From: Phallusia mammillata
Lineage: Eukaryota
DNA: 64,000 nt
Assembly (NCBI GenBank): GCA_965637545.1
Contig: OZ281501.1
Location: 14,074,001-14,138,000 of the forward strand
Direction: 5' to 3'
The notes beneath the pieces are model-generated. The model was not told the DNA's origin, ran no database searches, and saw nothing but the letters and a program-made list of their open reading frames with translations. Shown here in pieces: positions 1 to 64,000 of the stretch (its first letter is position 1; the number at the start of each line of letters is the position of its first letter). The translations under genes and the position numbers were made by a program.

Positions 1-1768
1 ACAAGACTTGCTGTGTTAGACGAGCGTTGGCTCGCAGTCTACTGTTCTTATTAAATTCAACACCACAGAATATTGCAACCTGAAAACATTTTTTAGATTG
101 TAAGTGCAAACCACTGAGACTTTTATTGCCTTGGTATGAACTGAGATCAAGTACTATTACGTACACATACTGAGATGCCACTTTCTATTTTCTAGTCGTC
201 TTAGTAATCTCTGCGAGCAAAATATAAGTTGCCAGTTCTATAGTGCTGGTGTCACTGTCCAACATAAACTGATGTGCAAGTTTACAACTTGGTCTGTGTA
301 CGTTTGTAGACATTATCACTTTTAGCCGGCTATTGCAATTAATAAAGCGGTCTGATCTTGTTGCTTAGACCTGTCGACAACAACATACATCACACTTCAT
401 TACCATGGCTGGAATACAAATTAAATCTATGCTTACTGCTTCATGTATTATCGTCTTACATGTGCTATTTGCTCTGTTAAAGAGATAAAAAGAAATCTTT
501 CGCAGAAGTAAAATTAATTTAATTCTCAATTTAAAGTTTAATAAACTAATCAATACACATCACAGTTGAAATTAAAATACCTGCATGGAAAAAGGCCCAG
601 TAATAATGGCTACTGCCTTTCACCCGAAAGGTTGCTGATTCTAACCACACCTGCTCTTAGTTGTGTCGGGGTGCAAAAAGATTTGGCGAAAAGAATAAAA
701 AAACGTTATTATCACACCTCTACGAAAACGCAACAAAATTGATTTAAAAAAAATAACAAAAAATTAATTCCGTAAAATCGACAGGTTCCTATTATTTAAA
801 CTGCATGGTGAAATGCTTTTTGAAAGCTTCGTCACCATAACGTATGGGTCAATTGCTTTGTCCTATCAGAGACTGCAAAACATGCACTGGCAAATTTACT
901 TATGGGTAAGATACACGCCGAAAGAATTCCTTTGGGAGTATGGAGTACTGTGGCTGGTTTATTTAATTTAACGAACGTTGCTTACACTTTGTCATATCAT
1001 GGCGGAAAGTGACAGTAAAAATACGATGTTGTGTTCCGTCTTTATTCCTACCGAAAACAGTAAGATTTTACAAATGTAGACAGTATAAGCCCACAGTTTA
1101 GGCTTCGAATTCAAAGCTGTTTTTTGAATAATTTTGGCAAGTTAGGTGGGTTTGTTTGAACTAATTTTGCATGATTAAGTCACCAGCATTACACGACGTA
1201 GCTTTACTATACTTTATTGTCTAAAATTAGGCACCGTTTAATTAGAGTTACGCTTGTAATTTTTCACTGCACTAACCGCGCGCAAACTTCCTAAACACCC
1301 TCACTAATTGCTGATTTGACTCTCAGTTTCTGGATTATTATAAAAGCCAATACACATATCCCTACCTTTGCAGTGCACGAATCAAGTAACCTTAACAAGA
1401 CAGCATGGACATTTTAACCTTGCTGCATATGGCTTTAACGATCGCCTAAATCCCATGAGCCCAAATGCAATGCCACAACCTGAAGCAACGACAATTGAAC
1501 TTAAGGAATAGCTGGCCGAGATGGTCCTTGGTTTGACGCAGGATATAACTCTCCCGGGTATATAAGCGTGTTGTGTATCAGACCTTATCTATACTCGCTT
1601 GACAACTAGGGAGACTCTGATAGCTTGAGTTGTTTGCTGTGCCAGACTGCATTAATGCCTGCTCATCGCGAAGGGACGGGTATATTTGAGGAATTTGCTA
1701 ATCTAATAGAATTATGGAAAGGACTTTTGACCAAAGTTTACTAAACACAAAATATGAAATTAAGATTC

Positions 1769-1825
1769 GAACACGACATTTTGTTTTGAGAATCGTTGAA
1801 CACGACATTTTGTTTTGAGAATCGT
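1769..1825. repeat. Tandem duplication, 29-bp unit x2
   Basis: gaacacgacattttgttttgagaatcgt(t) at 1769-1797, repeated from 1798. Confidence 0.95.
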
Positions 1826-3973
1826 AAATAGGTGCATCAGTTACAAAGGATCGTATTGCAAGAAAAATCTGTTTATTTGAGGGCTTGCAAACCCTGCTTT
1901 AATTATTCCAAACCTGGCGAGTCTGGTGTTTTTAGTTTCACCTGTTGCAAACTATAACTTACACTGGCTAAATTTCCAAACTACACTCACAAAAAGAAAC
2001 GTGTCGGTAACCGTGTTTACTAAAGCAACACAGTAGCACTAAATCAACGGCTTATGTAGTCTTTGGGTATTTCGCGTATCTGCGACAGAATGATTCGTTT
2101 TACAGGTTGTGTAAAAACGTGCTTAATTTTTCTTTTACTCCGTGTTTAGATATGCAAAATTACCACAGTAGCCTAATCATATATCACTTTATCAAAGGCA
2201 AGCAGAAGAAAAAACTGAGAAAACCATCAAGTAGAAAAACTTCAGCCCATGTTTAAAACCAACATTGCCTACTAGGTATATAAAGCATCCTAGGCTAACA
2301 TTTCATAAAACTAGGCTAACTCGTTAATAATGCAACGTACAACTGTTCTTAAGTAGCACCGTTACACAGGTTTACTTTTTACTTCTGCTTCAGCAATATC
2401 TGATAATAATTAATAATCTAACGACATCATTAGCCTAATCTTCAAGTAATTACATTCCATATAGAACGCTTTGCGATTGTTGATGGGATTTTTTTATTAG
2501 TCCTACTCCAAACATCTGCATGCTGCGCAATTGTGCATTATAAACGAACAAGCAAACTTTTCAACACAAGCGTTTATATCTTTTTCAACCAGACACAAGC
2601 TTATCAGTACTAGTATGCCTATTTAAACTACAACGACGGATAAAAAATCTAGTTCAGCAAGCTTAATTAACCATAGATCTGGACCAGCCATCGCACATCG
2701 AATAAGGGCAGACACAAGCAACGAGCGATTATTGCGGCCAGACTTTAGCCTTTTAATTGGAATCTTGATCTTCAAATCTTAAATCGATGCACTATGGCCT
2801 AACCATCATTGAGGTCAAATGAGTTGGAATATTAAGATGTATGACGACACAATACAAATACGAAATGACAATCGTGTGAGGATCAAAACTGATCTCCGAT
2901 ATTTGTTCCTTATTGATCCACAGACCTACCGATTATAAAAATACTAATCGTTTCAACAAAGAACAACGACTAGTACGTTTTCTACCTATTCAAAGGTTAT
3001 CCATTTTTTGGTTTCGAAAAGCAACTGCGCCGTTTGTAACCAATCTTGAGCTTTGAAATCAGACCATCTTTCGTACCAACATCTCATTAAATATTTATCG
3101 GTTACTAATAAATCGAGTTTACTTTACAATTTTACTTCGTTATAAATTATAATTATCATAGCTGAAGCAACTTACCTGCATGAAATATAGTCAAAGCTTT
3201 AAACCATGCTAGATGTCTCTATAACGTTCACATCATTTTGTGAAACTTTTCTGCCAGTTTATCACACACAAAATGCAAGCAAAATAATACAGATGGCAAA
3301 ATTATGGAAAACGTATTTTTATATTGTATTTTTTCCCGAGTAGCCTATAATATTCAACCATTCTATGTAGTATCTGTAGTATCACTGCAAAACCCACTTG
3401 CCCCCAGTTTAATTTCAAAAATACTCAGATTCGGAGTCAACCTGGAGCGGAGGTGCAAAACTGTTTTATGTGAAATACGCAACTGCGTGGTCAATGAATC
3501 AAGGTTAATGGTAAATGTACGATTACGTTAAAAATCACTTGACGTTAAGGCCTGTTTTGTGAATTTTTTTATTGAAAAGTAAGTCACAGTTTCAGTAGAG
3601 CATTACTTTGTTCAGTGTTGCGTTACGAGCAGTTTTTCCGCAATCAAGCGTTTACTTTCGTTTAGCAGATTGATATGATTGTACAGGAACTAGAAAATCG
3701 GAACCTCTGTTTTAGAACGTGTGTTTATGAGTGGTTGTTTCATTTTGTTTAGTAGATATAAAAATATATTTAACACAGTGTAGGTTTTAAATTTTTACAA
3801 GAGTTAACTATTTGTTGGCTTCTGCTATGATAGTGTACAGTGAAACTGTTAAACTGTACAGATTACAGTCGTACACTGACTCAAATTTAAAAACTAAATG
3901 TTTTGCAGTATTTTTTTGGGTCCATACATTAGAATAATTTTCGGTAACTAATTCAGATTTGTAATCTGTTGCC

Positions 3974-6900
3974 ATGTCGGAGGAAAATGCAACTAATAGT
4001 GCCAGTGCCAGTGAAGAACCTGCTGCTGCTGGCAATGCAGAAACTTCAGAAAATCAATCACCAAGTTAGTATTTTAATTCTTTTAAGTTATTTATCTGTT
4101 TTAAAGTGTTGTTAGTGGTCTTAGTTGTACAGTTTTATGCTCAGTACCACCTTGGGATTTTAGGACACGGTGGTTGCCTCCATGGATATTTTGTTTTGTT
4201 TGTAGCAGTTTGGCACAAAAAGTTCTTAAAAACCACACCCTAAGACTGCAACCAGTTTCTACTATTGCTTTGGTTTTTACCAAACTCGTAATTGTTTGCC
4301 CATCATTGTACCAAAAAGCTTTTGTAATAAAACTGTTGTTGCAATAACTACTGCCTATTGCAGTGATAAAAGCAACAACCATTTGTATCATTTTTTTGGA
4401 CGTTGCAAACTGACCTAAATGTTACAACAGCTGTTTTAAAGTAGGTAATGTTTTGGTCCAAATTCAAATAAAGTTTCCTCGGATTTTTGACAACTTGACC
4501 TAAAAAGACAAAAAAAAACATTTAAAAATAAGCTATTTGAGTTAAAAAGTTTTATTTAAGAGATGATTCAAAACCTTGCATAACTGTGGATCACAGTTTC
4601 AAAACATATTATGCTTTAAAAATTGTATGTAACATCTGATGTAACAAGCCTTGTTTGTGAGAACAAAACAATTTTTGTTATCTTGGGTTTATGGTTTTGG
4701 TATTTTTGAAATGTTTGAAAGTCTTCACTAACATTTATCTCAATTCACAAGGATGGATGACTTAATGATTTAATAAATTTGGATCAATAAGCATGAGGTT
4801 CATTACCAGTCTTCATCCACCAAGCAATCAGCTGGGAGATTCTGGTTTAAATATACTATATTAAAGTTTAAATATACTGTATTGCTAACATTGCATTCTT
4901 TTTTGGTAAATAGTGGATTTACTACAAAGCCTTTTGAAAAAGTTTTCTCTGACTTCTGAGACTGAAGAAGATGTGGAACCTCCAGAAAAACTCTTAGATG
5001 AGCTATCTGTAACTGGTGTGGCCAACTACATACTCTCGGAGAAGTGTAAGATGTTTAAAGTTTTGTCTAGTTTTCATAATCATATTGTTTTCTTTGAATT
5101 GAATTGAACCATGCATACATTTACACCACAGCACAAAAATAGGTTAATTGCAGAATGGCAACAATAATTTACTCTGGTGCAAAAGTAATTTTTGTTAAAA
5201 TTAACACTTTCAGAATCAGAATTAAATATCATTTGGCATAGTCAAAACATAATATTAAAATCCAAAACATTAATTCCAAATGAAACGTCTTTCTTTGTTT
5301 CAGGCAAAAACATTGTTGTCATGTGTGGAGCTGGAATTTCAACAGGTGTGTACTCAACGAACAAATGAAATTTAAAAAAATGTATTAAATTATTTGCCCA
5401 CCTACAACTGTTTGTTTTTCTAAAAATCTTTATGTTGGCGTTTTGTAGCTGCTGGTATTCCTGACTTTAGATCGCCAGGAACTGGCCTCTATGACAATTT
5501 GCAAAAGTACGATCTCAAAAATCCCACCGACATCTTTGAAATAACTTACTTTAAAGTAGGTGGAGTAACCGTACAAGTTTGTAATATGTTAGAGTTTTGA
5601 AATTTTGTTTTACCAACAGCATATACCTATACAGAAATTTTTTAAGCTTTGCAACTGTAGGGATTATGACCTTTCTTGATGTTACCTGTTAATCACACAT
5701 GCCCTTGTTTTTACAGAAAAATCCTCAACCATTTTTTACTCTGGCAAAGGAGCTATATCCAGGAAACTATAAGGTAGGTGTGGAAGATGTTCATTTTTTT
5801 GTGGACAAAATCCTATAATGTCGTTGTTGTAAAAATGCTAACATACCAACATAATGCAGTGGAAAAAGCAACTATTTCCTGATTACATGAATGTCTAGTA
5901 CAAACTGTCTCAGCAGTAGATCTTAAAAGGTCAATGCGTCATGTAACGATAAACACAGATAAATTTTACATTCATACTCTTCCATTACTTCACAAAGAGT
6001 GCAAATGGTTTCTTGAGAGTTAAAAGAGGCAAAGAACTTTGGGGACACTGATCTAAACTAAGCATATTTATAATTGGTTTAAATGTCATACAGTACTTTG
6101 TTTGTTATTGGTTTGTTTTGGGGAATTAATTCCCTGTAGCAAAGGTCTATGGTTTAAAATGCAAAAGTACACTGCATTATCAAAATTTGTTTTTGTTTAG
6201 GCAACGGTTGGGCATTTTTTTCTAAAACTACTTGAGGACAAGGGAAAATTGCAGCGTGTGTACACCCAGGTGAGCGAACTAATTTTCTCAAATACTTTGA
6301 CACAAATACTCAAAAATCCAATTGTTGTACATTCATACACATTGTGCTTGTATACACTTAGAACTTTGTGCACATGTGTTTTTTGAAAACTATAATTCCA
6401 ATTATAATAATCAATGCATTTTTTAACGTGGGTTCGAATCCCACCGCAGGCTAGATTTTTCTAGCCTACACCTTGCCATATGATGGTGAATGCTTGGTGA
6501 CCGGCTGATTCGGTATGGTGCCTTCAATGGGCCTGGCGTACTGTGATTTATATATGAGTGTGCCGTGATCGCTGGTCTGCATAGACGCTTCAGGGCTGAT
6601 CCCAGTTATGAATTTATGTTCATCATAACTGATGCATTTTTTTAACGTTGTGTTTTGTTGAAAAACAGTGATTTTTACTCAGAATATTGATGGACTGGAA
6701 AGAGTTGCAGGAGTAGATGGTGAAAAAATTGTGGAAGCTCATGGCACATTTTACACCAATCAGTGTGTAGATTGCAAGCGTTCTTATTCCAAGGAATGGA
6801 TGAAAGGTAGCTACAACCTAAACCTGCAGGAATAATGTGTAAAGTACACATGTTTTGGTGCTTAAATGTTTACTAAAATAGAGTTATAATCCCTTAATAT

Positions 6901-8163
6901 AAATAATGCATAATAAAAGATTTTTATAATGTTGATAACTGTTTTAAAAAATAGTCACAGAAGACAGTAACAGTCTTTGGTTTATTTAGAAAAGATTTTC
7001 AAGGATGAAATTCCATATTGCGAAGATTGTAAAGAAGGAACAAGTGGTCTTGTTAAACCAGGTTTGTAGTTTTTGTGCAGTGCAGCTTTCTTTAAGTTTT
7101 GGTAATTTTTTCTGTTTAGACATTGTCTTCTTTGGAGAGGCACTGCCACAGAGATTTTTCAATCTTCGTTATGATGATTTTCAAGCATGTGACCTACTTA
7201 TCGTTATGGGAACTTCTTTAAAAGTTCAGCCTTTTGCATCATTGGTTGGAGGGTATGTTTTCCATTTTTGTAATTTAAACATTTCATATATTGAGAAACA
7301 AAAAGTTTGTTTTGAGTTGGGGATTTTGTTTGATATTGTAAACTTAAAGCTTTCCATATTAGACACAGTTCAATCCCTTGTACTAACTTACCAGAATAAA
7401 TTAAAAGTAAAAAATATGGAAAGTGTCTAACATTGAAAGCTTTTTGTATTATGAAAATCCTTATATTGGATGTACATTTTACACTTGGTTTTGAACTTAC
7501 ACACGTTTTTTAATATTCCAAAACAGAACACATGTAACAAATATAACTATTTTAGTGTGGATGCCAAGACTCCAAGACTTTTAATCAATCGTGAACTTTG
7601 TGGGGAAACTGATCCTATGATGTTAATGATGGGATTCAACTCAGGGATGGATTTTGAATCAGAAAAAGCCTACAGGTTAATATTTCAACATTCAAAAGCA
7701 GTGTGGAACACTACATACGAGTCTGTTCATAAGTTTAGGATAAAAATAATGGCCCATTAGATGTATTAAGTGTAATTTTTGCCATCAAAAGCTGTGTGTT
7801 TGTCATTTAAAAGTTTAATTAAAATCAGATACACTTCTTCCTTGCCATATTATCAGAGAATTTGATTTTAACTTTCTTATCAGATTGTAAAAACAATGTT
7901 TGACATAACTTTGTAGAGATGTGGCACTTCTTGGTGACTGTGACGATGGTTGCAAAGATCTCTGTGAAAAGCTAGGTTGGCTTGAAGACCTTCTCAAACT
8001 TGTGGCAGACGGTGATAAACAAAATGAAAACACAACTGATGATGTAACAAAGAAAACAGACACCGAAGACAAGATGGACTCAAAACTGTCACTTGAAACT
8101 CCCACTGAGAAAGTTTCTGAAAAGAAAAATGACCCAGAACAAAGCAATTCTCCTAACCTATAA
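3974..8163 (+). CDS. SIRT2: NAD-dependent deacetylase sirtuin-2, 11 exons, 397 aa
   Basis: Exons 3974-4064, 4914-5045, 5304-5345, 5449-5555, 5717-5773, 6201-6269, 6683-6806, 6990-7061, 7120-7252, 7556-7675, 7917-8163. All GT-AG; total 1194 nt. Motifs [33 protein letters not shown], Zn ligands [39 protein letters not shown]2-type MDF-SEKAYRDVA and NES-like [13 protein letters not shown]. Confidence 0.97.
6430..6631 (+). mobile_element. 5'-truncated tRNA-derived SINE in SIRT2 intron 6
   Basis: Begins with a B-box (GGTTCGAATCCC) and ends in a hairpin (cagttatga 6603-6611 / tcataactg 6623-6631). Flanked by near-perfect TSD atgca(T6)aacgt 6414-6429 and atgca(T7)aacgt 6632-6648. Confidence 0.75.
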
Positions 8164-9387
8164 ATTCTTGTGATTCATATTTCAGCTCTTCAAATTCATG
8201 AGGATTTTAAATACAGATTGCACTTTTGTTTCACTTTAGATGTTTTTTTAAACAAAGATTGGTTTCAGGGCTATTATAAACAATGCTCATACGGGGTAAT
8301 TACAATCCGTGTTGAAATGTTGTACGGTAGTTTTGTTTTTGGTGATTTTGCCTTTGTGTTGTAACTGTTTTGTCTTCTTCACTGTAATTTTATTGTTTCA
8401 TATTTTGGTCATCTTAGTCATGTTTCTAAAGGGGACATGTTTTCATCTATTTTATCTTCTCTGTAGTGTGTCCATACAATTGAAATGTTTAAACTTTCCA
8501 GCTGGCAGATATGTCTTGTAGTTCTGACACCTGGTTTTGTTTGACTTTGTAGCACCAATGGCTTCCCCAAGGCTGGAATAAAGTGATTACAAAGATGTAA
8601 TGTTGTAACACACTGCAATAAAAAGTTTCTGTGAATATGTTAGTTAAGTACAATCTTAATTTGTCTGGCTGTGATAATGAACTATTTGTTTCATTTGGAT
8701 GAAGTTTTTGGAGAGTGAAGTAACCACAAGTGTACTGGTTTTCAATATTTTTGGTGTTGTTTTATGAATTAAGTGCAAACTTAGGTAAACTTTAAACAAA
8801 CTATAGCTTGAATATTTTGTCATTCTGTTAATTGCATGAGATTGTACAGATTTATAAAAAAAAATCCAAAATGCATGACATTTGGACAACCTGACATTGT
8901 GGTGTGCCGTTTCTGTGTTTTAACCATTTGGTCCCAGGGGTTGCCCTGTTTTACACCTAAGGTGGATCAAAAAATCTCCACTGCCTTGAATATGTCACTT
9001 GTGCCTGATGTTACAAATGACTTGTTTTTTCTGAAAATGAAAACCGCTTGTCCATTATTTGTCCACAAATATAACTTTCCCATTTTCTACTGAAGTTTGG
9101 ATGCAGAATGTAATTTAGTTGTATATGAACTAAAATACTGTGTGTTTTTGGAACAAATATTTTGTTTTTTAAGCTTTTGTGATTGGAAAATAAAAACTCA
9201 AAGCCATATGGGTTTTTATTTTCCCATTTGAATATTGCATTTTGTACAAACATTTGCTTTACAAAAGTAAAACTGTAGTTTATTTGTTTTTTTTATTGTT
9301 GTAATAATACCAGTTAATTTCATATTTCCTTAGATTTGTAAAATTATTCTCATCAGTGTTATAGTAAAAAGCTGCTAATTGTGTAAG

Positions 9388-11888
9388 ATGCCAAATGGAA
9401 AGAGTAAACAATTTCGTCGTCGGAGAAAAGAGTCAACCGATGAAGAAGATGGTGGAGATGAAAATAATGAGGAAGAAGTCAGGTAGTTCTAAAACTTAAA
9501 AAAAATAATGTTGAATCCTACTTTGTGTGTCTTTACATTTTTAGTTCTGTGACTTTATTGATTTATACTTCTGCAAGGTACTCTCTGAGTAAATTTAATA
9601 GCATATTGTTTGGTATCCTGACAAACTAAGACCACAACCATTCCTATTTGTAAAACAATTGTATTCTTTGTAATAAAAAGTTCATGTTTCTGTAGTGATA
9701 TATTGGAAGCTACCAAGGAATTGCAGAAAGTTCGCAAACGCCAGATGGGAGTGAATGCTGCTTCACTCGCTACTGGAGTTAAACTCACAAAAGCAGATGA
9801 GATGGTTATGGATGTAAGTTTCAGTGACAAAAGTTTTGAAATTTGACAATGAACACAATCAATAAGCATTTACTGTTTTTATCAAAAAATATTTCGCTGT
9901 TTTCTTAACCCTTTGCTCATCTAGTTAGAAAACTATTTTGCTCTTACTTTTTTGAAAACTGTATAAAATATGTAGATTTTGTGATTCATGAAATTTTTCA
10001 GCAAAAAAATTGTTTAGAATGACCCATTCAAGGTGAAGACTGGAGGGCTAGTCAGTTTAAGAAATGTTAAGGATAGAAATCGAGATCGCACATATGAAGA
10101 TGTTGATCGAGATGTTACAAATTTGGGATCCACATTTTCAGTGGAAACAAACAGAAGAGATGAAGATTCTGAATTGTAAGATTTTGAAGTAAAGTGTTTT
10201 TTGTTTGAATTCCACAGCAAGTCATTCAAGGCCAAAACATTAAAAATGGATTTTTGGCATAAGTCAAATAAGTAATTGTGGCTGGTCTGTGCATAGGTAA
10301 TTACCAGCATATTTTCCTTTCTCAAGAACTGCCTATGTGGAAAGTGAACTGAAAAAGATTCGTGGAGAAAAAGAGGAAGGTAGTGAAGTCCAGAAATCTA
10401 AGATTAAAACAGCAGAAGATCAACTTTATCAACTGCCTGATCATTTAAAGGTGCTTTGATGTGATTTGATATGTAATTATGTACATTACTCTCGCACATA
10501 CATTTGCTTTACCAAATGTTTGGTATTTTAGCTTGCTGCTAAAGACCATTCAGAAGAAATGCTGTCTAATCAGATGCTTAGTGGAATACCAGAAATAGAT
10601 CTTGGAATTGAGTAAGTTTCATGCTTGTGGTTTAAAAAAGTCTAAGACCAAGTTACACTTTGTTAAAACATGTACACGGTCCATTAAACATCTAATGCAA
10701 ATTATCAAATCCTTGGTGTTTTTGGTCTGTGTGTTTAGAACCAAAATTAAAAACATAGAGCGTACTGAGGAAGCAAAACAAAAGTTGATCAAAGAAATGT
10801 CCCAAAAGAAGGAAAACAGAACCTCTTTTGTTCCAACCAACATGGCTGTCAACTATGTCCAACACAAAAGATGTAAGTTTCAATTCAGAATCTGACCACA
10901 CTATATTCCAACAAATTTACAAAAATAAATATATTTAAATGCATCTGCAGGTACCCCAAGAAAAAAAAATCTTCTTTAATGTTTTGTTACAAATTATTAT
11001 TTTAACCAAACATTTAATAGAGAAAAGGCTAAACTTTTGTATGACATATCTGTGATGATTTTTTTGCCGACATCTTTTATTCTAAAGTTTCAATGAATTC
11101 TGTTGCCTTAGTTATGCATAGCGAGAATTTCAAGCACAAAACAAAGGAACCTGAACCAGAGCGGGTACAACCTGTGGTGGGAGATGCAGGTTGGTGAAAT
11201 GCATTTTAAGTTTCAAGTGAACACTACATAAAGTATATATATTGCATTAACATTGTCTTTGAAACATGAAATGATTATGTGCACTGTCGAGGTTCTCTGT
11301 TGCTAAATTTTCCAGCATTTCAAAGTGTTTCTTTTATCTGATATCTGTATTGCAGCTAATTGTGGGGCACCCAGGCTTGCAGCAGTGGTGGCATTAGTAA
11401 ACTGTGCCTGTCCTTTATCCTTTCATTATCAAATGAATCTGCATGTCAGGATGGTACCAAAACTGTTTTGAAAGTTTAGTCAACCGCCAACCAGTGTCAT
11501 TAAATAGTGACTGGAGTAACTGGAAGCAAAGAACAAGAATAATTCAAGTCAGTACCAGGAATAGTCGAAAATATACCAAGAGCAAGAAAAAAGCAGATAA
11601 GTTAGCATATGAGCAACCGCATTCAGTGTTGAAGGCGACCTGTATTGAACGTCGGGACGTCAGTACAAAAATACGATTGCCAGAAGAGCTCTATAAAGTT
11701 GATGAGAAACCGTGTTTTGGCCATTCTCAACCTTAGGGGGAATTTTTGTGTGTGCAATAAATCAGAACATAACTTTGATCACTTTTGCAGAGAAAAAGCT
11801 TTCGAATGACGTACCTAAGCGAAAGGCTGGAACATCAACTGACGATTTTCACTACGAAAAATTTCGCAAAGCAAGTCGACGTTACTGA
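9388..11888 (+). CDS. C9orf78: Splicing factor C9orf78 (TLS1 homolog), 8 exons, 294 aa
   Basis: Exons 9388-9482, 9696-9813, 10018-10175, 10327-10450, 10532-10611, 10739-10872, 11112-11189, 11791-11888; total 885 nt. Hallmarks FRRRR, DPFKVKTGG, ETNRRDED, EEMLSNQMLSGIPEIDLGI, SFVPTNMAVNYVQH, TDDFHYEKF. Confidence 0.96.
11480..11736 (+). CDS. Candidate alternative terminal exon of C9orf78 (inside intron 7)
   Basis: Acceptor tttAG at 11478-11479 matches the phase-1 donor of exon 7. Frame is open for 85 codons to TAG at 11734-11736; AATAAA at 11756-11761. Confidence 0.35.
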
Positions 11889-12822
11889 CAACCCAGATTG
11901 AGGTAGTTACCAACGCAGTGACGTAATGCCTACGTGGATTTATGACGTCAATTATCGGAAGATTGGAACAACATGATAGGTTATTGCAAAGGACGGCGAA
12001 TGTCAACGTGGTGGATAATGGGTTCCTGATTTTACTGGTTTTAACGCTTTTAGGAGCCTCACGAAATCAAACGTTCGAGTGGAACGTTTCTACAAATGGT
12101 CATGTACGTTTTTTTAATGCAAAACCAACACAGCGATTTATTTTTACTCTAAAAGAGCCGGGTGAAACAAGCAACACCGCTGTTGGCGACCTTTTTGAAA
12201 AACGCAACATTTTTTGCACTGCCTTTTTATATTATACCCCAGTTCGTTACAAGTTGAGAAAGAGTCATTTGCAATGATCACTCTTTTTTCCGCTTCTCCT
12301 ATAAGCGTTAGCCGATTACATTACAGGTTGGCATTCGCCAGACCATTCATTGAGTTTGTTTGGTAGCGACTTAACATGACAAGACCATGCCTGGTAGTTC
12401 AGTGCAATCAAACATTTATTTAGTTTGGCCACAGAATTGCACATCTTGTCGCATTTTCATTAAAAAAAATGTTTAAATAAAACAGACAATTGCTCAAAAC
12501 CAATCACGGGTCAACGAAAATCCCGTTGGTGCTGTTTTTTGCGACCTAGAAGTTGCCGTCAAGTCTTGCCTTAACTTAACACAACACAAAGCTGTGCTTT
12601 TAGAGTTAGACTGTCCGGGAATCCAAGAAACTATGCCACTGAACAGATGTTAGCCTATTCTACGGGAAGAAGATTGTGATCCAGTAAAGAACAAAATAGT
12701 CAAGTTTGAGTGCAATACAATTCTTGTGATCGTTTTACCTGCTCAAAAAAGCACAATCGGAAAAAAAATTAACGTAACATCATTGCACATGAATGAACCT
12801 AAAATTAATAAACATCAAAGGT

Positions 12823-15800
12823 TTATCGATAAAATATCATAATCGTGGAATCGATGTCCTTCTGAGAATGAGCGAATCCAACTTGGTAAGTTTTGTTATT
12901 GGCAGTCCCACTATAACCGTTCCAGTCTAAAAAATAAATATCGTGTACAAATTGATGTTTCCCAGAGAGTATTGTGTATATTTACTGTTGTCACTTGATG
13001 CTAATGTCGCAATAACAACCTGTACATAAACTCACCGAGAAAATCGTTATATTCTTTCAAATGGCTCAACTTGTTTCGGACTCCGCCCACGCAAACGAAC
13101 CGACTGAAGGAATTCTCAACTCTGCAGATAAAGTGGTCGAGAAACAATGATTAGACTTACCCATCAAAACAAATTACACACCTCTATTACGAACATGGAT
13201 TAGCAGGCCTAAAGTCGTTTGTACAACAAACTATGCTTCTGACATACACTGTAAAATTTGTGAAATTCGCTTAACGCGCTTTATGCAGTCAAACATGGCG
13301 CTGTTTTTGTCGGCATTCTTAAGAGCTGTTTTGCAACGATTTAACAACGTTAAACTGACTTGACGGCTGGACATAAGGCGTAAACGCTTCCAGTTTCTCC
13401 AAAACTTCGAAGCTGAAGAAAACCAGTAGGCATTGGTCCGACGCTAGGTGGCAGCATATTCTCCACCACTGAAGCATCGCCAATCGTATACTCAACCGGA
13501 ACCGTGAGCGCTTGCTTCGAAACATCACATTCAGGACCTAAAGTACAAACAAATTAAAGTTTTAAACAGTTTCGATTCTAGTCAACCAGATCAAATGCTT
13601 GATACTAAAATGTTCTGAAATTGTCACTTACAGAAAACTTGTGTTTCCGACACGATCTCAAGGATTTTTTTCATTGCGTTTGTCATTTCTTGGTTAGATA
13701 ATTCACTTCCGTTTTTTCTGCAGAAAACATTGATAGCTGTTATTTAACTAAGAGATAACCAACTCCGTTTCGAAGCAAAAAATGCAATATACAATTAAGT
13801 GCTAAAATATATTTTTGCTGTAGCCTAGTGCCTAGTCGACTCGCGTGTACAACTTAAAAAGTAGAGTTTCAAATCAACCTACATGTAAATGTGGCTACAT
13901 ATAGGCCTACAGCTTAGCCAAGTTTTTGTTGCAAATTTTCCATAAAACTCTTTCAACAATTTTACACGTTTAAATACCGTAAGACCGTTTTTACAGTATA
14001 TGGATTTGAAGAAACTGACCTTGATAATAGTGTGTATCCCATATATAGGTTTGTTGGAGGTCCGTCAACTGCGTGCATATTATACTGATAACTGATCCCT
14101 TCGCTGCGTTGAACGAACAGTCGCGCCTCAGTAGAACCCCAGATCTACAATTCATAATGTAAGGTCAACAGGTAGACAAGGATATCACTTGACCACTCGT
14201 ACCTTAGCAGATGATATGATGAAGAATACATCACATATACTTGGAGTGGTCAAGCCATACTTGCATGTTGCGTCGTAAGTCAACACAAAGTTTTCATTGC
14301 TTAGACTTTCGTTATAATACTTCATTTGGCACAGGCTTGGTGTGTCAGAGTTTATCTAAAAACATATTTTTGGTAAAAAATAAATATTGGCTGCAACAGA
14401 AACTGATGAAGTATGGTTTAACATCTTAGAATGTGTCAAAGCGCTTACCTCTATGTTAAATAATCTGCTGCTGGAGTCGAAATTTCCCACTGCCAACAAA
14501 CCAAAAAACGGATATGATGTAGAGCTGGACCAAATAGAGTTGCTCAAAGGACATCTACACCAAGAAATCGGGTTTAAAATGTTAAAATTTTTGTCAAACA
14601 ATGTCACCGAAATGACGTTTTTGATTACGCTGTAAACAAATGACATGTCATATGTCACACTAAGCAAAAAATGTAACTGTTTGATAACTGCAAATAATTG
14701 GGTTTCAATGCAACCGTTTTTTAACTGATGATAGACCAACCCAAACGTGTTACAGTATCGCATTTACTTTCGTTGTTTTAACGTTAACCGTTTGGTTTGT
14801 ATGAAATCGTTTGGCCGAAACCAAATGGTCGTCGAATTGTTAACATGGCGAACAAACCTCAATTGGGTCAACCACTAGCTTTATTGTTGCCCTGTACCTG
14901 TAATCTTTTTTAAATGATAGGTCGTTGTTGTTGCATTTTGGGAGACTGACCTAAAAACAAATTGGTTTAGATTTAATATGCAAACAATGGACGTCTTTTT
15001 CTAAACCCAATATACAAACCCCCAATCCATATGGGCCAAACATTCCGCTACCGTTATCTGTGATTGTGTTCGTTATTTCATAACTATAAAAATAGAAGTT
15101 AGAAATTTCTGCCGTAACGCTAGGAAACGTTTCAACTAGTCCACCCAAAACTGGGTTTATGTCAGGAAGTCCATCTGAAACTAAAGTTAAAGGGTGTCAA
15201 ATTAACAGAAATTAACACTAAATAATACGAAGTGTGGATAAGGTTGGCGTTGGCGAGCATGGCTTTACGTCGTTTACGACCTCGAATGAAGTGGTTGGGC
15301 AACATTTTTGCATTGTAGGCTATCTGATTTTTATTACACACTAAGCTTTTCCACAACAAAAAAGATGTTGCATCAATCTAGCGACGTATCACAAACAAAT
15401 GCCATTGAAATTTAAAAAGCATTGAACCTGATGTAAAAATTGGTGTTTTAAAATTTTTGAAAACCGATATTAGCAATATTTATCTACCACGTCACAACAT
15501 ACACATGTCTTGGCCTGTGTTGGTGATTGAAAGAAGGATTTTTGCCATAGCTTCTTGTATTTCATTTTCATCAATTTGTTCCTTGGATAAGCTGAAATAG
15601 ATTAAGTTGTAACTTGCTTTCCTATGATCCGTGTCATGCAACAAGTACGTTTGTTTACACTACAGCATACAGTTGAGGTAAGACAACAATAGAAAAGACA
15701 AAGCAAGAAACTTCTAAACTTAATTTCCAGTAATGGAAATACTGAAGTGATTTGACACGAGTCCGACTTATGCCACCTTTTTCAAAGACTTGACTTGAGT

Positions 15801-18800
15801 TTTAGCTGTGAAAAGACATGATTTGGACTTGCAAACAAATGTAGTACATGTCAAGACCAACTATTTGCTTTTAAGCGCTTACTTTACTGTACAAATGATT
15901 TAGTTTAGTGCATGACGTTACTGTCCACGCTGTTTAAGGAGTGTCACTTGACATGTTGACTCTATGCAAATATAGGGAAGCAGTTGGTGGCTTAATCTCG
16001 CTGTGATGAAGTAGGGTCAATTTTATGGTAAAAAATGACGCGATAAACTATTCCAAAAAAATACCCATATCCAAACCTTAAAACTTCCTTTCAATAATTT
16101 TTTATGACTTGCCTCAAACCCCAAACGACTTGCCTTGAGACTCGAACCCCTTTTGACTTGGGGCTCAACTTATAGGACGTCCCAGTCCAAACCTGTCAAT
16201 TTCCTAACAGATCACAATTGTTTGTTGGTTTGATTTCGAACTTTGGTGACAGGCAACACCTAAATGCGTTCTGCTCTCACAATGTCTCTGCTGTGGAAGT
16301 GCCTGTTTTATTGCAAGTCTTAAACCATTTTTTATTATAATCTTTTTGAATTGGTGACTTCAATTTGGTTTGACCCATCATGGTTAACTGGGTTGCAGCA
16401 ATGTCACTTAAGTTCTTGCTTAAGGAAACACAAGTTGCTAAGTGAATATGAGTCAATTGTGCTGATTACTCAGGCATCTGTGCAACATTTACTAACAGGT
16501 TGGGTGTGACTTACCTAGAAAAGAGTGAATACCCAAACATCTGATTAGACAATATCGGAGAACTTCTTAGTTCACTGCCGTAATAACTGGCTTCTGGTAA
16601 AACAATATACTCTGGAAAGTTTTCTGTTGATAGCCAATCCTAAAAAGGGAATGTTTTTAGACACACATAAATTGTTTGTAGTTAAGTTTTAGTCTTACCA
16701 CAGGGTTTATAACCACAAACAAAACATCACATATGCTCTTTGTGGAGACCCCAAATCTACAAAGGGCGTGATATTGCATTTTATAGTTTCCATGTGTAAG
16801 ATTTCCTTGGAAATTATTGTATGGTTCCTTAATAATTCTATAAGATGTCACCTTGACAAATCCACAAAAATTGTTAGTATCTCTGGAGTGTACATATTTA
16901 AGAAATAAATGTGCAAAACAGCTTTAATATGGTGGTTCACAACCTGAATTTCTCACTTAACAGTTCTTCATTCCTTCCAAACAGACTACAAAATAGATGC
17001 TAAACCAAACAAAGATCACTTGAAATAGTTGTTTTATGAACTTTACAGGTCTTATTCCCAGAGCTAAAGTGTCTGATTACAAACCACATGAACAAACTAA
17101 AGTAAATTCTTTCCCTAAAGTTTTAAAATTTTCCTTTGGGAGGAGTTCTTTTCTGGTAAGGAACCACTGCTGTAACTAAACAAATTTTTCTAGACAAGTA
17201 TAGTTAAATCATGTAAATCAAGAATTTGCTCACTCTCATAGAAAAATCTGACAAAACAATGTCAGATACATCCCCCACTGCCAAGATTCCAATAAATGGA
17301 TGAGACTTTCTGCTTGACCATATGGTATTTGTCTCTTTACAACTGAGAAAAACACTTGTGAAGAATCAAAACTTTCCAAATACAAAACAGTGACACACTT
17401 ACCTGTAACTTGCATCATATTCAATAGGCCCAAAATCACAGCTTCCTGCATACAGTTGAATCTGAATACAAATGTTTTATCAATGTTTAAACATTTGTGA
17501 TCATAAAGGCCACCAAGAAAAATCATTGGTTCAACAAAAGCAAACGTACCAATTATTTTTGTACAAATTATTCGTTTCAACATTGGCATGAAATTTGAAA
17601 GTTTAAATTGAATATGAACATGTTTAAAATTAAAAACCACTTCATTAAAAAAAATTGTTTACAAACATACAAAAGCCCCTCTAGGAGTGTACATTCCACT
17701 TTCTTTGTCTGTGATGTAGTTATTTTTATTCTCATAAGAATAATCATAAAAACCAGGAATTTCTGAGGTAACTTCATTGGCCCTTGATGCCAAGTTGTTT
17801 AGTGTTGTTTGAACATCAGGATATATGTCTACATAAATAACATAGCAGAAAACAGAAAGATTATTCAGACATGCAAATTTAAACGTGAATTCAAATCAAA
17901 GAAAGGTTGCTTGCACAGCTGCCTTAAAATGATTCCGTTTGCCCATGTTGCTTACAGCTATTTAGTCAATTTTCAACCTATTGGTCCTAGCTTAAACTTT
18001 ACAACAAAAAGTGTTTTATCCAATCTGCAGCAGCAAACCAATAAATGTTTTCACAAAAACAAATTTAGAAGCTGTTTAACCTAGTGCAAAATTCAAAATA
18101 AACTTACAATTGGAAGGTTGTAGTGGGTATTTATTGACAAAGAGGTTTTTCAGATTTCCACCATTTTCAGCTAAAAACTTATTATTGGTTTTGTATTCTA
18201 GAAAACTTGCTTTACTGCTTTCCTCAACTGGCACATTGTTTTCTACATGACGTATCATCACATCACTAGCCTGTTCAAAGATCAAGAAAAATTAAACACA
18301 CAACCCCACCATGACAATATGTGTAGAAAGAGTTTGTAAAAATACACTTACTTGAAGGTCATGATAGGCATTACTTTTGAAATCAGATCTTGTACATGTG
18401 ACTATACTTCCAAACACATTTTCATTCACCCAGTTTTGATAATCTGTGTAAATACAATGTTAAAAACGTTCTTGATATGGTTAAGCTTGGTTTGCCAACG
18501 GGAATTCTGCTTTTTATATGCATCAAGTAAAAAACTTTTATTGGTCCCATGCCACTATTTAAATAGGCCCAATGAAATGAGCCACCAACGTTGTTGCAAA
18601 GCAGAAACAAAGTTTAAACTGAAAGTTAAATTGTAACAACAAATATTTGTTTCAATTCTTCAGCCGAGTGTCAATAACCGAAATTGCCCAACAATGCAAA
18701 ATTGTATCATTGTTTTCAAACTCTGAACATGGCTTTATTTAACACTTGCTAATGTTTAATACAGTAAAAAAGTTGCTTCCATGTAAGTTACAAAAACGTT

Positions 18801-21095
18801 TTACCAGCCTAGGCCAACAAACAAACAAACAACAACAATTAAACTACCTGTTGTAAGTTGATTGTGGTTGGGAAAGAACCAGGCGTCGCCATAGTTAACT
18901 TCGTCAAAGCCATTTTCGTTTACAGTAGCAACCAAAGTCCAACCTCCAGCTTCCAAATCGCAATAAACCTAAAAAACAAATCATAAAATTGGACATGGTG
19001 AAAAATGTTACTATTTCAATCTCTATTTCTACCGTGATTAAATGTTTTTTATTTTGAAAATGCATATACGCTGGAGAACTGATTAAAAGTAAAACAACTG
19101 TGAAATGTTTTGCAGACTGAAATTTCAAATTTGCTAAAGTTGTTGCTTGGAAAATACCGCCAAGATAAAAGTACCGACTCTCACCTCATACGGATGAGTG
19201 CTAGGTTGAATGACGTATTTGCCGTTGACGGAGAAACCTGATTGCGCAAGTTCAAAGCAGGATCTCGCAGGAGTTGCGATTGTTCTGGATGTTATGACAG
19301 CCTCCTCGCAAGAGGAAACATCTTAAAAATTAGTTAACGTGTTGATAAGTAACATCATTGATTGTTTATGTGCCCATCAGTAAAAACAGATTTTACCTGT
19401 GTTGTTTATTTTCTTGTCCATTTCCTAAAACGTAAAAACGTGAATATTTAAAGAAATTTAGGTTAGTAAGTGAAAACCTTAGGTTAAAAAACATGAAATA
19501 AATAAGAATTTTAGTTGACTCTGATGGTATGCAGAAAAAAGATTTTCAACAGCAAATATTATGGTATATGCTATACTGCCCTTTCTTAAGAAACCGATTT
19601 AGTTAAAAAGAACAACATATTAGTTGGTCTTTTACGCAATTTTAAGGCAACATTTTTTTGAAATGTTAACTTAACAAAAGTATAAGTATGTTGCAAACTA
19701 TAGTACACACATTTTCTACCTTTAAGTAATTATTCGGCCACACTTACATTGTGCACCGTGACTGTGTAACTTACTTGCCGCTAATTCCCTTAATACTTTT
19801 ATAACAAAAATACAGTTGTTTAAAGAATCTTCCTAAATCTTCCTAAAAGGTTCCTAACGCTTACTCACCAAATTAACTACCAGTATCCATCCATTCAAAC
19901 CAGCACAGCCAATCGTAATCAGTAAGATGATGCAAGTTAGGGCTAAGGTAGATTTCTCGACACATCTACTTACATGCTTTGGCTTCACGGTCGTTGTCAC
20001 AAATGCATCTATACAAGATGCTTTTTTTTATATTACCTCGATCTGATATCAAACCTATAGTTTGCTCGAATTAGACCAGTGGTTCTTAACCTTTTTTCCT
20101 TACTGCACCGCTTTCGAATCACCGACCAATTTTCGCACCCCCCTGGGTTTTTGTATTTATATAGAATAGACCTAACCAACATTAATGATTCAGCATCCCC
20201 GCACCCCCAAGACTATAAATTATATTTTGACCATAATCCATGGAGACTTTTTAGGTTTCTGATCACACTTTTTTGCTCGGTGATCATTTGGTTTTGCTGT
20301 TTGCGAGGCTATTGCAAGTAACACGCTCTTAAAAATGACTGCACTAACAACTGCAGTAGTTAAAAACAACTAAGATCAACAAAACTACCATTTGGCTGAT
20401 TTTCGCCAACTTGCTTAGTTTTTGCTTCGCCATTATCTTCGTCCTGGTAAGACGGTTCTTGAGTGTAAGGATTTCTCGTGGTCACATAATTTGGGGAGAC
20501 TTCGTCTGAAACATGTTTGCTAGTATACATTGCATTCCATTGTTGCAAAAACAACACGTCAATGTAATACCTCGTTCAGTTAACTCTTGTCTACGTTGAT
20601 TTTCTATTTTCTTTTCTTTCAATTTTTGCATTGCGTAAGCAGAACGACCTAGGATAAAAAAGGTGAAAAACAACCAATACTGTCACAAGCGTAAAAAGTT
20701 TGAGAATTACTTAATAATAAACCGTTTTTTTTTTAAAAACAAAACAAGGTAGACTTACTGTATTCATCGTGATATACTCTTCCTGGATTGTAAGGATTTC
20801 TTTCCACATATCTGTATTGCTGTTCTAATTCTGTTTGAAAGATGAAATATATAGACTTGAGACTTTTCCATGTTTTTATGTGCACCTGCCTTATCTGTTT
20901 CGGAATACTCTCAAACACTCGCAATTAAAAGCAGTTTCTAATAAAGCCTTAAGAGTTACGTTGTAATTATACATATAGGCCTAGCTATAGTGTACCTCCC
21001 GGGTTCCTTTGCGGTTCCACGAGTTTTCTTTCAGGAGTTCTTGAATTCTTAAAGTAGAAATTGTTGCCGTATTGATCACTCCTCGATTGATACAT
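12823..21095 (-). CDS. Type II membrane intelectin-like protein with a split fibrinogen-related domain and two inserted ~230-aa modules; 24 exons, ~920 aa
   Basis: Exons 5'->3': 21095-20996, 20830-20759, 20648-20571, 20505-20389, 20008-19865, 19321-19185, 18968-18848, 18443-18352, 18270-18108, 17828-17671, 17461-17403, 17342-17234, 16851-16699, 16639-16515, 15591-15503, 15174-15020, 14950-14898, 14554-14449, 14355-14203, 14144-14020, 13717-13632, 13537-13360, 13121-13036, 12926-12823. All GT-AG; 2763 nt open. Intelectin matches: RSC, YCDLEAGGWTLVATVNEN, NWVNENVFGS, SDFKSNAYHDLQ, KYP, VPVEYTIGDA, GFLQLRSF, ALC, CVGG, DWNGY, IMIFYR-stop. Start codon and the TM-exon donor are the least certain points. 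Confidence 0.88.
15729..15830. mobile_element. Fragment of a GACTT/GAGTC-rich non-autonomous DNA element; related copy reversed at ~59560-59648
   Basis: cagtaatgg...gtccgactta...caaagacttgacttgagt...agctgtgaaaag matches the reverse complement of cttttcacagct...actcaagtcaagtc...taagtcggac...ccattactg near 59580-59648. Confidence 0.6.
20077..20215. mobile_element. One-ended hAT MITE fragment
   Basis: Starts CAGTGGTTCTTAACC after aattagac. No matching right TIR or TSD found; right boundary approximate. Confidence 0.5.
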
Positions 21096-21685
21096 TTGTA
21101 CCTAACTATCGGTGTGTTTGTTAATTCAATAAACAACTTGCACCACCAGAGTCTTAAGGTGCTGGAAACAATATATTATTAATAGGTCTAGTTCAAGTTA
21201 TATTAAATATACACAATTAGAATCAGCAGCAGATTCAAATTAAAAGCATTGGCTCAATCATAGTCCTATGTAGGCTACCAACTGGGCTACACGATAACCA
21301 CTCTAAGAAATGTAAAAAATGTAATAAAATGAAGAATTACCAAAATGTGCAGTTAAAAAACCCATACCGAATTAAGCGAGCGAGAATATGTATGTATACC
21401 AAGAAGGCAACTTAAATAGGTGGAAAGTTTTAAAAATAGCATCTACAACACCTACTGAAATCAAGTTTAAAACTTTTGCCCCATGCTAGTATTTTTCTCA
21501 GGTAATGGCCTGCTATGCGCGCGTGTAAATAGTAGGAACCAGTTACGGTTTTATGCGACCCGTAACTGGGCTAACAAATTTACCCAATAAATGAGTATTT
21601 TACACAAAGACTTCAAGCTTGCTCAGAACCATATTCTATGAGGTAATTTCAACAAATGTTCTGGCGTTTTCGCCATTGTTTAGAC

Positions 21686-22171
21686 CAGCGGTTCTTAACC
21701 GGTGGGAAATTTCCCACTAGTGGGAAATTTGTTGTATTTAGAGGGAGAGCAACCATACTCCGACCCGCCGGTCAAATCCGGCCTTAAATTAACTTAAATC
21801 AACTGTTTAAAGTTAATTTACGACAAATTTTTTCGCAACAACATGTAAGATTAATTTCACCTAGTGTTAGAAGGCCGTGTGTTACATCACAGACATGTCT
21901 AAAATATCAATGCTTTTGTTATTGTGCGCGAATAAATGCCTTCCCTTTGTTGATTGTGATAAAAAATGAGAAATGCAACAGAGGACATTTCAATATCCCA
22001 TACATTTTTACTCTCTCACGGTAGCACTATTCAAACTAAATAACATTGCACTAAGCCTTTATGGTCCCGACGTCGAGGACAAAACATCTTTATAAAAATA
22101 ACAGATGGGGAAATTCCAACTTGGTGATCGACTTTAGTGGGAAACCATCCCAAAAAGGTTAAGAACCACTG
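21686..22171. mobile_element. Non-autonomous hAT element (MITE), 486 bp
   Basis: TIRs cagcggttcttaacc / ggttaagaaccactg. Perfect 8-bp TSD gtttagac at 21678-21685 and 22172-22179. Confidence 0.93.
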
Positions 22172-24077
22172 GTTTAGACATTCAATGACAAGTGACAAAA
22201 AACAAACTGAGCTGAAACATAATTTTCGTCAATTAAATTCGTTGAAGAGAAACTAGACAAAAATCTTTTGCTCAGCCGTCTTTATTTCATACCTGTACTT
22301 AAACACAAAAGTTTCCAGTATTACTTGCACACACAATGCTTGTCATACTGTTTGTCGGACCGTGGTACGCCCTGTGTTTGTATTTATCCTGATAACAGCA
22401 CGAGCATGTGAGTATGTGTAGTTTGGTAAACTTTAATGACAAACGTCCGTCTGGTTGTACAAACATGTGCAAGTTAATAGCATAGTCAAATAATGCTTGA
22501 ATGTAGTCTGGCTAAAAAAAAACGTTGCTTGATTTTGACATTGCTTTCAACCTTCAATATTGTTAGGCTTTCCGAATTATAATCAACTAAAATGCTAATA
22601 AGTCTGCAAGAGTTTCTGCGCAGTAAGGTAAAAGTATCAGAATGTATTAAACAATATTCTATTCGTTTATTCAGTGCCTCATATTGATTTTATTTGCAGG
22701 CATAGTTTATTGTACTTGGCTGGGCGTGCATACGAGTAACAGGTCCGCGGGCTTTAGGCCCTAACCCCGCAATCCCAAGCTTGCTATTTATGAAAACCTC
22801 TGTTACGTTTCTGTTTTCTGTATTGTGATGCTTTTGTGTCGTGGCCTTATGGTTTTGTGCTTGAAGAAAAAAAACGGACCTACTTAAGTTTAATTAAGAA
22901 GCAAATGCTTCTGACTCAAAATCAGTAGACACTGGGTTGGTATATTCGAGATATATATTTCACCTAATCAGGCATCGTCAGTCTCTAAAAACTGCAAACA
23001 ACGAAGGTAAATTATGTGAATAGCATTTATGTCTACTTAAAAGCTCATGCCTCATAACTCTAAGCTGATATACAATGTCAAGTACAAACAAAGAAATGGA
23101 CTGATTTAATGCCAATAATTCGCATTTAGGTGGTACAATGTTAACCGAGTCAACTTTGCTGTTTGTCTGCTCTGACTAAGGTTTTAGATGCCCAAGACTA
23201 AATTTTGAAAACTTCCAATAGTTTTATGCATTAGGTTCGTTTATTAGCGATCATTTACACTATAGAACTTGGAAGTCTTTAACACTCACCAGCTTGCGAA
23301 AGCACACGTCATTACCTTGCATTGAATAAACCGGGGCACAAAACGTACAAATCGTACATGACCATTCAGGGTATGTAATATAATGCGATAATGAAAATGA
23401 AGGTGACCACACAGGTTCGACACGTCTTTACCCAAACCACGTTGCTTTAGTGCAATATTTTGGCGGAAGGTCTTCGAACACTGTTTATGTTGAAAGTCTC
23501 GTCACAACGGCACAAGCCTAGTTTCTTTGTAGAGCGATTTTCGTCATATTCCGCTGGCCTAACGACGAATATCGTAGTGGGACGAACAAAAGTTTTTGAT
23601 GCTGCCTCTTATGGTCGTATGCGTACACATCAGGTTTTCTTTATGTTGTGGCAGCTCTTCAAAATTTTTGGCGTTAAAGGTGGCAAAAAATATGTGAAGA
23701 TGAAATTAATTTTAAAACAAAAATACGCGTACCCAGTTCGCCGTGGGGTGGCGCAAAAGAGAGGTTGAAATAAAATATTTGGTCCGTGACGGAATAATGG
23801 TGATAAACAGATAAAATGATATTAGTTCTTTTGGTTTCGTTGAATGCTGTCATAAAACAGCAGAAAACAAGGTCAAAATATCGCCACGCAAAAACATTAT
23901 TTACACTTAAATGATGACATAACTAGTGCACGTAAATTGCACAGGGAAAAGATAAACGAGCGATGGAAAAAAAATCCTCGACGTCGTGGTGTGGTTGCGG
24001 TGACACCGAGTTCTATACAGGAATGTAAGCCGCGGTCTGGATCAGTGTTCTCTCGTTTTCTTTGTTCCAAGTAAAAT

Positions 24078-27000
24078 TCATCCTGCTGCTTCAACGGCAG
24101 TTCCGTCAGCCGTAGCATCGTTTTGTTCCACTGGTTTTGACTCTACCGCTGTGGTTTCTTCAGCTGGTTTGCCATTCTCCTTTGGTGGATCATTTTCAGT
24201 CGGAGCTGCTACAAAAAAGAAGAAAAATCAAAAATTGTACTATCTGTATTATCACTAAAAAGACAGTAGAACTAAATATGAAGTCACAACAACAAAGTTT
24301 GATAAATACCGGTAGATGGCGTAAAGAGCGCAGTGATTTGAATTGAGACTGGGATGGGGTTAGTAACTAAATATAGGGTTAGAAACTAAGTTTATAAGTT
24401 GGCTTCATTGCTATTTTTATTATAACACCTCACCCCAACCCTACTAGCCTTAACCGTCAGCTTTTTCACACCATTTGGGTTTTTGAATTTCTTTAATGCT
24501 CTTTGCGCCATCTATCGGTATTTAGCAATCTTTTCTGTTGTGAGTTCTCACGTTAGTAGAATTTCCTAAAATGATTTCTTGGTAGAAAGTGCAAGCCTTT
24601 TTTGTCATGTATTCTTAACGTTAAGACATTTGCTGTTTACCGTAACTCTTAAGGTGTCAAAACGCAACTGGGGTCAACTTGTCAAAAGAAAAAAATGATA
24701 CTTTGTACTTTGTTATTTTATGATAAAAAATTATCGTCTGTAAATCGTTTTAGAGGTGTTTTGTCCGTCCAACTCTAAAACGACTTTTATACAGTAAATG
24801 TACGCAAAGTCAGGTTGGTTACGTACTGACAATGATTTGTTTTTGCTCAACTTCCTAAAGCAGCGACGATATAGGCAAAATATTGTTTTACTGAGGAAGT
24901 CATTACGGATGCAGTCTCGAACATTGTTATGATGTGCAAGCACACCCTTAATGGTGAGGTAATAGTTTTAAACTGGCCGTAGGAGTATATGTTTACCCAG
25001 GGTCAAAGTAAATACAAGGAATATAAATATGACCTTAATCTGAACTTATTTCCTAAAGCATCACGAAAATCCTAATCGAAATGGCAAAGTTATGTGTTAT
25101 GATATTTCCGCACTTTTTGACATTTTTGGTTGTCACGCAAAGACGTAACAGTTTTTAATCTGCGTCAAGTGGTTTTGCTAGCTTTGCTATCAAAACGATT
25201 TTAAGTTCCAGAGTCCTCTATCTAAAAAAAAAACTAATTGTCTAATTTGAAGTAACTGAAATTTTTTTTTTTTATTATTCCATTTCAATTCTGATTAAAG
25301 GTCGCTAATGCATACGTTTTTAATCCTCTATCATGTGCCTCGATGGAAAATTTAGGAAATGCAATCTACCCAGTAGTGGGATTCAGATTTTTTTTGTCAG
25401 CCGGTTCTATCACAAAAGTCATATTTTTCAGCCGGTTCTGTTACAAAAAGTTTCCATTGACAGTAACCAGTAATGCTAACCGGTTCGCTGATCTCGTAAA
25501 ATTTCGTGAGCCGGTTCTATAGAATCGGTGCAAACCGGCTGAATCCCACCACTGAATCTACCTTCACGATGTCTCAATTCACACACTAAACATACCCCCC
25601 CCCCAAATTTCCCATGGTTGAAAACCTAGTGTAATGCATTAACTTATAGTACACCACATTTTTGTCCTAATCCACTTCTTAACTGTATGCATTTTTTTCA
25701 ATTAGTTTTTACACTCTTGGTTTTGGTATTTAACCTGACTTATCAACAATGCCATTTCGACAATTTTGGAATAGTTGCAATGACCGATTGCATTAAGCTT
25801 CTTCTGAAACCTCTTAAAAAAGTTTAAGAGTGCAAGTTTTAAGTGATGCTTTCAAATAGTTTGCCTACCTCCATTGGTTTCCTGCGTTGGTTCTTGAACC
25901 GGTTCTTGAGCTGGCTCTTGTCCACCCTCCTCAGCAGGAGCAGCTTCCTCCGCCTTCTCGGCTTTCTTGTCACCTTAACAAACATACCTATTTTAGTTCA
26001 TTGTATGTTACAACTACTTATTGAATGCAGTACTCGTGTGGTGAACAAATGACCCTTACTGATCATCTAACACAGTTTTCAACAACGGACCATTTGATCT
26101 TTTAGACATAGAGGTTATCATGTTAAGGGTATTTAGAGTTTTGTGGTTTTCGGGTCTATTAACTTTATTACTTGGTAAATGTTTGGCCCTGCAATGGACA
26201 TGTAGGCGTACTTTTATTGCAATCAAGATTAAAAAATAGAAAAAATACAACAAAAAGTTGTACAGCTGGTAACGTTAAAATATGACGCAGCTTCGTTCGA
26301 AACAAATTTAAACACTGAGATAAGGTTGATTAAAGATAATTTCAACAAAAATGTCTACCTTCAGTTGTTTTCTCCGGCTTCGACTTTTTGGTGCTAAAAA
26401 TTTTAAAAACTTTTCTAAACGACTTGCTGGAAAGTTTTCCCTTCTTCTTTTTCTCTTTCTTGTCTTCTGCTGGTTGTGAGCTCTCGCCCTGCTCGGGAGC
26501 TGCCTCCTTTGCCGCCTCTTCTTCTGCTGGAGCATCAGCAGCAGGAGTTTCTTCCGCTGGCTTCTCCTCGGCAGTCTCAGGCTCCTATAAATACAAGTGG
26601 ATTCGGTTCATTTTATGTAGCTGATTTGTAACATGCTTAAATGTATAGTGAAACAGGATTGCTACTGTTAGGCATCAAAGTATGATTGCTCCTAAGACAA
26701 ATGCAGTAACACATTACGGATTGACACATAAGTTCAAACGCTTTCATAAAAACGGACATTGACATTGTCAAACACTTAACTCATTAAAATGTCTGCCGCC
26801 ATTTAGGCTTGAAGTTGCTGCGTGGTAAACGAAGTAGATTTATTTGCAAAAAATGTCGGTTGAATGCAAACGGACGCGGGAATGACAAATACACTTGGCA
26901 CGGCCAACTATAACGAAGTCTACGTCGTGTTATTCACATTTACATTTTGCTGAGCACACTGGATAGCTCGTCAGCTTGCCTATCACGTGTAAAACTGACG

Positions 27001-30000
27001 TCAACACATGTACTCGGCGGTTACCCACAATGCCACAGGCCCGCGCGTTTGGTTCGCATGGTTCGAAAGCCGTCGGTTTGACATGAGGTAATTTGCGCCA
27101 GAGAGGTATGGAAGAATACTACGAAATTATGCGGAACTGCATTATTCGGTGGCATCGCGTCACCAGCTGTCGTTGAGGGAAGTTTTTGTTTGTGCCGCTT
27201 TATGGACCCCGTCGTTGCAGTTGCACTTTTACAATTGCTCGCCCATGTATATTCACAACACGCCAATAAACCTAACATTCGTAAACGTTTCGTTTAGGGC
27301 GTTTTTACACTTTGTTTTTCATTGCTTGTACTGGTTCGTATTAATCTTAGTATCCTTAAGCCCTTTGCGGAAGTCATGTTCCCTTAAACTTAATAAACTA
27401 AAAAGTCAGGTTTTAAAAGACTTAGATAATAAGAAAAAGATAATTTTGCCAACCTTGGTCTCAGTTTGTTCCGGTTCCTGTGCTGGAGTTTCCTCGGGGG
27501 TTTCCACTGGGGCTTCTGTAAAACAAAAAGTACGTGATATGAAAAATCAATGCGACTAAACCATCCAGGGGACAAAGTGACATTAAAACCATGATCCTAT
27601 GCAAAAAACTGTTTACGGTTTAATGTATTTTTCTGCTCACAAATCTTTAAAGTAAAACGTCCCGATTAGACCTCTATGACTAATAGAAACTGGATTTGGT
27701 TTTAGAATGCGGAAGAAGGCTTCACAACAGCAATCGATTTATGTAGCCCGCGGATTTGAGCTTTCGTTCGTTTCCTTGCAAATCACGTGACCGTTTCTGG
27801 GATTTGCGCAATCCTAAAATTTTGCAGCCGTCTGGACTTCCGCGTTTCCAACTTTTGCAAATAACAAGGAAGTTACGACTTTTACAAATGCCACCCGATG
27901 TCCATTATAACTTTTCTCGTGTGCGAATAACCTTCCTATCAATTGAACATGAAATACGCAACAACTGCAAATCGAGGTGCATGTTTAAATCCCACCGCAG
28001 GAATCAATTATATCATATTTTTTGCTCTTTTTCTATGGTTCGGGTGAGACACTTAAACATATAAAGACGACCGAGTGATTTATTGCAGAGAACAACTGTT
28101 TTACTACAGACCGAAAATAACTTCCATTAACGCATTGTTGTGTCAATGAAAATGGCTACATTAGGACACCATCGACGGTTATAACGAATGTAAGACTTGA
28201 ATTTCCTCATTGGAAAGACATAATGTTGCTTCTTTGAAATGTATTGCTGTCTTTTTTAAAAGTTATTTTAGAACAATAATATGAAACAAGTGTGTGTGAC
28301 TTGTTGAAGGACAAACCCATGGAAACACGAAGGTCAGTTTTGTCGTAACATTGCAAAACGTTCTTATAATTATGTTTCTCTTACCGGGTTGGTCTCCCAT
28401 TGCTGTTTGGTTTGATAAATCAAATACAAATGTAAAAACAAGCAAAAAAGTTGCACCTTTCTACCAAATAGACAAAATGAATTTTGAAATTTAAAAACTA
28501 TTACCAATGCCTCGCACTTCGATAAAAACAAAACACTTATCTATCGACCCATCTAAAAACGCGCACCCAGCCAAACTATTCAAACACTATTTCGCAAACC
28601 TGCTTTCTAACCTGCGTACAACAGATTCTCAACTGTAGTGATGCGTCGTTGAACGAAATACAACTCAACCTTTAGCATGTATTTCTAAACAACCATTATC
28701 TCATATCTCACACCCTCACACCCTCACATCAATAACTTATGTCAGCGTTCATGGTCATATACCGAGTGATGAACAACCGCTTTTAGCGTCAGTTTGCAAA
28801 CGATTTACAACGCGTAAGCAAGCGTCATGTCGACATTTCATAGCAACAAAATAGAAAAAACAGCGAGACTGCACGCAGGTCTGTCTCAACGACGTCAAAG
28901 CGCTACTTGCCAAAGTAACCGGTTTTATTTGCGCCAGGAGCAACATTGACACTTTCGTTAAACTAACATATCGTAAAATTTCCTAAACCTTACTAATATT
29001 GTGTGCGGCGTACTACTATATTGCAAAGAACATATTATGTTGGTTGCTATGCCATGTTGTATGACAAAAAACTTTGCGTCGATATATCTTCTTTAAAATT
29101 GCGTCAATATATCTTCACCGTTCAGATCGTTCTAATAATTACGCCTCGTTATAACCCTAACCGACGTATTTTCGGCATTGTGCCACGTTTAAATGCGAAT
29201 CACAAACCTGAACTTGCCTAGAAATAAATCTACAAGCAAACCCTTTTATATCAGAGCGTTTAAATTCGGAAATAATAACACCAATTGTGAAAGGTTTCTA
29301 AACGCGTTGTTCACCAAGCATTCTAGCATCCTAGTATCTAACAAGCCACAATAACCGGTTATGTGCTAAACAAAACCATAACAAACTGTTTGCAAGCGCG
29401 AGGGTGTGTTTCCATCAAAACTGCTGCCGCAACCCTGCCTCCGTCCAACAAAACGTTCTGTGTGATACTAAACTCAGGAAGTAGCAAATAGCTGCTGATA
29501 TTGCCTGCCACGCCCTGACGGCTTGCGTAATGCATAAACAACTCACATCTGCACTAACACAGTCGAACAGTGGGCGGTATTACCATTCAAACCCTACACG
29601 ATCCTATGCCACAAACTAAAACTATTACATCATCCTGAATGTGTGCCCTTTTTTATCCGAGCCCGGCAGAGGATTTGGCATTTATTGATTCGCGAGCCGA
29701 ACTTTAGCAAGCAGAGCCTCTTGTTCACGAGATATCACGAAATCTGGATGCCTACTTCGCTATAGTCCATAGTCTACCCCGCTAAATGCAACCCATGAAT
29801 CAAACTCGTTGGGCAAACAAACCAAACAGCGCCACCATCGATATCTATGTTTCTATTATAAACATTCACACAGTACCTTGAAGTCTTACGCTTCCATATT
29901 TGAATTTGAACATTATTTCCACCACCAACACTTTGAATCCAGTTTTTACATTCACTACATCTTATTTCCGGGTTAAACGTACATACAAACTGCGGAGGCT

Positions 30001-30544
30001 TTCAAGAAATCCTTTCCATTTAGCACAGACCGAAACGTGACGTAAGTCAGACAAAACGCTCAGACAATTCAAAGATAACCCGCCCAGATATATTTAGATT
30101 TTTCAAATTTATAAATCTCAACCAACCTTCTTGTTTTTGTTGCGCTGTTTCTCCCATTTCTTCGGCCTTGGGTTCTTCTACTTCGGACGTTTGTGGTTCA
30201 GCTTCAGTCGTTTGTGGTTCCTCAGTCGTTTGTGGTTCTTCAGTAGCTTGTGGTTCAGCTTCAGTTACTTGTGTTTCAGGTTCTGTCTTTTCTGGTTCGT
30301 CCTGAGTCGTTTGTGGTTCAGGGTCCTGAACTTGCGGCTCGGGTTCGCTTGCTTCTTGAGTCTCCTCTACAACTTCAGCAGTTTGTGGTTCTTCAGTCGT
30401 TTGTGGTTCTGGCACTGGAGGTTCAGGTTCTGGTGCTGGTGGTTCTTCACTCTGGACTTCTTGTACTGGTTCCTCAACTGGCTCTTGCGCGGGACTTTCT
30501 TCCTGTGCCGGCTCAGGCATTTGAACTTCTTCTTGTTCAGACAT
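24078..30544 (-). CDS. Acidic Glu/Pro/Ala-rich disordered protein with a MARCKS-like basic effector segment; 5 exons, 313 aa
   Basis: Exons 30544-30127, 27515-27454, 26584-26359, 25973-25869, 24208-24078; total 942 nt, GT-AG, frame preserved. Basic/aromatic island KKEKKKKGKLSSKSFRKVFKIFSTKKSK in exon 3; EPQTTE repeats in exon 1. Confidence 0.85.
25371..25554. mobile_element. hAT MITE, 184 bp
   Basis: TIRs cagtagtgggattcag / ctgaatcccaccactg (15/16). TSD aatctacc at 25363-25370 and 25555-25562. Confidence 0.92.
28385..28400 (-). CDS. Candidate alternative first coding exon (MGDQP) of the MARCKS-like gene
   Basis: ATG GGA GAC CAA CCC G followed by consensus donor gtaaga. Phase 1 matches the acceptor at 27515, giving a 179-aa isoform. 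Confidence 0.4.
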
Positions 30545-30797
30545 CGCAATTATCGCGTCACTATTAACACTCTTTGTTCTACGTCTTAAATGGCGCCCTG
30601 TGTGACGAAACAAAGCACGTCGATTGTTTGTCGACTGACGACTTTGCGCGATAAGGGTGACGCTTTGCACGCAGATTACGTGAAACAACGAAACACAAAG
30701 AACCGCCTTGGCTCGTCTAGAGCGTCAAAGTTCGAAAATCGTTAGTGCAAATACAATCACCGAAAACGCGCCATTTCGTCATCCCTGTTGAACAGTG

Positions 30798-30874
30798 TGA
30801 CGTCATAAAGCGTCGGTCAATGTAACAATGTTGCGAATGTAATGTTATGTGACGCCCATAGCAAAATGACGTCA
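30798..30874. promoter_or_regulatory. Paired CRE palindromes upstream of the MARCKS-like gene
   Basis: TGACGTCA at 30798-30805 and 30867-30874, with a half-site at ~30850, in a CpG-rich stretch 250-330 bp upstream of the ATG. Confidence 0.4.
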
Positions 30875-33800
30875 TCTAAAACTGCAATTAAACGCTAATG
30901 CTGTCTTTCAATCACGGTTTTTGGTAACTTTGCACTATTTTCTAAAAATCACTGACAAAACTTTAACCCTTGGACAACCAACACATTTTTGGGTAATGTT
31001 CGAAATTTCAAAACTACAAATCTTTTGCAAACACACTGACACAGCAAGATGATCAACACATAATAAAGCATATCTTTTAAATAAAGCTTCAAAATTAGGC
31101 CAAATATCATGTCGTACTTTTTACATGTTTATAAAACCTATATGTGCGTAAACCCTGAAATCCTGTCTCCACGGGGTTGCAGCAACGATTGTTTAAACAA
31201 AGCGAACGGTTTTACTTCATTCAAACTGTGACGATCCGTAAAACATGGGGCTTTGTGCAGGATTAGAATGGCAACAAACTGGTGCTTGGGAAACTTAATC
31301 TGATGACCATCTTAACTTATTTTCAAATGTTTCCTTTTTAACAATAAAACCACGACAAGTACCTTTTGTAGAGCAGTATTTGGATTAAATCAAGAAGTTC
31401 GTGCAAATGTCTTTGCAAATCTAAGTAATTATAAAACGAGTTTCCTAATGAAGCGATTATTTTAACATCTTGGGTGAAAACAAACGATGAATAAAAACAA
31501 TACGTTTTGTTATTTTCCAAACAGGACATCAATACGTTTGTAGGATCCATAATTCTCCGATAGTAACGAAAAAGTAAAATCGTTTTAAATCAAATTACAA
31601 CGTTGTTTTAGCTGCTTGGTGACCCACAGTGTAGTGAGTGTACAGGGTAGATGATAATTTCTTTCATCACTTGCTTTTTATGCTTTAACACGGAAGTAGA
31701 AGTAATTGCTTGCACGAGGAGAAACATAAATGCGTAATATTAACGCCAACTAACAATCTTCTATAAGACTTCCTGAAACAAGTCATACGTCCGTTTATGA
31801 GACATCAAGCATTTTCCACACATTCTTTAAATTTCGATCAGAAAACACAACAACCGAGGCCAACTGCTCAAAGCCCCACTGACAACTATTTTGCAATTAT
31901 ACTACTTATTACCTAAATTAGATTCCTAAAAACCTTAAATTCTAGATCCCTAAATGATGGAACAGTTAAAAGCACTTTTTTAGTCTTACTTTTCAACTTT
32001 CATATAAATGAAAAGTTTAAAAATCGATTGTATCGGCTGATTTTTGTTAGGTGTCAGGCTTACAACCAGCAAAATTTCGAATATAATTAGGAAACAACAC
32101 ATATTTATCTTTCTTTTAAACCTCAAACATACGGTTTAACCGAGTTGATACACAGATCGTTAGCGGCATTTTCACATTTTAGCTCCGAGGGTTAGATACT
32201 ATTCCATGCCAGCTGTTCTAATTCAGTAGTAAACAATGCATTAAAATCACCCACAAAAATGCAAGGCAAAATTTGCATGCATCCAAAAATACTTGCAACA
32301 AATCGCACGCCGTAGCCGTTATGTGACGTCACAACGCGCTTTGTCGCCGCGTTCTCTGGTGAAAAACGAAATCGCGATTGTAGTAGTAAGTGGAAACGAG
32401 CAACTCAAATTCACAGAAACAACCGATGCGCCGCATCTACCACTCCTTCGCTTGACTTGTCTGAGCTAAAACACCTGAAGCTATGCGCGGTAAATCACAA
32501 CAAACAAGTTTTTTTCTTACGATGCGGTTGAAGCTTGCGGCTTGGCAAAGTGAAACTGACAAAGCGTTATGTATCTTTGGTATCCCACAACACAATGCAC
32601 ATAAACCACGTACAATGGCTTGACTGGTTCACGGAATTCATTTCAACGTAAAATCGTACACTTTCATACTTAATGTTCTTCACTGCGTTTTACAATCAGC
32701 TTGCAACAGCAGCAAGTGTGCTACGATTCAAACCTTTAAATACGTAAACCCAAAAGCAGGTTCAAGCCAACTACTGCAATGTTTTTTTTATGTTTTATAT
32801 TTACAATGTTTTATGTATAATGTTTCTTTGCTGCGTAGTACCAACAGCTTGCTACGCCAGCAAGTTTGGAAATACGATATATACCTGATTAAAATGTCAA
32901 CCAAAAAGCATATTCAAGCCAACTATAGACTAGCAGCTTTAATTACTGAACCAGTTAGCTACTGTTCAACAATATTCACTAAGCAAATTCACGGTCTTTA
33001 TGTTTGACCTTTCTGCCTTTGCTTTATGCGTTCCCCGCCCTGTCTTCCGTTCCATCGCACACGAATGCACGTACCTAGTGGCAAGCTGCTAATGTGATGA
33101 GATTTATTGCAGGTTTCCTGTTATAGAATGATTCGCCTGCGCTTCTTGCGTAAAAAGCTGACTCAAGTAACATAAGGAACACGAACGTGATGTTCCAGAC
33201 TTGATGATAAATACAATACTGCTACGTAGTAAGTACCTTTCAACTGATTGATGAATTAGTCCAAAGCTATTTGAGTTATTACTATTTCATTTTTTTAAAC
33301 GGATGGTTGGATAGAAGATATGACAGATATTATGCTCTGCAGTCTGCACCATACAAATTTGATTCAACACCCAAAATTGTTAATATTTTTAATGCTGAGT
33401 TTGTGACAGCCAAACAATGATCAAATATTTACAAAATAGATGTTAGGTTGATTGAAAAGGAACCATTCGGGCCACGAGGCAACTATAATCGTTGTATGCT
33501 AACGAAATCCATTTTTAGAAAATGATAGACTAAAACTTTGGGTGGTATGACACCATACGGAAAGTTAGTACTTTTGTTTTCATAAAACATGGGATTTTAA
33601 TAGTTTCAAACATAAAAACACTGTTCAAACTAATCATGCCATGCACGTTTCATGTTTCACTTCGTATCCTAAAACAGGGTTCATTGGTAAGCAGTACCCG
33701 AAAAAACATTTTGACGTTATTTCACAGTTTTCTGTTCTCATTGCCTGATTACACGCAATTCGTTAAAATACCGATTTTAGCTGAATGTGTGCATGTAAAC

Positions 33801-36179
33801 TGGCCTATTGTCTCCCGTTGCGTTCGCAAATTCCAATGCGATTAGTGTTATCAGTATAATCTTCATTCACATACCACAAACATTGGTAATCCACCGCACT
33901 TTAAACTATTAGCGGATTTTCTCTACATGACGCTATTATTGATATCCAGACACCTCTTTTTGTTCTAACGATATCACGGATTTTGTAAAAAGTCTATGCA
34001 CCCTTATACAAATAAACAATCAATCACTTTAACGTACAGGTGTACTGTCAAATAATTTTTGTTTACTTTCATTCAAAAGCACTTCATGCCACAAAAATGA
34101 TACTTGACTTATTTATTCACACAATTCCAAATCTTTTCTTGCCCTGCTTTGAACAACTAAACATCGCCACACGAACTAACATTATAAACCCATTGAAAAC
34201 TGGCAGTACATAAGGAGAACCTGCCGCCGGCACTAAGCAGGAAAAAACGTCCCACAGAGACAGGCAATATATACCCGGGGGAAAGCCAGCATCTAAATTA
34301 TTCAGCGATCCAGTTCCACTACACATGTATTGATCGCATAAGAAAATCTGTCGCTTCTGTTTTCTGTTTCTGTGTTTGCGTGGCGATAACATGCAAAGAA
34401 ACTGAATGTGATGGCAACCCCTCAAGGTGAAAATGTTGATTTTTAAATTTTACGTTTAACCTTTTTGGTCTAATTGAACCTTAGGTCCTCACGTGCATTT
34501 AAGCAAGGGTCTGTGCGAGCTTTCTGCAGCCAATTGTGATAAGTCTAATGTTTATCTTGCTCTACACTATTTTTAAACCGCGTACAGTATCATATTCCTT
34601 TGGACAGGTCATAAGTTTCAACGATCTGGGTTGTTTTGCGCATTGGTTGTTTACGATAACATGTCATGTATTGATAAATAACAGGCCATACACCCACCCA
34701 ATCTTTATTTAAATTTAGCTCGAAGATGCTGCGTATTTTGCAACGTATACATCCTCTACTGACGTCTATGGTCTACGTGTTTAAGTTTGTACATAACACA
34801 TAAAGGAAAAAAATTGTAGAAGTGAAGTGTAGGATGGTTGGGTTCCAAATGTAACAAAAAACACTGATTTATACTGCTACATTTCACCTAAAGTACTACA
34901 TTTTGAATGATTTTTAAACGCCTGAGTTCACTGTGCCAGGACATGTTTGCTTCCATAGAAATCAATACTAATTGAATTAACAGCGATTGTCGATACCCAC
35001 GTTGTTTGACAAAAAGCCAAACATTGTGCAATATAAACACCGGTTCACTTTGATAAGGACAAATAAAGCAAATGGGTATTCAATAAGCTTCAATCAACCT
35101 TAAAAAGATGAAATATTTTTCTCTGATTGGCGTAACTTTTAATCATCTTTGGTCCAACCAAAACCGAATACCAACCACTACTGTTTTTTTTTTCAAGCTA
35201 AACAATCTGTGCTCTTTTATTGATTTTCATTCAGGCCTAAAAAATTGCCTATTCTTCTAGCACACCAATATTTTCTAGTATACCGTGTCATTGTTATGTG
35301 CCGACCTTTAATGTCGTCTTAGTTTCGGCGGATGCGGTATGGGAAACCCGGCAATTCCCTAAAGTAAATAATTCTAAGATTCGAATACTACATGTATTTG
35401 GTCAAAGACCTAAAAGCAAATTTATTTTGCGTTTTAGGCAAAAAAATTCTGCTTTGCTTGGTGTAGGAACTTTAATAACTGTAGCAAATGTTCATGTTCT
35501 TTTGCTGTAGCAAATTTCAATGCAAAAACGTAGCAATCATTTTGGTAATTTTGAGCATTGTCAGATACTCACTAACGGAACATCGACACAAATTTCGCAA
35601 CGCATAGTTGTGCAACAACTATGTTACCATCTTTATATCGTAAATGATCATATAAATTGGACCAAAAACAAAACTACATTAGTTTTAAATGATGTATTTA
35701 CAACACAAACAATGTCAGCCTTTAATAGTGCGTCCAAGGACGAAAACCGTTTCTACCTCGTAAAGTCAAATCTGTGCAGCCCTCGAAGTATGTTAATGGT
35801 GTTTTACAATGTGTAAGTAAGTCGCACATCCTTTGATCTTTCGTGCAAACTCAGCATGCTTCCTGTACCCATCTATGCACATTTAATCGAATTGACCAGA
35901 TAATAGATAAGCAAAGAGTTGTGTAACGCTATAAATGCGTAACCCGATAATATAATGGAATTAGATTGTTTACAAATAAGTCTCGTTCCCACTTAGTAAA
36001 ATGTTCTGATTCAAATGCCTAATAACAAATAGACATGTAAAGGCTGACTGCACGTTTGGAGAGAACCCACTTCCAACACGCATTCGAACAAGGTTTGTTA
36101 TTTGGGGTTGGTTGATTAGGAAGTCGCAGCCACTAACGTCACCTTATTTCAGACAATTCGTCTAGACTAGACTCTAAAG

Positions 36180-36483
36180 CAGTGGTTCCCAAACTTTTTT
36201 CTTTTAAGGCGCATTTCAGAAAAAACAAAAATTATTTGGCGCACTTCGAACATTTGAATAATTTTTTTAGCTGACAAAGGCACTAACTATGAGGTCATAA
36301 AGCCGCTATACAGGTCACTCTCATAGTTAAATAGCCTAGCTGAACATCTCAGAGACGTGGAGCATGTTGGCCTAGTGGTCTAAGCACCTGGTACTACTAC
36401 TCTACTTGATTGATTTTAATTTCAATATTTTTTGAGGCACACCTAATGACATTTCGCGGCGGCGCATAGTTTGGGAACCACTG
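36180..36483. mobile_element. hAT MITE, 304 bp
   Basis: TIRs cagtggttcccaaact / agtttgggaaccactg. TSD ctctaaag at 36172-36179 and 36484-36491. Confidence 0.93.
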
Positions 36484-39400
36484 CTCTAAAGGCTGCTGCT
36501 TGCAAAGCTTGAACTGTTCGATTGAATAGTTTTATTGCAATCTATTTGGAACTCCCAAGCGTTTTTTATGATTTAACAACCCTATCACGTCTACATTCAT
36601 CAACAAAATGTGTAACACAAAGTCAAGAAGCAATCCTTAAAATTTACAAACTCGCAACACCTTGGTTCAGTAAAAAAACTCCCGAGTATTGAAAGTCTAC
36701 ACTAAAATTGAACTTCAAGTCTTTGCTGGTATAGAACTTTGTATACACCATAGCGCATAAACAAAAACTTCGTTGAACGCTTTTAAGCAACATAATGCAG
36801 ACAGCAGTGGTAACTTGCAAACCCAAACAAGCACAACATTTCTTTAAACATCAACTTTCGAATATGTTCTATTAACCTTTCACATTGCGGCAGTAACACT
36901 TCACACCACGCCTTAACTTTACCAAGCGCTTAAAAACTGTTAACCTAGGCACCAAAATCGTGCTCTTAATTCGGAACGCTTTGGACCATCCGCGCTGACT
37001 TGGTGACGTGTTTTCCGGCTTGACGTAATGTCAGAGTGCGGGGTAGATGCAGCAAGGCACACACGCACACACACAACCTTACGGCTAGGAAGTACCGTAT
37101 CCATATATACAATGTATCTATACTGGGTAAATTAATCGGTGTTTGGATATGTGGATTGTTTATATTATCCAATTAATTTACGCGGCTATACTAAACTCAA
37201 CAACAAAATAAGATAATAGGAAAGAGAAAGCAAAGGCCAAAGTGGTTGCACTGAAGTTTGACGTCAATCCAGAAAAGGTATCTGCATGCTGAACCCATGT
37301 CGTGACGCTATTTGGGCATACCTTGCACAAACAACTGTTCGGGTGTCGTGATGCCAAAATGTAACGTTACTTTAGCTGCGCTGCTGATCTTGGACCTAAA
37401 ATTTGTTTGTTATTTTGTAGTTTTAAGTCGTGCTTTTTGCAGATACTTGTTCGGTCTATTGCACAAAACTGGGCAAAAACTCAAAAAAATGTTTGTAAAT
37501 TCACCTCAGTTACGACTTACATATTTTATAGGTTGCAATTAGCATTATATGTCGAGTGTGCAGAAATGTTGCAAATTTCGTTTAGGAAAAACGCAAAACA
37601 CAGTACAACTAAAAAGTTTTAGTAAACGTATAAATAATTTCAGTCAACAACTTTTATAACTTGTAATTATTATTTAATAACTAATTCCTTGGTTAGCGCA
37701 TCTATAATTTGACCCTTCTTACGCATTTCACACTTATTCAAATTGCGTTATTTCTTTCACAGCATCGTCTGGTTTTTGGCGACATCTGTAATTTTGTGTT
37801 CCGTTTGAACGATGGAAAATAGCCATGATAAATTGTGTTGGCTACAATTTATTAGCATGATCGGCAGAAGGATGCTTAAGTTGGTTATGCTTAGAGTCCG
37901 CCATGTAGCAGTTTTCTTAAGCCCTTTTTTGTTCGTTTACTACGTGTTTTAAAACAGCACATATTATTTTCAGCAAAAATCTTTAAGCTCTTTGGCTAAT
38001 GTGACATAACTTCAATGCTCTAGGACTGTAGGTAACACATGAGGCGGAAATAGTATGCACTATGTACTTGCGTAGTGCAAAATGTTTTCTGTGGGCATAT
38101 AGCACGAAAAGCAGATTCAGGAAGTAAGAAAGTTTTCACAAATCATACCGAATTTTGACTTTACTGTTCACACGAAAGTAATTTTGCAAACACGTACAAA
38201 CATAAATGCATTAGACATGTTTCATCGTAAGGAAAGGCAAATCACGCATAAAGTTCTAACTCATTGAGGAACACAACGGTTAGGATATATTGCTCAAAAG
38301 TAACATCGTCGAGATGAAACGAGGCTCGTAATTTGATGACGAGACGTATGGATATTGCCTTTCCCAGATTCGTGGTTCCTTAAATAATTATTTAGCAAAA
38401 TACTGATTGCCTACATACGGTTATTTTCCATATAGAATGTTATAAAGAGAATTGTAAGTCGGACCAGGCTTTTAGCGTTGGTTTGAGTTTTTAAAATATG
38501 TTTTACAAAATCGGGGTAAAAAGAGTTTCAACTCAAATTTGCAACGTAATTTCTTTATTTTTTCCATGATTTGATGCGCATTGGGTTTGTGCATTTTAAA
38601 TTGTTGTATGAAGAACACTGATGCAAATAAAAAACAATGTCCTTTTAGCCACCCAAAAGTGCAAATCTGCATTTCACGGTTTAAAACTATTAAATGAAGC
38701 CATCATATAACGCTTCAAGCCCCTAAAATAGACACATGCAGCTTTAAACGACCCCTATGATTTGAGTAAACCCCGCCCTTTGATCTTTGGCATTACCGGA
38801 CCAGCAGACAATTAATTTCCTCCCCGAAATGCTTTGATTAATCACAACCCCGTCTCCCTTCTTACTCTTACTTCTGGCTTCACATTTCACGAACTGTAAA
38901 CGTGACTGCTGCTACGCACTGGGGGTCGTTGAAGCTACGCAAGAAAAAAAGAAATACGTTGGCCATTGTGACACGTGTATTCGAAGGTCACCGAATGCGT
39001 AATAACACATTTGCCTGCAGAAATGTGATGTTTTCTGCATAATAGCCTCGAGAAGCGACACTTTTGAAAGTCTGTTTTTTTACCTTTTATACCTTGATTT
39101 GTTTTCATTTCTACCTCACGCAAAACGGTCGCGATTGGTAATACCTCATAGCTTAAACGCAAGTTTTTTAATGAAGATTCGAATGCATGTAAATAAGAGC
39201 TACTTTCGGACAAAACACGTCTTACTGCGGTATCACAGTATTAACCGTCTGACTAAACAAACTCAACTCATCCCGCTACGTACTCGGAGCAACATGCTCG
39301 ATTTGAAACAAAAAAACAAAAGTTTTCTGAAGATTCTTCAAACAACAGGGAAACAAAATGTCATGTAACAGTTTCACAACTTTATAGTTTTAACTGCTAT

Positions 39401-41093
39401 CTATATAGCATGACATATTATCTATCACATCCGCTTTTGAAGCGCTACCCCATTGCGCAGGTACACCGTGCAAATTGTAATACAAGGTAGGCCGAGGTTT
39501 AGACACGCTGAAGTTGTTTGTTTTACGTCATCTTACAAGATTCGGAGAGGAAGCGGTGGAAACAATGCAGTTCTCTGTAACTAGGGGCAGGCATGGCTAG
39601 CAGGGTACTGATAACTCGGCACTCTTTAAAAGACACGATGTATGTACTTTGATAACAATTAACAAATCATATCGTGCAGTATAGCCGATGTAAAGCCTAT
39701 ATGTAGTGCTCTGAAATCAAGTTCACCTGATAATGCATCATGATGTGATGGTAATTGCACTTTACCAGTGCCAAAGTCGTTTACTTTCTAAAGGATATTT
39801 AACTTTCTAGAAGAAATGAACTTGCGTTTACGTGGGACAGTGGTCGCTTTCTCGCTACTATTTTGTTTTACTGACTAACTGTCAAAGTAACGTCAAACTT
39901 CCTGCCAATTTAAGTCAATTAGCCACCTGCTGTGAGTCAAAGGGTAAATCCACGACGTTAAAATAATAAAAATTGATTGCAAATTTTCATTGAAATGCAA
40001 TTGAAAATACTGATTTTTTTGGCTTATTACAAAAATGAAAGCCAATTCTGCGAATTTTCCTGTTTCGTGTTGACTGCAATACTATAGCCTACATCACCGC
40101 AATTGACAAAAATATCTGTGTGTTGTGTTTCAAGAAGGAAACAAGATGCAAAGCCGTTTTTGAATTCAATTTCGTGGTTGAATAATAAGTCTGGTCGGTA
40201 AGAAGACTGTGGTGCACACTGCACACAACAAAACAACGGCTGTATATAGCTCATGTTTGTCATGTACATTTACGTACGAAAAAAGGTAAAAGTAGGATGT
40301 TGGAATGGTCAGCTGCACTACTTGTTTGTACAACTACAATGTCCAAGATCTCCTCTCGAACTGCGTATCTAAAAATTTACGAAAATTCAGATTTGAAACA
40401 TTAGACCTAGTCTCCTGCTGCACTACGTTGACGCTCTGCGCAATGATTGAGGACAAATCTTGCATAATCATAATAATGTCGAAACAATTGCAGCACAACT
40501 GTGCATTGATTCTGCAGTTTTTACCTTTCCTCAAAACTATCAAACAGACAACTAAAATTAAAACATTTGCAGCAAATCAAATGAGATAGCAAGCTAGTAT
40601 TTTTCTAACTCCATCTAAGAAACCTTCAATAGGTTTTGGCGCGCAAATTGCGGGAAGCAATAGCATTCGGGATATGACGTCACTGTTCGATTGTTGTGAA
40701 ATCTCGTGATAAATTACTCGAATTGACAAGTTGATGGTTAAATAAAGGCCCGTAAACACTTTTTATCAGCATTGTTGCACCTCATATGCTTCGTTCACAC
40801 GAAATAAAGAGGAAATAAAAAACGTGCATTTAATCACAGCCAAGCAGTGGACTTATTGAAAACTGACTGATTGTTTACTCTTTAAATCATGCAAATTAAA
40901 TGATTTCAATTTTTAAACGTTAGGAAAATTTTAAAACCCTAAACATGCTACAAAAAAAAACACCCTGCATGGACATATTTTTTTCTTAAAAACGGGAATT
41001 TCCCCAATGTAGAAGGTAGGGTACTAAATCAAAACGAAAACAACATTTGTTTTTTTCGTCTTGCCCTTCTGGTAAAACTTAAAACGTACAGAA

Positions 41094-44000
41094 ATGCTTC
41101 GTGAAAATTTCGAAACGACCAAGACAGATATTAAAGGCATGTTTCAGTCCCTATCTAAATCACAAAGATTGGATGTGTTGGAGGCAATTTTCAGTTTGTG
41201 TGGGACATCAGAATTAACATATTTGTGCAGTGCGATAAATAGACTGCAAAAAAGAGATTTTATAAGGTTTGTTTTTTAAATGTTATGTATTGGTTCAACC
41301 ATGATGATTGCGATAATTTTGTGCAAAGTAACATCGTCTATTTGTAAGCTGCGAATATAGTTGAATATTACCTTATAAATAAAAATTTTAGACTTATGTA
41401 GCAATGTTTTGTTTTTAGTTTTCTACCTGCAGAAGTTGTAGAACTGATTTTCGGATTCTTGGATTTGAAAACTTTGTCTACATGTTGCCTTGTCAGCAAA
41501 TCATGGGACAGAAATGTTGAATCTTGTGAAACAATCTGGCAAAAAGCTTGTTCCAGACTAGGATGGGTATGTTAAATAGAGGTAAATAGTAATATGATTT
41601 TCCACAAAGCAGTTTGACACAGTATACACCATATTGGTGCATCAAGGAAATAAAGCAAAATATTTACATATCTTGCAAATCCATGGAAATGTAGTAAATA
41701 AAGGCAACATGCAGCCATGACTGGTTGGAACATTTCTCCCTCCCAAAATGGTTTTTTGCCCACTATGAGAAAAGAATCACCATACTTATTCCCAATATTG
41801 CAACTTTTGTTACTTAATCTTTAACCTATTTATATTTTGTGTATATTCCAACTAAAGTAAGTTACAATTTTTAAATCGTTTTGACAGGACAACCTTGGAT
41901 CGTCAACTTGGAAGCAGGCTTATGGGACTGCAAGAGAAACTTTAGCCGAAATACAAAATCCAACACACGTGAAGATAAACACTTTGCACTGTCATAAAAA
42001 TAAAGTCACTGCTGTTCTCAAATATGACAGCAAACTCAACTTAATGGCCACAGGTTATAAATGAAACCATAGCTGTAGAGATTGTAATTATTTTTAATTG
42101 TGACACATAAAAAAACCAACTTTATTGTCTAAACAAAACTTGTTATGAGTTTGCATCATCATATTTTGAAGTTTGGATTCAAAACTTTTTCGGAACTCTG
42201 TGCATGAACTTAAAACACAGTTTATTTTAAAAAAAGCTGTCATTACTATTGGAATTTACAAAAGGAATTTTATGAAAGGATTATGTTTATCTCATGTTGG
42301 ACAATTTTATCACAGCATTCATTTACATTCTTTTGCTTTGTAGCAATCACATTAATTGCACACAACAACTGTGCATTTACTGGCAATGTTTTGGACAGTT
42401 GGTAATGTAACAACCATTTACACTAGTTGGTTATTGTGTTGGGTACAAATTTTAAATGCAGTGTACCAAATGCCAAAAAATTAGTACTTAAAGATTTTCG
42501 TTTTTCTGGCACAATCCAATTATGATTTTTTATACAATCAAAGAGTATAAAACTGTTCCAAATTACCTATTTTCACAATGATTATTGATGCACAATTGGA
42601 ACTATATTACCCAATGAAATAAAGTGTCCCCAAGAGAAATGAACTGTGCACTACCCAAATGATTCAATTTTTTTTTTTTGCAGGATCAATTGAAGGAAAT
42701 GTGCAATTATGGGATCTTGACACAAACTTATGCATAAGATCAGTTGATACCCATTCATGTGCTGTCCTTGATTTTAATGAAGACATCCTATATACTGGTA
42801 CAATTTTACAGTTGAACAATCAGCTTATTGCGCCATAAAGCATGTTTTTTGGCTAATGTCATGGTTTTACATGACATGGTGTAATCACACTCACTTTCAA
42901 AATGCATTTTAACTGAATAGAAGTACTTATTGTCACAAATTTACAACATATATAAAAAAAATATTTTTGCTGCAGGCTCATATGACAACACAATTGCAAG
43001 TTGGAGATGGAAAGATGGATTGCTAGTTAGAAAATTTATCGGTCATACAGGTGCTGTGTTTTCCATCTCTATTTTTGAGTCTGAGAATATTTTGCTAAGT
43101 GGATCCTCGGATCAACTCGTTTATTTGTGGAATAAATCTACTGCCCAAATTCTTCAGGTATATTCAGGCCATCAAGGGTGGGTTTATCAGGCAAGTCCTT
43201 CACTATTTTACGTTATTTATGAGCTAATCTGATTTTAGCTCCACACATTGATACAACTAATTGTTTTGGATAGTATTGCCTATAAGGTTGTTGGTTCTCC
43301 CACCTGAGGAACATAATGCAAGAATCAACACAGAATTTGCACTTATTTTCCACATTAGGCAGACAGCTTAATGGTATAGTAAAAAAAGTAGAACCAAGCC
43401 AGATTTGGCTGGGCATAGATAAAAATAAAGAAACAACAGAAGTTACGGTACCATTCTACCCATTGCTTTGTGTATTTATTTCCATTGTGGGTGCTATGAA
43501 ATGTAATGAACTTTTACCAAAGCTTTCTTAAAAAAAATCAGACAAGATTCCTATTAGTTATATGTTTGATAACCCAATGAAATGAAACTCTTCCAGGTCA
43601 TTTTGCAAAGGTGTCTTGTTGCTTCCCCAAACCACTCACCAGGGGAAATTGTGAAGCTTTCATTGGATAAACATGACATTAGAGAATGGTTGAACACAGA
43701 AAAGAGTGTTGTGTTAAAAGATTCATCAAGTGAAAGCGACAAAACTATTAGCCGAATGACATTCAATGGCTCACAAATTGCGGCTTGCTGTGGCGAGCAT
43801 GTTTTAGTCTGGAACTTTTCTGATTATACACTAGCAAGGTACAGCTCTAATGACAAGCATCAACTGAAACATGTATAACAAAAGCAATACTGAAACAACT
43901 TAAAACATGTTGCTCCATATCGATAATTGATCCAGAACATTTTTTCATAAACATACAAAGCATTTATGGAAGTGGTGTGTTTCTTTGGTTTAATAAGGTT

Positions 44001-45411
44001 CAGAATTTAAATTCAGTTCCCAAAAACATCCTGTTTCTTTCCTTGATATTTTTTTTGGTGGTTTAAATCAGGGGTGTGCAACCTGCGGCCCGCGGGCCAA
44101 ATGCGGCCCTTTATTAAAGGTTGTGCGGCCCGCAGAGACGCTTGGATTTCAAATGTACTGGCAAATGAGTCCAACTGTTACATATTTTTGAGCAGATTAA
44201 TGCGCCCGATGCTATTTTTCTACGACCTGGCAATTTGTGGCTAGAATCAAATGCGAATTTACTTGTAGTTAAGCATATTTGGGAAGCAATAAAGAAAAAT
44301 AACCTTGTTTGACACACAGGTGCAGCCCGCGATCTAATTTTGGCAATGGTATTTGGCCCCACAGTAACAAAGGTTGCACACCCCTGGTTTAAATCAAACC
44401 TTTCGCCTTTTGCAATTTTTTAATTCCAACTCAAAAGAGCTTTTCTATCATAAAAAAGACTGTAAACTATCATTAGACCTACAACAAAAAATCTCTTGCT
44501 GTGATCAATTTTGGGGTTATGTATTGCATTCTTGACAAAATGAGGAAATAATTTTCATCATCTAATGAACTAGTAGTGCACTTATATATTTTAACTTTCT
44601 CTGTGTGTGTTTACAGACAAATTTGCATTGAACCTTCCTCAGTATGTGTTGGTGTTGGAAAAAACTGGATACTTTGTGTTAAAAACCATTCATTGCATCT
44701 GTTACCTGCAGTTTACAAACAGGTAAGAAATATGTTATTAAAATGTTGTGCAGTGAATGGCCTAAACACCAAATTGCCTGACATTTGGTTATGTCATGAC
44801 ACCATATTTAAAAAAAATGAAAAGTCCTCCAAATACTATTACTTGCAGTTTTTGATCTGCAGCAGCCTGTTTGTTGGTTTTGAATCAGAGCTTCCCAAAC
44901 CTTTGCGGATTTTGATTACATTTACTAACAAGGCTTGTCACATTTACCTCAAGTTCAGCGTCTATGTTTTGGACAATTATTCTTACTTCAGTGCTTCCTA
45001 AAATTTCATTATCATTTTTTAATTGTGTGATGCCATTGTTGGTAATTTTAGCTTTTTTTGAAAAGGGGGTAAATCAAATTTATCTGGTTATTTTGGTGGT
45101 TAACTATCTTTAAAAGATTAGGAACCACTGATATATTTAGATTGGCACATTTAGCTAAAAAACATGTGTTTATGTTGAAAAAAAGGTATGTCAATGTTCT
45201 TTGTTGCTAGGTTCAACCATTGGTCATTAAAAACAACATATTGACTCAATGGGATCTTCCTCACTATCACAAAACGAACCATGGAAACAATATGGCTATT
45301 GGACCAAGTTGTTGGTTGGATGGAAGAACTCCAGTGGATGGGCAAATGTTATTTGCAATAGGTGCACATGGAGGTTGTGTGTGCATTATGACATGGAGAG
45401 ACCATAAGTGA
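41094..45411 (+). CDS. FBXW2: F-box/WD repeat-containing protein 2, 8 exons, 454 aa
   Basis: Exons 41094-41266, 41419-41566, 41888-42053, 42684-42797, 42976-43190, 43597-43838, 44617-44722, 45211-45411; total 1365 nt. F-box KRDFISFLPAEV...TCCLVSKSW; WD40 motifs GSYDNTIASW, GHTGAVFS; FBXW2-type VILQRC..S..HSPG and C-terminal WDLPHY...WLDG...WRDH. Intron 5 is GC-AG. Confidence 0.93.
44069..44386. mobile_element. hAT MITE, 318 bp, in FBXW2 intron 6
   Basis: TIRs caggggtgtgcaacc / ggttgcacacccctg (perfect). TSD gtttaaat at 44061-44068 and 44387-44394. Confidence 0.95.
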
Positions 45412-46222
45412 GGATCTTTTTAAGATAAAAAGTAAAGGCCACTTCAAACCTGCCATAGGCGGTTATTACAGGGGTTGTTCATAGGACAAAACAATACAGT
45501 GAAAAAGTGCTTTGGATTTATGGACATGTGGCCCAAGGTCCAGCCTGTGGAGTTGTTGGTTGCATTTATATGCATTGAGATACTGTACTGAGTTCCTGAT
45601 ATGGTACTGGACAAAGTTAATATATCTGTCCCAACTTACCAGCCTATGGTGGTTCAGACTCTGTATGCAACTGAAGTAATGCTTTTGTACAGCTCACAAA
45701 CACTTATACCGCTCACAAAATGACAATACATGAAAGAAGGTGAAAAATTGCCACAGACCTAAACTAATCAATCACACATCCTCAAATTATAGCTCAATAT
45801 GTTATTATTGTAATTTTTTCATGACTCACATGACTCAAATTTAGAAGATGTGCAATGTGCAAAACAACAAGTATCCTTAAATGTCCTTTGTGCTCCCTAA
45901 TTTCTGCCATATGCATCAACTATTCCATACTTCAGTGGGATTATTTATGTAATTGTGTCTGTATTTAAATGTTCAGCTTTGGATATTTATTCTGTGGTAA
46001 ATGCTAGGCAAATACACCAATCAACTTCAGTTTCTCTGTATTGCAAATATTACATATCTAATTAGTTAGTCCATGCAATACATTGAAAGCTGCAGGTAAC
46101 ATGTTTGGCAAAAAATAGAAAGACAAAAATGAACAATTTGGCACAAATTATTGCCATGATTTTTAAACACCTAACAAAGGTAATTTGGCACAGTGTCTGC
46201 AAGTTGGCAACTAGAACAAAAA

Positions 46223-48818
46223 TCAACGGAATTTAACAGTTAGGTTTTGTGGGGGTGGGACAACTTGGCCCAGTCTACGTTGCTCAGAATTCGGAACTCT
46301 TGACCAATCTAGGGTTGTGTATTGCATTACTGATCTTCTGTGTTCCAAGTTGCGACGAATTTGTTTTCCCTGCAATAAATTTAGGTAAGTTTTGTTGATG
46401 AAAGTAGAAGTAATAAAGACCCATCGCAACTATTTTAAAGAAAATTTCAAATAGAAAGTGGTTTAAATACCCCTTATCAATTTCAAAATGACAACGACAT
46501 TCTAATTCATTGCTGGTTATTAACATGGACTATATGGCAACAATGAAAAAAAGAGAGTTTGCAATGAACTTTATGTGACTGGTATAACCCAGTGGTTCTT
46601 AACTTGTTGTCCATGAAGACTTGTTTGTGGCCAAAGCACATCCATTACATTTGCTTTCAAACTGGATGTATAGTTGCATATAGTTTATTGAATATCCAAT
46701 ACAGATTTTTTTATCCAAGTTAGTGTATATTTATTGTGAAATGTCAGTTGTTTTATTTCCATTCTTGAAATTCTTTTAAGTAAGTAAGTAAGTAATTTAT
46801 TTTGCGCGCTGTTTAAACGGCAGGGTGGCGAAAGACCCTAAGGTCACCTAATCAGCCACCCTCAATTTCAAAACAGGCAATCAAATGAATAAACAGAACA
46901 AAAAACAAACAAGGAAAAGATGAGAATCATCTATCGGAAAACTAGCATACATTTGAGCAAAAAACTAAATCGACAAGCAAATGTACTACAATTGTACAGA
47001 AGAAACCAAACTATTTTCAAAGAAATATATTTCAAGCCAATACGCTTGTTGTGGATTTTTACTTTATCCTTTCCCTAACAATGGACTGGTTTGAGAACCA
47101 TCGGTATAACCTAATATTTTGAGAGTTTACCTTTTCTCTGATTTTATCTCGGTGATTTTGGGGTGATACTGGTGTATAGGTTCTGATTGGTTTCTGCAAA
47201 GTGTGTAGAAGTGATGGATTGATGTCAGCTCTTCTTCCAAATGCCACAGATGCTCTGATTGCTTCATGATCAGCACAATGCACTTCTCTGGCCTGTTTTC
47301 TTTCACTTGGTGTCACAGCTGAAACAAAAACAGCTGTAACTTAATGTGTGTGTTAATACAATTATGTAGCTTTATTTCAAATGCAAACTTAAAGACAGTC
47401 TGTTAGCATGAAAAAAAATAACCAAATTAACACTCTTGAAAAAAATAATCACATTAAATAGATGTAGTTGCTACTAGTTCTATACACCCCATAAGTATGA
47501 GATAAGTGGAGATGAATAAACCCTTGCAAAAACTACCTTGTCGATCAAGCAGCTCCACAGAAGGAAGAGTGTGAATAACCAACAATCGATAACCAGGTTC
47601 TTGAGCCAAAGGATTGTCAAACAGATCTGTTCAAAACAATTCTATGTTAGTGTTTGAATCATTTAACAAAAGTACCAAGCATTAATGCAAAATTAGCCAA
47701 TGACGGAATGGTTGTAATCAATTAAAGTTTAAATTCTTCACCTTATTCCAGACAAATGGTGAAATAAAAGGCATTTAGGAGGAATAGAAATGCTTTGTCA
47801 TTCTAAATGCAGTCATGTGGGACTTTTGGTAAAGTTGGTAAACTTAAATGAGTTTGAGTTGAATTTATTTTTGCTTGTTAAAAGAAAACATAGCGACACA
47901 ATTGCACTAAAACAATCACCAAGTAATTATGGTATTTAGACAATCATGTAGCGTGGTTAATGTTATCCAGTTTTATACCCCCTGATTTTTAGCAAATTAC
48001 CAAAACTTCTCACTCAACACTTTTAAGGCTTGAAGTGGAATCAATTCTTGCAGAACTTCATGCAAACTTGCAAGTTGGTTCTTCTGCAGCATCAAGACTT
48101 GCATGTATCGCAAATGGGACAATGTGCCTTCAATCTCACAGATCTCATTGCATTGCAAATACAACTCAGTTATCCTAGAAATGCAAATATTCTACATGGT
48201 AATGATAGAATTCTCTTTTACTTCGTTGTTGTGAAACAACTTGAAATTGAGGGCAAAAGTGCAATTTCAACATGTTTATTGCTCTAACTGCAGCCAGAAC
48301 ACAAACAACAGTAACTTCAGAAAACAGCTATCTTTACACAGACTATTATTTGTGTTTTGATAAACGTCTTTTACAATGCATCCAAAACAAAGCCAAACGT
48401 GAATTTGGATTATTAGGACTGCATTGCCTTTTTCTGAAAAACTTAGAAAGCTGTACCTGAAGTTATCTTTTAGAAAAGATTGATGTGTTTGTTCTGTTAG
48501 GAGATGTCTGAGTTTGTTGGAGTTTAACCAAACTCTTTGCAACATGCGAAATCTTCCCAGGTTATTAATTGATGTTAGCTGTCTTTTTCCCAGGTACAAT
48601 TCAATGACATTGATGTTTTGCTTCACGTTTTGATTGTGCAGCAAAGTTGTGATTATCTAAAACAATCAGAGATAACATTGCACTTAAAAACACACATGTT
48701 ATAGTACTGACTACTGAGTATGGTACGTTTTACAAAAACGGTAAAACAGGAATAAAATCTAACATAGAAAAAGTAGCCTGTTAATTGTAATTCCTCAACA
48801 TACCTCATCAACGTTCAT
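46223..48818 (-). CDS. LRRC72: Leucine-rich repeat-containing protein 72, 6 exons, ~266 aa
   Basis: Exons 48818-48804, 48656-48457, 48174-48014, 47626-47537, 47318-47131, 46369-46223; total 801 nt. LRRs (ELYLGKRQL, VWLNSNKL, ITELYLQCNEI, LFDNPLAQ), LRRCT YRLLVIHTLPSVELLDRQ, SVAFG, RRSVMQYTTLDW, terminal LTVKFR-stop as recalled for LRRC72. Confidence 0.85.
46590..47103. mobile_element. hAT MITE, 514 bp, in the last LRRC72 intron
   Basis: Left TIR cagtggttcttaac; degenerate right TIR gtttgagaaccatcg. TSD gtataacc at 46582-46589 and 47104-47111. Confidence 0.8.
46778..46960 (-). mobile_element. 3' tail of a CR1/L2-type LINE (or its partner SINE) nested in the hAT MITE
   Basis: Minus strand: stem-loop (agggtggc 46822-46829 / gccaccct 46855-46862), then AATAAA, then a (TTAC)x4 tail at 46778-46793. 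5' boundary approximate. Confidence 0.6.
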
Positions 48819-48906
48819 GGTTGATTTCAAAATGGCAACGCATCAATCTTCCCGATGTACAAGTTGGTTTTGTTTGAAGAACAAACGAAGCGTCGTATTT
48901 CTCATC

Positions 48907-48920
48907 GTTACTATAGAAAC
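48907..48920. promoter_or_regulatory. RFX X-box in the LRRC72/roadblock divergent promoter
   Basis: GTTACTATAGAAAC matches the 14-bp consensus RTHNYYWTRRNRAC. Half-site GTTGCCAT on the minus strand at ~48832-48839. Confidence 0.65.
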
Positions 48921-49270
48921 CGTAAAGGCGACACCTACTGTCCGACTAAAAAAATCCAAAGTAGTTGAAATTTTGATTTAGGTGTACTCGGCTTCTAAGA
49001 TGCATTAAGCAAACGTTTTTTCTTTGTAAACACATTGTAAGATTTTAAATACTTATTAGTATTATAGCATTAGAGAAAAACGCATGTACAAAGTATTTTT
49101 GCTTTAAAGGGCCTTGGTTTTTTCAGTTGTTTTTGGTAATATGTGGTCAACAGTATTTTTATATGGTTTCTGTTTCTCAGTTGTTGCTAACGAGTTCGAC
49201 TGTTTAAAAACGCCATTCTTGTGTAGAAAAACTAGCTTGTTTATCCAGACAGCTAAAATACCTTGCAGAA

Positions 49271-49561
49271 ATGTCTGAAATCGAAGAAACCATAAAAAGA
49301 ATACAGTCTCATAAGGGCGTGATTGGAATTATTATTGTGAACAACGAAGGAATTCCAATTCGCACAACCTTGGACAATTCCACTACAGTTCAGTATGCGG
49401 GTCTTGTTCATCAGCTGACGATGAAAGCAAGAAGCACAGTTCGTGATATTGACCCTCAAAATGACCTCACTTTTCTTCGACTTCGTTCCAAGAAGCATGA
49501 GATCATGGTTGCACCTGACAAAGATTACTTGCTCATTACCATCCAAAATCCCAGCGAGTGA
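49271..49561 (+). CDS. DYNLRB: Dynein light chain roadblock type, 96 aa, intronless CDS
   Basis: [19 protein letters not shown]...[20 protein letters not shown]...[35 protein letters not shown] is near-identical to the roadblock family. Paralogue 1 versus 2 cannot be assigned. Confidence 0.97.
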
Positions 49562-50279
49562 CAATGTACTGCTTTAAAAGATTTTATGACTGAAATTTGA
49601 AATGCTGTTTGTTGTGTTTTTTATTACTTTGATTGATTTGTTACATATATCTTTAGTGGCACATACTGCTACAATTGGTCTTGATATCATCTGGTACAAT
49701 TACAAAACCTCTGTATTTTTCAATGGCTAAAATTACTTTGAGTTTCTTTGTGGATCTAATGCTACAAAATTAATTCAACTTGTCATTGTTTGCTGTCATT
49801 TGCAAGTGTTTTGATTGATAAATGTGTTTGTATCCTATAAACCTTGTTATTGTTGTTCACATTTGTAGTTGTCACTTATGACATTTTGTTTTACTAAAGT
49901 AGGAACTGTCAAATACTTTGATTGTTAATAAGTGCACCAGTAAATGATGGAAAATGGGTGAGAAATCTATAATAAAAGTAAGTTCCATTTTTCAAATACA
50001 AACCTGTTTTAAGCATGTTAGATAGATTGATTGGCTTTTTGAGGTTAATTATAGAGTTGTTGCTTTTGCAGGTACTGTGGATTTCAAATGAAAATGTTCT
50101 GTGTGGATTCATTTTAACATCTTATACTTAAAGATTTGCCCACAAGATGACATTTAAGTAACAAAGGGAATGAATTTGATGTATGTATCATCATGAAGAG
50201 TTTTGTATGTTCGATATAGTTTTCTAAGAATAATCGATACCAAAATGTTTGTCAGAACTTTTTTATAGTGATAAAATCT

Positions 50280-50347
50280 GGTTTTATATCTAACATGATA
50301 TAAATAGATATCTAACATGATATAGGTTTTATATCTAACATGATATA
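50280..50347. repeat. Three copies of atatctaacatgatata
   Basis: Copies at 50286-50302, 50308-50324 and 50331-50347. Confidence 0.9.
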
Positions 50348-52207
50348 GACTGTGATGCCTTCTTTTGTTGTGGTCTGCAAATTGAAGCTTTTAAAAATTT
50401 AAATGCTATTTTTTAAGTTATTTTGCTTAACATTTTTTAAACACATGTTGGGACAAATTATTTATAAAAACCAGTATACTGTTTGTTATTATGTTTTCAA
50501 ATGACAAGTATATCAATTTAAACTCTTGCTGCTAAAGTATGTTTAAAATTGTTGTTTTCATTGCAGACAACAAAAAAGACAAAAAAGTTTGCAATACTAG
50601 TTATTCCAAGTTTCCAGTACACATGCTTTTATTCTTGTTTGAAAAGTGCAAATTAATTGCTTGATACGTTTATATAATTTGTTAAAAGCATTGCGTACAT
50701 TCATACCTTGAGTACCACCCCACATTTCAAAAATAGTGGAGCTTGACATAATGAATGTGTCTGTGTAAAATTTGTGGGTTATAGAAAACTTGCTGTTCAG
50801 AAACTGCTATCCACACTGCAAACATTGTTTTTTTTTTGTTACTTAAATCCAGTATTTTACCAACTTGAAGCTAATCCATCAAAGGAAATTAGTTAAACCC
50901 TTATAACCATGATATGTTTTAGTGCAGATACAAATTTGCAGAGCAACCATAAGACACAAGCGCTATAATATTGGTTCAAAATATGCAGTGTAAATTTTGT
51001 CACAATGTTTCCTAATATTGAAAGTATTTGTTTCTCAGGTTTTATAAAAATTACAAATTAATTCCTCTTTATTAGGGTAATTCGTGCTATGAGATATATT
51101 CACTGTGTCATTTGTCACAAACAAAAAACCTTTTGCGTGTATGTTTTGCCTGTATTCTGTATTTATTACTGTATGTTTTAATTGGCACCGCGAATGACAA
51201 TTCCATGGCAAATATAGTCCAAGTACTGAAAATGTTGAAAACAGTGTTTTATTCCAAGCTTTACGCTCTTGCTGGCCACAATGTCAGGTTCTTATTTCAC
51301 CAACGACTGTTTGAATGTGCCCCAAAAGCTTTCATGAAAAGTCTAGCAGTTGGAGGCGTACGCCTACCTGGCCAGTAATACAAATCCAGATATCACATCA
51401 GTCCAGTTTGCATTATATCCAGCCAAAAAGTCGGCTGGATTTCACGGCCACTTGTCCATACATTTTGTTTTTGTCTGGCCGCATAAATTTGTATCCGAGA
51501 CCATTGCTCATGTAACCCCGGTTTTAACAAAGATAACTAAGATTGCATTTTATATCAAATACAACAAAAATCGTTCAACACAACCTTGTTGATCGGAAAT
51601 GTTTTAGCCGTTTAACAATGTGATGAGTAAAATCCGATCTGATATGTAACACAGAACAACAACATTGCGTTGTAATGCAACCACCACAACTCGAGCCTTC
51701 TTGGAATAAAATAATGTCATGTGCCAAGTTTGTAATCAAAACAGGCATGAAGAGTTAAGTTGAGTTTATTTCGCTTGGTGAAGGAAAAGATAGTTAGGTT
51801 CGTGGAATACTTTCGGAGTTTGCAGTTCCAACCAACCAAATGCATGCGTCCAAAATATACGACCCCAATGGCGCGCTCCACCAGCAACGATAATCCAATT
51901 CCTGATTTGTTGAGTAAAGCGTGTTAAACAAATTTTTATGGTTTAGGTTTGTATTGTCGCTTGTGATGTTTGCGAAACTGTCACGCAATAATATTAAAAT
52001 TGCCGTCGTTTTACTTGGCCTATGATAGGAATAATAGAGCACATAATTGCTTTTCCAGGAGGCTCGTACATGTTCCACATGTAGCCTATTTACAGTTAAA
52101 ATGTGACACAAATTGACATCAACAAATATTGTAGAAGGACATAAGCTCCAGCAATCTCGCCAATTTACTTTGTAGAGCCCAGTTTGCGTTACGGCCAGGC
52201 CCTACGG

Positions 52208-53299
52208 CAGGGGCGGGCAACATACGGCCCGCGGGCCGGATCCGGCCCGCGACGGGATTGTGAGCGGCCCGCAGACAGTTTCTGGTCTTACATGATATAA
52301 CGTGGCCCGCGGCCACAGTCTGCCGAATCCCCCACTACTTGCTTACTACGTCAAATTATAGTTGTAACCAGGGATTCGAACCGCTTGTGATATGGGTTCG
52401 GGTTCGGTTCGGGTTTACTTCGTTTTGTTTTTAAGGGTTCGGGTTCGGTTCCGGTTTTTAAAAATGTATATTTTCGGGTTCGGGTTTTGTTCCGGTTTGG
52501 ACAAATTATCCGGTCCGAACCGAAAAATCGTTTTAATTTTATAAAAAAAAAAAAAAAAAAAAATCGTTTTAATTTAATTCTACCCATTATCTACCTGGCC
52601 TTATCAAACTCCAAAAAAATTTTGCCCTTTCACTGTTATTTTTGACACGTCCTATAAGTGTTATCTCGCGTATTCCTTAGTGCGCTTTTTTGAAAAAATC
52701 ACAAAACATAAAACAGACTGCATTTTTTACTGGTTCGGTTCCGGTTCGGGTCCAACGCCAAACAAAATATGGGGTTCACCTCCGGTTCGGGTTTTTAGAA
52801 AATCGTAATTAGCGGTTCGGGTTCGGTTCGGGTTTAATGAAATTAACCGCTCAAACCGGTTCGCAGGTTCGGGTTCAGTTCCGGTTCGACTTCCTGGTTG
52901 TAACAAACAGTAACGCTCCCCAATAACAAAAAAACTTTCCCGCCGTTGTTACCATTGCACCATACATCCATTGTTACTACATAACTGCCAACCTCGCGTG
53001 TGGCCTGCTTTCACGGTTTCCTTTGTTTCCCCACGTGTAGTGTGGTTAGTGTTTCAGCAGTATCTGAGTCTGTGGTGTATGCATTAAATTTGCTGTGATG
53101 AATAATTTTATGTTATATCAGTTAGATTGTTTGGACTGTATTGTAATTGCGACGTTCTTGATTGTATTTAGTTTAGGTGGTCAAAAATCCGTTTTAAATC
53201 ACTGGATAAATACGCGATTAATGTATCGATTCACGAATCCGGCCCGCCAAGTACTTCATTTTCCCATATCAGACCCGCCGACTGGAGAAGTTGCCCCTG
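52208..53299. mobile_element. hAT MITE (~556 bp on its own) hosting a second MITE
   Basis: Left TIR caggggcgggcaac; right TIR gttgcccctg (4 bp shorter). TSD ccctacgg at 52200-52207 and 53300-53307. cggcccgc subterminal motifs. Confidence 0.85.
52369..52896. mobile_element. Nested hAT-type MITE, 528 bp, rich in GGTTCGG motifs
   Basis: TIRs cagggattcgaacc / ggttcgacttcctg. TSD gttgtaac at 52361-52368 and 52897-52904. Confidence 0.9.
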
Positions 53300-54479
53300 C
53301 CCTACGGGAACGGGTGAAGCTAGTACGCCGTACCAAGACCCATACGAGTTTAAACGACCCACAAATATCAATTTAAAATTGAAATTAGCAGTTACGCATG
53401 TGTTTTTTGCTGTTGATAAAAATTCGTTGTTCGCAAATATTGGTCCTTGAGCAAGGCATAAGTGCTTACCAGCTAACAAAACGTTACTTTTTGGGACAAA
53501 ACGTTACTTTTACTTAAAAGTGTCGACTCCAGAAAACGTAGATAGGACGTTGTAAGCAACGTTTTGCCATTACGTTTTTTGCACGTCTAGTTTAACGTGA
53601 CTATACCACCAGATAAAAACGCATTTCCATGACGTTGTTGAATTGCGTTAAATATGCGTTGAACCAAACGTGATAACGAACGTTTAAAATTACATTTGTA
53701 TGACGTAACTCATGACGTCATTTTTACGTAAGAGTGTCTACTCCATACGATGTAGATGTGACGTGGTAATTTACGTCAATAATACGCACAAGTAAACATG
53801 AGTACGACACCTAACAACGCCGATCCTAATTACGTGTTGACATGTTTGCACTTTTAATTACAATGTTTAAAACGTTTGCAGCTTTCTAACTAATGCTAAC
53901 AAGTGAACATGCCAAGGAATTAAAGTAGGAATATAATATTGATGGTGAAAAAGTGAAAAATCACAGTAGTACAGAATCAAAAAGGGTTAGCAGTAAACAG
54001 CAAAAAGCGGCGAGAAAGTATATGGCATTCACTGAACAATAAACCAATATGTATGACGACTCAAACAAATATGTAGTCTGTAAATATCTTTAAGGTTTTC
54101 ATTGCATTGTGCTAAAACATTGCCTTATAATATCTGTTTTACATGGCTTGTTCATAATACAACACAATTGTAGCGTAATTACATTGCTGTCGATAGGCCC
54201 ATGTTTGACCTTCGACGGCACGTCGTTGCTGTAGATACTGTAGTTTTTGTGGACGTCGCAAAATTCGATACTTTTAGTGGCGTTGCTTCCATAAGGAGAT
54301 ACTTAGCATTTTTGACAGGTAACCTCGGGAATGCACCATGCAGCTTCGTGTTATGAAAGTTACCAACACAGCCCTTAACGGAGCACGATTCTTGAATTGA
54401 ACATTATCCACAACAAACTTAGACATTGCAAACAAAAACCATTTGAGTCCCAAACTCACGACGTATCTAAAGGGACGTT

Positions 54480-54802
54480 TGTAGCGGCCTCTCTCACTAC
54501 CGTTATATCGTGTGCCTTCATACTACAGCGAACCGGACAGATTGCCTTCTTTCTCTGACTCTCGTCTTATGCGGCGTATTCGCTCATTGTGTTATTCTAT
54601 TACGATGTACCTCGAATAAACACCTCGCTACATTTGGTGACCCCGGGGGTCATGTAGCAGCCTCTCTCACTACCGTTATATCGTGTGCCTTCATACAGCG
54701 AACCGGACAGATTGCCTTCTTTCTCTGACTCTCGTCTTATGCGGCGTATTCGCTCATTGTGTTATTCTATTACGATGTACCTCGAATAAACACCTCGCTA
54801 CA
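54480..54802 (+). mobile_element. Miniature LTR retroelement (TRIM-like): two ~150-bp LTRs around a 20-bp interior
   Basis: LTR1 54480-54632 and LTR2 54653-54802. Both TGTAGC...GCTACA with AATAAA; they differ by one substitution and one 3-bp indel. Interior tttggtgaccccgggggtca carries the tRNA-Trp PBS start TGGTGACCCCG. Flanks cgtt / catt. Confidence 0.85.
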
Positions 54803-55260
54803 CATTTCCCGAATTCCGGATACACTGACAGTCAATGTATGTGGCTCCGATAGGAACAGGCGGATATCCAAAAAACGTGCTCAGTCAAACTTGATACGTT
54901 GAATTATTTGGTTAGATTGACAAGGAAGTTAGAGCCAAACACAGTTGAGATACCCATGAAGAAGTTACGTCCACAAGAAACAATGTCAAGACTGTGGCAT
55001 AATGAGAACCGATAGTCTAATCGGTAAAGACCAATGTTGTTGTACAACCTAACAAGTAAAATATACTTACGAAATTCATATTATGTAATGCGATTTTTAA
55101 AGTCACAGACTGCATAAGTAAAGAGCAAGTCGCACTCTAAATGAAACATCGTGTCAAATAAGAAAAAGAAACACAAAGGCATAGTAGAAATTGAGATCTT
55201 TCCTTTCAAAGCTGCAGAGACTTAGCCTATTTACCATGAAACGATTTACATAGTCTAGCT

Positions 55261-55577
55261 CAGTGTTTCTTAACCTTTTTTGCGCTCGTACCCTTTGAGC
55301 TTTCATAATTTTTCTCGTACCCCCTGTCTACAATGGCCGACGGAGTAAATAAAATTGTAATAATAGGAATTAAACTCAGTATATTTATAACTTGGGTGTT
55401 GAATGCATGCATTAAAAAAGTATTGTAAGTAGTACAAAACTAACCCGTTCTAGATATACAAGAAAGTAACTTGTTACGCATTCTTCACAAATATACCTAA
55501 ATAGCGTATAATTTCACCCTGCATGCCGTACCCCCTGCTTTGATGCTTCGTACCCCCAAGGGGTACACGTAACCCTG
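55261..55577. mobile_element. hAT MITE with right TIR deleted
   Basis: Left TIR cagtgtttcttaacc; gtaccc subterminal motifs at both ends. TSD gtctagct at 55253-55260 and 55578-55585. Confidence 0.8.
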
Positions 55578-56407
55578 GTCTAGCTTGTGTAGGCTCGCAC
55601 GACACCGCGATGTTTTGTATGGACACGAAAGAAACATTAATCATTAATTACTTTTATATTCATAACGAATTTAAACTTTTCTGTCTAAAAATCATACCCT
55701 TTTTGTACACGCACACACAAATTTTAATGCAAAAATATACAAGCCAGTATTTCATGCATTGTCATCTGAAAATAGACACGAAAAGTAATAGAATTAGATG
55801 GTTGGTGTGTGAAAAGGGGGTCCGGAATTGCTTATGAGGCACTTACGCGGTTCTAAACAAAGGGGGTCAACCATACCACAGTATTATTACAAAAAGTCAC
55901 TTCCCGCTCTTTTTCAACTGTGGGTTGCACTGATTGTTAAACTAACACTACTTTTCATCTCAACTTACAGCCACATTGGTAATTGTTGTTCGGCGCGCGT
56001 TTATGACTCCAATTTATTGATGGTTTGAACAGTAATTTTGCATCATCCCTTCATAGTTTTATTTCTATGCCGATGACAAAATATCAAAGCGTAATAATGT
56101 CGTACTTTCTTGAAATACTGGGTTTTATAATTTTGCCCTTATCATATAAGCTTATTATGTACACAAAGAATTGTAATGATCACAAAATGTCAAAACGTTA
56201 TAATGTGGTACGTTAATGGAATACTGGGTACTATACATATTATGTACACAAGAATTTAAATGTTGACAATAAGCACACACGAATCACATCACATTAATCA
56301 GGGACGCGTGCTGCTGAAAACTTTTGTTATGTAATTAATACAACATGTACATTTAATTGCAGAGATATTTATTGAACTTCTTTTTAAAGGTGTGGGCCTG
56401 TGTGTTT

Positions 56408-57956
56408 TTAACAATTAGATGCATATCCCAATGCATCCATCTCTCTGGATAACTGACACATAGCACAGGGCAAGCAAAATGATGAAACTATGCAGTCGTC
56501 ACAAATTGACCCCTGAAATAAAACATAATTTGTTGTGTACAGGTTTGAAACAACGCATAACGTTCCGCAAACCAAGATTCGCGTAACCAGCATGGGTAAA
56601 TTTTACATAATCTTACAACACGTTGATCTAAAATTTAAAAATGCACGAAAACCTTAAGGCGCCTTTCAATTCAAATCCAAATTTGGCACTTTTACTATTC
56701 TTACCTGAATATTGTGAGTCCCACGGAATCTGGATCGCATTGCCATATGACCTCCTGGGATACAGCCTCCACCGTAACCCGAACAGCCAACACAACAGTT
56801 TTCGCCCATTCTTGTAGAAATCGTACAATAGAAACAGTTGCCGAGAAAAAATGCACACAAACCTGAAAGTATTAAACATTTGTGTGACATTCTGGTCTTC
56901 ACAGATCCAAGCTGATTGTAAAACTATTGTTGAAAAATCAAATGTAAGTTAGATGTGTTTTTTACTATTTATATTAAATTGTTTATATTATACACATGCT
57001 TTGTAATTATATACATTGACTTAGCAAGTGCAACAAACATATCGATTTAGAAAAAAAAAAGCCTTTTGATTTCTTGCAACGCCAAAAGTTATTTTGGCTC
57101 AACTGATTTAATTTAAACATTCACTTGTCTCTGATGTACTTGTAGGAATAGCATTTAACCGCTAGGTGACAGAGTGGAGAAGTAAATGCCCGAAGTCTGT
57201 TTTCTTGCTTCAGTTGCGAGAATTTGAAAAAAAATCTTTCAACGGGCATGCTATTGTCATACATGTTTTCAAAATTGTGTTGCATTGTTCGGTTGTTGAA
57301 AGTGTAAACAATAATTAACAAACATAAAAAAACAAAGAAAGTTGGTCCTAGAAGACCGAGAAAATCATTGAATTTTAAAAAGGCGTATGACTGTTTTGTT
57401 ATTTTTTACACACACGATGTACAATGGATATTTTGTACAATATCTAGCACTGTTTACAAAACTGTAACTGGATAAAAATAATGTGTTTTGGCTCATAACG
57501 TTGTGGACAAAAAGTTGTGTAACCTTTTAACGCAGCGTGTCTTACTAATCAATTTAAAGTTAAAAACTAATTTCCCCAAAACAGCATCTTTTAATGGTTT
57601 TTAGTAGTGATGCACCGAACCCGCCTAAAAAGGTTCGGGCCGAAACCGAATATTCCAAAAGCGACAAACAAAAGCGAAAACATTCCTTTCTACCCGCAAA
57701 AGAAACTAAGTACACGTCTAGGGGAACTTCCCATGGTAAAGAGACAACTTTCAGGCAAAACCAACGAAATCTCAATCATCTTGCACTAGCAAATTGACTT
57801 ACAGCTTTTCATGTCATTAAAACAGTCGCATTGTCCAGAACTCCACCCTTTCATTCCAGACGGTTGTTGTGTCACAACGGTGGTTGTGACTTGTGAAACA
57901 GGCTGCTGCACTACAACTGCTGGTTGACTTTGATGGTATGTTGTTGTGTATGCCAT
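56408..57956 (-). CDS. PLAC8/cornifelin-family Cys-rich protein, 3 exons, 138 aa
   Basis: Exons 57956-57803, 56862-56705, 56512-56408; total 417 nt. WSSGQCDCFND..CLC, MGENCC, MAMRSRFR..HNIQGSICDDC, FCLPCAMCQLSREM. Confidence 0.93.
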
Positions 57957-58578
57957 CTGAAAAGTGTACAACATCAAATTGTCGCAATCTTTTTGCGCCC
58001 AAACGGGTTTACAGTTATAACTATAGTCGTATTTTATGTTATGTAATAAACTTCGGTAATTTGCAAATTAACGTAAAATAAATAACATTTTAAACAAAAG
58101 GAAACATAGAAGAGCTTTTCCGAGCACGTGTGTATTGGTTTAAAAACTATTTTATAATAGTGGATTACAAAGCTGGACTTCCAGGCATTTCGAAAAGTAT
58201 TAACAATACAGGGATCGCAGAATGCTGATCATATAACAGTGGTTCTCAAACTTTTTTGACCGCGACCCAAATTCGAGTATTATGAACATCTCACGATCCA
58301 AGCCTCAAACATCAAAAAGTGTAACAGTTACGAGGCCACGTCGTCGCCGCATAGGAGTCTGCTCATGTCAAAATGGCTGCAGGTTTAACGAGTTCGATTC
58401 GACAACACTACATAACACAACACACATTATGGCTTTGTAGTACCACGATCATTGATAGAAGTGAATCCCAAATCTAAAAATGTTTCCTTGTACGAATGCT
58501 TATTCATCCTTAAACGCTAACTGTTACATCTCCACGTTCAGTTTCGCATGATTAACTTTTATTCCCCGTGCTAGACGT

Positions 58579-60232
58579 CAGGGCCCTGGAGAGAAAAAAA
58601 ATATGCTGGTGCAAGTCAATTTCTGGGCACCCCTTTGAACATTATTTGTGTGCTGATGATCAAGCGTTTAATACGTTTATTCGCCAAAAGAACAAACAAA
58701 AGCAAGCTAGCCGCACTCATTAAACAGCTTGGACAATAACGTCAAACCTTTACAGTTTTAAAAACCTAAAATTATTTTTACTGCATGCACTATAGCGTTC
58801 GTACAACAAAGTAAACGCTCAAAAGCAAATATTGGTCTTGACATGTACTGTGTTCGCTTAAACCAGGGGTCACCACAAACTTTTTTCAGCGCCAAGACAT
58901 GGTATTTCTACAATCCCAAAATCTGGTAATGCGACTGTTAAACTGTATAGTTCAAGGGTCGGCAACCTTTTAGGCGACGCGTGCCAAAGGCTGAATTTTA
59001 AGACCATGGCATGATAAAAACTATAAACAAGCAGTGTAACAGGTTAAATTGTTACTTCAATATAAACACACAAATCGGCTGGCGTGCCATAAAATACCTC
59101 CTAGCGTGCCAACCTTGACACGCGTGCCAGTGATTGCCGTCCCCTGATATAGTTAGTCTCATCTTACAAGCAATGCTTGTATATTACGTCACAAGTAACC
59201 TAGCAATTGTTTGCGCACAATCAGCACTTGTAGTCTTGTCTGTGATGTAACAAACTGGCTTTGAATCAAACATAGGCGTTGTAATCTTAAGAAACAAGGT
59301 AATATCAATTCCACATATCGCGACAGGAAAACTTTCGTAGGGAGTAGTTTAATTTTTGAATGTTACAAAGTTACCAATACGATTTCGCAAACCAAAAAAT
59401 ATGGTCGAGGGCCGGATGAAATGACCACAAAAATATAAAATATATATACTCGGTATACCAACAAAAATACCTACAAATCGCACAGTAAAGTTCTGCTATT
59501 GTTTGGTTAAAGCCAACTGAACAGGTTATCTGGTAAAAGATTTCCTGTTTTTGTTGGTATACCGAGTCAAGCCAAGACTTTTCACAGCTGAGAAGACTCA
59601 AGTCAAGTCAAGCTTTCGAAAAATGTGACCTAAGTCGGACATGAGACCCCATTACTGCTAATTTGTTTAAAATAATAACTGCTTTGACGGTAATTTTCAC
59701 AGGTACGTACAGACCAATTAAAAATGTTAATACGAAGGGTCGAAGGCAGAGAGCAAAGTAAACGTCTTCACACACACACACATAACTGTCGCTTTATCGT
59801 TTATGTACGTTAACAAATATGGTCCAATAAAGTACCTCGCTTACTACCAAAGCTGTGACCAAATCAAATACGTGTAACAAATTCTACGTCCAGAAAACTC
59901 ACCAGCACTATGTAGGCAGCGCAAATGTGCATAATTCTTATCAAACAACGGACACAACTGTGGCACAATAAAGTAGAAACATCAATAAGAGATCTCGCTA
60001 AAATTCGCGCATGCACCAACGTAACAATAATAAAACTTGTTGCATAGAGTTGCACTACAAACAAATCAAACTCCACATTCGGCGATCAGCATCAACTTTT
60101 TTCAGTTTCTAAATAATTTTAAAAGTACACATTTCATCACCCTGTAATCTTCAACTTAATAATTATGGGCCCCCTAGACTCCCATGGGCCCCGGTGCGGC
60201 GCACCGGCTGCACCCCCCTCTCGTGGGGCCTG
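58579..60232. mobile_element. Middle hAT-type element of the nest
   Basis: TIRs cagggccctggagag / ctctcgtggggcctg (12/15). TSD ctagacgt at 58571-58578 and 60233-60240. Confidence 0.82.
58953..59146. mobile_element. Inner hAT MITE, 194 bp
   Basis: TIRs caagggtcggcaac / attgccgtcccctg. TSD gtatagtt / atatagtt (7/8). gcgtgcca subterminal motifs. Confidence 0.8.
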
Positions 60233-61202
60233 CTAGACGTAACAATCACCATGTGCGTGACAGTAAAATTGGAAGGCTATTGTCAGTATGTTGCAATGAT
60301 TAGTTCATTTTGCTGTACAACGTGGTCGAGTGTGGTGACTTTACTACTACTACATTAAGTTAATTCGTTTGTGTTTACTTAATGCAGTAATAGTTCGTTT
60401 GGACATATTTGAATCACCATAGCGCGACCCATTTTGTGACCCTGCGCGACCCATGTTTGGGTCGCGACCCATACTTTGAGAACCACTGTCATATAACCTC
60501 ACAATTGTAAGCTCGTTAATTTGGACATCAGTAAACAAAGGTAGGCCAAGCAACCCGTGGGTTCTTTGTTCTATGAAACTGGATACGATCCTTGTTGTTG
60601 ATTCACCAATGGCAACGCAGTGTGAGGTTTCTCAAATTATCAGTGGAATAATTGAAAACCGTTGGTATTTGTAATTTGTGAGTCCCAAAATTAATTTTGA
60701 CACCAACTCCAAAAACAGCAAGTCTCCCGTGAACTTTATTATGCAGACAACAGTTAGGTAAAACTCTTCTTTAAACTAGTAAAAAAACAACTGTCGTACA
60801 TACCTTCGTTTGAATGTAGTGTTTTTTCTACAAAACAGATTGAATACTGTGTATAATATGCTGAACAAAATACAAACATCATAAAGTACGTGTTACTTGT
60901 TGTAAATACAAAAACACATTTTTTGTCTGACTTTTTTAACAGTACTTGTACATAAACAAAACAAAGCCATATTGAACCCCAAAGCTTTAATGGTTGCATT
61001 GCCATAAGGCTGTATTATTTTCCGTATGACACTCAACAAAATCCCACATCTTTTTGAAGCAGCTATCAACGATCCCAATATAGCATCTATAGCGCACGGA
61101 CATTCTTTATCCGCCCTTTATTTTCAAATAACAACTCAGTTCTAGTTGATTGGTAGACTTCTCTTTCTTTTCATTATCTTTTTCTCCTCGCCTCATTTTG
61201 AT

Positions 61203-61422
61203 GGTAGAGCTACTAACACTGTGCTTCACCTTTGACCCGACCTGAGAACTTCTGGTAGGTGGCGCAAAAGAGCATAGGCGTTTATGGTGCTGACTCAGCA
61301 ATTATTCTTACCATAAACCCAAATTGCTGTAACAGCACCATAAACGCCTATGCTCTGTTGCGCCACCTACCAGAAGTTCTCAGGTCGGACCAAAGGTGAA
61401 GGTCAGTGTTAGTAGGTCTACC
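61203..61422. mobile_element. Mutator-like foldback MITE, 220 bp
   Basis: ~100-bp inverted arms starting GGTAG around a ~20-bp loop. Perfect 9-bp TSD cattttgat at 61194-61202 and 61423-61431. Confidence 0.88.
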
Positions 61423-64000
61423 CATTTTGATTCGCATCGCGAATTTCTTATAGCAAGCCAAATGGCTTCGCACTGTTAAATTGAGCCGAACACCTTGTAA
61501 ATAAGAACATTTTCTAAGAGCAAACTTTATGCAAATCGCAAATCTTAAGAAATTTATTTAGTCGCACATTATTGCCTTGTTTCACAATCAGGCAACAAAA
61601 CCGGTCAGAAATCGTTCATTTTTAGAGATTTGATTCTATACTTTAACCTGCTGCGCATAAAATGCCCAGAGTGGTGGTTGACAAAAGCGCCAAAAAATAC
61701 AAAGCAAAAATGCGCAGCAATAAAATTGGGTATACCGGACTTAAGTGTTTGAAAACTACCTAACAAGTGCTTTCATCTTTATTTCACAACAAGGAACAGG
61801 ACTGGGTTTAATTTGTAAATATGAGATCAACAACAACGTTTTACCAGGATCGTAGCAATTAGGGCTTGGTAACCTGTTTTGCAAATGATAACATTTACCA
61901 GAATATTTGCGGAATTGTCTTAAATTCAACAAACAAGTTAAAACTTACAAAACCAATAATAAACTAAACATCGTTAAAATATCGTTTAAATTTATATCAA
62001 AACAACAACAAACATTGAACGCTAATTTTCTCTCATTTTGCTAATTTTCTCTCAATTTTCTGCATTCTTCCTACATACAAACTGATTTTTACCAGTGGTT
62101 TAAGTTACAAACAGTACGATTGGACAGTTGAAAATACAAGATTTGAAATGTGTGCCTTTCCTGTTGATAACAAAAGCAGGGAAGTGCTGGGCGATACAGC
62201 CTTTTTCCTGTCACTTTGTAACGCTGGATTGACTTTTTTCAATGGGCAGTTTAAGTACAATTTTGCAGTTTGGATGATAAGAAGGCTGCTGCTTGTTTTT
62301 GAACTGTTGACTCAAGTGTTGCTGATAAACAATGTAGCTATCAAAGCGCATAGAACTAAGATGTGGGCATTGCAAAACAATACAAAGCATCGCAGACATA
62401 AATATGAAACCAAATTCATCTTTTGTACCTGTGTTGTTGGCAACCATAGTTACCAATAAATAAGATTTTGTGCACTATGATTCTTATACCGTGTCGTCAT
62501 GGCAGTTTTAGATTAAATTCATTTCCTGTAGGGCGTTTCCAAAACAGACCGGTCTTGACTCTTGAGTGCCCAGTTCTTGTTTACGGTTTGGGCGCTTTGT
62601 TTGCGCCCCTCACATTGAATCTTTTCCAGCATAAACAACTATGTTGTTTTGACCAGGGACGCCGCTGGGTTATGGAAAACAAAAATATCGCTGAAGCGAG
62701 ACATATTTTGGTTTCCTTTGAAAAACCACATGTTATATCCTGATTTGTATTGTGTGTATGAAAATTCAGACCCAAAGTGATACTTGACATTCGCCAGAAT
62801 TTTTTTTTGAACTTTGCAACAGTTATAGGTTTGAACTTCATTATCATATGTCATAAGTGCTATTTTACCTACCGCCTTAGCAAAACATTCGTAGCCTATA
62901 ATATTGTTTTTAATTGAAGGCTTCATATAGATAAGTACACGCAGAAAAATACCAAAATTAGATTTATTCGCCTTATAGCCTACATTGGCAAGCGTATTTT
63001 GGCATTGTTTTCATTTTGCCTCAGCATTTGTTTTGTAATTACGTACTTTTTCAACCTGTCAGTTACCGGACATCTCAGACCCCTTCACTCTCTGTCCTTT
63101 CAATTGATTGTAAACAGTTGTGGAAATATTAAGTATGGTATGGAGCGACATGCAGGCTGTTTTACCATGAACCTTTAAATTTAGGTGTTTGTCCTTTGAG
63201 GTGCCGTACATTCTCGGACAATTTGTGTGAAATGCGTACAATTACATATGGTTGTTACGACCAAGGGCTCCCAGGCAGATACACATCACCCTTGGACGAT
63301 ATATTTAAATATACGGTGGTAGGGCAGCCTGCAATCCCAAAACACCGGGGCAATATTGCGCACCAAAATACATCACATAAATGCCAACATATTAAATCCG
63401 TTGCAAACTGGACTGCCTATAGCAAAAATCAATAGGAAATCACGAATTGAGGAAACAATTTATCTTGCAAGTGGAGAGCAAGGACTTTATGCCCGCGAAA
63501 ATCAGATATGGTCTCCATTTAAGGAATGCTTGTGTTACGAATAGGTGAACTTTGAAATTGTAGAAAAGGAGGTAGAATTCCATCATATATTGTGCTGTAA
63601 ATTGTATGACAATGTGCTGGCTATAGCCGATACTCTGGTTTCATATACACACCCCTTTCAACGAAAAGTCCGCTTTTCGATCAACTTTTTGTGAAAGTTG
63701 TTACATTTCGTTTAGGCGATGAATGGGCCGACCCACAATGAAATAAAAAGCATTTTGACATATAACTTCCGCCATGCTTGGTCTGTTACATCTAATTGGT
63801 TTGAACAGTTTCCAACACTGTCAAACTAAACGCTTTCTTTAGCATTAAGTTGAATAGAAACTTTAATTTCTACGGATACCGACGGATATAGGCCCACACC
63901 ACAAAATTTTAAAAGCAAATAAAATTCTGATCTAAAGTGACATTTTTTTACCGTTTCTCGTGTTGCTGAACCCCACAAGGAAAAGAGTTGCGACCGACAA

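Follow-up and report, generated by a model that had tools for sequence, protein, structure and literature searches.

Work on intelectins has treated them as compact, secreted lectins that depend on calcium and recognize microbial sugars. The vertebrate examples used here for comparison are human intelectin-1 (4wmq/4wmy), the Xenopus protein XEEL (4wmo) and a lamprey serum lectin (7e1e). In human intelectin-1, the sugar is bound through positions 243, 244, 260, 262, 263, 274, 288 and 297 (PMC9262044).

A gene on the minus strand of a 64,000-nucleotide stretch of Phallusia mammillata DNA (contig OZ281501.1; "the window," from whose first letter all positions are counted) resembles these proteins in both halves of their domain, with the halves in the same order. 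The gene keeps their YCD..GGW motif, W288 and the ..FYR end, together with several of their structural-calcium positions (the equivalents of E87, N88, G97, D98 and D282). Unlike the vertebrate intelectins, however, it nests about 460 residues in one loop of the domain, and it is predicted to have a type II anchor where the vertebrate proteins have a signal peptide. Canonical Ciona intelectin-1b differs as well, having far fewer domain exons and no intron at the insertion site.

Here, a single gene is transcribed from the locus, a member of a lineage-specific ascidian family that can be called the "split intelectins." The fuller account that we consider probable is that of a transcribed split-intelectin gene having a nested module cassette duplicated in tandem, whose modules have kin in bacteria and viruses, and whose product would be a type II recognition protein.

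Transcripts and the splice path

The original prediction, which was made from the letters of the window, proposed a single gene whose intelectin domain is interrupted by two paralogous modules. This was borne out by RNA contigs from four runs (X1, X5, X6 and X17, which represent four studies), by GT..AG ends at every intron, and by the single open frame that the joined exons make. On the minus strand, the parts follow each other as intelectin N-half, module A, module B, intelectin C-half, and the usual intelectin tail, which ends at 12823 (Table 1). Spliced contigs of the four runs traverse all of the exons from 19139 to 13360. Each run crosses 18108>17828, 15503>15180 and 13632>13537, as well as every junction within modules A and B. 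Beyond 13360, all four runs carry 30 overhanging letters that correspond to 13092-13121.

Table 1. Parts of the split-intelectin gene, by position in the window
Feature	Positions	Strand	Evidence
Predicted first coding exon, Tyr-rich cytoplasmic tail	20389..20530	-	Open frame; phase-1 donor fitting the transmembrane exon
Predicted transmembrane exon (..LALTCIILLITIGCAGLNGWILVV..)	19869..20008	-	Frame and splice sites to 19304; resembles type II layout of Ciona P0005
Predicted exon, start of intelectin domain (..ARSCFELAQSGF..)	19185..19304	-	tblastn with Ciona, Phallusia and Styela relatives; splice sites; frame
Alternative 5' exon, first in the RNA contigs	19033..19139	-	Joint 19033>18968 in four runs; frame checked
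Intelectin N-half exon with YCD..GGW	18848..18968	-	RNA joints; matches to XEEL 4wmo and human intelectin-1
Intelectin N-half exon 2	18352..18443	-	RNA joint at 18352 and depth; acceptor 18443 read from sequence; frame; tblastn
Intelectin N-half last exon, ends ..KYPLQPSN, phase 1	18108..18270	-	RNA pieces and joints; XEEL match
Module A, 231 aa, six exons	15503..17828	-	RNA joints; GT-AG; HMM
Module B, 228 aa, six exons	13632..15180	-	RNA joints; HMM
Intelectin C-half exon 1 (CPEC..VPVEYTIGDA..), starts in phase 1	13360..13537	-	RNA pieces; matches to lamprey lectin and ascidian proteins
Intelectin C-half exon 2	13036..13121	-	Contig overhang letters; tblastn
Last exon, ends ..STIMIFYR and stop codon	12823..12926	-	GT-AG ends; frame; homology

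The chance that two genes, or an assembly error, have been wrongly joined to create this arrangement is negligible. No point was found in favor of such an artefact, and it is refuted by contigs of the four runs, which cross all of the junctions without extra letters (as long contigs in three runs, and at the same junctions in X17).

Another question is whether the two modules ever act together. The products might be functional with one module only, A and B being alternative cassettes (skipped or mutually exclusive) that generate variant receptors. Both cassettes begin and end in phase 1, and therefore skipping either would preserve the frame. Further, every relative in the databases has one module, and the RNA evidence consists of assembled contigs, from which rare isoforms are lost. 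In X1, X5 and X6, however, A and B lie together on the long contigs, X17 has the same A-to-B junction, and no cassette-skipping joint is listed among the contigs of the four runs. This includes a direct joint from 18108 to 13537, the outcome that the prediction had asked the RNA to decide; 18108>17828 was seen instead. These observations make the one-module alternative quite unlikely.

At the 5' end, the RNA contigs depart from what had been proposed. Contigs of X1, X5 and X6 start at 19122-19139, and depth is 0 at 19140-19330 in all four runs. The RNA contigs enter at an internal exon, bypassing the exons predicted for the tail, the transmembrane segment and the start of the intelectin domain. 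The upstream exon 19304-19185 of the original prediction joins 18968 in frame, but no contig of X1, X5, X6 or X17 lies on it; the contigs begin instead in the alternative exon, which is spliced to 18968. Two products can be distinguished. The RNA-supported product has 717 amino acids, reckoned from the only in-frame ATG (19065-19063), and lacks both signal peptide and anchor. The predicted full-length product has 840 amino acids; its membrane-anchor exons are predicted from homology, and the homology model also lacks an N-terminal signal peptide, having the type II anchor instead. The gene's own spliced protein was absent from the protein collections that were searched.

The nested modules

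All 14 of the motifs quoted in the original prediction lie at the minus-strand positions given for them, and its two modules are in place. Its exon map needed amendment: six exons make up each module, the small ones at 17403-17461 and 14898-14950 among them. Those of module A are at 17671-17828, 17403-17461, 17234-17342, 16699-16851, 16515-16639 and 15503-15591, with phases 1,0,2,0,0,2. Those of module B, with the same phases, are at 15020-15180, 14898-14950, 14449-14554, 14203-14355, 14020-14144 and 13632-13717. The acceptor used by B is 15180 rather than 15174, making B 228 residues long instead of 226, while the 231 residues assigned to A stand. As had been claimed, the copies are related (blastp gives 33% identity across 227 residues at E 4e-28), and four Cys line up in their alignment. 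The idea that they are an internal repeat of the intelectin domain was rejected after a blastp comparison with both halves found nothing.

The module was said to be unrecognized. This is right insofar as it has no Pfam or PHROG family: Pfam gave no match on single exons of the gene and only scattered single matches (E 0.02 or worse) on 34 modules, and PHROGs gave none on eight modules. Judged by sequence, nevertheless, the module is not an orphan, having relatives in ascidian, bacterial and viral-contig proteins. An HMM built from database sequences only finds A at 164 bits (profile positions 3-225, full length) and B at 162 bits (8-225), and both keep the family's invariant positions. A profile made only from modules that stand in a row gives 94 bits for A and 108 for B. 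The motif DGGxDMYDxGN is not intact in either A (..TDKESGMYTPRG..) or B (..TDNGSGMFGPYG..), and is degenerate in embedded modules generally.

Structure prediction presents the module as a beta-sandwich domain of about 228 residues. A module-only model (pLDDT 90.8) matched a viral predicted structure, A0A8S0HZG8, at TM 0.80. Among solved structures, the domains that match best come from glycoside phosphorylases and hydrolases and from galactose mutarotase-like proteins, but the matches are weak (Z 8-9.7 and rmsd 3.4-3.8, with about 170 of 229 residues aligned). Foldseek reached E 5e-4 at best and TM 0.34 at most, with Atlas TM about 0.5; a search of the ESM Atlas by features returned no usable match for the module. 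What is shared with the beta-supersandwich domains of GH65, GH94, GH116 and GH15, and with galactose mutarotase, is the general arrangement of two sheets, without sequence similarity and with scores in the range that the tool calls a "common arrangement."

Such matches might be read to mean that the module is catalytic, or processes carbohydrates, rather than being a binding domain, with the conserved acidic DGGxDMYDxGN as a metal site or active site. We hold this to be very unlikely. Beyond the weakness of the matches, they fall on what we take to be accessory beta-sandwich domains of the enzymes, not the catalytic domains. In A and B themselves, the motif is degenerate, and the neighbors of the module in bacteria and phage are Ig-like, fn3 and HYR domains, with at least one phage tail-fibre locus.

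The intelectin domain and its lost sugar site

Both halves of the domain match known intelectins in the correct order. The exon with YCD..GGW matches human intelectin-1 as well as XEEL (residues 45-84, E 4e-4); the last N-half exon matches XEEL residues 122-169 (E 2.8e-5). The first C-half exon has a weak match to residues 224-271 of the lamprey lectin and, by tblastn, shares 39-49% identity with the C-halves of relatives in ascidians. Pfam Fibrinogen_C (PF00147) finds no match in single exons; two relatives, P0005 and P0006, score above its gathering threshold, but over some 45 N-terminal residues only. The modules enter at a surface loop equivalent to residues at about 194-198 of human intelectin-1, just ahead of a conserved Cys.

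Can an intelectin fold survive such an interruption? The original prediction expected the halves to join, with the modules looping out, and this was seen in an AlphaFold model of a one-module relative, Ciona P0005, which is 31% identical to this gene. The model (residues 95-605, pLDDT 84, pTM 0.76) aligns with XEEL, human intelectin-1 and the lamprey lectin at Z 33.5-33.8, over 265-268 of about 280 residues (265 of 277 at Z 33.8). The alignment spans residues 1-511 of the model and skips the module (about 168-392). Thus, in the model of P0005, the two halves form a complete intelectin fold from which the module is looped out.

The sugar site has fared less well. At the eight positions through which human intelectin-1 binds sugar, this gene has E, T, F, R, F, S, W and F. 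Only W288 is kept; the other seven are replaced, Y297 by F, and the sugar and calcium positions 243, 244, 260, 262, 263 and 274 are among those lost. N260, E262 and E274 are missing throughout the split-intelectin family, and because the loss is common to the whole family, it must be old and tolerated. With the canonical calcium and sugar site gone, binding would most likely be through the two modules or through a new surface.

It might be argued, of course, that the gene is simply drifting out of use, an internal promoter now yielding a fragment that is neither anchored nor secreted and whose sugar site is dead. The start of the contigs downstream of the transmembrane and first intelectin exons, the seven replaced sugar-binding residues, and the long branches that lead to A and B in trees all point in this direction. 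The gene keeps 2.1 kb of open frame over 18 exons with splice sites intact, however, and A and B, at 162-164 bits, retain the invariant positions of their family. The loss of the sugar site, moreover, belongs to the whole split family. Decay is unlikely.

Within this gene, a six-exon cassette in phase 1 at both ends was duplicated in tandem, which gave the nested modules of 231 and 228 residues. The predicted 840-residue product would be a type II membrane protein whose recognition head faces outward. Two modules on a single loop would give it added valency or a second specificity.

Relatives in ascidians, bacteria and viruses

The bacterial and viral relatives were picked by using DGGxDMYDxGN as a DNA pattern. 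This pattern was found in 66 viral contigs and in the genomes of at least 120 bacteria; by our own estimate, fewer than 1 occurrence would be expected by chance. The ascidian HMM covers the full domain in motif-bearing open reading frames (up to 80 bits in viral ones, and in 118 bacterial ones). Conversely, an HMM built from viral sequences only finds ascidian modules at 77-86 bits, and A and B of this gene weakly, at 31 bits. A tblastn search of the module against 50,697 phage records gave no match. With full-length profile matches running both ways, the comparison indicates that the module is related to domains of giant bacterial cell-surface proteins and of proteins from uncultured viral contigs. 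Partner domains there are different (Ig-like, HYR, fn3, subtilase, a T9SS tail), and no intelectin domain was seen among the bacterial and viral proteins that bear the module.

The module connects a gene family of chordates with surface proteins of bacteria and phages, and so raises a testable question of horizontal origin. One tentative history, more doubtful than not, has an ascidian ancestor obtaining the module from a virus or bacterium. The phase-1 cassette would then have spread and entered an intelectin, whose sugar site decayed; the module would have become the recognition surface of a diversifying receptor family, and been doubled here for valency or a second specificity. The tree that includes bacterial and viral sequences is unrooted and has a biased sample, since those sequences were chosen by one motif.

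Within ascidians, the module family comprises 55 domain copies. The proteins that carry the module in Ciona, Phallusia, Clavelina and Styela are either single-module split intelectins or multi-module proteins, all of them unnamed. Word-seeded searches, one set with the profile of the module and one with P0012, returned Ciona and Phallusia proteins only. An exon-profile search also brought up P0001, P0007, P0009, P0014, P0018 and P0019; these have repeated matches of about 20 residues only, and the full-module HMM misses them. Four of the five spurious exon-profile matches scanned with Pfam were MBG-repeat or otherwise unrelated proteins.

The locus is a clear natural case in which domain nesting, exon-cassette shuffling and duplication within a gene occur together. 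Here, the intelectin fold has become a scaffold for one or, in this gene, two foreign-looking surface domains, its own sugar site being lost. The original prediction suggested that the gene may encode an innate-immune or adhesion receptor. If these proteins are recognition receptors, then ascidians would possess an unstudied and expanded receptor family.

How new is the layout? The original prediction regarded it as undescribed, and no description of it was found in searches of the literature. Public annotations of Ciona, Styela, Clavelina and Phallusia, however, already include its one-module form without giving it a name; the two-module tandem is new. One-module split intelectins include Ciona LOC100185179, LOC100183495, LOC100182049 and others, with further examples in Phallusia, Clavelina and Styela, all "uncharacterized." These resemble this gene in insertion site, in exon layout (P0024) and in the degenerate motif, and Ciona P0005 has the same Tyr-rich tail and transmembrane segment that are predicted here. 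They differ in having one module where this gene has two, and identity is only 31-36%.

Among the multi-module proteins, which are secreted, are Ciona LOC104266555, with seven modules, its Phallusia homologue, and Clavelina proteins with CUB or Sushi-Trypsin-VWD domains. The domain family and the six-exon phase-1 cassette are held in common with this gene; a cassette of about 152/56/97/156/128/80-95 nt with phases 1,0,2,0,0,2 is found both in LOC104266555 and in the split intelectin P0024. In these proteins, however, the modules follow one another in a row and are not nested in another fold, DGGxDMYDxGN and SNxGADG are kept, and most Cys of the embedded type are absent. In a tree, A and B, on long branches, form a group with Phallusia P0013 (80/80) within a clade of intelectin-embedded modules (94/98).

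Exons and transcripts of the gene

The original prediction described an intelectin domain interrupted by two copies of a module, and every motif that it quoted was found in place on the minus strand. The DNA here is AT-rich (G+C ~36%), with the short introns typical of an animal genome. RNA-derived contigs from four public runs in four studies (X1, X5, X6, and X17) were compared with positions 13340-19330 of the window. The run type is labelled "RNA?", which is itself a guess. The contigs omit 16 introns, all with GT..AG ends, and because these are skipped, the contigs are spliced RNA.

The proposed splice path through both modules is indeed used. One long contig in each of X1, X5, and X6 carries the exons of the intelectin N-half, module A, module B, and the intelectin C-half, and X17 gives identical junctions on shorter contigs. 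The junction 18443/18848 was assigned from sequence, depth profile, and frame. In four of four runs, 30 unaligned letters at 13360 correspond to 13092-13121, which fixes the exon that follows. The final intron, judging from its GT-AG ends, frame, and homology, would run from 13036 to 12926. Joined, the exons give a 2121-nt open frame whose C-terminus, ..STIMIFYR, is followed by a stop. This is one gene, with two nested modules.

Exons in the window, with the evidence for each
Feature	Coordinates	Strand	Evidence
5' exon	19033-~19139	-	long contigs X1, X5, X6
Intelectin N-half exons	18848-18968, 18352-18443, 18108-18270	-	long contigs X1, X5, X6
Module A exons	17671-17828, 17403-17461, 17234-17342, 16699-16851, 16515-16639, 15503-15591	-	long contigs X1, X5, X6
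Module B exons	15020-15180, 14898-14950, 14449-14554, 14203-14355, 14020-14144, 13632-13717	-	long contigs X1, X5, X6
Intelectin C-half exon	13360-13537	-	long contigs X1, X5, X6
Acidic low-complexity exons (neighbouring gene)	30724-30050, 26584-26345, 25974-25855, 24227-24081	-	sequence

Upstream, a homologue-supported exon (19304-19185) reads in frame onto 18968, and is itself joined in frame by exons for a tail (20530-20389) and a transmembrane segment (20008-19869). The product predicted with these exons would be an 840-aa type II protein. None of the three is covered by the contigs of X1, X5, X6, or X17. The long contigs begin at 19122-19139, in an exon spliced from 19033 to 18968, a junction also found in X17. 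In all four runs, the 5' end of the transcript is this exon, which lies inside the 19185-18968 intron and bypasses the tail, transmembrane, and first intelectin exons. Its sole in-frame ATG, at 19065, gives 717 aa without a signal peptide or anchor. The start may reflect an internal promoter, or the loss of minor isoforms from contigs, in which case the anchored form may be made as well.

In X17, the contig that covers 13360-15143 (module B and 3' part) has a depth of 31.7, versus 6.3-6.8 for the contigs of module A and the N-half (15180-19139), a step of ~5x that may come from 3' bias or from another start inside the gene. One X1 contig extends 2066 nt past 13360, ~190 nt of them coding; the rest (~10950-12822, minus strand) suggests a ~1.9-kb 3' UTR or read-through into a neighbouring gene. 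Another minus-strand gene, at 24081-30724, has long acidic Pro/Glu/Thr-rich low-complexity exons, one bearing a basic Lys/Ser/Phe patch; Pfam gave it a sub-threshold low-complexity match only.

The intelectin domain and its insertion point

The claim that one intelectin domain is split in two is borne out by matches to Xenopus intelectin (XEEL, 4wmo) for the N-half and to ascidian relatives for the C-half. Exon 18848-18968 resembles XEEL residues 45-84, and exon 18108-18270 resembles XEEL 122-169 (E 2.8e-5), human intelectin-1 (4wmq), and a lamprey lectin (7e1e). The C-half exon matches lamprey lectin 224-271 weakly (E 0.28) and shares 39-49% identity with its counterparts in ascidian relatives. 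In human intelectin-1 numbering, derived from the 4wmq alignment, the N-half stops at ~K193 and the C-half restarts near a conserved Cys at ~199. Thus, the insert takes the place of a short loop.

As a stand-in for the window protein, residues 95-605 of P0005, a one-module split intelectin from Ciona, were folded with a 49-row alignment (pLDDT 84.1, pTM 0.76). Superposed on XEEL, human intelectin-1, and the lamprey lectin, the model scores Z 33.5-33.8 (rmsd 2.4-2.6; 265-268 of 277-281 residues), and the alignment spans model residues 1-511. The two halves of P0005 are, in this model, predicted to build a complete intelectin domain from which the module (~168-392) loops out. As the entry and exit points of a module on the intelectin loop are adjacent, a serial pair could probably be accommodated next to each other on a single loop.

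Carbohydrate is bound in human intelectin-1 by eight positions, 243, 244, 260, 262, 263, 274, 288, and 297 (PMC9262044). Aligned to these, the window protein reads E, T, F, R, F, S, W, and F; at 260, 262, and 263, members of the Ciona split family carry D, Q, and Y/F. Several structural-calcium positions are retained in the window protein. The canonical ligand site is thus lost both in the window gene and across the split family. A putative role would be extracellular recognition, in which the modules would form the binding surface.

The module family and its exon cassette

Module A has 231 aa and module B 228. The two match over 227 residues at 33% identity (E 4e-28) and four Cys align, in agreement with the two copies and four shared Cys originally proposed; no resemblance of either to the intelectin halves was found. 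The second copy had been placed at 15174 with 226 aa. The pairing stands, and the boundary is corrected, as transcripts use the acceptor at 15180. Two acceptor AGs lie 6 bases apart here, and splicing at 15174 would remove two residues. Exon sizes are 158/59/109/153/125/89 nt in A and 161/53/106/153/125/86 nt in B. Start phases are 1,0,2,0,0,2 in both, so that each cassette starts and ends in phase 1.

A one-exon-pair profile, scored against 1.84 billion representative proteins, matched ascidian proteins only, apart from six brief, repetitive matches that were discarded as spurious. Among the retrieved proteins, a full-module HMM found 55 copies. A first group has a single copy within intelectin-like proteins (Ciona, at least 8 loci; Phallusia; Clavelina; Styela). 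A second has seven or eight in series (Ciona LOC104266555 and its Phallusia homologue). A third, in Clavelina, has two or three next to CUB or to Sushi-Trypsin-VWD domains. All of these ascidian proteins are annotated "uncharacterized", and full-text literature searches found no paper on the nested-module layout or the Ciona loci. Pfam and PHROG scans matched no family to the module, which the original prediction had left unrecognized; it is not an orphan, having ascidian, bacterial, and viral relatives.

An HMM built without window sequences gives full-length matches to both modules (A, 164 bits; B, 162 bits). In a tree, A, B, and P0013 from Phallusia cluster (80/80), nested in a clade of intelectin-embedded modules (94/98). 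This grouping is consistent with a second copy made by duplicating a module that was embedded already, rather than by capturing another. Every database relative of the split-intelectin type has one module, whereas the window gene has two.

When mapped exactly to its own locus, LOC104266555 proves to encode each module in a six-exon cassette like that of A and B (~152/56/97/156/128/80-95 nt; phases 1,0,2,0,0,2), with phase-1 linker exons between some modules. P0024, a Ciona split intelectin, has the same exon layout as the window gene. Family ties and a shared exon cassette thus join these proteins. In canonical Ciona intelectin-1b, in contrast, one uninterrupted 590-nt exon spans the insertion point, where the window gene and P0024 are split by introns. 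This makes the common cassette a mobile unit.

Relatives in viruses and bacteria

A model of the isolated module (pLDDT 90.8, pTM 0.90) has twelve strands, with two short helices at the N-terminus and one helix at the C-terminus. Among solved structures, it resembles, in fold class only, the beta-supersandwich of GH94, GH65, GH116, and GH15 enzymes and galactose mutarotase (Z 8-9.7 over ~170 residues; Foldseek E at least 5e-4, TM at most 0.34). Among predicted viral structures, TM is 0.80 for one protein (E 7.7e-7) and ~0.6 for two from uncultured phages.

Row-type modules, those in series in multi-module ascidian proteins, have in common the motif DGGxDMYDxGN. Searched as a degenerate DNA pattern, this gave matches in 66 viral contigs and, among bacteria, in at least 120 genomes, mainly of Bacteroidota, Verrucomicrobiota, and Planctomycetota, against a chance expectation, estimated from pattern information content, of <1 per collection. 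The ascidian HMM gave whole-domain matches to ORFs around these sites (viral, up to 80 bits; bacterial, 118 ORFs) that take in the C-terminal two thirds, which is without the motif. A viral-only HMM, in turn, scored 77-86 bits per copy on row-type modules and 31 bits on the window protein, strongest in the C-terminal half of B. An unrooted quick tree places 20 of 20 ascidian modules in one group (SH-aLRT 96.6), adjoining 25 viral sequences and separate from bacterial ones; as its sequences were picked by one motif, it is only a lead on module origin.

In viral contig L046, the module forms the C-terminus of a 354-aa protein whose N-terminus is common to adjacent proteins, at a locus (4490-11300) that also has a 905-aa tail fibre protein. 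Five adjacent proteins there, one with the module at its end, have N-termini matching overlapping PHROG families and differing downstream parts.

In bacteria, the module is carried by giant proteins that also contain Ig-like, HYR, fn3, subtilase, and T9SS-tail domains, and no Pfam family matches the module stretch. Some bacterial and metagenome proteins (P0032, P0084-P0094; e.g., Lujinxingia, Myxococcales) end in a complete intelectin-like domain, so that both parts of the ascidian architecture have prokaryotic counterparts. Some giant bacterial proteins (L090, from an Aureispira MAG, and L072, L075, L122, and L129) have two or three serial copies of the module, ~290-490 residues apart, an arrangement that echoes the multi-module proteins of ascidians.
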